From IMG/VR virus record IMGVR_UViG_3300043777_000338, positions 1-52,268 of that record: a stretch of 52,268 nt of DNA; one strand, written 5' to 3'. Position 1 is the stretch's first letter; the number at the start of each line of letters is the position of its first letter. A program made the position numbers and the translations under genes. Below the pieces are notes generated by a model, which saw only the letters and a program-made list of their open reading frames with translations, searched no databases and was not told the DNA's origin. This stretch comes from a virus (lineage: Duplodnaviria > Caudoviricetes). Shown in pieces: positions 1-52,268 of the stretch.

Positions 1-127
1 AATTTGCAATCGATCAAATCATCTGGAGGAAAAGTAGCAACAGACTTATTCAAACAAATGATAAGACAAGCTGCGCCAAGCGAAGTGTTAACTCCGGATG
101 CATTTGATTTCGTTGCTAAAAATTTTG
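1..127 (+). repeat. Terminal direct repeat, copy 1 (circularisation overlap)
   Basis: 1-127 (aatttgcaatcgatc...gctaaaaattttg) is identical to 52142-52268. Confidence 0.97.
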
Positions 128-384
128 AAGAAGATTTTAAATCCAAAATGGGAAAAACACAACTTCGTGAAAAAGGTTTGATTAATGGTTATTATATCCC
201 AGAAGAAGAAAATTGGGCTCAGCAAGAAGTTGCGTCAGAAGCTGCGCCGGTTTCAGAAGTGGTTCCTCCAAAAATTTCGCAAAATGTGGTTACGATGCAA
301 ACGCCAGATGGCCAAACTTGGCAGATTCCAAAAGCTAATGTAGAAGCAGCAAAAGCCAGAGGAGCAGTGGAAATTGCCAAATAA
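1..384 (+). CDS. 3' part of the virion/ejection protein gene that starts at 51305 and crosses the circular junction
   Basis: Frame 1 (NLQSIKSSGG...) continues the frame that is open from ATG 51305. Joined length is about 406 aa. Confidence 0.85.
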   Translation, partial: NLQSIKSSGGKVATDLFKQMIRQAAPSEVLTPDAFDFVAKNFEEDFKSKMGKTQLREKGLINGYYIPEEENWAQQEVASEAAPVSEVVPPKISQNVVTMQTPDGQTWQIPKANVEAAKARGAVEIAK

Positions 385-2524
385 ATACGATCTTTCAGAT
401 TTAGTTACGGCACCTTCTGGAAATGAAGCTCAGAATTATAATCTTGCAGATTTATCATCCCCGACTTCTCAAAAAGAAATGGGACTTCCTCAACAAGCGG
501 CGATTCTAGGAAAATCTGCAACTGCTGGTGCTCTTGGAGCTATTCCTGATATAGCTTCAATGATATACAACATTCCTGCAATGGTTTCTAATTATAAAAG
601 TAAACTTCTTCAACAAGCAGCAGAGCGTTATCCTGAATCATTAGAAATGATTAAAAAAGCTCATCCTGAGTTCGAGATTCCACATGCGCCGCTTATTCCT
701 TCTGCTACAGAAGCAATTGAACATGGAATTGATATCGGCACCGGTGGATATACAGAAACTCCTAAAGAGGGTGCATTAAAGCATATCGCTGAAGGTGCAA
801 AATTCGCTGGTTCTTTGGCAGGCCCTGGAGGGGTAGCGAAAGCAGCAGAGAAATTCGGAGCGCCACTCGCGGCAAAAGCTATAGGCGCAATTGGCGCTAC
901 AAAACCATCTGAATTGGTAGGAGCTGGGACTGCTGGAACTGGAATGAGTATGGCTCAAGAAGATTTGGGTCCATTAGGCGCATTAGGTGTGGGCTTGGTC
1001 TCAGGAGCCGGTGCGCAGAAGGCTGCATCTGGGTTGAGTAAAGTTGCAAAAGCTCCTGGCGAAGAAACCATTGGAAGAGTTCTATCTCTTCGTGCAAAAC
1101 CAAATGAAAATCTTATAAAAGAAGCTAAAGAAGCAGGCGTAGATCTTCCATTTAATGTAAAACTTGATAGTGATATAGCTCATTTAATGGCTAACTCAGC
1201 TCTTAAAGGAATAGCTACCAGCAAAAAATATAAAGATACAATTAAAAAAGCTGATCAAAGTATGATTAATGCAGTTGTTAAAAATATTGAATCTATTCAT
1301 CCAGAAAAATTAGGAAAAGAAGAAGCGTCTCAAGCTTATCGAGAACAAATGCATAAAACTATGGATGAAATTCAAAAAGAATCAAGTCAGTTATACGATA
1401 AGGCTAGAACTCATCTTCAACCTACAGATGTTGTGGCACCTAGTCACACTATTAATGCTATGAAAGATCTAAGATCTAAACTTTCTGCAGATGTTCCTTC
1501 GTCAGATATGAAATTTATGTTAAAGAAACTTTCTGATTTAGAAGATGCTTGGGGATTAAAAACTCCATCTCTTGAAAGATTTAATCTAGGAAAAGAACTA
1601 ACGCCACAGAAACAACAAATATTGGCAGCGCTGGGAAAATCATCATCAGTAGTTCCATTAGATAAGCTTGTTCAGCAACGCTCCGCATTCATGAGGGACA
1701 TCCAATATGGCGAAGAAGCTAAAGGTGCTAAAGGATTTATGAACTCATTAATTGGTGCTATCGATAAAGATATTGCTTCAACTTCAAATAAAGATTTCTT
1801 AAATAACTGGCGTGCTGCGAATCAATATTTTAAAGAAGAAGTTGCCGATAAAATTCGAACTGACTTTGCTGAATCCTTGAGCAAAAAAGAAATGCCCAAA
1901 TTAGCTTATTCATTCATGAATACGCCAGAAAGAATCAATGAATTGCACAAAATCATTGGCGACTCACCTGCTTCTAAGCAAGTTATGCAAGCATTAAAAA
2001 GATCTAAACTACAAGAAACAGTAATAGATCGAGTTATGAATTCTGATGGGACATTAAGTTATGCAAATTTAGCAAATTTATTTAATAAAAAAAGCCCTCA
2101 GCAAGGAATGTTAAAATCCTTATTAGGAAAAGAAGCATATGAAAATATGCAAAAGCTTGGAAATGTGGCGGCAGCACAAGTTAAAGCTGGAAAGACATTA
2201 GCCAATCCCAGCGGGACAGCTATTACTCAACAAGAATTTAAAAAAATTGGCGCTGCAATGGGAGCGCTTCTTGGTGCGGGTATTGGAACAGGGCATGCTT
2301 TAGCAAGTGTCGGTACTGCGGCTGGTTTAATAGGAACGCCATATGTTATATCGAGAATGCTTGCTAATCCTAAGTACGTAGATTCCGCTGTAAAATTCGC
2401 AACAGCGCGCCAACACAATAAGTTAAAAGATGCATCAAAATATCAAACATATATGCGTCAGATTTTCTTAAAGCAAATTGCACCACAATTAAGGGAAGTT
2501 GCAAAGCCAGAGAAAGAAGAGTAG
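374..2524 (+). CDS. Large Ala/Gly-rich helical protein, probable internal virion/DNA-ejection protein
   Basis: 716 aa, last gene of the structural operon, with Gly/Ala-rich hydrophobic segments typical of podovirus ejection proteins. TTG start after GGAG. Confidence 0.6.
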   Translation: MPNKYDLSDLVTAPSGNEAQNYNLADLSSPTSQKEMGLPQQAAILGKSATAGALGAIPDIASMIYNIPAMVSNYKSKLLQQAAERYPESLEMIKKAHPEFEIPHAPLIPSATEAIEHGIDIGTGGYTETPKEGALKHIAEGAKFAGSLAGPGGVAKAAEKFGAPLAAKAIGAIGATKPSELVGAGTAGTGMSMAQEDLGPLGALGVGLVSGAGAQKAASGLSKVAKAPGEETIGRVLSLRAKPNENLIKEAKEAGVDLPFNVKLDSDIAHLMANSALKGIATSKKYKDTIKKADQSMINAVVKNIESIHPEKLGKEEASQAYREQMHKTMDEIQKESSQLYDKARTHLQPTDVVAPSHTINAMKDLRSKLSADVPSSDMKFMLKKLSDLEDAWGLKTPSLERFNLGKELTPQKQQILAALGKSSSVVPLDKLVQQRSAFMRDIQYGEEAKGAKGFMNSLIGAIDKDIASTSNKDFLNNWRAANQYFKEEVADKIRTDFAESLSKKEMPKLAYSFMNTPERINELHKIIGDSPASKQVMQALKRSKLQETVIDRVMNSDGTLSYANLANLFNKKSPQQGMLKSLLGKEAYENMQKLGNVAAAQVKAGKTLANPSGTAITQQEFKKIGAAMGALLGAGIGTGHALASVGTAAGLIGTPYVISRMLANPKYVDSAVKFATARQHNKLKDASKYQTYMRQIFLKQIAPQLREVAKPEKEE

Positions 2525-2669
2525 AGTTGCATTTATGCAACAGCGTGGAAATATATCATCAATGACTTGCAAATCATGTTGATATATATTTATAACTAAT
2601 AGTATCCATCAACATCTCAAGAAAAGACGATGGTGGGTTATTTTTTTTAAAATATGAAAGGAACATAAT

Positions 2670-3344
2670 ATGAAAACATCTCTTTTATTAAGCGCGTCAG
2701 CTCTTATCGCGTCATGTGGAGTAGCCACCGCAGAAACAGCTACCAAAAATGCATCATCTACTGGAATTTATTTCGGACTGCATGGAGCGCTTGCACAAGG
2801 AAATAACAAGCATAAATCTCAGAATTTTGATAACAGCGTTGAACACAGAGGGCGTTCAGGAATGAAGGGTGGTCACGGTGGATTGCATCTTGGTTTCCAA
2901 AAAAGTTTTTCTAATAATTTAGTCTGCGGCATAGAAGGTGGCACGCATCTCGGAAGAACTAATGCTGGTAAGACTACTAATGTTTCTGGTGATTCTCATA
3001 AGACTTCTTTTACCAGGAAGCACGGAGTTCACATTTCTACAAAACTGGGATATGAACTTAATTCTTGGGTTCCTTATTTCCGCGTTGGTTATGATTCTTC
3101 TAAATTTACCAGCAAGACACAATTAAAAAGCAAGCCGCAAGCATCTAAGTCAAAAAGAATGGACGGATTAATGCTTGGTTTTGGTCTTGAGACGCAAATT
3201 AAGAGCATGATTGTTGGTGTTGAATGGGTTCACACGCTTTATGAAACTCAAAAATTCAACAAAAAGACAAACGCACACAGAATTAACGACAAAAATTCAG
3301 CAAAAATCGGAGACTTTAAAATCCGCTTAAGCTACAAAGTGTAA
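2670..3344 (+). CDS. Outer-membrane beta-barrel protein (OmpA-transmembrane/Omp25-like)
   Basis: Signal peptide, beta-strand motifs (GIYFGLHG, KLGYE, PYFRVGY, GFGLE, VGVEW) and a C-terminal beta-signal RLSYKV. Confidence 0.85.
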   Translation: MKTSLLLSASALIASCGVATAETATKNASSTGIYFGLHGALAQGNNKHKSQNFDNSVEHRGRSGMKGGHGGLHLGFQKSFSNNLVCGIEGGTHLGRTNAGKTTNVSGDSHKTSFTRKHGVHISTKLGYELNSWVPYFRVGYDSSKFTSKTQLKSKPQASKSKRMDGLMLGFGLETQIKSMIVGVEWVHTLYETQKFNKKTNAHRINDKNSAKIGDFKIRLSYKV

Positions 3345-3369
3345 CTTAAATATCACTAATCAAGAGAAT

Positions 3370-3400
3370 GGACTTAGAAAATTTCTAAGTCCTTTTTTTT
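3370..3400 (+). terminator. Rho-independent terminator of the OMP gene
   Basis: Inverted repeat ggacttagaaa-a-tttctaagtcc followed by T8. Confidence 0.85.
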
Positions 3401-3436
3401 GTTGTTGATTTTCATTAAAAGTTTTGTATTATGCAC

Positions 3437-3597
3437 GTGAAGGTATTCTCCTGTTAAGATTATATCTTCAATTGAAGGTGTCGTGTTTTTTTTGGTCACA
3501 AAGAATCGTTCGCACGACACCTTCTTTCCCTTCTAAAGAGATTCATTGAGAGAATATGTCATTGATTATGCGCATATTCTCTCATGATTTTTTTTAT
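3437..3597 (+). ncRNA. Candidate small RNA 1 (anti-Shine-Dalgarno loop)
   Basis: TTGATT-N16-TATTAT promoter (3405-3432); stem 3438-3446/3462-3470 whose loop shows UCUCCU; perfect 12-bp stem 3474-3485/3513-3524; 12-bp stem 3547-3558/3573-3584 followed by a T tract; no ORF. Confidence 0.55.
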
Positions 3598-3986
3598 TTT
3601 TTCTTAGAAGTATGAATAGCGACTTTTTGCGGTTGTAACTCTTTAGGAAGATTTCGCTCGATATTTATCTGCAAAAGGCCATCTTTTAAATAGGCATCCT
3701 TAACTTCCATATGATCTTTTAGATTTCTTTGCCAAATCGGATTGAAATCAAAAAATCTTTCATCGTCTTCTTCTTCGAGAATCATAACTGTTAAATTATT
3801 TTTATTTTTTGTAATTTCTAGATTCTTTTCTGAAATTCCTGGGACAGGTAGAATTATTCTATAATTATTATCATCGATCTTTTTTTCTATAGATGGAAAT
3901 TCAGCTCTGGCACCAAGAGAAGGGCGACAATCTGCGGGAGCTAAAAGCTGTGGTTTATTTAGATGTGGTTGTATATCAAGTCTCAT
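3594..3986 (-). CDS. Small heat-shock protein (Hsp20, IbpA-like)
   Basis: Alpha-crystallin motifs NYRIILPVPG, LEIT, AYLKDGLLQINIER and a C-terminal VAI motif; strong SD AGGAGG. Confidence 0.88.
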   Translation of the reverse strand: MRLDIQPHLNKPQLLAPADCRPSLGARAEFPSIEKKIDDNNYRIILPVPGISEKNLEITKNKNNLTVMILEEEDDERFFDFNPIWQRNLKDHMEVKDAYLKDGLLQINIERNLPKELQPQKVAIHTSKKK

Positions 3987-4044
3987 TTCTATCCTCCTAT
4001 GAGCAATAGTTTATATTATGAAAGCCTTATATAAGCACTTTCAT
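3987..4044 (-). promoter_or_regulatory. ROSE-like RNA thermometer in the sHSP 5' UTR
   Basis: Minus-strand RNA CUAUUGCUCAUAGGAGGAUAG (4009-3989): UUGCU pairs with the SD leaving a bulged G, which is the ROSE hallmark. A second hairpin lies upstream at 4044-4018. Confidence 0.75.
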
Positions 4045-4048
4045 CAAC

Positions 4049-4077
4049 ATTATAAATAAAGATTAAGAAATGATCAA
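4049..4077 (-). promoter_or_regulatory. Sigma70-type promoter of the sHSP gene
   Basis: Minus strand TTGATC-N17-TATAAT. Confidence 0.65.
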
Positions 4078-4099
4078 TTTGTTTTTATGCAATGACTTT

Positions 4100-4354
4100 T
4101 TAAAACTCTGGTTCTTCATCTAAATGAATAGGATTAAATGGCATAACCGTTGAAATAGCATGCTTATAAACTAACTGAGAATGTCCATCGCGCATTAAAA
4201 GAATCGAAAAATTATCGAACCATGTGATGATTCCTTGTAATTTAATGCCACTTATTAAAAAAAGTGTAATATGTTCTTTTTCTTTTCGAATTTTGTTAAG
4301 AAAAGTCTCTTGTAAATTTTGATTCTTTTCTATGATTATTTTCTCTTTTTTCAT
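4100..4354 (-). CDS. hfq: RNA chaperone Hfq (alphaproteobacterial type)
   Basis: QNLQETFLN..., [23 protein letters not shown]...[14 protein letters not shown] (Sm1 and Sm2 motifs), acidic tail, SD AGGAGA. Confidence 0.96.
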
Positions 4355-4375
4355 TATTGTTCTCCTAAAATAAAT

Positions 4376-4398
4376 GGAGAGGCATTAAATGCCTCTCC
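4376..4398. terminator. Hairpin between integrase and hfq (terminator or hfq leader structure)
   Basis: Perfect inverted repeat ggagaggcatt-a-aatgcctctcc, followed on the minus strand by ATTTATTTT and then the hfq SD. Confidence 0.55.
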
Positions 4399-4438
4399 TG
4401 TATTATAACTGTATTTTTCCTTTTAATAAAGTTAAGTA

Positions 4439-5623
4439 CTATGCAAATATTTCTGCTACTTTATTCGATTCTTTCTGTAAGAATTCATTCTCTAAATGCA
4501 CATATCGCATAGTTGTTTTAATATCTGCATGACCCAAAAGGCCAGCCACAGTGGTTATGCTAGCTCCCCCTTTTATTGCAAAGCTTGCAAATGAATGACG
4601 TATATCATGAATCCTAAAATTTTCAAGGCCAATCTCATTTTTTACACGTCGCCATAAATTATCAATATTTTTTAAATGTTGATTTTCTTTTTGTCCGCAA
4701 AAAACATAAGGATTGTTAAATTGTCGTTTAACTTTTTTCAGCGCTTCTAAAGCTCTTGCGTTAAGTGGGATAGTTCTTGCTCCACTCCTTTTCATTGTTT
4801 TATGTTCTTTGAGATAAATAAAATTATTTTCAAATTGAATATTTTCCCATTTAAGCTTGAGAATTTCATTTTTTCTAGCTCCTGTGTAAAGTAAGAGACG
4901 CAAAGCTAAAACGGTATAAGGATTTTTTTCTTCGCGCCGACTAAGCGCATCCTCCAATTTTCTTAATTCATGTTCACGAAGAAAATTTTGCATTTTGCGT
5001 AAGGGAATGAGTTTTACTCCTTTGCAAGGATTGATAGCATCTTGAGGAAGAAACTCCCATTCAATAGCTTTGTTAAATATTGCAGAAATCAATTTTATAC
5101 AAGTGCTTCTATTTTCTTTTCCTTCATTTGAGGAATTTAAAAAATCTCTTATGTTTTTACTTTGAATTTCTTTTAATTTCATTTTTCCAAAAAAAGGAAG
5201 TATATGAACTTTTATTCTAGATCGATTTGTATTTAAGGAGCCCACGGAATATTCTAATAACATATACTTTTCCTCAAAAATATTTAAAAACTCAGAAAAC
5301 AATAAATTTTCTATTGTTGGTTTTGACTCTGGTATTTTTTGTTTTAGCTCTTGTTTGTAGGATTTCGGATCGATTCCTTTCAAGATATCAGCACTCCAGA
5401 GTTTTGCGGTTTTTCGTGCTTCGTCTATAGAAATTTGTCCGTGCGATCCTATTTTTACCGCACAGGATTTTAAAGATCCTGGCAGCCGATAATGGAACAC
5501 ATATCCAATTTTTCCTTTAGGGCTAATTCGGCATCCAAATCCCTTGATTTCATCATCCCAAATGTGAAATTCTTTGTTTTGGGGTCTTATGTCCTTGATC
5601 CGTCCCGCTGTTAGCTTTGCCAT
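4439..5623 (-). CDS. int: Tyrosine integrase with N-terminal arm-binding domain
   Basis: Catalytic motifs YTGAR, HDIRH, LLGH and RY; N-terminal WDDEIKGFGCRI. Start moved from 5695 to ATG 5623 (MAKLT) behind AAAGGA. Confidence 0.95.
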   Translation of the reverse strand: MAKLTAGRIKDIRPQNKEFHIWDDEIKGFGCRISPKGKIGYVFHYRLPGSLKSCAVKIGSHGQISIDEARKTAKLWSADILKGIDPKSYKQELKQKIPESKPTIENLLFSEFLNIFEEKYMLLEYSVGSLNTNRSRIKVHILPFFGKMKLKEIQSKNIRDFLNSSNEGKENRSTCIKLISAIFNKAIEWEFLPQDAINPCKGVKLIPLRKMQNFLREHELRKLEDALSRREEKNPYTVLALRLLLYTGARKNEILKLKWENIQFENNFIYLKEHKTMKRSGARTIPLNARALEALKKVKRQFNNPYVFCGQKENQHLKNIDNLWRRVKNEIGLENFRIHDIRHSFASFAIKGGASITTVAGLLGHADIKTTMRYVHLENEFLQKESNKVAEIFA

Positions 5624-5648
5624 TTTATTTTCCTTTGTTGTTTTAAAA

Positions 5649-5903
5649 TTTGTTAGCAAACATTTGTTAACAAATAGCCGTGGATAGGTCAACAAAAATT
5701 TTTTTTAAAAAAAGAAAACAAGTTAAAACCATTGACAGAAAACAACTTTCAAAATGCTTTAAAAAGAATAAAAAACATAGGAAGTTGATTCATCGGATCA
5801 AAAACAATAACACCAAAAAATGATAGCTAATCGTTAATTTAAGCCATTTTCAAAAATCTAAAAAAACTCAAAATAAAATTTGTTACCACAATTTGTTAAC
5901 ATA
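5649..5903. other. Candidate attP
   Basis: Paired TTTGTTA(G/A/C)CA repeats at about 5649-5672 and 5879-5901 flank an inverted core TTGAT-N7-ATCAA at 5785-5801, directly upstream of the integrase. Confidence 0.5.
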
Positions 5904-5998
5904 CCCAAAAAAATCAAACAAAAAACACACCAATCAAATTCGCAAAAACTTTTGCAAAGCTTCAAAAAAGTGTAGAAAAATTTTTTTTATGCCCCATA

Positions 5999-6817
5999 AT
6001 GGCTGCAGTTAATTTTCACACAGGGAGAGCATTCGTGAAATTAAACTTGAACACAGGGTTTTTGCTATTCGCGAGGAAATTTACAAAAGAGGATTTAAAG
6101 GCGTCAGAAATTTTTAGTATCATTCATGAATATTTTTTTAATTACAAAGATATCACCCGAAAAGTTTATGAATCTAAGATTGCAGAGGGAATGGCTCTAG
6201 AGTTGCCTATCAATGACTCTGGAGACGGTATTTTTTATAATCTCAAAGAAAGACACGCTCTATTTCGAGGGCTTGTTTCAGAAGAAGACAAAAAATATAT
6301 GAAATTGGAATTGCTAAAAAAAGAAAAAATCATTAACTCTGTGCGCCTTTTTAAGCAAATGTTAATAGAACATGAAATAGAATTTCATTTAATAAATAGG
6401 AAAAATGACAAATTCAGCATAGTTTCTTCGTCTAATATTTTTTCAATCAAAGAAGATTTCACGGAAATTCTTTCAAATAATTTTGAATCTTATCAAGATT
6501 GCGACATCAAATATCATGAAGATACTTTAATCCAATCGATAGAAATATTTTTTGGAGATTTTAAAGGCCAAAATCCGAATTATAAAATTTATCGAGAAGA
6601 TGAATATGTTGATACAGTTATGAAGCTGTTCGCTGAAGATGATGTGCTTAAAATTTTAAAAGATTATCCTAATGATGAAGATTGGCAAGACCACACTGGT
6701 GATGGAAGTAAGGTGGCTATATGCGTTCATCGTCTTTATGGTTTAAAGCTTACTGTCGTAAAAAATTTTATAATGCCGATGATACGTTCTCAACGACGAA
6801 AATTTTCGGGAGAATAA
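5999..6817 (+). CDS. Hypothetical protein
   Basis: 272-aa ORF divergent from the integrase; no motif recognised. Confidence 0.7.
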   Translation: MAAVNFHTGRAFVKLNLNTGFLLFARKFTKEDLKASEIFSIIHEYFFNYKDITRKVYESKIAEGMALELPINDSGDGIFYNLKERHALFRGLVSEEDKKYMKLELLKKEKIINSVRLFKQMLIEHEIEFHLINRKNDKFSIVSSSNIFSIKEDFTEILSNNFESYQDCDIKYHEDTLIQSIEIFFGDFKGQNPNYKIYREDEYVDTVMKLFAEDDVLKILKDYPNDEDWQDHTGDGSKVAICVHRLYGLKLTVVKNFIMPMIRSQRRKFSGE

Positions 6818-6978
6818 TTTACAAATTTTGACTTCTTCGTCACAATTCTTCAAAAATATTTTCTCTGCAAACCCGCATTAACTCAAAAATCTTTTTCTTT
6901 TTCATTTTCATGAATTTCTAAATGTGATTTCCTCAAAAAACTAATAATGCGTTAGAAAATATTAAAAAGGAGAAACAG

Positions 6979-7230
6979 ATGGATAATAATCCTGATGACA
7001 AGAACAATGTAGAAGACATTCCTTCTATAAAGATTATTGAAAAAAGAGAACCAGTGTATCTGACAGCTCGAGAAGCTGCTGCGAAACTGAGATATTCTCT
7101 CGATACTCTTTATGGTTTGAAATACAGAAAAAAAGGCCCTCCTTTTCATAAAGCGGGAGGCAAGCTTTTATACGATCAAGACGAACTAATAGAATATATA
7201 AAAAGCCATAAAACAAGTTTTAGCAAATAA
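6979..7230 (+). CDS. Excisionase-like winged-helix (HTH_17/AlpA-type) protein
   Basis: YLTAREAAAKLRYSLDTLY...GPPFHKAGGKLLYDQDEL; strong SD AAGGAG. Confidence 0.8.
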   Translation: MDNNPDDKNNVEDIPSIKIIEKREPVYLTAREAAAKLRYSLDTLYGLKYRKKGPPFHKAGGKLLYDQDELIEYIKSHKTSFSK

Positions 7231-7246
7231 AGAAAGGATAAAACAA

Positions 7247-7648
7247 ATGGAAATTCATTTAAATGATAATATAACAAAAGAAGATAATTTTCTAAAAGCG
7301 ATTGAAATAAGCTATATTAATTTAGAAAGACAAATAAGAATAAAAAGAGCAGCTGCCTATATGATTCTCGCCTGGAAAACGAATTGTGAAGAATATCTTG
7401 ATGGAATTGAAGATATTAATAATGAGTATCTTTTTACTGAAGCGGAATTAAGAAGAATTTTTAATGTAGTTCCTCAAAGAGAAGATTTATTTAAATCAAT
7501 TCTTGATAAATATGCTGGAAATTGCATTTATCCAATTAATCATACTCATTATTTTTCTTTGCCTAAAATAATTGAAAGCTACTGGGTTTTAGAAAGAATC
7601 GTTCCATTAACATTCTTTTGGGAAAAGGGGGAATTTTGCTATGAATAA
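7247..7648 (+). CDS. Hypothetical protein
   Basis: 133-aa ORF with SD in the early operon. Confidence 0.7.
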   Translation: MEIHLNDNITKEDNFLKAIEISYINLERQIRIKRAAAYMILAWKTNCEEYLDGIEDINNEYLFTEAELRRIFNVVPQREDLFKSILDKYAGNCIYPINHTHYFSLPKIIESYWVLERIVPLTFFWEKGEFCYE

Positions 7649-7979
7649 ACCAGAGGAAGAATCATCTGCATTAAAAAGAACAAGATTTTATATAAAGCAT
7701 GGAAGACAAATGCTCTTATATTTAAGTGAATTTTATAAATCTTTGGATGAAATGTTGGCAGGAATTGAAAAATTAGACAAATCCTCCGGTAAGATAATGA
7801 TCTTTTTTACAACTAAGGAATTAGCCGACGCTTTGCATAGTAATAATCCAGAAGATTTAGAAACTATGTTGTTAAAATATGGAGCAAAAAAAATACATAA
7901 CAATGGAACTGCAAGATACGAATTATTAGATATATTAATTTGTCTTAATAATATTTTTCAAAATATATTAAAAATCTGA
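7641..7979 (+). CDS. Hypothetical protein (possible degenerate winged helix)
   Basis: 112 aa, overlaps the previous gene; FTTKELADAL segment. Confidence 0.65.
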   Translation: MNKPEEESSALKRTRFYIKHGRQMLLYLSEFYKSLDEMLAGIEKLDKSSGKIMIFFTTKELADALHSNNPEDLETMLLKYGAKKIHNNGTARYELLDILICLNNIFQNILKI

Positions 7980-8002
7980 ATTTTTATTAAAAAGGTATAA
8001 AA

Positions 8003-10294
8003 ATGAGAATAATCCAATTTGATAAATTTGAAAGCGTTCAGCATGTAACTCCTATTCCTGTGCGATTTACTTACGATCAAATGTTAAATTGGATTTTTTA
8101 TTTTAAAGATATTGATAAAAAAGAAGATCGCAAAGCTTGCTTTTCTTTTACAAAATATAAAGAAGGACGCACCAGGGGGAAAGAAAATATAGAATTTATG
8201 ACGGGAATTGTATTTGATTTTGATAACAAACATAAACCTATCAAACCAATGGAAGAAATCGTTTCAGTGCTAGAAAAGAATCGTATCATGCATTTTTGGT
8301 ACGATACTTTTCAAAGCACTATCGATTCTCCTCGTTGGCGACTTATTATACCTTTTTCAGAGCCTCTCCCTATAGAAAAATGGGAAGCTGTTTATGAGAA
8401 AGTTTTTCATTATATTGGCTCTCCTCTTGGCGTAGATCCAGTTTCTAAAAAATCTGCTCAATTATATTTTGATCCTTATGCGCCGAAGAGTGGCGCAAGT
8501 TTATTTCAATCGCATGCATTCAATGGAAATATTTTAAATGTAATTGATATACCAGATATACCTATTCCGAATGAAACAAAAGAAACTCAAAGCAATGCGA
8601 TAGATTTAAAAAAAAAATTCTCAAGAAATAACAATACTGACAAAATAACATCTGCTTTGTCTTTTATTTCTCCCGATGTTGACTATGATTGCTGGATCAG
8701 AATAGGTATGGCACTCAAAAGTGAACTGGGCCAATCTGGATACGATATATGGAATCAATGGTCTGGCCAAGGTATAAAATATAAAAATGAAAAAGATCTT
8801 TCACAACATTGGAAATCATTCAAGAAATCTGGGGTCAGCATTGGAACTCTTTATGGGATGGCTCAAGAACGTGGATTTGTAATGCCCTTTGATGATGTTC
8901 ATGATGTGAGCATCTATCCGGTATCGCCTCAGAAAATGCCTAGTAATTTTATTCAACATACTGAACAAAATCATGACCCTATTATTGACATAGCTGAAGA
9001 AACCCTTGAAGAGATTATAAATGTTTGTATTGAAAAATTAGATTATTACGCAAATATAGACATCTTTGATATTCCATCGCCTCTTTTAAAAAAGCTTTTT
9101 GAATGGCTTGAGAGTTCATCAAAAATATTTCAACCAATTTATTCTTTGGCTACAGCTCTTTCTATTATGGCTTTTTTAAAACGCAATACAATTATCAGCC
9201 CCACGAAATTGCGTACAAATTTATATATTTTATCTATTGGCCCTAGTCGCTCAGGGAAGAATAACGGTCTTGAGCGTATATTCCAAGTGATGTCAGAAGT
9301 GGGGCTTGAAAATTATTTGACTTCTGGCGTTGGATCTCATCAAGGCTTACTGAAGCAATTAAAAGAAAATAATGGATGCGTATTTTGGAAACAAGATGAA
9401 TTATCTTACATGCTTAAAGGATTTAATAACAAAAACGCAAGTACCCACGAACAAAACATCGAACAAAAATTATTAACACTTTACAATTGTAAATATCAAA
9501 CGACAGACGCAACGAAAGGGGATAAGCTAGAGCGAATTAAAGATCCGTATTTAAATATCTATTCCACGGCCACAGAACAGATCGTAGAGATCTTAAAACC
9601 GCAGTCGGCTATCTCTGGGTTACTTGCGCGCTTTTTGATATTCTGGGTGCATCCTGGCGAGCCATATAAAGATAACTTTCATCCATATGAAGAAATTCCG
9701 CCTGATTTGTTAGAGCAACTAAAAACTTTTGAAGCTCAAAGAGCTATTAAACAGGCGATTTTCACCCCTGAAGCTAAGGAATGGTATGGAAAATTTTTAA
9801 AAGAAGTGCGAGCCTCTCAACGAATTTTAAGCGAAAATGGCACAAAAGTGGATTCGCTTGTAGGCAATCTTCCGGAACAAGCGACAAAATTGGCTTTATT
9901 AACAGCAGTTTTTGATGTGCTTCCTGCTGGAGATAAAAACAATCAAATCAAATATGAAAATTGGCCTCACATTCGTCTTGAAGATATTCAATGGGGCGTC
10001 AGCATCGCCATGCATTGCTTAAAGAACAACATCGCCATAGCAAATACATTTTCTGATAATCATAACGAAAAAATAGTAAATAAAATTAGGGATAAGATAA
10101 AAAACAAAACCAAAGATGGAAGGTGGATTACTAAATCTTCTCTTTGGAGAGCTGTTCGTTATATCGCGAACTCTAGACAATTAGATGAGATTTTAAGTTT
10201 GCTTTCTGAAGCTGGAGATATTGAAAAAAATCATAACAATTCTTCGCGCGGATATAAAGTTCGTTGGAATAACAAACAAAAAACAGAAAAATAA
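8003..10294 (+). CDS. Primase-helicase (AEP-like primase + PriCT-2 + DUF3987-like P-loop domain)
   Basis: DFD motif and PRWRLIIPF; DYDCWIRIGMALK...W..WS..G.KY (PriCT-2); Walker A GPSRSGKN; GLLARFL. Confidence 0.85.
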   Translation: MRIIQFDKFESVQHVTPIPVRFTYDQMLNWIFYFKDIDKKEDRKACFSFTKYKEGRTRGKENIEFMTGIVFDFDNKHKPIKPMEEIVSVLEKNRIMHFWYDTFQSTIDSPRWRLIIPFSEPLPIEKWEAVYEKVFHYIGSPLGVDPVSKKSAQLYFDPYAPKSGASLFQSHAFNGNILNVIDIPDIPIPNETKETQSNAIDLKKKFSRNNNTDKITSALSFISPDVDYDCWIRIGMALKSELGQSGYDIWNQWSGQGIKYKNEKDLSQHWKSFKKSGVSIGTLYGMAQERGFVMPFDDVHDVSIYPVSPQKMPSNFIQHTEQNHDPIIDIAEETLEEIINVCIEKLDYYANIDIFDIPSPLLKKLFEWLESSSKIFQPIYSLATALSIMAFLKRNTIISPTKLRTNLYILSIGPSRSGKNNGLERIFQVMSEVGLENYLTSGVGSHQGLLKQLKENNGCVFWKQDELSYMLKGFNNKNASTHEQNIEQKLLTLYNCKYQTTDATKGDKLERIKDPYLNIYSTATEQIVEILKPQSAISGLLARFLIFWVHPGEPYKDNFHPYEEIPPDLLEQLKTFEAQRAIKQAIFTPEAKEWYGKFLKEVRASQRILSENGTKVDSLVGNLPEQATKLALLTAVFDVLPAGDKNNQIKYENWPHIRLEDIQWGVSIAMHCLKNNIAIANTFSDNHNEKIVNKIRDKIKNKTKDGRWITKSSLWRAVRYIANSRQLDEILSLLSEAGDIEKNHNNSSRGYKVRWNNKQKTEK

Positions 10295-10394
10295 AACAAA
10301 AACAAGTCGATGATAAGAAAATATTTTATTTTTATTATGTTTATTTTTCTCATGGGGATTGCTATATTCAATTTTATATTAAAGAGAGAGATAA

Positions 10395-11228
10395 ATGAGC
10401 AATTTTAACTTAAAAAATGCAAAACCCACAATTATTCCAGTTCCACCGAAAGTGATTATCTATGGAAGAAATGGAATTGGAAAATCTCGATTTGCGGCAG
10501 CAGCTCCAAATCCTATATTTTTAGATCTAGATAAAAATATTAATGAAATTTCTTGTGTTTCAAATACAAAAGGAATTGAGAAGGAATTTCCGCTAAATAC
10601 ATTTCAAAATGTAGTAGATTTTTTAAATATTCTGATAAATGAAGAGCATAATTTCAAAACAGTTGTTATAGATTCTATAAGTCCACTTAATATCTTAATA
10701 GAAAATCAAATAAAAAAAGAAAGAAATATCGAATCAATCGCTGATTTGAAATTTGGACTAGGTTATAGCTTAGTATATGGACTGTGGGATCAATTCTTAA
10801 CTCTTTTAAATCAATTATGGGAAAAAAGAAAAGTAATAATAATTTTGATCGGACATGATAAAATCAGAGAATCAAAAGAATTAATATCTGAACCATTTGA
10901 TCAATATCAATTAAATGTTCCTGAAAAGATTATGCTTTCTTTAACTGGATGGTGTAGCGCAATTCTTTATGCAAAAGATAGAGCATCCTTTTTAGAAAAG
11001 AAGGGTGATTTCGGCGCAATAAACAAAGTTTTTAAATCGTCTGATCGAGTGCTTTACACTGACGGTGGTACTATTTTCTTAGCCAAGGCAACATATAATC
11101 TTCCAAAGACAATACCATTTAATCAAGGAGACGCTGCCAAAGCCTGGAATATGTTTTATACCCATGTACAAGAATATTATAAGAATCCGAATCAAGAACC
11201 TGACGAAAATAAAGGAGAAAAACAATGA
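10395..11228 (+). CDS. Sak4-like AAA ATPase (ssDNA-annealing recombinase)
   Basis: IYGRNGIGKS (Walker A), TVVIDS (Walker B), IILIGH, FLAK. Confidence 0.8.
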   Translation: MSNFNLKNAKPTIIPVPPKVIIYGRNGIGKSRFAAAAPNPIFLDLDKNINEISCVSNTKGIEKEFPLNTFQNVVDFLNILINEEHNFKTVVIDSISPLNILIENQIKKERNIESIADLKFGLGYSLVYGLWDQFLTLLNQLWEKRKVIIILIGHDKIRESKELISEPFDQYQLNVPEKIMLSLTGWCSAILYAKDRASFLEKKGDFGAINKVFKSSDRVLYTDGGTIFLAKATYNLPKTIPFNQGDAAKAWNMFYTHVQEYYKNPNQEPDENKGEKQ

Positions 11229-11416
11229 ATAATATAGAAATAGACGAAAAATTAGAAGAAATTGTAACAAAACTTAAAATCATTAATAGTATGTCATCAA
11301 ATATTTCTCAAAGAGTTAATGAGCTTACAAGAGAAGTTAAGTCAGATATTAAAAAGTTAATTATAAATTTAGCAACAGAAGGGCAAGCCAATGACAGCGA
11401 TCTCATTCAAGTTTGA
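11225..11416 (+). CDS. Hypothetical protein
   Basis: 63 aa, ATGA overlap with the upstream gene, SD AGGAG. Confidence 0.65.
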   Translation: MNNIEIDEKLEEIVTKLKIINSMSSNISQRVNELTREVKSDIKKLIINLATEGQANDSDLIQV

Positions 11417-11822
11417 TGATGATAATAAGTTTCCTGAAAAAAGCCTTTTGCCAGAGGGGCCTTATTTAGGACAAATAATTGAAGTGAAGCAAATGGAAAA
11501 TGCTTTTGACGGTGAATTTACTGCGATTATATGGGAATTAGAAGATCTGTCTATAAAACGAGATAAGCTTCGACTATGGCATATTGAAGACAACAAAAGA
11601 AAAGCAGCGCAAATCAAAACAAAAAAATTATGTAATGCACTCAATATAAAGCTGAAAATGGAATCAGATGGCACAGCTTCTTTTGATCCGAGTGAATGGA
11701 AAGGTAAGAGAGCTTATTTAATCATAAAGCACATACGAACAAAAGATGGAAAGATCATTGAAGCAATTGATGATTATAAACCTTATAATGAAAAGGAAAA
11801 ACTTTCTGCTTTTCCTTTTTAG
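11391..11822 (+). CDS. Single-stranded DNA-binding protein (DUF669-like)
   Basis: LLPEGPYLGQIIEV N-terminal motif, C-terminal PF, and position after the Sak4-like gene. Confidence 0.6.
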   Translation: MTAISFKFDDDNKFPEKSLLPEGPYLGQIIEVKQMENAFDGEFTAIIWELEDLSIKRDKLRLWHIEDNKRKAAQIKTKKLCNALNIKLKMESDGTASFDPSEWKGKRAYLIIKHIRTKDGKIIEAIDDYKPYNEKEKLSAFPF

Positions 11823-11825
11823 TCG

Positions 11826-11990
11826 ATGAAAATGATTAAAAACAAAATAGAGAACAACCCTCTAAGCATACTTACAAAAAGAATGATTTTATTAGCAGAA
11901 GATTTAGTCCAACTAGCAGAAGAATTGCTTCTAATGGAAAAAATTGAAGATGTAAATTTTGCAAAGAAAAAGAAAAACTTAATAAACTAG
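11826..11990 (+). CDS. Small hypothetical protein (54 aa, not in ORF track)
   Basis: MKMIKNKIENNPLSILTKRMILLAEDLVQLAEELLL... fills the gap between the SSB-like and exonuclease genes. Confidence 0.5.
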   Translation: MKMIKNKIENNPLSILTKRMILLAEDLVQLAEELLLMEKIEDVNFAKKKKNLIN

Positions 11991-11991
11991 A

Positions 11992-12750
11992 ATGACTGAA
12001 TCATATATTCCTTTTCATGATTTTCGCAAACGAATTTTGGAAACATATCTTCAAGAAAAAAAAGAGCCACGATATTACATTGGAGCTTCAAGTATCGGTC
12101 ATGCATGTGATCGAAAGATTTGGCTCCAGTGGCGCGGAGATATTCAGCCAAAAGATTATATGGAATCAGAAAAATGGCTTAAACAACAACGAGCATTTGA
12201 GCGTGGAATAGAAGAAGAAGAGAGACATATTTTACGCCTTGAAAAAGCTGGATATATTATATCTGATAGACAAAAACAATTTTTAGCGGCCGCACCTATT
12301 ATTTCTTCCAACTCATTTGCGACATCTTCATATCCATATTTTTTTGGATTAAAAGGACATATTGATGGGATTATAATCGATTCACAAGATCCGAAAAAAA
12401 CTAAATATATTTTAGAGATTAAATCTGCAAAAGAAAATTATTTCAAAGGTGTAATAAATCCTGAAAAGGGTCTTGAAGAAATTTATCCTCAATATATAAA
12501 GCAAGTACAGCTTTATATGCATTTTGCAGAAATTCATCAAACATTCGTACTTTTGATAAATAAAAATGACGATGAATTGCACCATATTATATTAAAATAT
12601 AATCCAGCAGAAGCAGAAGGAATGATTGAAAAATCAAATAGAATTGCATCAATAGAATCATTACCTATTGGCATAAAAAACGAAATAAAGCCGCCATATC
12701 AATGTAAAATGTGTGAATTTAAAGGATATTGTTATGAAAAAGAAACCTAA
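11992..12750 (+). CDS. Cas4-like/PD-(D/E)XK exonuclease with four-cysteine cluster
   Basis: GASSIGHACDR, GHIDG, LEIKS, QVQLYM and CKMCEFKGYC. Confidence 0.85.
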   Translation: MTESYIPFHDFRKRILETYLQEKKEPRYYIGASSIGHACDRKIWLQWRGDIQPKDYMESEKWLKQQRAFERGIEEEERHILRLEKAGYIISDRQKQFLAAAPIISSNSFATSSYPYFFGLKGHIDGIIIDSQDPKKTKYILEIKSAKENYFKGVINPEKGLEEIYPQYIKQVQLYMHFAEIHQTFVLLINKNDDELHHIILKYNPAEAEGMIEKSNRIASIESLPIGIKNEIKPPYQCKMCEFKGYCYEKET

Positions 12751-13132
12751 TACTAATGCAGGAATTAAAAAAGACAATTTAACTGAAGTTGAAATTGAAC
12801 ATTCCGTCAAAAATTGCGTTGAATATTTTCAGAATATTATAACTTTATCAAATTATATTATTAATAATGAAAATACTTTTGAAGGAAAAACCGAGAAATT
12901 TAGAGAAGCCGAGACTTTTTTTAAAGTTAATATGGAATTAATAATATTTATTTTAACAACTATATATGATGCTCCAATGCATTATGCAATTGAAGGAAAT
13001 TCAGAATTAAAACCTATTACAGTCGGAACATCATTAGAAATGTTAAATGAGAATTTAAAAGACTTAAATGCAATCTTAAAAATGCAGACAAAAGAATTTC
13101 CACGATTCTTGAAAGAAAAATCCATACATTAA
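12734..13132 (+). CDS. Hypothetical protein
   Basis: ATG 12734 behind AAGGA is preferred over GTG 12713. Confidence 0.65.
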   Translation: MKKKPNTNAGIKKDNLTEVEIEHSVKNCVEYFQNIITLSNYIINNENTFEGKTEKFREAETFFKVNMELIIFILTTIYDAPMHYAIEGNSELKPITVGTSLEMLNENLKDLNAILKMQTKEFPRFLKEKSIH

Positions 13133-13186
13133 CTTAATGTTTACTGATTATATACATTTATGATATTATCTATCAGGTATGTAAAT

Positions 13187-13300
13187 ATGAAATATCATCG
13201 GAAATTCTTATTATTATTGGCATTACTCATCACTTTAGGGGGATGTGTCGTTGCTACATTAAACGTAGATTTCCATGCACCTAGATTAAATCGTTATTAA
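13187..13300 (+). CDS. Small lipoprotein (37 aa, not in ORF track)
   Basis: MKYHRKFLLLLALLITLGGC-VVATLNVDFHAPRLNRY: basic n-region, hydrophobic h-region and lipobox LGGC. Confidence 0.65.
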   Translation: MKYHRKFLLLLALLITLGGCVVATLNVDFHAPRLNRY

Positions 13301-13335
13301 TTGAAAACCAATATTGCTAAAGAAAGAATAAAAAA

Positions 13336-13779
13336 ATGCGCACAGTTGATGTTATGGAATCTCTTCCATTTATTCTTATCCCAAGGAGTCAATGGATTGA
13401 ATCTGATAAAATTAAGCTTAAAGAAGAAGATGCGACTGCATTTGAGTTTGTAGCATTTCTGCGTGAAGAATCATTAAAAGATAATCTTCCATTTGTTTGG
13501 TTTTATGTCCCCAATGAAGTAAGCGATTATAGCAGGCCTATATTCCAAAGAAAGCAGAGCTGGAAAGGAAGAATTCCTGGAGTTCCAGATTATTGCTTTG
13601 TCGGGAAGCATAGCTTTTTCATAGAATTTAAGGCAGAAAAAAACAGGAAGCGTCCAATCGGTGGGAATCAAGCCATCTTCCATAAGTGGGCCGAAAGAAA
13701 TGGAATTCCAACATTTGTTTGTTTTAATGCGGAAGAAGCTATTGAAAAAGTGGCTGAAATGCGGTTAAAGAATTTGTAA
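13336..13779 (+). CDS. VRR-NUC family nuclease (putative resolvase)
   Basis: YVPNE, PGVPD, FIEFK and a Q..F..W motif. Confidence 0.8.
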   Translation: MRTVDVMESLPFILIPRSQWIESDKIKLKEEDATAFEFVAFLREESLKDNLPFVWFYVPNEVSDYSRPIFQRKQSWKGRIPGVPDYCFVGKHSFFIEFKAEKNRKRPIGGNQAIFHKWAERNGIPTFVCFNAEEAIEKVAEMRLKNL

Positions 13780-13876
13780 AATTAAAATACATTGTTAATC
13801 AAAAATTAGATAAAGCAAAATAACTATTAGAAGACTAAACATTAAAGACGACCAAAACATATATCACTTCTTTTAT

Positions 13877-14185
13877 TTATTTCTTATTTCCCTTCATATA
13901 TATATTGCGATATAGCTCAGCATCTGAAAATAAGATATTTTCCATTTCTGGCGTAATTAATCGCGCCAACATTAATAGCCAAGGAAGATCTTTTTCTTCT
14001 AGAATTTCGCAAATCCTTTTTACTTCTTCAATTGTTGGAGGTAACTTTTGATAAATCAAACGATTATATCTATGATGTTTAAGCTTTAAGAGCTCTACAA
14101 ACTCAGTTATTGTAAGTCTTAATTCATATTGCTTAAATTCTAAATATTCACTAAAAGTTTTGATCTCGGATAACTGATGTTGCAT
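13877..14185 (-). CDS. XRE-type HTH transcriptional regulator
   Basis: TFSEYL...LTITEFVELLKL...PPTIEEVKRICEIL; no peptidase domain. Confidence 0.65.
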   Translation of the reverse strand: MQHQLSEIKTFSEYLEFKQYELRLTITEFVELLKLKHHRYNRLIYQKLPPTIEEVKRICEILEEKDLPWLLMLARLITPEMENILFSDAELYRNIYMKGNKK

Positions 14186-14783
14186 GTTCTTTGTGTAAAT
14201 TGTTGTGATGTTTTAACAAATCTAAAAATGGTTGTAAAGTTTTTAGTGAGTCCCGCTCTTCACACTGGAACTTTATATAGGGAATGAGAAAAGCAGTATG
14301 TTGCGCTATAAAAAGAATGCATTCATCGGAAGTCATTTGAGACATTTCAGATCTAAGTTCACAATATTTTTTATAACTTTCTATTATGAAATCATGATCA
14401 TCATCTTCCATAAATGGCATATTTAAATCAAGCAAGCGCATCCACGTTAGATTTTTCTTAAATGGAATTAATGCTTGAGGCATTTCTAAATAAGTAAAAT
14501 TTGCAACCGTTCCAGTATTATAATCCACATATCTTTGTGCTACTGATTTGCGCGCGCCTAATGTTATACAAGTATAGACAATCTCCCAAAAGAAATACGT
14601 TCCAATTCTTATGATTTGCTCGCTGTCTTTTATATTGATAGAATCTTGCTTTATTTGGAGTATTGAAGGAATTATGCTAAGGCGTATCATTTGCGCTGTC
14701 CTATTTGGACACCTACGCTCCGGAAGGGAAAGAATCTCTACGTAAAGATCTTTTATAGAAGAGAGAAATATGTTAATAATCAT
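14151..14783 (-). CDS. Hypothetical protein
   Basis: 210-aa ORF in a tightly coupled leftward operon. Confidence 0.7.
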   Translation of the reverse strand: MIINIFLSSIKDLYVEILSLPERRCPNRTAQMIRLSIIPSILQIKQDSINIKDSEQIIRIGTYFFWEIVYTCITLGARKSVAQRYVDYNTGTVANFTYLEMPQALIPFKKNLTWMRLLDLNMPFMEDDDHDFIIESYKKYCELRSEMSQMTSDECILFIAQHTAFLIPYIKFQCEERDSLKTLQPFLDLLKHHNNLHKEHATSVIRDQNF

Positions 14784-14992
14784 ATTTTTTCTTGCTCTTT
14801 TTTCATTTCTTCTATTAAATGTTCATACAAGATTATATCTTTCAATGTTAATTTCGACATTGGAATAGAACGAAGTTTATCCATTAGATCTTGATTATTT
14901 GGATATAATATTTTCTTTTTCATCGCCAATTTCGTATCAGCTGCTGTCCAATTATCTTCACATTCATAAACAGTATATTTGTTTTTGATCAA
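14780..14992 (-). CDS. Hypothetical protein
   Basis: 70 aa with 4-bp overlaps at both ends. Confidence 0.6.
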   Translation of the reverse strand: MIKNKYTVYECEDNWTAADTKLAMKKKILYPNNQDLMDKLRSIPMSKLTLKDIILYEHLIEEMKKEQEKI

Positions 14993-15300
14993 GGTATATT
15001 TCCTTTGTTATCAACCAATATTCCAGTAGATATTTTATTCAATTCTTCAATTTTATTTCTCAATTCATCTTCTAATAAAACTTCTTCAAAACAGCTGTTC
15101 AATTTTTTAAAATCATTTCTGTAAGCAGGATTAATCTGAAATATAAGCTGAGAGGCTAAAAAATTAACCATAGAAATTAAATGATCTGTTATTCCTTGAT
15201 TTTTATTAAGTGAAGGACATTGCAGAAAGTAAGTTAATGAATTAAAAAATTCGAGCAAAAGAGTTCGATCTTTCTGGAATTGTCCTTTTAATTCACTCAT
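14989..15300 (-). CDS. Hypothetical protein
   Basis: 103 aa with 4-bp overlaps. Confidence 0.65.
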   Translation of the reverse strand: MSELKGQFQKDRTLLLEFFNSLTYFLQCPSLNKNQGITDHLISMVNFLASQLIFQINPAYRNDFKKLNSCFEEVLLEDELRNKIEELNKISTGILVDNKGNIP

Positions 15301-15659
15301 AACTTAATCATGTTATATAATCTTTTAATCCACCGACAAAATCGAAACCATAAAGAAGGCAGAATGAGACGATATGTACCATTTGCGTGATAACTTATTA
15401 TTGCATCCGGATCCCTATTATCTTTTAAAAGATCATAAAAACTAGAATGTTTTTTGGAAACTTTATTTGTCAAATGATCTAACGTTTCACCCATTGTTTT
15501 AAATGATTCATGAATCGATGGCAATTCCTTAGAAAGCGGTGGCAATTTTGTTGACTTATTCTTCTTCAATTGTGTTTTAGAAAGTCCGAGTGCAACAAGC
15601 TTCTCACGAGCTTTTTCAGGGGATTTACGGCGACGTTTTATGGTAATTGCATTGGTCAC
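15297..15659 (-). CDS. Hypothetical basic protein
   Basis: GTG start with SD AAGGAG; 120 aa. Confidence 0.65.
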   Translation of the reverse strand: MTNAITIKRRRKSPEKAREKLVALGLSKTQLKKNKSTKLPPLSKELPSIHESFKTMGETLDHLTNKVSKKHSSFYDLLKDNRDPDAIISYHANGTYRLILPSLWFRFCRWIKRLYNMIKL

Positions 15660-15670
15660 GTTGGTTCTCC

Positions 15671-16138
15671 TTAAAAACTTATATTTACATATGCCTTCAA
15701 TCTTAACAAAGCTTTTTCTCCTTCTTCGATATCTTTTTCAGAAAAGCCATTATTTTTTATATTTTTATTCCATTCAGAAAAGATTTGATTCAATTGCATG
15801 TAAAGAGACAAACCTTTTTTAGAAAGTTTAATTTCTTGATTTCTCCCATCAAGAAGTGATTTTTCTTTTATAAGATAATTGTTTTCGATCATTTTTTGTA
15901 AATTATAAGTAACATTTGACCCAATATAATAATTCTGGTTTTTTATATCACTTACATTTATCTTCTTTGTACCAATGTTATATAAGATCAAACATTGAAT
16001 GCTATTTATATCATTAATTTTATTTTTTACTAAATTTCTTTTTAATGATTGAAGAAAAGTATGATTTAAATTCTCACTTAAAGAAAATATTCTTAAATAA
16101 TGATAGTTTTTTTCAAAACTGTTTTCTGTTGTTGTCAT
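15671..16138 (-). CDS. MarR-family regulator, LdtR-like
   Basis: DINSIQCLILYNIG...YYIGSNVTYNLQKM...DGR...LSKKG resembles the rhizobial/Liberibacter LdtR pattern (DINxVQALLLFNIG...YYLGSNVSYNLKK), recalled from memory. Confidence 0.75.
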   Translation of the reverse strand: MTTTENSFEKNYHYLRIFSLSENLNHTFLQSLKRNLVKNKINDINSIQCLILYNIGTKKINVSDIKNQNYYIGSNVTYNLQKMIENNYLIKEKSLLDGRNQEIKLSKKGLSLYMQLNQIFSEWNKNIKNNGFSEKDIEEGEKALLRLKAYVNISF

Positions 16139-16434
16139 TGGCCGATTCCTTTTTTTCTTGTAGTTTTTTTTAATTCTTCAACACTATTTTCAATTTTATT
16201 TTTGCAATCTATATAGCTTTTTAACAAGTGATCTGAAATTTTTATTAATTCATTAATGTAATGAGGATTTTTTTCTTCATCAATTGTTTTATTAATTTTT
16301 TTATATTCTCTTAGAAAACGAGTGGCAGATTTTTTGCACTGAGCTAATTCATAACGAGCTCCTGTTTTTCCATATGTATCAACCATACGTTCCCAATAAG
16401 ATTTAGAAGAATTGTTCGTATTTAAATTAATCAT
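16135..16434 (-). CDS. Hypothetical protein
   Basis: 99 aa, SD AGGAG, 4-bp overlaps. Confidence 0.65.
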   Translation of the reverse strand: MINLNTNNSSKSYWERMVDTYGKTGARYELAQCKKSATRFLREYKKINKTIDEEKNPHYINELIKISDHLLKSYIDCKNKIENSVEELKKTTRKKGIGQ

Positions 16435-16826
16435 TGCTCATCTCCTGTTTCTAAAATCTTTTGTTTCATTCTAGCTTCATGTAAAAGTCTATTTGTAAGC
16501 TCTACAGCTGCTTCACATCTTTGTTTTATAGCTGGAATAGATTCAAGTCTCAACTGCTTTTTCTTTATCTCTAGAGCAGTGCGCGGTAGTTCCATTCCAA
16601 TTTCCGCGGCAATAGGTTCCATCTGTCTGATAAGATCTTTTATCTCTAATCGCAATGTTTCTTCTTCAAGATCAAGCGCATTGATGTGAATTTGCACTTG
16701 CATAACACATGTCGCAAGAGAATTCGCTCCATACATCTCAATTGCAGAACGAATCAATGACTCATCTTCCATTAGGGGGAAATATTCTTCTTTAGGTATC
16801 ATAATAATCTCCTTTTTTGTTATCAT
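16431..16826 (-). CDS. Hypothetical coiled-coil protein
   Basis: 131 aa; an internal ATG at 16802 behind AAGGAG is an alternative start. Confidence 0.7.
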   Translation of the reverse strand: MITKKEIIMIPKEEYFPLMEDESLIRSAIEMYGANSLATCVMQVQIHINALDLEEETLRLEIKDLIRQMEPIAAEIGMELPRTALEIKKKQLRLESIPAIKQRCEAAVELTNRLLHEARMKQKILETGDEQ

Positions 16827-16866
16827 TCTTACTATATATACTAAATATGAAAGTTTCGTTAAAAAG

Positions 16867-17022
16867 CTAAAAATTTGTTAATAATTGTGGAACATATCCA
16901 GAAACTGCAGCAAAGTCATCACAATTGCTAAAAAAATCTTGCGTTAGATATTGAAGGTTAAAAAAATAGTCATCCACATTCTGTATGTTATCGAAATTTG
17001 AGTTTGAGTAATTGTTGTTCAT
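16867..17022 (-). CDS. Small acidic protein (51 aa), first gene of the leftward operon
   Basis: ATG 17022 (MNNNYSNS...) behind ACAACAAAGGAAA is preferred over TTG 17112. Confidence 0.55.
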   Translation of the reverse strand: MNNNYSNSNFDNIQNVDDYFFNLQYLTQDFFSNCDDFAAVSGYVPQLLTNF

Positions 17023-17201
17023 CTTGTTTTTCCTTTGTTGTTTGTTGTTTTCATCAGGCCAAATCTGATTAGCTGATAAAATATTTTTAACATGCGTAAT
17101 TTTCTTTTTCAAGAAGAATTTTTTCTTTTTTTAAAAAAAATATTAAGTTGTTAAAATGTAGGCATGTAAAGAGCAGTGGCAAGAGGAGCGCCAGTTAGAA
17201 A

Positions 17202-17614
17202 GTTTGACCTGTTTAACCTGGAAGGTAAAATTAATAAAATTTGTATTAAATTTATTCTTGACATACATTTTTGACACGCAACTCCTGGTTGAAAATTGAC
17301 TTCTAATCAAGGCCAAGGCTTTGAGACCTCAGATTTGAGTTTAGCCTGTTTGGGCATATGTTTGGGTACACCAAACTCAAACCTCTTAAACTATTGATAT
17401 TATTATATTATATTATTATTTTTTATATATTTTTATGTTTAACCTGTTTTTTCCGGATATGATCCTACCTCTGGAACTTTGTCTATCTGTCATGTATTGG
17501 ATCTTTAAAAAGGGGGCCCGGGCAGGTTAAACAGCCCAAACTTGGAGACCATTGAAAAATAAGGTGGAAATCCAAATTTACTTGCAGGTTAAACACAGGC
17601 CAAACAGGCCAAAC
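17202..17614. repeat. Iteron-like 9-mer array (GTTTRRSCT) around an AT-rich stretch; candidate replication origin
   Basis: Forward copies at 17202, 17211, 17339 and 17437 (partial copies at 17348, 17360); inverted copies at 17524, 17533, 17586, 17597 and 17606; almost pure A/T at about 17392-17436. Confidence 0.65.
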
Positions 17615-17707
17615 ATGAGCATGAGATACACTTCATGGTCGTCACGAGGATATCATACATTAATGGCGCTGTCAAATCGATGAAATGGATGAGGAAAGAA
17701 AAATTTC

Positions 17708-17736
17708 TTGAATATTGATATATTATAGTTTATAAT
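17708..17736 (+). promoter_or_regulatory. Sigma70-type promoter
   Basis: TTGAAT-N17-TATAAT. Confidence 0.65.
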
Positions 17737-17768
17737 GCCCATTGTAATTTTTGAGGTATATTGTGACT

Positions 17769-26352: not shown

Positions 26353-27978
26353 ATGAGCAATATTATAGAACAATTAAAAAATATGGAGCCGAAAGCTCGC
26401 TCCAATCTAATTTATCAAGCCGCAAATAAGTTAGTAAGCTTAAAAGATTGTGAAAAGTCTTTTTATGAGTTCGTAAAGCAGGCGTGGCCATGGATTGAAG
26501 GCGACAAACCATTTAGCGATGGATGGCATATTGGAGCGATCTGTGAGCATTTAGAGGCTTGCAATAGACGGCAGATCAAGAATTTATTAATAAATATTCC
26601 TCCTCGATGTATGAAATCAACGCTTGTAAGCATCACATGGCCTGCCTGGACCTGGATCACTAGAGCGCAGGAACAATTTCTTTATGCATCATTTTCTATG
26701 TCGTTATCACTAAAGCATTCTGTTGATTGTCGACGTTTAATTCTTTCTCCCTGGTACCAGGAAAGATGGGGTGATCGATATCAACTATTTGACGATCAAA
26801 ACACCAAAGGCTCTTTTGAAAATACGCGTATGGGTGCCAGGATCGCCACCAGTACGGGAGCAACTGTAACAGGTAAAGGCGGATCGATACTTGTTTGCGA
26901 TGACCCTAATAACGCAGCAGATGGAGAATCTGACACCATTCGTGAAGGTACATTAGGTTGGTGGAGACAGGTTTGGCCTTCACGACGAAATGATATCAAA
27001 ACAGCTATTCGTGTTGTGGTTCAACAAAGACTTCATGAAGCTGATATTTCTGGATATATCATCGCAAATGATGCAGATGAAGAATGGGTAAAGCTCATTC
27101 TTCCTATGGAATATGAAGAAAATCGGAAATCTAAGACAATCAGTTTGCCTTCGGTTAATGGAAGAATCTGGGAAGATCCTAGAGAAATTCAAGGAGAATT
27201 GCTTTGGGCAGATCATATCGATGAAGCTGGCTTAAAAGATTTAAAGAAAAGTTTGAAAACGGAATACAACATCGCAGGACAACTCCAGCAAAGACCAGCG
27301 CCAGAATCAGGAGGAATACTGAAAAAATCTTGGTTCCAGATTTGGAAAGAATTAGATCCTCCCGAACTGGTTTATACGATACAATCATGGGATACTGCTT
27401 TAGAAGCTCGCGATAAGAATGCCTATTCCGCCTGTACGACCTGGGGCGTATTTTTTGATGAGCATAAACATCCTAATGTTATCTTATTAAACCTTTGGAG
27501 AGGCCGTGTTGAATATCCAGATCTTAGAACCATGGCCCAGCGCTTATTTCTTGATTATAGAGACGACGGTACAAGACCTATACGTATTGATGGGGCTCAT
27601 CGCCCTGACATGGTGCTTGTGGAAGCTAAGGTATCGGGTATATCGCTTATTCAAGACTTGATTAGGGGTGGTGTTCCAGCGGTGCGCTTTGATCCCAACA
27701 AACATGGTGATAAAATGCAGCGCGTTCGACTTATCACTCATTTGCTTGAAGCTGGTCGTGTTTGGGTCCCGGCTCTTCCTCCAGACTTTTCTCAATTGAG
27801 ATTAATATCCGATATTCTGCTTGAGAATTGTGCTCTTTTCCCAAATGCAGAATCACGAGACTTAGTTGATACAATGACGCAGATGTTATTGAGACTTAAC
27901 CTCAGCGGCTGGATCAGCCATCCTAACGATGAGACGAGAGCAGATACATCAATGCGAGTAAATAAGATTTTATATTAG
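26353..27978 (+). CDS. terL: Terminase large subunit
   Basis: NIPPRCMKS (Walker A region), ILVCDDP (Walker B), QQRLHEAD, nuclease motifs SWDTA and DLVD. Start is at 26353 or 26314. Confidence 0.95.
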   Translation: MSNIIEQLKNMEPKARSNLIYQAANKLVSLKDCEKSFYEFVKQAWPWIEGDKPFSDGWHIGAICEHLEACNRRQIKNLLINIPPRCMKSTLVSITWPAWTWITRAQEQFLYASFSMSLSLKHSVDCRRLILSPWYQERWGDRYQLFDDQNTKGSFENTRMGARIATSTGATVTGKGGSILVCDDPNNAADGESDTIREGTLGWWRQVWPSRRNDIKTAIRVVVQQRLHEADISGYIIANDADEEWVKLILPMEYEENRKSKTISLPSVNGRIWEDPREIQGELLWADHIDEAGLKDLKKSLKTEYNIAGQLQQRPAPESGGILKKSWFQIWKELDPPELVYTIQSWDTALEARDKNAYSACTTWGVFFDEHKHPNVILLNLWRGRVEYPDLRTMAQRLFLDYRDDGTRPIRIDGAHRPDMVLVEAKVSGISLIQDLIRGGVPAVRFDPNKHGDKMQRVRLITHLLEAGRVWVPALPPDFSQLRLISDILLENCALFPNAESRDLVDTMTQMLLRLNLSGWISHPNDETRADTSMRVNKILY

Positions 27979-27980
27979 GA

Positions 27981-28056
27981 TGGCTCCCCGAGCTGGACTC
28001 GAACCAGCGACAACCTGATTAACAGTCAGGTGCTCTACCGACTGAGCTATCGGGGA
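27981..28056 (-). tRNA. tRNA-Asn (GTT) with encoded CCA
   Basis: Minus strand TCCCCGA TA GCTCAGTCGGTAGAGC A CCTGACT-GTT-AATCAGG TTGTC GCTGGTTCGAGTCCAGC TCGGGGA G CCA forms a full cloverleaf. Confidence 0.97.
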
Positions 28057-28058
28057 AT

Positions 28059-28125
28059 AAAAAAAGGGGAGCATCTTTCGACGCTCCCCTCTGTCAACTG
28101 TTCATAAAGGTTATCTTAAATGAAC
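28059..28125 (-). ncRNA. Candidate small RNA 3 or terminated leader upstream of tRNA-Asn
   Basis: Minus-strand promoter TTGACA-N17-TAAGTT (28160-28132), hairpin GUUCAU/AUGAAC, then an 11-bp stem with GAAA tetraloop and U7 ending 2 nt before the tRNA. Confidence 0.55.
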
Positions 28126-28156
28126 AAAACCAACTTACAAATCGATTTAAAGCATG

Positions 28157-28606
28157 TCAAGCAAAAAACTCTCTCATTTTTTCTTCAAAATTATCTCGGA
28201 GGTTTAATCTGAGAACTTTCCCGCCAAATTTTCTGATATTTTCAATAAAAATAGGATCTTTGTAAGCCGTGGTAGGCTTTCCTGGTTTATAATTTACACG
28301 AACAATAGAAACGATCGGATAATCTCTTTTGCTCATGCATTCGTATGGCTGAAATGGATTGTTTAAATTAACATCTTTTATTAAGAGGTTTGTCTTTTTC
28401 ACGATCATAAAATAAAAATCTTCTTCGCAAAAATGAACTAATTCATATTCTTCTTTATTATCTTCTATAAAATTATTTATTTTTTTAAAAAAAATCTTAA
28501 AAAGATCCTTTTCTGCCTTTTGAATCTTTTCAATGTTGGATTTTTTTATATTCTTTTGTTTTTTGTTTTCTTCTTCTTTCTCTTTGATCATTTTTATTGC
28601 TTTCAT
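28157..28606 (-). CDS. Hypothetical protein inserted between terminase and portal
   Basis: 149 aa, AT-rich, on the opposite strand. Confidence 0.6.
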   Translation of the reverse strand: MKAIKMIKEKEEENKKQKNIKKSNIEKIQKAEKDLFKIFFKKINNFIEDNKEEYELVHFCEEDFYFMIVKKTNLLIKDVNLNNPFQPYECMSKRDYPIVSIVRVNYKPGKPTTAYKDPIFIENIRKFGGKVLRLNLRDNFEEKMREFFA

Positions 28607-28726
28607 TTCGTGAATAATCTAGATAAAAAACTGTTTTTCGTCAAGTGTATTTGAGAATTATTGTAAAAAGAGCTAATCTGTGTCAACATTGATCTCAGAA
28701 CGAATATTTTATGATGGATTTCATAT

Positions 28727-31150
28727 ATGCCGCAATTTTCATCTCCATTTTTTAAAGAATCTGCCTCATTTGGCCCTCCATCAGGTGAAAGTTCTATGCC
28801 ACCTGAGATGTCCGAAGAGGTCGTAACAAAAATCGAAGATCTTCCTGATGGATCTAAAGTCTATGAAATTGCTGATAAACTAGAAAAGCTTGAAGAAGAA
28901 AGAAAAAATGCTGATTTCTATGAAAATCTTGCTGAAAAAATGCCGGAAGAAGTTCTTGGGGGTATTTCTGCAAAGATTTTAGAAGGAATTGAGCAAGATA
29001 AAGAATCTCGAACTGAATGGGAGCAAGCTTATCTTAATGGATTAAAATATTTAGGGCTAAAACTAGAGACATTTAAAGATGTTCCTTTTATGACAGCCTG
29101 TAGAGCCTTTGATACGACGCTTTCCACAGCTATTGTTAATTTTTATTCACGAATGAAGCCATTATTGTTCCCGCGTGGTGGTCCTTCGAGTTTTGAGATC
29201 TTGGGCGAAGCTGATCCTGATCTAGAAGATAAAGGAACTCGTATAAAGGAATGGCTCAATTATTATCTCGTTCATCAAGATAAGGATTATTATCCTGATT
29301 CAGATCGTCTGTTGATCTATATCCCATTAGTTGGATGTATTTTCCGAAAGACATATCGTGATCCTATAACAAAAATGCCGATTACCAGGATGATTGATCC
29401 TCAAGATTTTATCGTCAATAATAATTGCGTTACCATTCTTAGTTCTGATCGCCTCACTCATCTTGAGCATCTGTCTAAGCAAGATATAAAACTCCGTCAA
29501 TTGAATGGATTCTACAGAGAAGTTGAACTCCCTGGTATTAATGATACTTTTAAAAATGAATCAGAAACGCAGAAAGTCATTAGTGGAATTGAGGGTATTA
29601 ATACACAAATTTATGAAGATAAATCTTTATTTGATGTTTATGAAGTTCATACCTATTTATCCTTAGAGGATTTTGATTATTTTGAGAAGAAATCAAAAAA
29701 AGTTGATATTCCTCTTCCTTATATCGTCAGTATTTGCTCAACAACTCACAAAGTACTCTCCATATATAGAAATTGGAACGAAAGCGATGAATTTTTTAGA
29801 CGCAAAGAATATTTTACTCAATATAATTATTTTCCTGGTTATGGTCTTTATGGCATGGGACTTACTCATCTCATTGGCACCAATCAAATTGTTTTAACCT
29901 CTCTTTTGCGTCAGCTAATAGATAAGGGAACATTGTGTAATTTTCCAGGAGGGTTAAAAGTTAAAGGGCTTCGCATTGAAAATAATGATAAACCCGTAGG
30001 CCCTGGAGAATTTCTTGATGTGGAAACAGGAGGTTTGCCTATCCAGCATGCTGTGATGCCAATGCCTTATTCTGAACCTTCTGTGGTTCTCAAGGAATTG
30101 TGGGGTGATCTTCGTCAATCGACGCAGACTTTGGCCTCAACATCAGAAAGTCAAATCGTTGAGCATAATGTTAATGCTCCTGTTCAAACCACATTAGCTC
30201 TGCTTGAGGTTACAAATAGATTCCAAAAATCTGTTTTTGAATCGATTTATACTTCTTTATCGAATGAATTAAATCTCATGTATGATTTATTCGCAGAGAC
30301 TTTACCTAATAAGCCTTATCCATTTTTTGTCCGTGGAAAGACTCTTGCGATTATGAGGCAGGATTTTAGTGATAAAATCCATGTATTGCCGATTTCTGAT
30401 CCAAATCACGTCACAGAAACGCAACGCATTTTTAAAGCCAAATCATTATTGGAAATGGCTCAAATGAATCCTCAAATCTACAATATGCGCGAAGTTAATA
30501 AGCGCGTTTTAGAAACGATGAATATTCATGATATAGAAGAAGTTCTTATGCCAACCAATCAGGAAGCAGAACCTCTTGATCCAATATCGGAGAATATGAA
30601 TGGCTTACAAGGAAAACCCCTTCAAGCTGCTATGTGGCAAGATCATTCGGCGCACATTCTTTCTCATTCTGCTTTTCTGCAAGATCCTAATATTATACAA
30701 AATATTCCTGAAGTGATGCGTCAACCTGTCATGAACATGATGACAGAGCACATCCAACAACATAATGCCATGCAATATTTGTTAGACATGCAAATGCAAA
30801 TGCATATGCAGATGCCTGAACCAGAGATGTTGAAAGATCCTGAAGTTCAAAATACGATTGCCATAAAAGCAGCGCAGGTGGCTCAAGCTCAGTTGCAAGC
30901 TCAAGCAGAAGAGCAGAAAGCGCAACAAATTGATCCAAATCAAGTATTAATGGCAGATATCGAACAAAGAAGAGAAGCTGCGTACTTAAAAGATGAAGAA
31001 ACAAAATTAAAAGCAGAAACAGAAGCCTTTAAATCACAATTGAAATTCGAAGGTGAAAAGTATAAAATAAATAGTCAGAAGGAAATCGCACGAGAAAAGA
31101 ATGCGAAAGACAGAGATGTTGCTCGCTTCAAAGTGCAAAGGCGCCGGTAA
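28727..31150 (+). CDS. Portal protein (P22-like podovirus type)
   Basis: 807 aa, first structural gene after TerL; DFYENLAE, DKESRTEWE, YGMGLTHLIG...LLRQLID; Q-rich C-terminal coiled coil. Confidence 0.88.
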   Translation: MPQFSSPFFKESASFGPPSGESSMPPEMSEEVVTKIEDLPDGSKVYEIADKLEKLEEERKNADFYENLAEKMPEEVLGGISAKILEGIEQDKESRTEWEQAYLNGLKYLGLKLETFKDVPFMTACRAFDTTLSTAIVNFYSRMKPLLFPRGGPSSFEILGEADPDLEDKGTRIKEWLNYYLVHQDKDYYPDSDRLLIYIPLVGCIFRKTYRDPITKMPITRMIDPQDFIVNNNCVTILSSDRLTHLEHLSKQDIKLRQLNGFYREVELPGINDTFKNESETQKVISGIEGINTQIYEDKSLFDVYEVHTYLSLEDFDYFEKKSKKVDIPLPYIVSICSTTHKVLSIYRNWNESDEFFRRKEYFTQYNYFPGYGLYGMGLTHLIGTNQIVLTSLLRQLIDKGTLCNFPGGLKVKGLRIENNDKPVGPGEFLDVETGGLPIQHAVMPMPYSEPSVVLKELWGDLRQSTQTLASTSESQIVEHNVNAPVQTTLALLEVTNRFQKSVFESIYTSLSNELNLMYDLFAETLPNKPYPFFVRGKTLAIMRQDFSDKIHVLPISDPNHVTETQRIFKAKSLLEMAQMNPQIYNMREVNKRVLETMNIHDIEEVLMPTNQEAEPLDPISENMNGLQGKPLQAAMWQDHSAHILSHSAFLQDPNIIQNIPEVMRQPVMNMMTEHIQQHNAMQYLLDMQMQMHMQMPEPEMLKDPEVQNTIAIKAAQVAQAQLQAQAEEQKAQQIDPNQVLMADIEQRREAAYLKDEETKLKAETEAFKSQLKFEGEKYKINSQKEIAREKNAKDRDVARFKVQRRR

Positions 31151-31217
31151 TACTTTCCTTCTACTTTAATAGCTATAAATGCTATTGTTAAAACATGCAT
31201 GACACGGAGAGGTAACA

Positions 31218-32213
31218 ATGCGCGATATGGATCATCCAGAACATATGAAATACCAGGCCGGATATCCTGGTGAAGACTCAATGAGAGAAAAAGCAGAGAG
31301 GCTAATGAGGGCGGAGCTTATGGGAACTCCGATGACTTTACCAGCAAGTCATTCAACTCCTAGTCACGAAAAAATGCGACTTTACAAGAAAGGTGGACAT
31401 GTTAAAGGGCACCACCATCATGAAGGTAAAGAGCATGAAAGAGCAAAACTGCATAAGATGCAGCATCACGGCTTAGAAATGGCCGAAAGAGGGCTTTCAA
31501 AGGAAAGAAAGCTAAAGGGCGGAGGTTATGCACATGGTGGGCATAAACATGAGACTCTACAACGTCGGGAAGACATTGAAGCTGGTGGCCATCTCACCAA
31601 TCTTTATATTCCTCATGAGAAAAAACTCAGCATTCAAAGCGTGAAGGAAGCTGAGAAAATGCATAAGGGAGGTCGTGCGCATAAAAAGCATCATCATCAT
31701 GAACATATGTCACATGGTGGCCATCCTCATTATGGTGACCATGAGCATATGGCGCATGGCGGTCGTGAACATCATCGTCATCATCATGAGCATATGACCC
31801 CAGGTGGTCATCCTCACTATGGCGATCATGAGCATATGGCACACGGTGGTCGGGAGCATCATCACAAAAAGGGACATCGCGTTCATAAAGCTGCTGGTGG
31901 CACTGTTTATGAACATGAAATGCTAGGGGCTCGTCCATCTACAAAAACTCCTCATATCAATTATGAAAAAGATATGAAGGGAGTCCATTGTTCACATCAT
32001 GCTTTAGGGAAATCTAAGGGAGTAAGCGCAAATGCTGGTGCATTTGACGCATCAATGGGAGAATATAAGAAGCATGGTGGAGCTGTAAAGCATCATAGCA
32101 AGCACCATCATCATACAAAAAAGATGGCCGCTGGTGGCGCCGCAAAGGTTCGTCATGGTGTTGCGACTCCTTCTGGGCGTCCAATCATGAGGAAATCACC
32201 AAAAGGATACTAA
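31218..32213 (+). CDS. His/Lys/Gly-rich low-complexity protein with many xxGG motifs
   Basis: 331 aa with SD GGAGAGG; internal 87-bp tandem duplication 31698-31784/31785-31871. Confidence 0.85.
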   Translation: MRDMDHPEHMKYQAGYPGEDSMREKAERLMRAELMGTPMTLPASHSTPSHEKMRLYKKGGHVKGHHHHEGKEHERAKLHKMQHHGLEMAERGLSKERKLKGGGYAHGGHKHETLQRREDIEAGGHLTNLYIPHEKKLSIQSVKEAEKMHKGGRAHKKHHHHEHMSHGGHPHYGDHEHMAHGGREHHRHHHEHMTPGGHPHYGDHEHMAHGGREHHHKKGHRVHKAAGGTVYEHEMLGARPSTKTPHINYEKDMKGVHCSHHALGKSKGVSANAGAFDASMGEYKKHGGAVKHHSKHHHHTKKMAAGGAAKVRHGVATPSGRPIMRKSPKGY

Positions 32214-32238
32214 AAATAAAACAATAATATTTCTTTTT

Positions 32239-32271
32239 AATACCTTTTTCGTTTGAAAAAGGTATTTTTTT
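32239..32271 (+). terminator. Terminator overlapping a promoter
   Basis: aatacctttttc-gttt-gaaaaaggtatt followed by Ts; TTGAAA-N16-TATAAT at 32253-32280. Confidence 0.65.
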
Positions 32272-32306
32272 ATCTATAATCAGAATAAAAGAAAAATAAT
32301 ATTATT

Positions 32307-32522
32307 ATGATATTGAAATTTTACGAAGTTATTTTATCTAACATTCGCGAATCTATAAAAAATTATTCTTCCCGTGTTTCGAATGGATCGATGCAAACTC
32401 ATGATGAATATCGCTGGCTTTGCGGTAAAATCAAAGGACTGCAAGAAACTGAAGCCATAATCTGCGAAACTTTTGAATCGATTCATGAAAATCCATCTTC
32501 AAATTTAAACAATAATAACTAA
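32307..32522 (+). CDS. Small protein preceding the GroES-like gene
   Basis: 71 aa; G.....EYR.LCG.I.GL pattern. Confidence 0.7.
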   Translation: MILKFYEVILSNIRESIKNYSSRVSNGSMQTHDEYRWLCGKIKGLQETEAIICETFESIHENPSSNLNNNN

Positions 32523-32532
32523 AGGAAAAATA

Positions 32533-32982
32533 ATGGAAAAATCAGCAAGCACATCACTTAGTTTTATAGAACCATACGAGGAGCAAGAAGCTAAAAATTT
32601 GATTTCAAAAGAGCTTGGATTTGATCCGCCAAAACCAGCTGGCTATCACATGTTGATTAAGCTCTATATTAGGCCAGAAGAGCTGAAGAAAATTAAGCGC
32701 GAAGATGGGACTGAAGCCACAATTTATCTAGGTGATGCGCAAAGAATGGAAGATCAATATCGGACTTGCGTGGCTCTTGTGATTGCTCAAGGTCCTGAAT
32801 GTTATCAAGAAACAGAAACAAAGAAATTCCCGCAAGGCCCTTGGTGCAGGGTAGGGGACTGGGTTGTGTTTCCTCGTCATGAGGGAACGCGCTTTGTTTA
32901 TAAAGGCGTTCCAATGTTTTTTATTCCAGATGATCGAATATTTGGAACTGTTTTTGATCCACAAGATGTAGTCAGAGATTAA
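32533..32982 (+). CDS. GroES-like co-chaperonin
   Basis: PAGYHMLI, VIAQGP, WCRVGDWVVFPRHEG and DDRIFGTV (Cpn10 pattern). Confidence 0.85.
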   Translation: MEKSASTSLSFIEPYEEQEAKNLISKELGFDPPKPAGYHMLIKLYIRPEELKKIKREDGTEATIYLGDAQRMEDQYRTCVALVIAQGPECYQETETKKFPQGPWCRVGDWVVFPRHEGTRFVYKGVPMFFIPDDRIFGTVFDPQDVVRD

Positions 32983-32991
32983 GGAGACAAA

Positions 32992-33939
32992 ATGACAGAT
33001 ATTATCAATCCTGCCGACGAAATTAAGCAGATAGAAGAAATAATAAATCCGCCTGAAAATACATCGCATGAAGAAATTGTAACAGTTCAGCCAGAAGAAA
33101 GAGAAGACCGAGAAGAATCTCAAGAGCAGGATAGATCAATGCCTGCTCAAGATGATTTAATCGCTCAAAAGAAAAAATTTTCAAAAATCCAAAGAGAGCG
33201 TCATCGTCTTTTGGCTGAAAATAAAAGACTAAAAGAAGAGTATGAGACTATTAAGTCTTATGTAAATCATTCAAACAATGCGTCAATGGTTCATTATGAA
33301 GATAGCGTAAAACTTCAAATGGATAAGGCCAAGGAAGCAAAAAAAAGAGCTTTCGAATTAAATGATGTCGATGGAATTGTTGATGCAGATGCTGAATTAG
33401 CTCAAGTCGCAGCAAAACTTGAAAATTTAAATTCATGGAAGGCTCAAGAAACCGCCAGACAATACCAACAATCTCAGCAACCTCAGGCCCCTCAGCAGCA
33501 ATATCAGGATTATGATTCTTATGGCGCTGAGGATGACAATGAAGATGTGAGAACGTGGCTAAATCAAAATAAATGGTTTGATGAGAATGCGTCTGAATAT
33601 GATCCAGATAAAGCAGATGCTGTTAGAGCTTACGCGGATAGTCTTGATTTTGACTTGCGTAGAAGAGGAAAAGAAGAAGTCATATTAACTCCAGAATATT
33701 TTAAAAAGATCGATCAATATGCGAATTATATTTCAGATCAAAGCCGATCTCCATATCGATCTCCAAGCATAGCGACTGTTAAAAGGGGTACGCCTGTGGG
33801 GCAATCTTCATCGAAAAAAGTCAAGTTATCTTTAGATGAGCAGGATATGGCGCGCCGTCTTGGTGTGAAAGAAGAGGATTATGTTAAATTTAAAGAGCAA
33901 GATATGAGAATTCAACAAATAAAGGGACGTCCTTATTAA
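32992..33939 (+). CDS. Capsid scaffolding protein
   Basis: Acidic coiled coil, W...NKWF and C-terminal KVKLSLDEQDMARRLGV..EDY; upstream of the capsid genes. Confidence 0.7.
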   Translation: MTDIINPADEIKQIEEIINPPENTSHEEIVTVQPEEREDREESQEQDRSMPAQDDLIAQKKKFSKIQRERHRLLAENKRLKEEYETIKSYVNHSNNASMVHYEDSVKLQMDKAKEAKKRAFELNDVDGIVDADAELAQVAAKLENLNSWKAQETARQYQQSQQPQAPQQQYQDYDSYGAEDDNEDVRTWLNQNKWFDENASEYDPDKADAVRAYADSLDFDLRRRGKEEVILTPEYFKKIDQYANYISDQSRSPYRSPSIATVKRGTPVGQSSSKKVKLSLDEQDMARRLGVKEEDYVKFKEQDMRIQQIKGRPY

Positions 33940-33960
33940 CAATTCATAAAGGAGATTAAA

Positions 33961-34446
33961 ATGAGCAATAGAGTTCAGGAAACAAGAGCAGCGGATACAA
34001 GGGATGCGGCTATTAGGGCGCGTCTTTCAATGGATTTTTTTGATGAATTGTATATTCCTCCGCATAAAATTCCGCCAGATGTTGAATACGCTTGGGCAAG
34101 AGATAGTATTTATGGATATCCAGATCCCGCGCGCATGGCGCATTTAAGCCAAAAAGGATGGGATCCTGTTCCGGCAGAACGGCATCCAGACTTTGCGACG
34201 CATCAGGATGAAAGGGCTCCTGCGCATGTAAGAGGATTTATATATCGTCGCGGATTAATTTTGATCGAAAGAAGAAAAGAATATTGTGATTTAGAGCGTA
34301 AGCAACAAGAAGAATATAATTTTAAAACCATGATGAATATTCCTGGTCTAGATCAATACGCAAATGATTCAATCATGCCAATGAAAGTATTCGCCAAGGA
34401 AAACTCGATTGTAAAAACCAGCCGCCGTGGCGCATTTGGAGATTGA
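33961..34446 (+). CDS. Head-module protein of unknown function
   Basis: 161 aa, YAWAR...G..D...KGWDPV, SD AAGGAG. Confidence 0.75.
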   Translation: MSNRVQETRAADTRDAAIRARLSMDFFDELYIPPHKIPPDVEYAWARDSIYGYPDPARMAHLSQKGWDPVPAERHPDFATHQDERAPAHVRGFIYRRGLILIERRKEYCDLERKQQEEYNFKTMMNIPGLDQYANDSIMPMKVFAKENSIVKTSRRGAFGD

Positions 34447-34512
34447 TCTCTTATTTGATTTGAAATGATTTGATATATTGACTATAATTATACTCATAAA
34501 TGAGATGTCACT

Positions 34513-35670
34513 ATGAGCTATATCAATATATTCGGCGGATCTCCGGTTCAGGTTTCAGATGTTTCTTATTTAGAAATAGCCTTAACAGGAAGTATCACAC
34601 TAAGTTGGCCGACACAATTTCAGGATACAAATAATGTTGTCGCGCGAATCATGGATGTTACGCCGAGTGGCGGTGGTTTTTCAATCACATTACCCGATGC
34701 AACTCAAACCTCTGTTGGAACTGATTTTCTCATAAATAATATTTCTGGAGCAAACGGATTTACCGTCTTAAACAATGGCGGTGGCTTGCTTGCTACATTT
34801 GCGACACAGGCGCTATTTTATTTTTATTTAATTGATAATACGACCACCAATGGAACTTGGCGTGTTATTCCTTTTGGTTTGGGCGTTGGTTCTGTTGTTA
34901 CGCAAGTGGCAGCCGCTTCTTTAACGGCAGGTTTAACGATCACTGGAAGTCCTATTACATCTTCTGGAACGTTAAACTTTTCTTTATCTAATCAATTAGT
35001 GGCTTTAAATAATTTTGCTGGCACAGGGATTATGGTTCAGACTGGCGTAGCTACACAATCTCCTGTGACTATCACGGGTGGATCAAATATAGTTGTTACA
35101 AATGGTAGCGGCGTTTTAGGAAATCCGATAATTGCTCTTTCAACAACTCCGGCGGTAACTTCTCTTACCGTTGGAAATTTCATCATCGGCGGCAGTACGA
35201 TAATTACAAATGGTGGCAATCTCCCGATTGCTTTAACTCCAAATGGCACAGGTAATGTCCTTATGCCAGCAGGAAGTGTGGGCATCCCTGGCATTGCCTT
35301 CACCGGAGATACGACAACCGGATTTTATGATGTAAGCGCAGGAGTTATTGGCGTTTCTGCCAGTGGAACTAAGATAATTCAGCTTTCCTCCAATAGTGGA
35401 ATTCTCTTTGGAGCAGCTACGATGACAGTAGCCGGTACATTTAGCGGCATGGTATGCCCCGTAAGCGGTAATCCAAGCGCGATTTCGGCAACCACCGCTG
35501 CGTTTTATACTGCGGTCACAACAACTGGATCCGTCGTCCGGACATTAGGGATTTATTCTAATGATGTACTTGTAAGCAATACAGGGGGTGGATTAACTCC
35601 TGATCATAATTTTCCTGTTGTAATTAATGGCGCAACTTATTTTGTTCCATGCAAAGCATCGCAAAGTTAA
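34513..35670 (+). CDS. Gly/Thr/Ser-rich virion fibre or decoration protein
   Basis: 385 aa, beta-rich; its C-terminus (VINGATYFVPC) resembles that of 37570-38679. Confidence 0.65.
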   Translation: MSYINIFGGSPVQVSDVSYLEIALTGSITLSWPTQFQDTNNVVARIMDVTPSGGGFSITLPDATQTSVGTDFLINNISGANGFTVLNNGGGLLATFATQALFYFYLIDNTTTNGTWRVIPFGLGVGSVVTQVAAASLTAGLTITGSPITSSGTLNFSLSNQLVALNNFAGTGIMVQTGVATQSPVTITGGSNIVVTNGSGVLGNPIIALSTTPAVTSLTVGNFIIGGSTIITNGGNLPIALTPNGTGNVLMPAGSVGIPGIAFTGDTTTGFYDVSAGVIGVSASGTKIIQLSSNSGILFGAATMTVAGTFSGMVCPVSGNPSAISATTAAFYTAVTTTGSVVRTLGIYSNDVLVSNTGGGLTPDHNFPVVINGATYFVPCKASQS

Positions 35671-35688
35671 AATATTTTGAAAATATGA

Positions 35689-35923
35689 TTGACATATATT
35701 TTTTGTTGGTGAATAATATACAGTAATGGTTTGATGGTTTCCAAAAAACTGTCTTCTGGTTTGTGGTATTTTCCTTAAATATCTCAAGGTAACTGCGCCT
35801 TTTCAAAGACTGTTGAGAGAAATCTCAGGTTGTGATTCGAACTTAAAATCTCAGGAATAAAGTAAATTTGAAAATTTGTACGTACAAATTGGCAACAATT
35901 TTAATAGTTATTGGAGATTTTAA
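35689..35923 (+). promoter_or_regulatory. Promoter and long leader of the capsid genes with a palindromic operator-like site
   Basis: TTGACA-N17-AATAAT; perfect 18-bp palindrome AATTTGTACGTACAAATT at 35873-35890; AAATCTCAGG at 35820 and 35846. Confidence 0.5.
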
Positions 35924-36589
35924 ATGTCATACGGCAATGGAACAAATACGCCAAACGGTCTTGTGCCTCGTCAAGATATTACTGGCTCTCCCTGGAACGG
36001 CCAAACGAGTCAATACAATATCATATCTGGATATGCAAACAACCTATTCACTGGTGATCCTGTCACTCTTCTCAATACTGGCGGTATAGGCATTGCTGTT
36101 GGTGGCGCTGCTGCTGCTCAAGGTCCGACAGTAGGTGTTTTTATGGGCTGCAAGTATCTTTTGAACAATCAATATGTTTTTTCGCCTTATTGGCCGACAG
36201 GAACTGTGCCTGACAATGCGACAAATGCTGTCGCTTTTGTTGTTGATGATCCAAATGTATTGTTCGATATACAGGTTTCGTCTACTGCGAATCCGTTAGC
36301 AAATCCTTGCACAATTGTTACAGCAAATTTAGGTCTAAATGCAAACTTCCAAGTTGGCAATCCTAATGGTGGAACGGGTAACCCTGCTGGAGGTTCTACG
36401 CGGACTGGTGTGTCAGCCTTTTATTTGAATTTCGAATCTCTGACTCCCGGAACTTCTGCGACGCTTAACTTAAAGGTTATGGCCTTCACCCCAGTACCTG
36501 GAAATGTCAGTGGTGTGAATTTTAACAATGCTTTGTGCTTGATAAACAATCATATCCTCAAGGGCGGCACAGGTACGGCTGGAATTTAA
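35924..36589 (+). CDS. Capsid decoration/cement protein
   Basis: 221 aa immediately before the MCP; NGLVP, LFTGDPV, GVFMGC, VVDDPNVLF. Confidence 0.7.
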   Translation: MSYGNGTNTPNGLVPRQDITGSPWNGQTSQYNIISGYANNLFTGDPVTLLNTGGIGIAVGGAAAAQGPTVGVFMGCKYLLNNQYVFSPYWPTGTVPDNATNAVAFVVDDPNVLFDIQVSSTANPLANPCTIVTANLGLNANFQVGNPNGGTGNPAGGSTRTGVSAFYLNFESLTPGTSATLNLKVMAFTPVPGNVSGVNFNNALCLINNHILKGGTGTAGI

Positions 36590-36616
36590 TTTTGAAATAT
36601 TTACTGGGAGACTAAT

Positions 36617-37519
36617 ATGACTATAAATACTACCCAAATACAGAACCTTCTTCGACCAGGACTTGCCGCGGTATTCGGTTCTTATCCAATGTATCCTTCT
36701 CAATGGTCTGAGATCTTCAATGTCTATGAATCAGATAAGGCGGTTGAAATCGAAGTTGAAATGAGAATGTTGGGTCTTGCTCAATTAAGGGCTGAAGGCG
36801 CTCCAACTGCTATGGATACAATGGGCCAACGCATAGTAACCAACTACCAACATCAATATATTGCATTGGGCTTCCAAATCACTCGTCAGGCAATCATGGA
36901 TAATCTTTATAAGACAAGATTCCCAATGATGGCTGTTGCTTTGAGAGATTCGTTGGCGCAGACAAAAGAAATACTTGGAGCCAGCGTTATCAACAATGGA
37001 TTTAGCGCGACTTTCCCTATCGGTGATGGTCAGCCTCTTTACAGCGTAGCGCATCCAATTGATAGCGGCGTTGTTCCCAATACGCCTGCTGTTGCTGCAG
37101 ATCTTAACGAAGCCGCTTTGGAATCAGGGATCATCACAATTCAGCAGTTTAAGAACCAAGCTGGTCTTATTGTCCAAACAAAACCAAAGAAGTTAGTTGT
37201 TCCTCCTCAAAACCAATTCGTTGCGGAACGTTTGCTGGCCTCTGCGTTCAGAACTAATACAGCCAACAATGATATCAGTGCGATCTATAATGTAACGGCT
37301 ATTCCAGAGGGATATAGGGTCAATCAATTCTTAACGGCTCCTACAGGATGGTATTTAGTGACAGATGCTCCAGATGGATTCAAGCATTATATCAGAGAAA
37401 AGATAGAAACTGATGTGTACACTGACTTTTCGACAGATAACCTTCTTGCTAAAGCAGTTGAAAGGTATTCATTCGGAGTATCTAACTTCCGCGCTACATA
37501 TGGATCTGTTGGCCCTTAA
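36617..37519 (+). CDS. Major capsid protein (HK97 fold, Mu gpT-like)
   Basis: LRPGLAAVFG, SDKAVE, GDGQPLYSVAHP, KLVVPP and ERYSFG. Confidence 0.9.
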   Translation: MTINTTQIQNLLRPGLAAVFGSYPMYPSQWSEIFNVYESDKAVEIEVEMRMLGLAQLRAEGAPTAMDTMGQRIVTNYQHQYIALGFQITRQAIMDNLYKTRFPMMAVALRDSLAQTKEILGASVINNGFSATFPIGDGQPLYSVAHPIDSGVVPNTPAVAADLNEAALESGIITIQQFKNQAGLIVQTKPKKLVVPPQNQFVAERLLASAFRTNTANNDISAIYNVTAIPEGYRVNQFLTAPTGWYLVTDAPDGFKHYIREKIETDVYTDFSTDNLLAKAVERYSFGVSNFRATYGSVGP

Positions 37520-37569
37520 TATTTAGACAAATTCAATTTTGTCAACAATTACATTAGGAGAAGCGCAAA

Positions 37570-38679
37570 ATGGCTGGACCATTCTTAAATACAACTGATC
37601 CAACAACCTTTACTTCGGCGTTGCTTGTTGGCGATGCGACAGGAAATTCTCTTGTTCCGCCTACATTAAGTACGGTTGCCGGTGTGCCTGTATCTGCTTG
37701 TTTGGAACTTCAATCCACATTAGGTGCGCTACTCGTTCCTCGTATGACGACCGCACAAGTCGCTGCTATCACCACTGTTTCAAATGGTATGGTTATTTAT
37801 AATACCACCACAAACGTATTCCAATTTTATGAAAATGGCGGTTGGGTTAACTTTGCGCAAGGCGGTGGCGGTGGCGCCGTTACAGGGCCTGTAGCGAGTA
37901 CAAATAATGCTGTTGCATTGTGGAATGGTGTTGGTGGTAATGTTCTTGAAAACTCTGTTGTTATTATTTCGGCTTTAGGTGCTGTGACTGGCATTATCAG
38001 TCTCGCTAATGGTGCTGGAACAGCAGCAGCCCCAAGTTATACTTTTGCAGCTGATACTACTTCAGGAATGTATCAGAGTGGTGCTGGTGATGTAGATTTT
38101 TCAAGTTCTGGATTGCGCGTATTGAATCTAACTGCAACTGCTGCTGCTGTAAACTATTTAAATATTAATGCTGGTGCAACTGGTTTTCCTGTTGCGTTTA
38201 CTGCTATTGGCACTGATGCGAATATTGGTATTGAGTTAATAACTAAAGGTAACGGCCCTGTCATTTTCCCGGATGGAACGGCTGCGGCTCCTGCAATTGT
38301 CTTTACAGGAGATCTGGCGTCGGGATTATACGATTCTGCTGTTGGTGTAGTTGGTGTTTCTTGTCTATCGACTACAATTGCGCTGTTTTCTGCAAAAGGT
38401 ATTGGCCTCGCTACGGCAGCTCCAACGAATGCTGCAACTAATGTCATTTCTATTCCTAATGGAACTGCCCCGACTGGTATGGGTGCAAGCAGTGTTGGAA
38501 TTTATTCTTCTACCCAGCCAGTTACTACAGGTGGAGGGAATTGCAGAACTCTTTCAATATACACAGACGTAACGCCCATTTCAACTAATACGATTACCAC
38601 AGCCAACTTAACGAGAACATTGGTCATTTCTGTAAATGGAGTGGCTTATTACGTTCCATGTTCTACGGCAAGTACTTAA
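37570..38679 (+). CDS. Virion fibre-like protein
   Basis: LELQSTLGALLVPRMTT motif and GTAAAPSYTF..D..SG repeats. Confidence 0.7.
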   Translation: MAGPFLNTTDPTTFTSALLVGDATGNSLVPPTLSTVAGVPVSACLELQSTLGALLVPRMTTAQVAAITTVSNGMVIYNTTTNVFQFYENGGWVNFAQGGGGGAVTGPVASTNNAVALWNGVGGNVLENSVVIISALGAVTGIISLANGAGTAAAPSYTFAADTTSGMYQSGAGDVDFSSSGLRVLNLTATAAAVNYLNINAGATGFPVAFTAIGTDANIGIELITKGNGPVIFPDGTAAAPAIVFTGDLASGLYDSAVGVVGVSCLSTTIALFSAKGIGLATAAPTNAATNVISIPNGTAPTGMGASSVGIYSSTQPVTTGGGNCRTLSIYTDVTPISTNTITTANLTRTLVISVNGVAYYVPCSTAST

Positions 38680-38700
38680 AAATAAAAAAAGGAGAAAAAG

Positions 38701-38943
38701 ATGGAAAAACTAGAGGTAATAAGAAATAAGATCGAAGAAATAAAGAAAGATATTCAAAAGAAGTTAGATTTTCACAATGAAATTTTAAATTCTCTTACGA
38801 AATTGAATAATGAGAGAGATATCGTAAGGAATGATATTAATACTCTCAATGGAGCTCTGAGTGCTTATCAGGAAACTGTCAATTTTTTGTCGGAAGGTCA
38901 ACAAAGTATTGAAGATGTTGTTATTGAGGCAGAGGTAGTTTAA
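38701..38943 (+). CDS. Small coiled-coil protein (possible fibre chaperone)
   Basis: 80 aa with heptad pattern; SD AAGGAG. Confidence 0.65.
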   Translation: MEKLEVIRNKIEEIKKDIQKKLDFHNEILNSLTKLNNERDIVRNDINTLNGALSAYQETVNFLSEGQQSIEDVVIEAEVV

Positions 38944-38946
38944 TTC

Positions 38947-39576
38947 ATGGCTCGTCCCATTGTTATTAATTGGCCTGTAACAAGCAATACCGTAGTTTCT
39001 TCACTTCAGACATTGGGTGCTGCAGGAAATCTGGTTATTAACAATGGGCCAAATGGCTTTTTTGATTTTGTTAAAGTCACAAGATCCATTACTTTAACCT
39101 CTACAAACAATCTTTCTGGCGTTAATTTTACAATTACTGGGACTTTGAATGGAGCCACAATTTCTGAAGTGCTGGCCGGACCTAATAATAATACTGTTAC
39201 TTCTGTTAATATTTATGACACGATAACAAGCATAGCTTCTAATGCTGCAGCCGCTGCTGTGAGCGCTGGCTCTGGTCAAACTGGCAGAACTCGGTGGATT
39301 AATTTTGATTATGATCAATTAATCATGAATTATTCTGTTCAGGTTGTAGTAGGGGCGGCCACTATAAATTACACTTTTAATACAACATTAGATGATGTGA
39401 ATGTTGTGGCAACGCCTACTCTTACGGCCCCTGTAGGTGCAATGACGGCAGCTACTACGACTCAATTTGCGACACTTACGACGCCCATCAATTACGCCAA
39501 TGTAACAATTAATTCTTCGAATAGTACAGGAACCTTAACATTGACTTTATTAATTCAAGGTATAGGCAGAACATGA
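38947..39576 (+). CDS. Virion structural protein
   Basis: 209 aa, beta-rich; NLSGVNFTITGT...SEVLAGPN. Confidence 0.65.
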   Translation: MARPIVINWPVTSNTVVSSLQTLGAAGNLVINNGPNGFFDFVKVTRSITLTSTNNLSGVNFTITGTLNGATISEVLAGPNNNTVTSVNIYDTITSIASNAAAAAVSAGSGQTGRTRWINFDYDQLIMNYSVQVVVGAATINYTFNTTLDDVNVVATPTLTAPVGAMTAATTTQFATLTTPINYANVTINSSNSTGTLTLTLLIQGIGRT

Positions 39577-39797
39577 GCAGACCTAAAAAAGAACTTCAAA
39601 GAGCTGGTGGAAAATTTATACAGGCAGCTATCAAACATCCTGGGGCGCTTCATCGCGAATTGCACGTTCCGGAAGGGAAAAAGATTCCTGCAAAGAAATT
39701 AGAAAAAGCAACTCATTCAAAGAATCCATTGCTGAGGAAAAGAGCGTCCCTGGCAAAGACTTTGAAGAATCTTCCTAGGCATACAGGTCCTAGATAA
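39573..39797 (+). CDS. Small basic protein
   Basis: FIQAAIKHPGALHRELHVPEGKKIP...RASLAKTL. Confidence 0.75.
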   Translation: MSRPKKELQRAGGKFIQAAIKHPGALHRELHVPEGKKIPAKKLEKATHSKNPLLRKRASLAKTLKNLPRHTGPR

Positions 39798-39823
39798 GTG
39801 TGTGTTTTTATTATGGTTTATAA

Positions 39824-40879
39824 ATGTCAACATCAGGTACTTATAATTTTGGATCAACTATCAGCGAGCAGTTTATTATAGACGCTTATGAACGCTGTGG
39901 TATATTGCCTGATGTTATTACCGCTGAGCAAATTCAATCTGGGCAAAGAAGTATAAATCTTCTGCTTTCTGAATGGATCAATAAAGGATTGAATCTGTGG
40001 ACTGTGAAGCAGTCTATGTTAAATTTAATTCCTAACCAAAATGCATATCTCCTCCCTTATCCGACAAGCGATGTCTTGGAAGCGACAATTCGGACATCGA
40101 ATCGCAATCTTGGTGGCACTGCATTTTCAAGCGCGGGTGGTATTGCTCAAAATGCATTTGATAATAACCCAGCAACAGCTTGTACGCAAACAGCTCCAAA
40201 TGGGTACATAAGTTATAATTGGGGAACGAATGTCCAATATGCCATTAATATGGTTGGTATTCAATCAAATGTCACAACCACTTATACACCTGTTTGTGAA
40301 TATTCTAATGATGGCATTAATTGGTTCCAGGTCCTGGCGATTCCAGCTCAGACTTTCACAATTGGTATTAATGTTTGGTTTGTCGTTCCCGTTCCAACTT
40401 TGGGACAATATTTTCGTGTCCGAGAAACTGGCGGTGCTACATTAAATATTCAAGAACTTTATTTTAACACATCTCTTCAGGATACAGTTGTTACTCGCAT
40501 TTCTCGCGCTGAGTATATTTCTTATCCGTTAAAGAATCAGACAGGTCGTCCCACGAGTTTTTACGTAGATCGACAAATTAATCCTGTGATCTATCTCTGG
40601 CCAACTCCAACTCCGCAATACAACAACTTATTTTATACGCGAGTTGAGTTGATGCAAGACATTGGGCAGATGATCAATATGGCTGATATTCCTCAGCGTT
40701 TCTATGAGGCTCTAGTTTCTGGCCTGGCTGTTAAATTATCAATTAAGTATATGCCTGCTCGTTTAGAAATTCTTCGTCAAGAATATGAGCATGCTTTCAA
40801 TATTGCGGCAAGAGAAGATACAGAGCGAGTTCCTCTTCGGATTTATGGCGATTATCAACAAGGATGGACTAGAACATGA
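39824..40879 (+). CDS. Head-tail adaptor/tail tubular protein with an inserted beta-sandwich domain
   Basis: MSTSGTYNF...DAYERCG...EWINKGLNLWT and C-terminal GRPT..YLWPTP...DIPQRFYEAL; NAFDNN discoidin-like insert. Confidence 0.7.
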   Translation: MSTSGTYNFGSTISEQFIIDAYERCGILPDVITAEQIQSGQRSINLLLSEWINKGLNLWTVKQSMLNLIPNQNAYLLPYPTSDVLEATIRTSNRNLGGTAFSSAGGIAQNAFDNNPATACTQTAPNGYISYNWGTNVQYAINMVGIQSNVTTTYTPVCEYSNDGINWFQVLAIPAQTFTIGINVWFVVPVPTLGQYFRVRETGGATLNIQELYFNTSLQDTVVTRISRAEYISYPLKNQTGRPTSFYVDRQINPVIYLWPTPTPQYNNLFYTRVELMQDIGQMINMADIPQRFYEALVSGLAVKLSIKYMPARLEILRQEYEHAFNIAAREDTERVPLRIYGDYQQGWTRT

Positions 40880-41286
40880 GTTATCGTCCTAAGGGTAGAC
40901 ATGTCCGAATTGATCGAGATTTTCCAGAAGCGTTAGGGATTTGCGATAAAACAGGTTTTGTTTTTAATAGAAAAGATCTTGTGCGGCAAATGGAATGGCG
41001 TGGAAATGCGCTTATTTGGACAGGCTTCTATGTTGGATTACCTTATGTTGACACTCCAAATGAGCAGTTGAGGCCCCCGATTTTGCCTCCAGATCCTGTT
41101 CCTATTTTTTATCCAAGATTGCAACAGCCACAGAATATTACTTGGTCTACTGCATCTTTTGCCACATGGAGTACTCCAACCATTTATCGATTTAGCGATC
41201 AGCAAGAATATGATGATGGGGTTATGGCTCTGCCTCCTGCGGAGAGATTGCAACAATTACAATCTTTAAATTGGGGATGGGTATAA
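40876..41286 (+). CDS. Tail-module protein of unknown function
   Basis: ALGICDKTGF...QMEWRG; ATGA-coupled. Confidence 0.7.
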   Translation: MSYRPKGRHVRIDRDFPEALGICDKTGFVFNRKDLVRQMEWRGNALIWTGFYVGLPYVDTPNEQLRPPILPPDPVPIFYPRLQQPQNITWSTASFATWSTPTIYRFSDQQEYDDGVMALPPAERLQQLQSLNWGWV

Positions 41287-41672
41287 TGACGCAATTAACG
41301 AACCTGACTTATTCCGCTGGTTATGGAGATCTTCTCACAACGACGAACAATGGCAATGGCCTAACGGCAGTTCTTGCAAATGTTCAAGATGGTCTCGGCA
41401 ATAATAGTCCCATGCAGATTGCGACAATATCTGTCAACTTCAATCGTGGTGGCAATACTTTTGAGTTGGATGGAACTCCAATAACAGCAGCAGCGGCGGA
41501 TATCAATGCAGTTTGTGTTCCTAACCCTGTTTTTGGTGGAACAAGCGCTGCTCAATTGCCATCCGGAACAACGGGACAACGGCCAGGAGTGCCAGTTGCC
41601 GGAGATATGAGATTCAATACAACAACAGTACATATGGAATATTACAACGGCACAGTTTGGGTTAGTTTTTAG
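41286..41672 (+). CDS. Short fibre-like protein
   Basis: TAATG coupling at 41284-41288; LPSGTTGQRP...GDMRFNTT..MEYYNGTVW. Confidence 0.7.
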   Translation: MTQLTNLTYSAGYGDLLTTTNNGNGLTAVLANVQDGLGNNSPMQIATISVNFNRGGNTFELDGTPITAAAADINAVCVPNPVFGGTSAAQLPSGTTGQRPGVPVAGDMRFNTTTVHMEYYNGTVWVSF

Positions 41673-41681
41673 GAGATAATT

Positions 41682-42818
41682 ATGGGACTTAATCTTATAT
41701 CACCATCAGTTTTTACAACTGCAATTCTTATTGGAGATACAGTTCATAGTCCCAATGGTGGGACTGATTCTACTCCGGTTTTAACAACGACAGGCAATCC
41801 TCCAATTACAGGATCGACTTGTCTAGAGCTTCAATCTACAACAAGCGCTCTTTTAGTTAGTCGAATGACGACCACACAAAGAAATGCTCTCAATGCAATA
41901 GATGGGATGCTTGTTTATGATACGACAGTTGGCGCTTTCTTCATGCGTGAAGGGGGTGCTTGGAATCAGAGCGGCCCTGCTGGAGGAGATGTTATTGGTC
42001 CGGCTGTATCTGTGGCAGGTGATATTGCGATATTTGCCGACACAACTGGTAAAGTATTAGCCGACAGTGGAGTGCCAATCACAAAGGTTCCTCAACTTGC
42101 AGAAGTGCTCGAATTGAGAGAAAAAAAGGGATTAACTCCTCTGATTAATGTTAATCAGATTGGCAATCTTGGGCATATCGCCTTTACAAATGGCATTGGC
42201 CTTCTTTTTGTAGATAGTTTAATGCCAGTTGAATTTATCGATAATGATTATGGGCCGGGAAATCAAGTCTGTTCATTATTTACAGGAGGTCTTCCTTCAA
42301 GCTCAACGACTCCGAGCGCGCTTATTGAATTGCAAACAACGACGGGTGCTTTTCTTCTATCTCGTATGACGACAGTTCAAAAGAATGCTCTTACATCTCC
42401 CGCTGCTGGGATGATGGTTTATGATACAACCATAGGTGATTTTTCTTTCTATAATGGCGCTTGGTTTGAAATCCCAGCACAAACGATTGCAAATTGGACA
42501 GACGTAACATCCGGAGCTCAAGCTTTATTGGCAAATAATGGCTATGTGACTGATCTTGGTGGCGGCGTCACATATACATTGCCAGCGACAGCAAATCTGG
42601 GTGATCAAATTATGATTGTTGGTAAGTCAGGAATATCAACAATAGATCAAAATGCCAATCAACAAATCACGATTGCGAGCGCTTCTAGTACAGTTGGTGT
42701 TGGTGGTTCTGTAAATGGAAACAATGCTGGCGATTGCATAACTCTGGTTTGTATTACGGCAGGAGCATCGACGGTATGGCGCGCAAATTCAGTAATCGGA
42801 AATTGGACGGTAACTTAA
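41682..42818 (+). CDS. Virion fibre-like protein
   Basis: Two ELQ.T..A.L.SRMTT.Q.NAL...GM.VYDTT modules; C-terminal TLPATA..GD domain. Confidence 0.7.
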   Translation: MGLNLISPSVFTTAILIGDTVHSPNGGTDSTPVLTTTGNPPITGSTCLELQSTTSALLVSRMTTTQRNALNAIDGMLVYDTTVGAFFMREGGAWNQSGPAGGDVIGPAVSVAGDIAIFADTTGKVLADSGVPITKVPQLAEVLELREKKGLTPLINVNQIGNLGHIAFTNGIGLLFVDSLMPVEFIDNDYGPGNQVCSLFTGGLPSSSTTPSALIELQTTTGAFLLSRMTTVQKNALTSPAAGMMVYDTTIGDFSFYNGAWFEIPAQTIANWTDVTSGAQALLANNGYVTDLGGGVTYTLPATANLGDQIMIVGKSGISTIDQNANQQITIASASSTVGVGGSVNGNNAGDCITLVCITAGASTVWRANSVIGNWTVT

Positions 42819-42842
42819 GTAAAACATTCTGGGAGATATATT

Positions 42843-43892
42843 ATGGCTACAATGAACGCAATTGGTATTAATACTGGAGCATCAAACACGATGCTTCAAG
42901 GCGCAGGTGTTGGAACTGCTCCTACATTTTCTACTGCAACTTATCCAGCAACCACTACCATAAATCAATTGCTATATTCTTCGGCAGCAAATGCTGTTGC
43001 TGGCTTGGCTACTGCGAATAGCGGGGTATTAATTACGAGCTCTGGTGGAGTGCCTTCTATAGGAACTACATTACCAATTGGAGTGCAGACAAATATTACT
43101 GAGCTTGGAACTGTGACTGTTGGCGTTTGGAATGCATCTTTGATACCGCTGGCCTATGGGGGTACTAATGCTAACTTGGTGGCATCCAATGGCGGTATCT
43201 TTTACTCCACCGGGACAGCTGGTGCTATTCTTTCTGGAACTGTAACGGCAAATCAAGTTTTGCTTTCTGGGTCTTCGACAACGCCGGCTTGGTCGACAGC
43301 AACGTATCCCGCGACGACGACTATCAATCAGTTGTTGTATTCTTCGGCTGCAAACACCATTGCTGGATTAGCGACGGCAAATAGTGCACATCTTGTCACC
43401 ACCAGCACTGGTGTTCCAGTATATACCGCAACCATGACCAATGGTCAGGTAGTAATCGGTTCTACTGGTGCGACTCCCACTGCTGCGACATTAACTGCCG
43501 GTACGGGAGTTACAATTACAAATGGAGCTGGATCTATTACAATTGCTAGCAGTGGAACTCCTCAGTCAATTGTGGATCAAAATTCAAGCAGCGTAACTAT
43601 GGCTGTAAATACGATCTACATTATTGACAACGGAGCATCTCTAGTAACTTTGACTTTGAATGCTACAGTTGCTCTAGGTCAAACATTCGAAATTGTCGGA
43701 TTTTCAGCAGGTGGTTGGACGATAGCTCAAAATGCAGGTCAAACAATCCATTTTAACTCAACCAGCACAACAACTGGCGCTACTGGTACGCTTTCGTCAA
43801 CGGTTCAATACAATTCAGTGAAATTGACATGCTCTAAAGCAAATACAGATTTCACAGTTACTACATCGCAAGGAAACTTAACTGTCGTTTAG
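42843..43892 (+). CDS. Tail fibre-like protein
   Basis: Thr/Gly/Ala-rich; shares a module of about 130 aa with the next gene. Confidence 0.75.
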   Translation: MATMNAIGINTGASNTMLQGAGVGTAPTFSTATYPATTTINQLLYSSAANAVAGLATANSGVLITSSGGVPSIGTTLPIGVQTNITELGTVTVGVWNASLIPLAYGGTNANLVASNGGIFYSTGTAGAILSGTVTANQVLLSGSSTTPAWSTATYPATTTINQLLYSSAANTIAGLATANSAHLVTTSTGVPVYTATMTNGQVVIGSTGATPTAATLTAGTGVTITNGAGSITIASSGTPQSIVDQNSSSVTMAVNTIYIIDNGASLVTLTLNATVALGQTFEIVGFSAGGWTIAQNAGQTIHFNSTSTTTGATGTLSSTVQYNSVKLTCSKANTDFTVTTSQGNLTVV

Positions 43893-44350
43893 GAGATAGA
43901 CATGGCAACGAATAATGCAATTGATTCAAGCACCTTTCCAGCGCTTTTGCTTTCAAAAGGTGGAACAAATGCGAATCTAACTGCTTCGAATGGAGGAATA
44001 TTTTATTCCACAGCCTCTGCTGGTGCAATCTTGTCTGGCACTGCCACTGCGCATCAAGTATTGTTGTCCGGTTCATCTACGACACCAGCATGGTCAACCG
44101 CTACATATCCGACAACAACAACTATCAATCAGTTGTTGTATTCTTCGGCCGCAAACACCATTGCTGGATTGGCGACGGCAAATAGTGCGCATCTCGTTAC
44201 GACCAGTGCGGGAGTTCCTGTGTATACATCGACCATGACTAATGGTCAGGTAGTAATCGGTTCTACTGGTGCGACTCCCACTGCTGCCACCCTTACTCAG
44301 GGTAGTGGTATCACGATTACCAATGGGGCTGGCACTATCACAATCGCTTC
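43158..44350 (+). repeat. Duplicated module of about 390 bp (43158-43550 and 43959-44350)
   Basis: Constant offset of 801 bp; GGTNANL.ASNGGIFYST...TITNGAG.ITIAS is nearly identical in both copies. Confidence 0.9.
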
Positions 44351-45707
44351 AACAGGAAGTCTGCCTAGTATTTCAACTAATTATCAAATATTAAGCTCTT
44401 TCACTGGTACCGCTACTTGGTATAGTAATTTTATTGATACCGGAAGTTCATTGTTTAATTTATCAATCGGAACAAGTGCTGGAAATTCTTCTATTTCTGG
44501 AAGCTTTAATACTTCGGTGGGCGACAAAGCTGGAACAGCTATAACATCTGGTGGGAACAACACATCATTTGGGTACTTAGCATCAAATGCTGTAAACACT
44601 CAATCTGATAATACAGCAGTTGGCTATAAAGCTAATACCTTAAATACTGGAAACGAAAATTGCGCATTTGGTTCTTCTGCTCTTGCGTCAGAAACAAGCA
44701 GCAATTCAAATTGCGCATTTGGATATGAAGCTCTTACGGTGCAAAATGGCGCAGGAAACAATTCAGCATTTGGCTACAGCAGTGGAGCGGCTATTACTAC
44801 GGGTATTGATAATTGTGCATTTGGTTATAATTCTTTAGTAACAGAAAAAACAGGTGCTCAAAATTGTGCATTTGGATATCAAGCGTTACAAAATCAAAAT
44901 GGGGTCACAGGTTCGGCAGCATTTGGCGCGGGGGCAGGATCGGGTTTAACTTCTGGCACGCAAAATGCTGCATTTGGAGGAAATGCTCTTCTGTCGGAAA
45001 ATACTGGCGGAAACAACTCTGCTTTTGGTTTTCAGGCTCTTTTTTTTCAAAGCGGTGAAAGTAATAACACTGGTATTGGATATAATACTTTCGGATCGAT
45101 GAGCGCCGGAAGTAGCAACACGGCTTTAGGTGCGTCAACAGGTGCTGCTCGAGCTTCATATACTCAATGTACATTGATTGGCGCTGGCGCTGATAATTCA
45201 TCGAGCGGATTAACGAATACAACAGTCATTGGCTATAATGCTTCTGGCACAGCAAGCAATCAAATTGTCATCGGAAATTCAAGCAATACTACTTGTCATA
45301 TATTTGGTATTACTGGATCAACATCTTCATCTGGCGTAGCGGTGTTGGTCAATGCTAGCAGCGTTCTTGGAACGACAACATCTTCAATCGAATATAAAGA
45401 GAATGTAAAAGATATTTCAGATTATAGTGACATAATCTACAAAATGCGTCCTGTAACTTTTACATATAAACAAGAACATGTTGATTCAAAAGAAGACACT
45501 GAAGTTATACAATATGGATTAATTGCAGAAGAAATTGAAAAATTAGATCCTAACCTTGTTTTCTACAAAGATGGCAAGCCGCATACAATTCGATATCAAT
45601 TTTTGCAATTTTTGCTTCTTAATGAACTCAAGAAGTTAAAAGAAGAAAATAATGAATTAAAGGCTGAATTTAATCAATTTAAAAATCATTTAGCAAGGAT
45701 GAATTAA
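43902..45707 (+). CDS. Tail fibre/spike with YadA-head-like repeats and C-terminal intramolecular chaperone (peptidase S74)
   Basis: Repeats of about 17 aa with N(C/T/S)AFG; SSIEYKENV...RPVTF...YGLIAEE followed by a coiled coil. Confidence 0.85.
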   Translation: MATNNAIDSSTFPALLLSKGGTNANLTASNGGIFYSTASAGAILSGTATAHQVLLSGSSTTPAWSTATYPTTTTINQLLYSSAANTIAGLATANSAHLVTTSAGVPVYTSTMTNGQVVIGSTGATPTAATLTQGSGITITNGAGTITIASTGSLPSISTNYQILSSFTGTATWYSNFIDTGSSLFNLSIGTSAGNSSISGSFNTSVGDKAGTAITSGGNNTSFGYLASNAVNTQSDNTAVGYKANTLNTGNENCAFGSSALASETSSNSNCAFGYEALTVQNGAGNNSAFGYSSGAAITTGIDNCAFGYNSLVTEKTGAQNCAFGYQALQNQNGVTGSAAFGAGAGSGLTSGTQNAAFGGNALLSENTGGNNSAFGFQALFFQSGESNNTGIGYNTFGSMSAGSSNTALGASTGAARASYTQCTLIGAGADNSSSGLTNTTVIGYNASGTASNQIVIGNSSNTTCHIFGITGSTSSSGVAVLVNASSVLGTTTSSIEYKENVKDISDYSDIIYKMRPVTFTYKQEHVDSKEDTEVIQYGLIAEEIEKLDPNLVFYKDGKPHTIRYQFLQFLLLNELKKLKEENNELKAEFNQFKNHLARMN

Positions 45708-45708
45708 G

Positions 45709-45864
45709 ATGCCTCTTATCAAAGGGAAAAAAGCCTGCAAAAAGAAAAATATCTCGAAGAACATCGCTGCTGAAGTTAATGCTGGCAAGCCGCAGCCTCA
45801 AGCTGTAGCGATAGGATTTTCGATATGTAGAGAAGCGAAGAAGAAGAAAAAAAGGAAAAAATAA
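45709..45864 (+). CDS. Small very basic protein (51 aa, not in ORF track)
   Basis: MPLIKGKKACKKKNISKNIAAEVNAGKPQPQAVAIGFS...; TAATG-coupled to the next gene. Confidence 0.75.
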   Translation: MPLIKGKKACKKKNISKNIAAEVNAGKPQPQAVAIGFSICREAKKKKKRKK

Positions 45865-46499
45865 TGCCCTCTATGACTTACAATTCATTAATAAATCAAG
45901 TCATGGACTATTTAGATAGAACGGATGCGGATACGCAAAATGAAGTACCAAACTTTATATACCAAGCCGAACAACGAGTGTGCCGAGAATCAAAAAATAT
46001 CGGCCTTGAGCAGTATGTTACTGGTAATTTTACTATTGGGGTTCCTATTCTGGCAAAGCCAGCGCGCTGGAGGAGAAGCATTACCTTTAGCTTCGGAAGT
46101 GGTGCAGGGAACAACACCGTTAATCAATTGTTTTTAAGAACTTATGATTATATCCGAAATTATTGGAATCAGCCAAATTTGAATGCTCCTCCTGTATATT
46201 ATTCGGATTATGGATATGACCATCTATTGATCGGACCAACTCCTGATCAAACTTATCCTTTTGAATTTGCCTATCTGGAACTTCCTGAGCCTCTTTCTCT
46301 TGCGAACCAAACAAATTGGCTTACAAATAATGTTCCAGATTTGTTGCTTTATGCAACTCTTTTAGAAGCAATTCCATTTCTCAAGAATGATGAACGGATT
46401 CCAATTTGGACATCTTTTTATGATCGAGCGCTTCAGAGCCTTAATAATCAAGACAATCAAAGACTCACAGACAGAGCCAGCAATAGAGATTCAGACTAA
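45864..46499 (+). CDS. Tail tubular/adaptor protein
   Basis: MTYNSL...YLDR.D...VPNFI.QAE.R; IGPTPD; TNWL....PDLLLY. Confidence 0.75.
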   Translation: MPSMTYNSLINQVMDYLDRTDADTQNEVPNFIYQAEQRVCRESKNIGLEQYVTGNFTIGVPILAKPARWRRSITFSFGSGAGNNTVNQLFLRTYDYIRNYWNQPNLNAPPVYYSDYGYDHLLIGPTPDQTYPFEFAYLELPEPLSLANQTNWLTNNVPDLLLYATLLEAIPFLKNDERIPIWTSFYDRALQSLNNQDNQRLTDRASNRDSD

Positions 46500-48025
46500 T
46501 GGCTGGGAAAATATATCCTATTGTTTCCCAACCTGGCATCAAGCGTGATGGTACGCAATTTGCGAGCAGGTTTTATATTGATGGCCAATGGTGTCGCTTT
46601 CAGCGTGGCTTGCCCAGGAAAATGGGTGGATATAATCAGCTTATCGGTACATTAGCAAATCAACCGAGAGGTTTATATGTCGTTCCAGCAACTCCTAACT
46701 TTAACGTATATGTGGGTGATTATGCTACACTGCAATATTTTCAAATTGATGAATTTGGAAATCTATTATCTGGCCTTACAGATCGCACTCCTCTTGGTTT
46801 TGTTCCTGACGTAAATAATATTTGGACCTTTGACACCATTTATTCAACAGTCTCAAATACGAATTTGTTAGTTGCTCATGCTGCGCCAAATCTAGCTTCA
46901 ATCGGAAATGATGTTGCAACTCCTGTTTATTATGGAGATGCCTATTCTAACTCGCATTTAATACCGAATTTTCAAACTGTTTCAGGTGGAATAGCTGTTT
47001 TTCAACCGTATTTATTTATGTTTGGAGATGCTGGAGAAGTTATTATTTCTAACATAAATGATCCAACGACTGTCTCGAATGTGGCGCGAGTTTCTGCCAA
47101 TAAAATTGTGGCAGGAATGTCTTCGCGTGGTGGCAATTCAGCTCCAGCAGGGCTTTTGTGGAGTTTAAATAGTGTTATTCGCGTGACTACAGTGAACACA
47201 AATACTGGATTACAATTTAAATTTGATACGGTTTCGAATGAGAGCTCTATTCTCTCTAGCAGGTCTGTCGTTGAATATGATGGTTTATATTTCTGGGCTG
47301 GTATAGACCGATTTCTTGTTTATAACGGCGTTGTTCAAGAAGTTCCGAATCAAATGAATCTTAACTTCTTTTATTATAACAATGGAACTACCGGCCTGAA
47401 TTATCAATATCGTCAGAAAGTTTGGGCTACAAAAGTTCCTCAATATGGGGAGATTTGGTGGTTCTATCCTTCAGGAACAAGCACTGAATGCAATCGAGCT
47501 GTTATCTACAATAAGAGAGAAAATAGTTGGTATGATACAGAGATTTCAAGAGGAATTGGATATTTTGAGCAAGTTTTTGCAGATCCTATTTGGGCTGACA
47601 ACAATGCAACTGGCGGTACTTATGGAGTCTGGCAACATGAATCTGGTGTTGATCAAAATATTGGTGGCAATCTAACAGCAATTAATTCCTTTATTCAAAC
47701 TGGAGATGTATCTTGGGCTGCCATAGATCCGTCTGGCAGTTGGACAGGAGTAGATCGATGGGTAGATCTTTATCGCATTGAGCCAGATTTGCTCCAAACT
47801 GGGAATATGACTGTCACTGTCAGCACGAGGGACTACGCAAATGGGCCAGTCGTTTTAAGTAATCCATATGCATTTGCTCCAGGTACTCCAAAGATAGACT
47901 TAAGAGAACAAGGTCGTGAAATGTCACTTATTTTTGCAAACAATAATGTGGGTGGATTTTACGAAATAAATCAAACATTGCTTTACTTCAGAACTGGTGA
48001 TTCGAGAGCCACCGGCGCTTCTTAA
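46499..48025 (+). CDS. Tail nozzle/tube protein B (P22 gp10-like beta-propeller)
   Basis: PGIKRDGT..DGQWCRFQRGLPRKMGG; EIWWFYP..TECNRAVIYN. Confidence 0.75.
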   Translation: MAGKIYPIVSQPGIKRDGTQFASRFYIDGQWCRFQRGLPRKMGGYNQLIGTLANQPRGLYVVPATPNFNVYVGDYATLQYFQIDEFGNLLSGLTDRTPLGFVPDVNNIWTFDTIYSTVSNTNLLVAHAAPNLASIGNDVATPVYYGDAYSNSHLIPNFQTVSGGIAVFQPYLFMFGDAGEVIISNINDPTTVSNVARVSANKIVAGMSSRGGNSAPAGLLWSLNSVIRVTTVNTNTGLQFKFDTVSNESSILSSRSVVEYDGLYFWAGIDRFLVYNGVVQEVPNQMNLNFFYYNNGTTGLNYQYRQKVWATKVPQYGEIWWFYPSGTSTECNRAVIYNKRENSWYDTEISRGIGYFEQVFADPIWADNNATGGTYGVWQHESGVDQNIGGNLTAINSFIQTGDVSWAAIDPSGSWTGVDRWVDLYRIEPDLLQTGNMTVTVSTRDYANGPVVLSNPYAFAPGTPKIDLREQGREMSLIFANNNVGGFYEINQTLLYFRTGDSRATGAS

Positions 48026-48036
48026 GGAAAATTCAC

Positions 48037-48282
48037 ATGATGCTTCCAGAGGAAACAACTCTAACTTTATGGGCTAACTCTCTAATTATAGATTTTCCTT
48101 ATGATAACGTACCTTTGTTGATTAATGAGTCGCGTTGGAAAGAATGGGGCAATGAATTAATTGGCGCTCATAGCTTTATAAGTAATGATGTCCCAACGCC
48201 AAATAATTACAACGATTGGCAAACTTGGGCATATGATGTATACTTTTTAATGTGTAATAATGTCGAACAAAATGCTCAGTAA
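48037..48282 (+). CDS. Small Trp-rich hypothetical protein
   Basis: 81 aa; WKEWG...DWQTWA. Confidence 0.7.
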   Translation: MMLPEETTLTLWANSLIIDFPYDNVPLLINESRWKEWGNELIGAHSFISNDVPTPNNYNDWQTWAYDVYFLMCNNVEQNAQ

Positions 48283-48293
48283 AAAGGTGGAAA

Positions 48294-49793
48294 ATGTTTA
48301 ATCAACAGATGCTTGCTTCAGATTTAGATGAAAATGAAATGCCTTATGCGCATGGGTTGATTAATACCGTGCCTATGCCAATGACTCCTTCTCCTGTTAG
48401 TTCTCTTCCTCCTTTATATCCAAGTATGATGACCCCAGGATTAAATCCGCAAGCTCCCTTTATGACTCCCAATATGGTTCAGGCGAGATATGCAGAAGGT
48501 GGTTCTGTATATGAAGATGATGGGTCATATGGACTTACAGATATGGCGGAAATGTTGCGTGAACAGGGTGATGAAGATGATACAATTCTTGCGCACATTA
48601 ATCCAGAAGAAGCTCATCAACTTGGAGAAATGTACGGATATGATATTAATCCAATCACTGGCTTGCCACAATTTGGAAGACATAAAAGAAAAGGCCTTAA
48701 GGGATTGGTAAGGAAGGCGGCTCATACAATTGGGCATGCTGCAAGAGAGGTTGTCCGCGCTCCTGTTATGAGAAAAGTTCTTCCAATTGCAGGTGCACTT
48801 GCTGGAAATGTTATTGCGCCAGGAATAGGAAGCGTTCTCGGAGGCGCTGCTACAAAAGCTACCATTGCGAAAGCGCAACATAAGGATCCATTGAAAGCTG
48901 CGCTGCGTGGTGCTGCGCTAGGAGCGGGCATTGGATACGGAATGCCACTAGCTGGAAAGGGATTGTCAGCTCTTGGTGCAACAAATCTTGGTGCAGGATT
49001 AAGCCAATTTGGTGGTGGTGAATATCTGAAAGGTTTGTCATCTTTAGGGCAAATGTTTACTGGCGCTACTGCGCCAGCTGCTGCTGCGGGAACAGGTCTT
49101 GGATTAAAGAAAATGGCTGAGCAGGGAAAAATTCAAGCATTTCTTGGCGAGAAACCTGGGGCAATTTCTTCGCTTTATCCCGGAATGTCAGAAGAAGAGG
49201 CAACTCAAGCTGGAACTTCATTATATCCTGCCATTGCAAAGGCTTTTCCTGAAAGAGAAAGACAATCAGAAGGCTTTGGATTGGGAAGCTTAACGAAAAA
49301 TCTTAGCAACTTAATGTTGCCACTTGGCATCCTTGGGACATTGATGAGAAAAGAGAAAATTAAGCAAGGTCATGGACCATCATTTGATGAGATTGTATCG
49401 CGGATGCGGACTCCATGGCGTCCAGACCAATATGCAAGACCTGTTGAAGCATACCAAAGACAAGTAAGAACACCGACTGAAGAAGAAATAGCTGCTTATG
49501 AAGATTTAGCAAGGCCGATGGTTACTCCACAATTTTTCCATCCATATAAACATGGTGGTTACTTACATGGTCAGGAGGGAGGGCAGGCTGATACAGTTCC
49601 AGCAATGCTTTCTAATGGAGAATATGTTTTAACTGCTGATGTTGTTTCTGCTCTTGGGGATGGGAATAATTCTGCCGGTGCAAAAAAACTCGATTCATTT
49701 ATGGCTGCAGTTCGTCAGCACAAAGGACAAAAGTCAGGTTTGCCGCCAAAAGCAAAATCAATTGGCGCATATATGAAGCATAGAAAGTATTAA
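48294..49793 (+). CDS. Internal virion/ejection protein
   Basis: DTILAHINPEEA...INPITGLP, Gly/Ala-rich hydrophobic core, GQADTVPAMLSNGEYVLTADVV. Confidence 0.65.
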   Translation: MFNQQMLASDLDENEMPYAHGLINTVPMPMTPSPVSSLPPLYPSMMTPGLNPQAPFMTPNMVQARYAEGGSVYEDDGSYGLTDMAEMLREQGDEDDTILAHINPEEAHQLGEMYGYDINPITGLPQFGRHKRKGLKGLVRKAAHTIGHAAREVVRAPVMRKVLPIAGALAGNVIAPGIGSVLGGAATKATIAKAQHKDPLKAALRGAALGAGIGYGMPLAGKGLSALGATNLGAGLSQFGGGEYLKGLSSLGQMFTGATAPAAAAGTGLGLKKMAEQGKIQAFLGEKPGAISSLYPGMSEEEATQAGTSLYPAIAKAFPERERQSEGFGLGSLTKNLSNLMLPLGILGTLMRKEKIKQGHGPSFDEIVSRMRTPWRPDQYARPVEAYQRQVRTPTEEEIAAYEDLARPMVTPQFFHPYKHGGYLHGQEGGQADTVPAMLSNGEYVLTADVVSALGDGNNSAGAKKLDSFMAAVRQHKGQKSGLPPKAKSIGAYMKHRKY

Positions 49794-49794
49794 G

Positions 49795-51303
49795 ATGAGA
49801 AATTTATTTACATATATTCTAACCTTATTGTTGTTATCTTCTGTTTGTTGCGAAGCTTCTTTCAATAAAACGCAAGAAAGAACTATCGGCCATCTTATGC
49901 ATGGGAAAAATCAATTTACTAGACAAGAAGCAGAAGATTATATGAGGCAGGGGGCAGGGGCAGATCCAGGAAGATGGCTTGCAAATAGAAGAGCGGCAGC
50001 GGCTCAATCAGCGCGCGCAGCTGAGATTTCTCGGGCTCAAGCTGCCGCAGCGGCACAAGCTTCTGCAGCCCGAGCTTCTCAAACTGCTACAACTGCTCCT
50101 TTACCTTCTTCTTCAACTGCTTCCACCTCTGCTAATCCTGTGCTTGCTCCACTTCCTTCTTCTACAGCCTCCCCCTCTTCTGGAACGACAACAACAACTA
50201 CTACTCCCTCTGCTCCGATGCCACCTCCATTGCCTGAAGGATGGGCTGGAAGAACTTTACCTTCTTTAAGGCCTCGCTTTGGAGGTCCTGGCGGTGGAGC
50301 TCCCGGGGGAGGCCCTGGTGGGCCAGGGGGACCAGGAGGTCCTGGATCATCAGAAATCGGATCGTCGGAACTTCCGCCGTGGATGAATACTTACTTACAG
50401 AATTTAATTGAAAGATCAGCGGTCCTAGGAGAAGAAAATTATCCCCATTATCCATATCCTACAATTGCTGCAACAGATCCTTTATTTATGGAAGCATATA
50501 ATAAAGCTTATGAAACTGGTCGATATGAGCCTTATTTTGCGAGAGCAGAAAGATCTTTATCTGAAGCAAAAGAACCTTTTTCTCAGTATTATCAAGAGTA
50601 TATGAATCCATATATTTCGCAAGTTCTTGAAAACATCGCGCATTATGGTGGAAGAGCTTTTCAAGAAAATATACTTCCAGCACTTGAGGGGCAATTTGTT
50701 GGATTGGGGCAGCATGGTTCAAAACGTCATGAAGAACTTGCTCAAAGAGCTGCACGTGATATGCAAGAAGCAATTTCAAGGCAACAATCACAGGCATTAG
50801 CGCAGGGTTATGGGCAGACTGCGAAACAATTTCAGGAAGAAAAACTTCGCCAGCTTGAAGCAGCCCGGCGTGAAGCAGAACTTGGTCGCTATGCGCAAGC
50901 TGGAGCAACAGCAGATATTGAAGCGCAAGCCAGATTAGGACAAGCAAGACAAGCTGAGCAACAAAGCAGATTAACTGAGATGCAGAATAAATTTTTGAGA
51001 GAGCAGCAATATCCTCATGCTTTATTGGAACAACATGCCGGTATTTTGAGAGGGCTTCCTGGACAAGGCGTCACAACCAAGACTTCATATGCACCTCCTC
51101 CTCCGCAAACATCAGTCAATTTGATGGGGAAAATAGGTGAAGTTGCGCCAGCAATATACGGAGCAATGAAGCAGTTTGAGCATAAAAAAGGCGGACGCAT
51201 AAAAAAGAAGCCCTTTGGTTTGTCAGATGTTGCGTTTAAATCTAAGAATAAGCCAGAGAGTAAGCATAAGAGATTTAATTTATTGAGAGCAAAGAAGATC
51301 TAA
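49795..51303 (+). CDS. Internal virion/ejection-like protein with N-terminal signal-peptide-like and low-complexity extension
   Basis: LPPWMNTY, EYMNPYISQV, GQHGSKR and Q-rich helices; N-terminus MRNLFTYILTLLLLSSVCCEA. Confidence 0.65.
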   Translation: MRNLFTYILTLLLLSSVCCEASFNKTQERTIGHLMHGKNQFTRQEAEDYMRQGAGADPGRWLANRRAAAAQSARAAEISRAQAAAAAQASAARASQTATTAPLPSSSTASTSANPVLAPLPSSTASPSSGTTTTTTTPSAPMPPPLPEGWAGRTLPSLRPRFGGPGGGAPGGGPGGPGGPGGPGSSEIGSSELPPWMNTYLQNLIERSAVLGEENYPHYPYPTIAATDPLFMEAYNKAYETGRYEPYFARAERSLSEAKEPFSQYYQEYMNPYISQVLENIAHYGGRAFQENILPALEGQFVGLGQHGSKRHEELAQRAARDMQEAISRQQSQALAQGYGQTAKQFQEEKLRQLEAARREAELGRYAQAGATADIEAQARLGQARQAEQQSRLTEMQNKFLREQQYPHALLEQHAGILRGLPGQGVTTKTSYAPPPPQTSVNLMGKIGEVAPAIYGAMKQFEHKKGGRIKKKPFGLSDVAFKSKNKPESKHKRFNLLRAKKI

Positions 51304-51304
51304 T

Positions 51305-52268
51305 ATGAATCCATCATTACTAGATTATATGGCTAAATTCCAACCAAACGCGCAAACAGAAGTAGATCAAGCCGCTACGAATCCTTTTTCCAGCGGATCT
51401 CAATCTGCTGTTCAGGCGGCAAAACAATCTATGCAAATGGATGAAAGAGAAAGAGGAAGAGCTCAAGGTCTTGCGGCGCTCCAATTTGCCGCGCATATGG
51501 CACAAAGACAGCATGGAAGAAAAAGAAGTTTCTCTGAATCGCTCAATCAATCTTTATTGCCTGCTGTAGAAACATATAATGCAGAGCGAAATCGTATTGA
51601 ACAGCAAAATGCTTATCTACATGCACAAGCACAGGCGGCGGCTGAGCGTCAAAGGCAAGAGCAACTTCGTTTGCAAATGCATCAAGAAAAAATGCAGCAA
51701 AGACAGCAAGAACAAGAAGCATTAGAAAGACATAGAACTTCTCAACTTGGAGAGACGGAAAGATATCACCAAGGAAGATTGGGATTAGAAAGAGAAAAAG
51801 CACAAGAAAGAACTGGTTCTGGGATAAAAGAATGGGAAGAAGCTGCAAAATACAATGCGTTGCCATTAAATAACTTAAGCGTTACAGCGCGACGTGAATA
51901 CGAAAAAGGCATTCTTGCAGATAAGAAGAATTTTCCAGATTATAAAAAGGCAATAAAAACCGTTCATCAAATGCAGGATATTTTTTCACATCATCCTAAT
52001 ATCGGTGAAAGTTTTACGCGTTCTATTCTTTCTGGGAAAATGGAAAATCCATCAGCTATGCACCAATTAGCGCGTAAATATCATTGGAACAAAGATGAAA
52101 TATCTGCATTGCAGAAACTTCAAAAACTATCTTCTGACTTAAATTTGCAATCGATCAAATCATCTGGAGGAAAAGTAGCAACAGACTTATTCAAACAAAT
52201 GATAAGACAAGCTGCGCCAAGCGAAGTGTTAACTCCGGATGCATTTGATTTCGTTGCTAAAAATTTTG
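51305..52268 (+). CDS. Q/E-rich coiled-coil virion/ejection protein (5' part; continues to 384 across the junction; missing from ORF track)
   Basis: Open frame MNPSLLDYMAKFQPNAQ... with no stop to the window end, in frame with 1-384. Confidence 0.85.
   Translation, partial: MNPSLLDYMAKFQPNAQTEVDQAATNPFSSGSQSAVQAAKQSMQMDERERGRAQGLAALQFAAHMAQRQHGRKRSFSESLNQSLLPAVETYNAERNRIEQQNAYLHAQAQAAAERQRQEQLRLQMHQEKMQQRQQEQEALERHRTSQLGETERYHQGRLGLEREKAQERTGSGIKEWEEAAKYNALPLNNLSVTARREYEKGILADKKNFPDYKKAIKTVHQMQDIFSHHPNIGESFTRSILSGKMENPSAMHQLARKYHWNKDEISALQKLQKLSSDLNLQSIKSSGGKVATDLFKQMIRQAAPSEVLTPDAFDFVAKNF
52142..52268 (+). repeat. Terminal direct repeat, copy 2 (circularisation overlap)
   Basis: Identical to 1-127. 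127 is a common assembler k-mer length. Confidence 0.97.

Follow-up and report, generated by a model that had tools for sequence, protein, structure and literature searches.

A temperate soil phage encodes its own intact hfq, and phage-borne Hfq represents a real, rare and undescribed class of cargo gene. The best overall explanation, which we regard as probable, is that a host hfq was captured by the phage as an optional cargo gene next to int, its integrase gene, and that the three hairpin/poly-U units of its genome are individual terminator or leader elements. According to this explanation, the phage would have taken up a host hfq and kept it in a variable cluster beside the integrase. As expected from homology, the protein should form the usual hexameric ring and bind U-rich 3′ ends as well as A-rich tracts. 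In lysogeny or infection, it would then add to, or compete with, the host Hfq pool, and sRNA-dependent regulation might thereby shift in the phage's favour.

An intact hfq in a complete phage genome

The window, that is the whole stretch of 52,268 nucleotides that was analysed and to which all coordinates refer, carries a 127-nt direct terminal repeat (1-127 = 52142-52268), belongs to the IMG/VR class DTR and has a CheckV completeness of 100. Because of the terminal repeat and the CheckV value we regard the genome as complete: the record is a whole circularly assembled virus genome of 52.1 kb, temperate and from soil, with a GC content of 37%. Searches with Pfam and PHROGs found the viral hallmark genes TerL, portal, major head protein, a tail-fibre chaperone domain, primase and integrase. 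The comparison of three soil DNA runs yielded short contig pieces only, with the identical strain in one run (X2) and a 95-99% strain in another (X3); a joint in this strain comparison (3913 to 19052), one side of which measures 21 letters, is probably spurious. No RNA run is among the sequencing runs matching this DNA. The most likely host is an alphaproteobacterium of low GC content close to the Caedimonadaceae; TerL showed weak matches in two of five alphaproteobacterial genomes and nothing stronger.

The first-pass annotation had described an intact hfq next to the integrase and belonging to the phage itself, and both statements hold. The gene (4100-4354, minus strand) encodes 84 amino acids, is free of internal stops, carries the ribosome-binding site AGGAG some 8 nt ahead of its ATG and lies 84 nt downstream of the integrase gene, inside the complete DTR genome. 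Its product matches Pfam PF17209 with 98 bits (E 2.4e-28, cut-off 27), residues 14-76 spanning profile positions 1-63 of 64 and hence the whole Sm domain, and it also matches the Caulobacter Hfq 6gwk in the PDB (E 4.8e-31). The motifs YKHAIST, GIKLQG and FDNF are kept in the alignment to the 6gwk, 3ahu and 1hk9 chains. In a 13-sequence alignment comprising the phage Hfq and its 12 nearest homologues, to which it is 65-71% identical, all 40 invariant columns are retained (40/40). Judged by its sequence, the protein is a canonical Hfq with conserved residues intact. Between int and hfq lies a 10-bp hairpin (4376-4398, minus strand) with a perfect TATAAT just upstream, which is a weak int terminator and/or a piece of the hfq 5′ leader.

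Origin and divergence of the phage Hfq

The best 80 of 569 confirmed genome relatives of the phage Hfq show 60-73% identity, and all of them bear labels of Alphaproteobacteria taxa or of wider groups (Pseudomonadota, Proteobacteria, proteobacterium). A phylogeny against host Hfqs had been proposed as a check; a FastTree with genome Hfqs places the phage protein among Caedimonadaceae-like alphaproteobacterial Hfqs, in a clade of 12 leaves (support 0.90) together with the Hfq of a Caedimonadaceae MAG (P0082). Its terminal branch measures 0.50, whereas the branches of the genome Hfqs have a median of 0.05 and reach 0.33 at most; taken from these lengths, the evolution of the phage Hfq is about ten times as fast as that of its chromosomal counterparts. 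Among 5.8 billion proteins, no Hfq is more than about 77% identical to it except for one 80% match covering 55% of the length, and it forms a singleton protein cluster.

These data bear on whether the gene belongs to the phage at all. That host DNA was misassembled onto a phage contig, or that hfq was picked up very recently and plays no role, is very improbable. The sequence does come from a metagenome assembly, the one run in which 2600-6000 is found in full may be the run it was assembled from, and several other Hfq loci in IMG/VR sit at the ends of contigs, where flanking host DNA is to be expected. However, hfq is found inside a circularly closed genome, between the tail genes and the integrase gene, and a second soil run contains identical fragments flanking the cargo cluster on both sides. 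In addition, hfq is not a fresh host copy, given that its identity to any Hfq is at most about 77% save for the one partial match. By composition, the gene is at home in the phage: its GC content is 27.5% and its GC3 of 22% is within the 21-36% of the other ten genes measured, which argues for long residence in the phage.

The divergence of the protein could also be read as a weapon against the host. The phage Hfq departs from its 12 nearest homologues at four of the eight columns with a conservation of 90% or more (I29, S35, I37 and M54), and because of these substitutions and the long branch its function could be altered or relaxed. A diverged Hfq might act as a competitor or poison subunit that titrates host sRNAs or mixes into host rings, and so, instead of serving as a chaperone, disables a host riboregulation that is possibly directed against phages. 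The ten-fold median branch, the changed near-invariant columns and the preserved subunit-interface motif YKHAIST are compatible with this role, as are reports that an over-produced plasmid Hfq3 is toxic via its distal face (PMC5348863) and, in reviews, that host sRNAs can antagonise phage replication. Nevertheless, we consider such a role unlikely, as the retention of every invariant column points to ordinary function.

hfq lies in a cargo cluster beside the integrase gene

The cluster has the order outer-membrane protein (OMP) gene, orphan terminator unit (unit 1), Hsp20 gene, hfq and int. The OMP gene (2670-3344, plus strand) encodes a cargo beta-barrel protein (PF13505, E 3.7e-9) and has its own terminator at 3370-3400. 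The gene for the Hsp20 small heat-shock protein (3594-3986, minus strand; PF00011, E 4.6e-8; phrog_432) has its own promoter-like site, TTGATC-17-TATAAT (4077-4049). It sits between unit 1 and hfq and had been left out of the first-pass annotation; with Hsp20 and a GroES-like protein, the phage holds further chaperone-type cargo. The integrase (4439-5623, minus strand) is a P4-type tyrosine integrase (PF00589, E 1.4e-31; PF13356; PF14659), which likely starts at the ATG at 5623, the frame in the list of open reading frames (ORFs) running on to a TTG at 5695.

Upstream of int, a non-coding gap of 375 nt (5624-5998) contains four TTTGTTAnCA repeats arranged in two pairs and is a candidate attP. 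Unit 1 was also considered as attP and is less likely, the gap with its repeats being the better candidate. Rfam at permissive thresholds revealed no tRNA-like fragment at unit 1 or at the gap.

Taken together, hfq fits a moron or lysogenic-conversion cargo: it is optional, lies beside int/att and is missing from relatives, and the OMP and hsp20 genes of the cluster carry their own promoter-like or terminator sites. None of the five TerL relatives in IMG/VR, three of which are at least 90% complete, carries Hfq, and because of this absence and the singleton protein cluster we regard hfq as cargo and not as a trait of the lineage. Queries of IMG/VR with the Hfq, the integrase or a 1291-aa protein of the phage returned no close relatives.

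hfq in other phages

No PHROGs family matches the phage Hfq. In IMG/VR, 17 Hfq loci were found, 16 by a motif scan and one by a pattern scan; this count is motif-limited. One phage of 37 kb (G001; DTR, 100% complete) carries hfq between replication genes and an integrase gene, and a provirus that is 94% complete (G003) carries it just before a VapE-type primase gene. Thus, hfq is present on at least three unrelated phage backbones, in two of them within about 2.5 kb of an integrase gene, and is rare but recurrent, so that these genes can be studied as a tractable class of cargo. A description of a phage-encoded canonical Hfq was not found in the literature as far as our search reached, in agreement with the earlier impression that no characterised equivalent exists.

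Three strong hairpin/poly-U units

Three ORF-free promoter/hairpin/poly-U units had been proposed as sRNA-like, and their hairpins and U runs are real. At the end of each unit, a GC-rich hairpin precedes 7-8 T, and all three fold far more stably than shuffled sequences (z -8.2, -7.2 and -7.0 for units 1, 2 and 3). Scanning both strands, we found 23 sites with a hairpin and T run at -9 kcal/mol or better, eight of which are intergenic. The units score -19.9, -18.9 and -19.7 kcal/mol and the next intergenic site -11.7 kcal/mol, so that the units are the three most stable intergenic sites of this kind in the genome. That they outrank the other terminators is uncommon, and ordinary gene termination does not account for it. 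The promoter part of the proposal was not confirmed, since promoter-like sites occur at chance density: 10 sigma-70-like sites were found in 2400-6100 compared to 15.2±4.8 in shuffles, and the corresponding numbers of three further scans are 107 versus 87.6±9.1, 63 versus 63.2±7.8 and 22 versus 30.8±5.0.

Unit 1 (3437-3597, plus strand) consists of a hairpin of 12-13 bp (3474-3524), a CU-rich linker and a second hairpin (3543-3587) followed by U8; the fold of 3450-3597 on this strand has -52.1 kcal/mol. It is convergent with hsp20, and its U run overlaps the hsp20 stop codon. On its other side, it follows the OMP gene with its separate terminator. The region 3345-3600 has no match among GenBank phages. 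Two small ORFs over the unit, one of 41 aa beginning with TTG and one of 48 aa beginning with GTG, were treated as chance ORFs; on reading the sequence, no AGGAG-like site was seen upstream of the 41-aa ORF start. Placed between convergent cargo genes, unit 1 is thus an orphan that combines a promoter-like site with a terminator; it may be a true sRNA gene or else serve as a second terminator for insulation.

Unit 2 (19372-19489, plus strand; fold of -47.5 kcal/mol) comprises three hairpins and a U-rich linker; in its terminator (19448-19482), which carries U7, the loop has the sequence GCCUCCCC. The 1291-aa ORF, which probably truly starts at the ATG at 19664, follows after about 175 nt. The ORF list places 19135-19380 and a TTG-extended start at 19469 over the unit, and both had been overlooked. 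Just upstream lies unit 2a (19195-19335, plus strand; z -6.1), which has two hairpins and a CU-rich tail without a U run, and before it a non-coding element of 89 nt (19088-19175, plus strand), which matches the nearest relative, L033, at 87.6% compared to about 76% for coding DNA and is probably a promoter or operator heading the rightward operon. The DNA of 17100-19660 has no match among GenBank phages. Unit 2 itself is absent from L033, where the 6.8-kb stretch around it has a counterpart of only 2.8 kb. We best read unit 2 as a terminated leader, or as the terminator of an upstream operon, ahead of the 1291-aa ORF and the genes for packaging. The order of the conserved 89-nt element, unit 2, the large ORF and then TerL would fit a lambdoid late leader (PR'-6S-tR' type), but L033 has no terminator at this place, and a Q-like protein was not identified with Pfam or PHROGs.

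Unit 3 (28059-28125, minus strand) contains a hairpin followed by a GC hairpin with U7 and lies between an ORF (28157-28606, minus strand) and a tRNA-Asn gene; the fold of 28125-28059 has -30.0 kcal/mol. The tRNA-Asn (GTT; 27981-28056, minus strand; Rfam 73.8 bits, also found by ARAGORN) starts 3 nt after the U run and had escaped the first-pass annotation. A -35/-10-like pair over the stop of the ORF keeps its position in L033 and is the sole promoter-like site of a unit conserved in this way. The layout of ORF, hairpin, U run and tRNA recurs in L033 and in a second relative (L035), with unrelated sequence and a tRNA-Tyr. Unit 3 is best read as the terminator of the ORF and/or as the 5′ leader of the tRNA-Asn transcript.

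Do the units and hfq form one system?

A hairpin followed by at least seven U is the generic 3′ handle of Hfq and, because of this, any of the units could bind Hfq. The first-pass annotation went further and proposed a self-contained phage riboregulatory system, in which the phage Hfq is dedicated to phage sRNAs (units 1, 2 and 3, perhaps 2a), which would control mRNAs of the phage or of its host. The uridine tails of eight, seven and seven residues behind hairpins of -19 to -20 kcal/mol and the single-stranded U- or CU-rich linkers of units 1 and 2 fit this proposal, the tails and hairpins being generic to terminators, and so do the rank of the units among the intergenic sites and the positionally conserved promoter-like pair before unit 3. 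Over the full length of the model, unit 2 weakly matches sX13 (RF02232; 22.8 bits, E 0.18), well below the gathering threshold of 50 bits, and was not accepted as an sX13 sRNA. Moreover, reviews describe VpdS and PreS as established examples of phage sRNAs working with Hfq.

Several results count against such a system, which we consider unlikely. The suggested Rfam comparison brought no unit to a family threshold, and at permissive settings over 3300-4500, 5600-6050 and 16800-19700 it gave only sub-threshold matches at chance level (tpke11, RAGATH-8, sX13, bantam and SNORA27). Units 2 and 3 are not conserved as sRNAs would be: L033 lacks unit 2 and retains the slot of unit 3 with unrelated sequence. 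Nine unpaired segments of the units formed no duplex with the 62 phage translation starts beyond those of 40 shuffles (fraction reaching the observed value 0.05-0.975). A survey for phage hfq and co-occurring RNAs had likewise been suggested; when three other Hfq phages were scanned for terminators, at a resolution too coarse to rule out partner RNAs, one weak site near hfq (-12.0 kcal/mol) and no strong one was found. In addition, each of the three units can be read more simply as a leader or terminator. Finally, the stability of the sRNAs XrrA and XrrB, which reside together with hfq3 on the plasmid pXO1, is reported to be independent of Hfq (PMC7843513).

A more elaborate version would have the temperate phage of an endosymbiont-like alphaproteobacterium run its own Hfq circuit, the phage Hfq preferring the three strong-terminator RNAs, among them a leader linked to the tRNA and set free by RNase P as well as a late leader resembling 6S, to time the lysogeny-lysis decision or late genes or to reprogram envelope or stress genes of the host. 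We regard this version as quite improbable; if true, it would constitute the first virus-encoded Hfq-sRNA regulon. The capture of hfq as cargo, next to individual terminator and leader elements, remains our preferred explanation.

Comparison with known systems

The chromosomal Hfq of Alphaproteobacteria (Caulobacter crescentus, 6gwk) belongs to the same family and length class and shares the short acidic C-terminal tip. In contrast to chromosomal Hfq, the protein described here is phage-encoded, has a ten-fold longer branch and carries substitutions in four near-invariant columns. A duplicated, fast-evolving Hfq opposite a resident one would represent a natural experiment, in which the second copy may supplement the first, compete with it or form mixed rings.

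For the units, the closest parallels are individual structured RNAs of other phages. In lambda, the late operon begins with a short PR'-tR' leader that is terminated and constitutes the 6S RNA, and the layout of unit 2 is reminiscent of this leader. The tRNA cluster of T4 encodes stable small RNAs of unknown function that are co-transcribed with the tRNAs; like unit 3, these are structured RNAs adjoining a phage tRNA gene.

The closest precedent for an additional Hfq is hfq3 of pXO1, a mobile replicon that also encodes the terminator-bearing sRNAs XrrA and XrrB (PMC7843513), although pXO1 is a Firmicute plasmid and not a phage. Plasmid-borne Hfq homologues are common, being present on 521 of 72,556 plasmids, and 440 of the 521 are from Bacillus. 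An element-encoded RNA chaperone acting together with element-encoded RNAs, as had been proposed here, is known from the FinO/ProQ family (FinO/FinP, FopA), whose fold is unrelated and for which the partnership of chaperone and RNA is reported to have been shown by experiment (PMC9977716). GoF/MotB.1 of T4 is a further phage-encoded protein with an Sm/LSm fold and is described as having no sequence similarity to Hfq (PMC12152347), whereas the protein analysed here is, by sequence, a bona fide Hfq.

The phage sRNAs VpdS (VP882), PreS, LPR2, 6S (lambda), DicF and IsrK likewise are short and have intrinsic-terminator ends; they rely on host Hfq, and none of their phages is reported in these sources to encode Hfq (PMC12197685; PMC13603594; 10.1101/2020.03.17.996009). 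For lambda 6S and other phage sRNAs, dependence on Hfq through the host protein is described (PMC12197685). Thus, the phages so far described in these sources as exploiting Hfq-dependent regulation use the Hfq of their host. A phage that brings Hfq along would demonstrate that, besides the RNA clients, the hub protein of bacterial riboregulation itself can be encoded by viruses.

A closed phage genome with an intact hfq beside the integrase

The window of 52,268 bases, an entire IMG/VR virus record, has a direct terminal repeat of 127 bases (1-127 and 52142-52268, 100% identical), and the record is of IMG/VR class DTR with a CheckV completeness of 100%, which together describe a circularly closed phage genome of ~52.1 kb; GC content is 37% overall. 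Family matches identify the large terminase (26314-27978; phrog_38, E 1e-69), the portal protein (28727-31150), the major head protein (36617-37519), a PriCT-2/DUF3987 primase (8003-10294) and a P4-type tyrosine integrase (int, 4439-5623, minus strand), and adaptor and tail-fibre proteins are also encoded. The DNA derives from soil metagenomes, and it or a close strain is present in three runs from three studies, none of them an RNA run.

The hfq gene (4100-4354, minus strand) is an uninterrupted ORF of 84 residues scoring 98 bits against Pfam Hfq (cut-off 27 bits), so that the intact hfq adjoining the integrase reported by the first-pass annotation is confirmed. Among solved structures it is closest to Caulobacter Hfq (PDB 6gwk, E 4.8e-31), and in residue-level alignments to 6gwk, 3ahu and a 1hk9 chain the motifs YKHAIST, GIKLQG and FDNF are intact. 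It is highly improbable that the gene is an artefact or an inert passenger.

hfq is part of a cluster of cargo genes; on one side of it the last gene of the tail region ends at 2524, and on the other stands the integrase. The order is an outer-membrane beta-barrel protein gene (OMP; 2670-3344, plus strand, with its own terminator at 3370-3400), RNA unit 1 (3437-3597, plus strand), hsp20 (3594-3986, minus strand, with a promoter-like site matching at 10 of 12 positions), hfq, a hairpin (4376-4398) and int. In the 375-nt gap upstream of int (5624-5998) TTTGTTAnCA occurs four times, as two pairs of repeats, which makes the gap a candidate attP and the repeats its putative arm-type sites; if this is right, int, hfq and hsp20 lie at one end of the prophage, the classic place for lysogenic-conversion genes. 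With Hsp20, Hfq and, in the head module, a GroES-like co-chaperonin (Cpn10, phrog_3188; 32533-32982, plus strand), three genes in all, chaperone-type cargo emerges as a theme of this phage. Between the portal and GroES-like genes, ORF 31218-32213 encodes a 331-aa protein and contains two tandem repeats of 86-87 nt (31691-31863, 84% identical), which read, from the nucleotides, as a putative His-rich segment (runs of CAT/CAC codons), possibly metal-binding.

Origin and evolution of the phage Hfq

In a collection of 5.8 billion proteins the phage Hfq forms a singleton cluster. Identity among the matches listed is at most ~77%, except for one match of 80% covering 55% of the query, and the named matches are alphaproteobacterial MAGs (Caedimonadaceae bacterium, Alphaproteobacteria bacterium, Pseudomonadota bacterium). 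Relatives were confirmed in 569 of 600 candidate stretches from species-representative genomes; the best 80 of these 569 are 60-73% identical and carry labels of Alphaproteobacteria taxa or broader ones (Pseudomonadota, Proteobacteria, proteobacterium). Many of the top-scoring homologues are proteins of 120-145 aa, and the four aligned (P0002, P0007, P0015 and P0033) have a further Hfq (Sm) domain, full or partial, in the same chain; these two-domain proteins look like a tandem-duplicated Hfq form in metagenomes.

We computed a FastTree phylogeny of 115 Hfq sequences, comprising the phage protein, 17 hand-picked proteins from the collection search, genome loci and IMG/VR loci. Within the resolution that the short Hfq alignment allows, the phage Hfq falls into a 12-leaf clade (support 0.90) with a Caedimonadaceae MAG protein (P0082) and locus L065, on a terminal branch of 0.50 substitutions per site; for genome Hfqs the median is 0.05 and the longest such branch 0.33. 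The gene has a GC content of 27.5% and a GC3 of 22%, within the GC3 range of 21-36% of ten other phage genes measured. In an alignment of 13 sequences, the phage protein itself and its 12 nearest homologues, it keeps 40 of 40 invariant columns and departs at four of the eight columns with a conservation of 90% or more (I29, S35, I37 and M54). Homologue labels, tree, branch length, base composition and conserved columns together indicate that hfq was captured long ago from an alphaproteobacterial lineage of low GC and has since evolved fast with constraint retained. Alternatively, the phage Hfq could act as a competitor or poison subunit, a reading that the four departures favour and the 40 retained columns speak against; we regard it as unlikely.

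hfq in other phages

Phage hfq appears to be rare in the collections searched. No PHROGs family matches the phage Hfq at E 0.001, and the seven matching records among 50,697 GenBank phage records all cover less than 80% of the query. Salmonella WGS contigs of ~500 kb account for two of the seven, and Acinetobacter phage records of ~48.7 kb with hfq annotated for two more; an unannotated 63-kb "Bacteriophage sp." record is the single plausible case of a phage Hfq. On plasmids Hfq is commoner, with 521 of 72,556 records, of which 440 are from Bacillus.

Across the 2.9 million contigs of IMG/VR, back-translating QxxYKHAIST into a search pattern located 18 loci, 16 of which encode Hfq by HMM, and an alphaproteobacterial pattern search added one further Hfq locus, counts that are lower bounds bound to the motifs searched. 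Several are at the edge of their contig, a position at which flanking host DNA is likely, and some are clearly phage genes. In G001 (37.4 kb, DTR, 100% complete), a phage unrelated to ours, the gene for a 76-aa Hfq (locus L138, 6580-6810) has a replication module of AAA_24/ERCC4/DnaB type on one side and, ~2.3 kb away on the other, an integrase (9084-10283); in G003 (a provirus, 94% complete) a 70-aa Hfq lies directly upstream of a VapE-type primase, 7 kb from the terminase; and G005 (42.7 kb, 100% complete) likewise carries hfq. These Hfqs are 31-53% identical to the one studied here and thus stem from separate acquisitions. None of five IMG/VR relatives of the terminase (TerL identities 55, 47, 51, 29 and 29%; three at least 90% complete) encodes Hfq.

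Three strong terminator-like RNA units

The first-pass annotation had described three promoter/hairpin/poly-U units and joined them with Hfq into a self-contained riboregulatory system. The hairpins and U runs stand, with fold z-scores against 200 shuffles of -8.2, -7.2 and -7.0 for units 1, 2 and 3, whereas the promoter halves count for nothing statistically, shuffled sequence being just as rich in promoter-like sites. A genome-wide scan for hairpins of -9 kcal/mol or better abutting a run of at least five T gave 23 sites, eight of them intergenic; at -19.9, -18.9 and -19.7 kcal/mol, as against -9.1 to -11.7 for the five other intergenic sites, the three units outrank every other terminator-like element of the genome.

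Unit 3 (28125-28059, minus strand) starts 32 nt past the stop codon of ORF 28157-28606, and 3 nt after its U run begins a tRNA-Asn gene (27981-28056, minus strand) that had been overlooked. In the closest relative retrieved (L033, TerL 88% identical) and in L035, identical to it at this slot, a homologous ORF is followed by a hairpin, a 13-bp GC hairpin with U8 and, at once, a tRNA-Tyr (10138-10221 and 1210-1293, respectively). A -35/-10-like pair over the ORF stop aligns between our phage and the relative (TTGACA-17-TAAGTT against TTGATT-17-TATATA). In sequence the hairpins of the relatives are unrelated to unit 3, so the slot is conserved and the RNA sequence is not. This fits a predicted role as terminator of the ORF and/or leader of the tRNA-Asn transcript, from which RNase P would cut free a hairpin-U-tail RNA. 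The slot, between the terminase gene and a divergent 149-aa ORF, looks like a swappable leader-tRNA cassette, since an unrelated strong hairpin and U run precede each tRNA.

Unit 2 (19372-19489, plus strand) consists of three hairpins, a U-rich linker and a terminator with the loop GCCUCCCC; a second structured stretch lies upstream (unit 2a, 19195-19335, plus strand; z -6.1). Directly past the terminator are five tandem 12-nt CTTTTTTTATAT repeats (19482-19577), at which the 95-99% strain in one soil run (X3) has insertions and deletions; possible readings are iterons, a U-rich leader or just a tract prone to slippage. A 1291-aa ORF follows (19664-23539, plus strand, probable ATG at 19664), for which Pfam and PHROG give no match and IMG/VR no close relative, and then small genes and the terminase; downstream of the 1291-aa ORF are adjacent DUF7710 (E 5.5e-39) and YxiG-like genes (23838-24454, plus strand). 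Further upstream, an 89-nt non-coding element (19088-19175), 87.6% identical in L033 as against ~76% for coding DNA, is probably a promoter or operator heading the rightward operon. Just upstream of it is encoded a 130-aa protein (17921-18313, plus strand; 67% nucleotide identity in L033) with CxC...CxxC cysteine pairs and no family match, possibly a late-gene activator or antiterminator. In L033 an ORF lies within ~60 nt past the 89-nt element with no terminator there, and the interval spans 2.8 kb as against 6.8 kb, placing unit 2 in an insertion specific to our phage. It could equally well be the end of an upstream operon, a terminated leader before the 1291-aa ORF and packaging genes, or an independent sRNA; a terminated leader ahead of late genes is the layout of lambda 6S.

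Unit 1 lies between the OMP gene, already provided with a terminator, and the convergent hsp20, whose stop codon its U8 run overlaps. The hairpin has no U run on the minus strand, which gives the element an orientation suited to plus-strand transcripts. If any unit is a stand-alone sRNA, unit 1 is the likeliest, its other reading being a second terminator that serves as insulation.

A dedicated Hfq-sRNA regulon could draw on the strength of all three folds. None of the units reached an Rfam gathering score; at permissive thresholds the unit 1 region gave noise only, and unit 2 aligned end to end with the sX13 model at 22.8 bits (threshold 50, E 0.18). Nine unpaired unit segments formed no duplex beyond shuffles with the -40 to +20 regions of 62 phage ORFs, since 5-97.5% of 40 mononucleotide shuffles did as well as the best energies or better, in what is a weak test of phage targets only. 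By a crude scan, none of the three other Hfq phages examined has a strong terminator unit adjoining hfq, the one weak site (-12.0 kcal/mol) lying ~150 nt from the G001 gene. The self-contained system has so far gained no support, and we consider a dedicated regulon improbable. We rather favour, with somewhat better than even confidence, a captured, fast-evolving and predicted-functional Hfq as lysogeny-side cargo that would alter the host Hfq pool, the three RNAs being terminators or leaders that may bind it incidentally.

Comparison with known systems

That no characterised phage equivalent exists holds within the open-access PMC and bioRxiv literature searched, where a phage-encoded canonical Hfq is not described. 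The phage sRNAs VpdS, PreS, LPR2, lambda 6S and DicF are reviewed as clients of host Hfq (PMC12197685; PMC13603594), and FinO/ProQ-type chaperones are found on plasmids and phages (PMC9977716). Plasmid pXO1 bears hfq3 together with the sRNAs XrrA and XrrB, whose half-lives are reported to be unchanged in hfq mutants (PMC7843513; PMC5348863).
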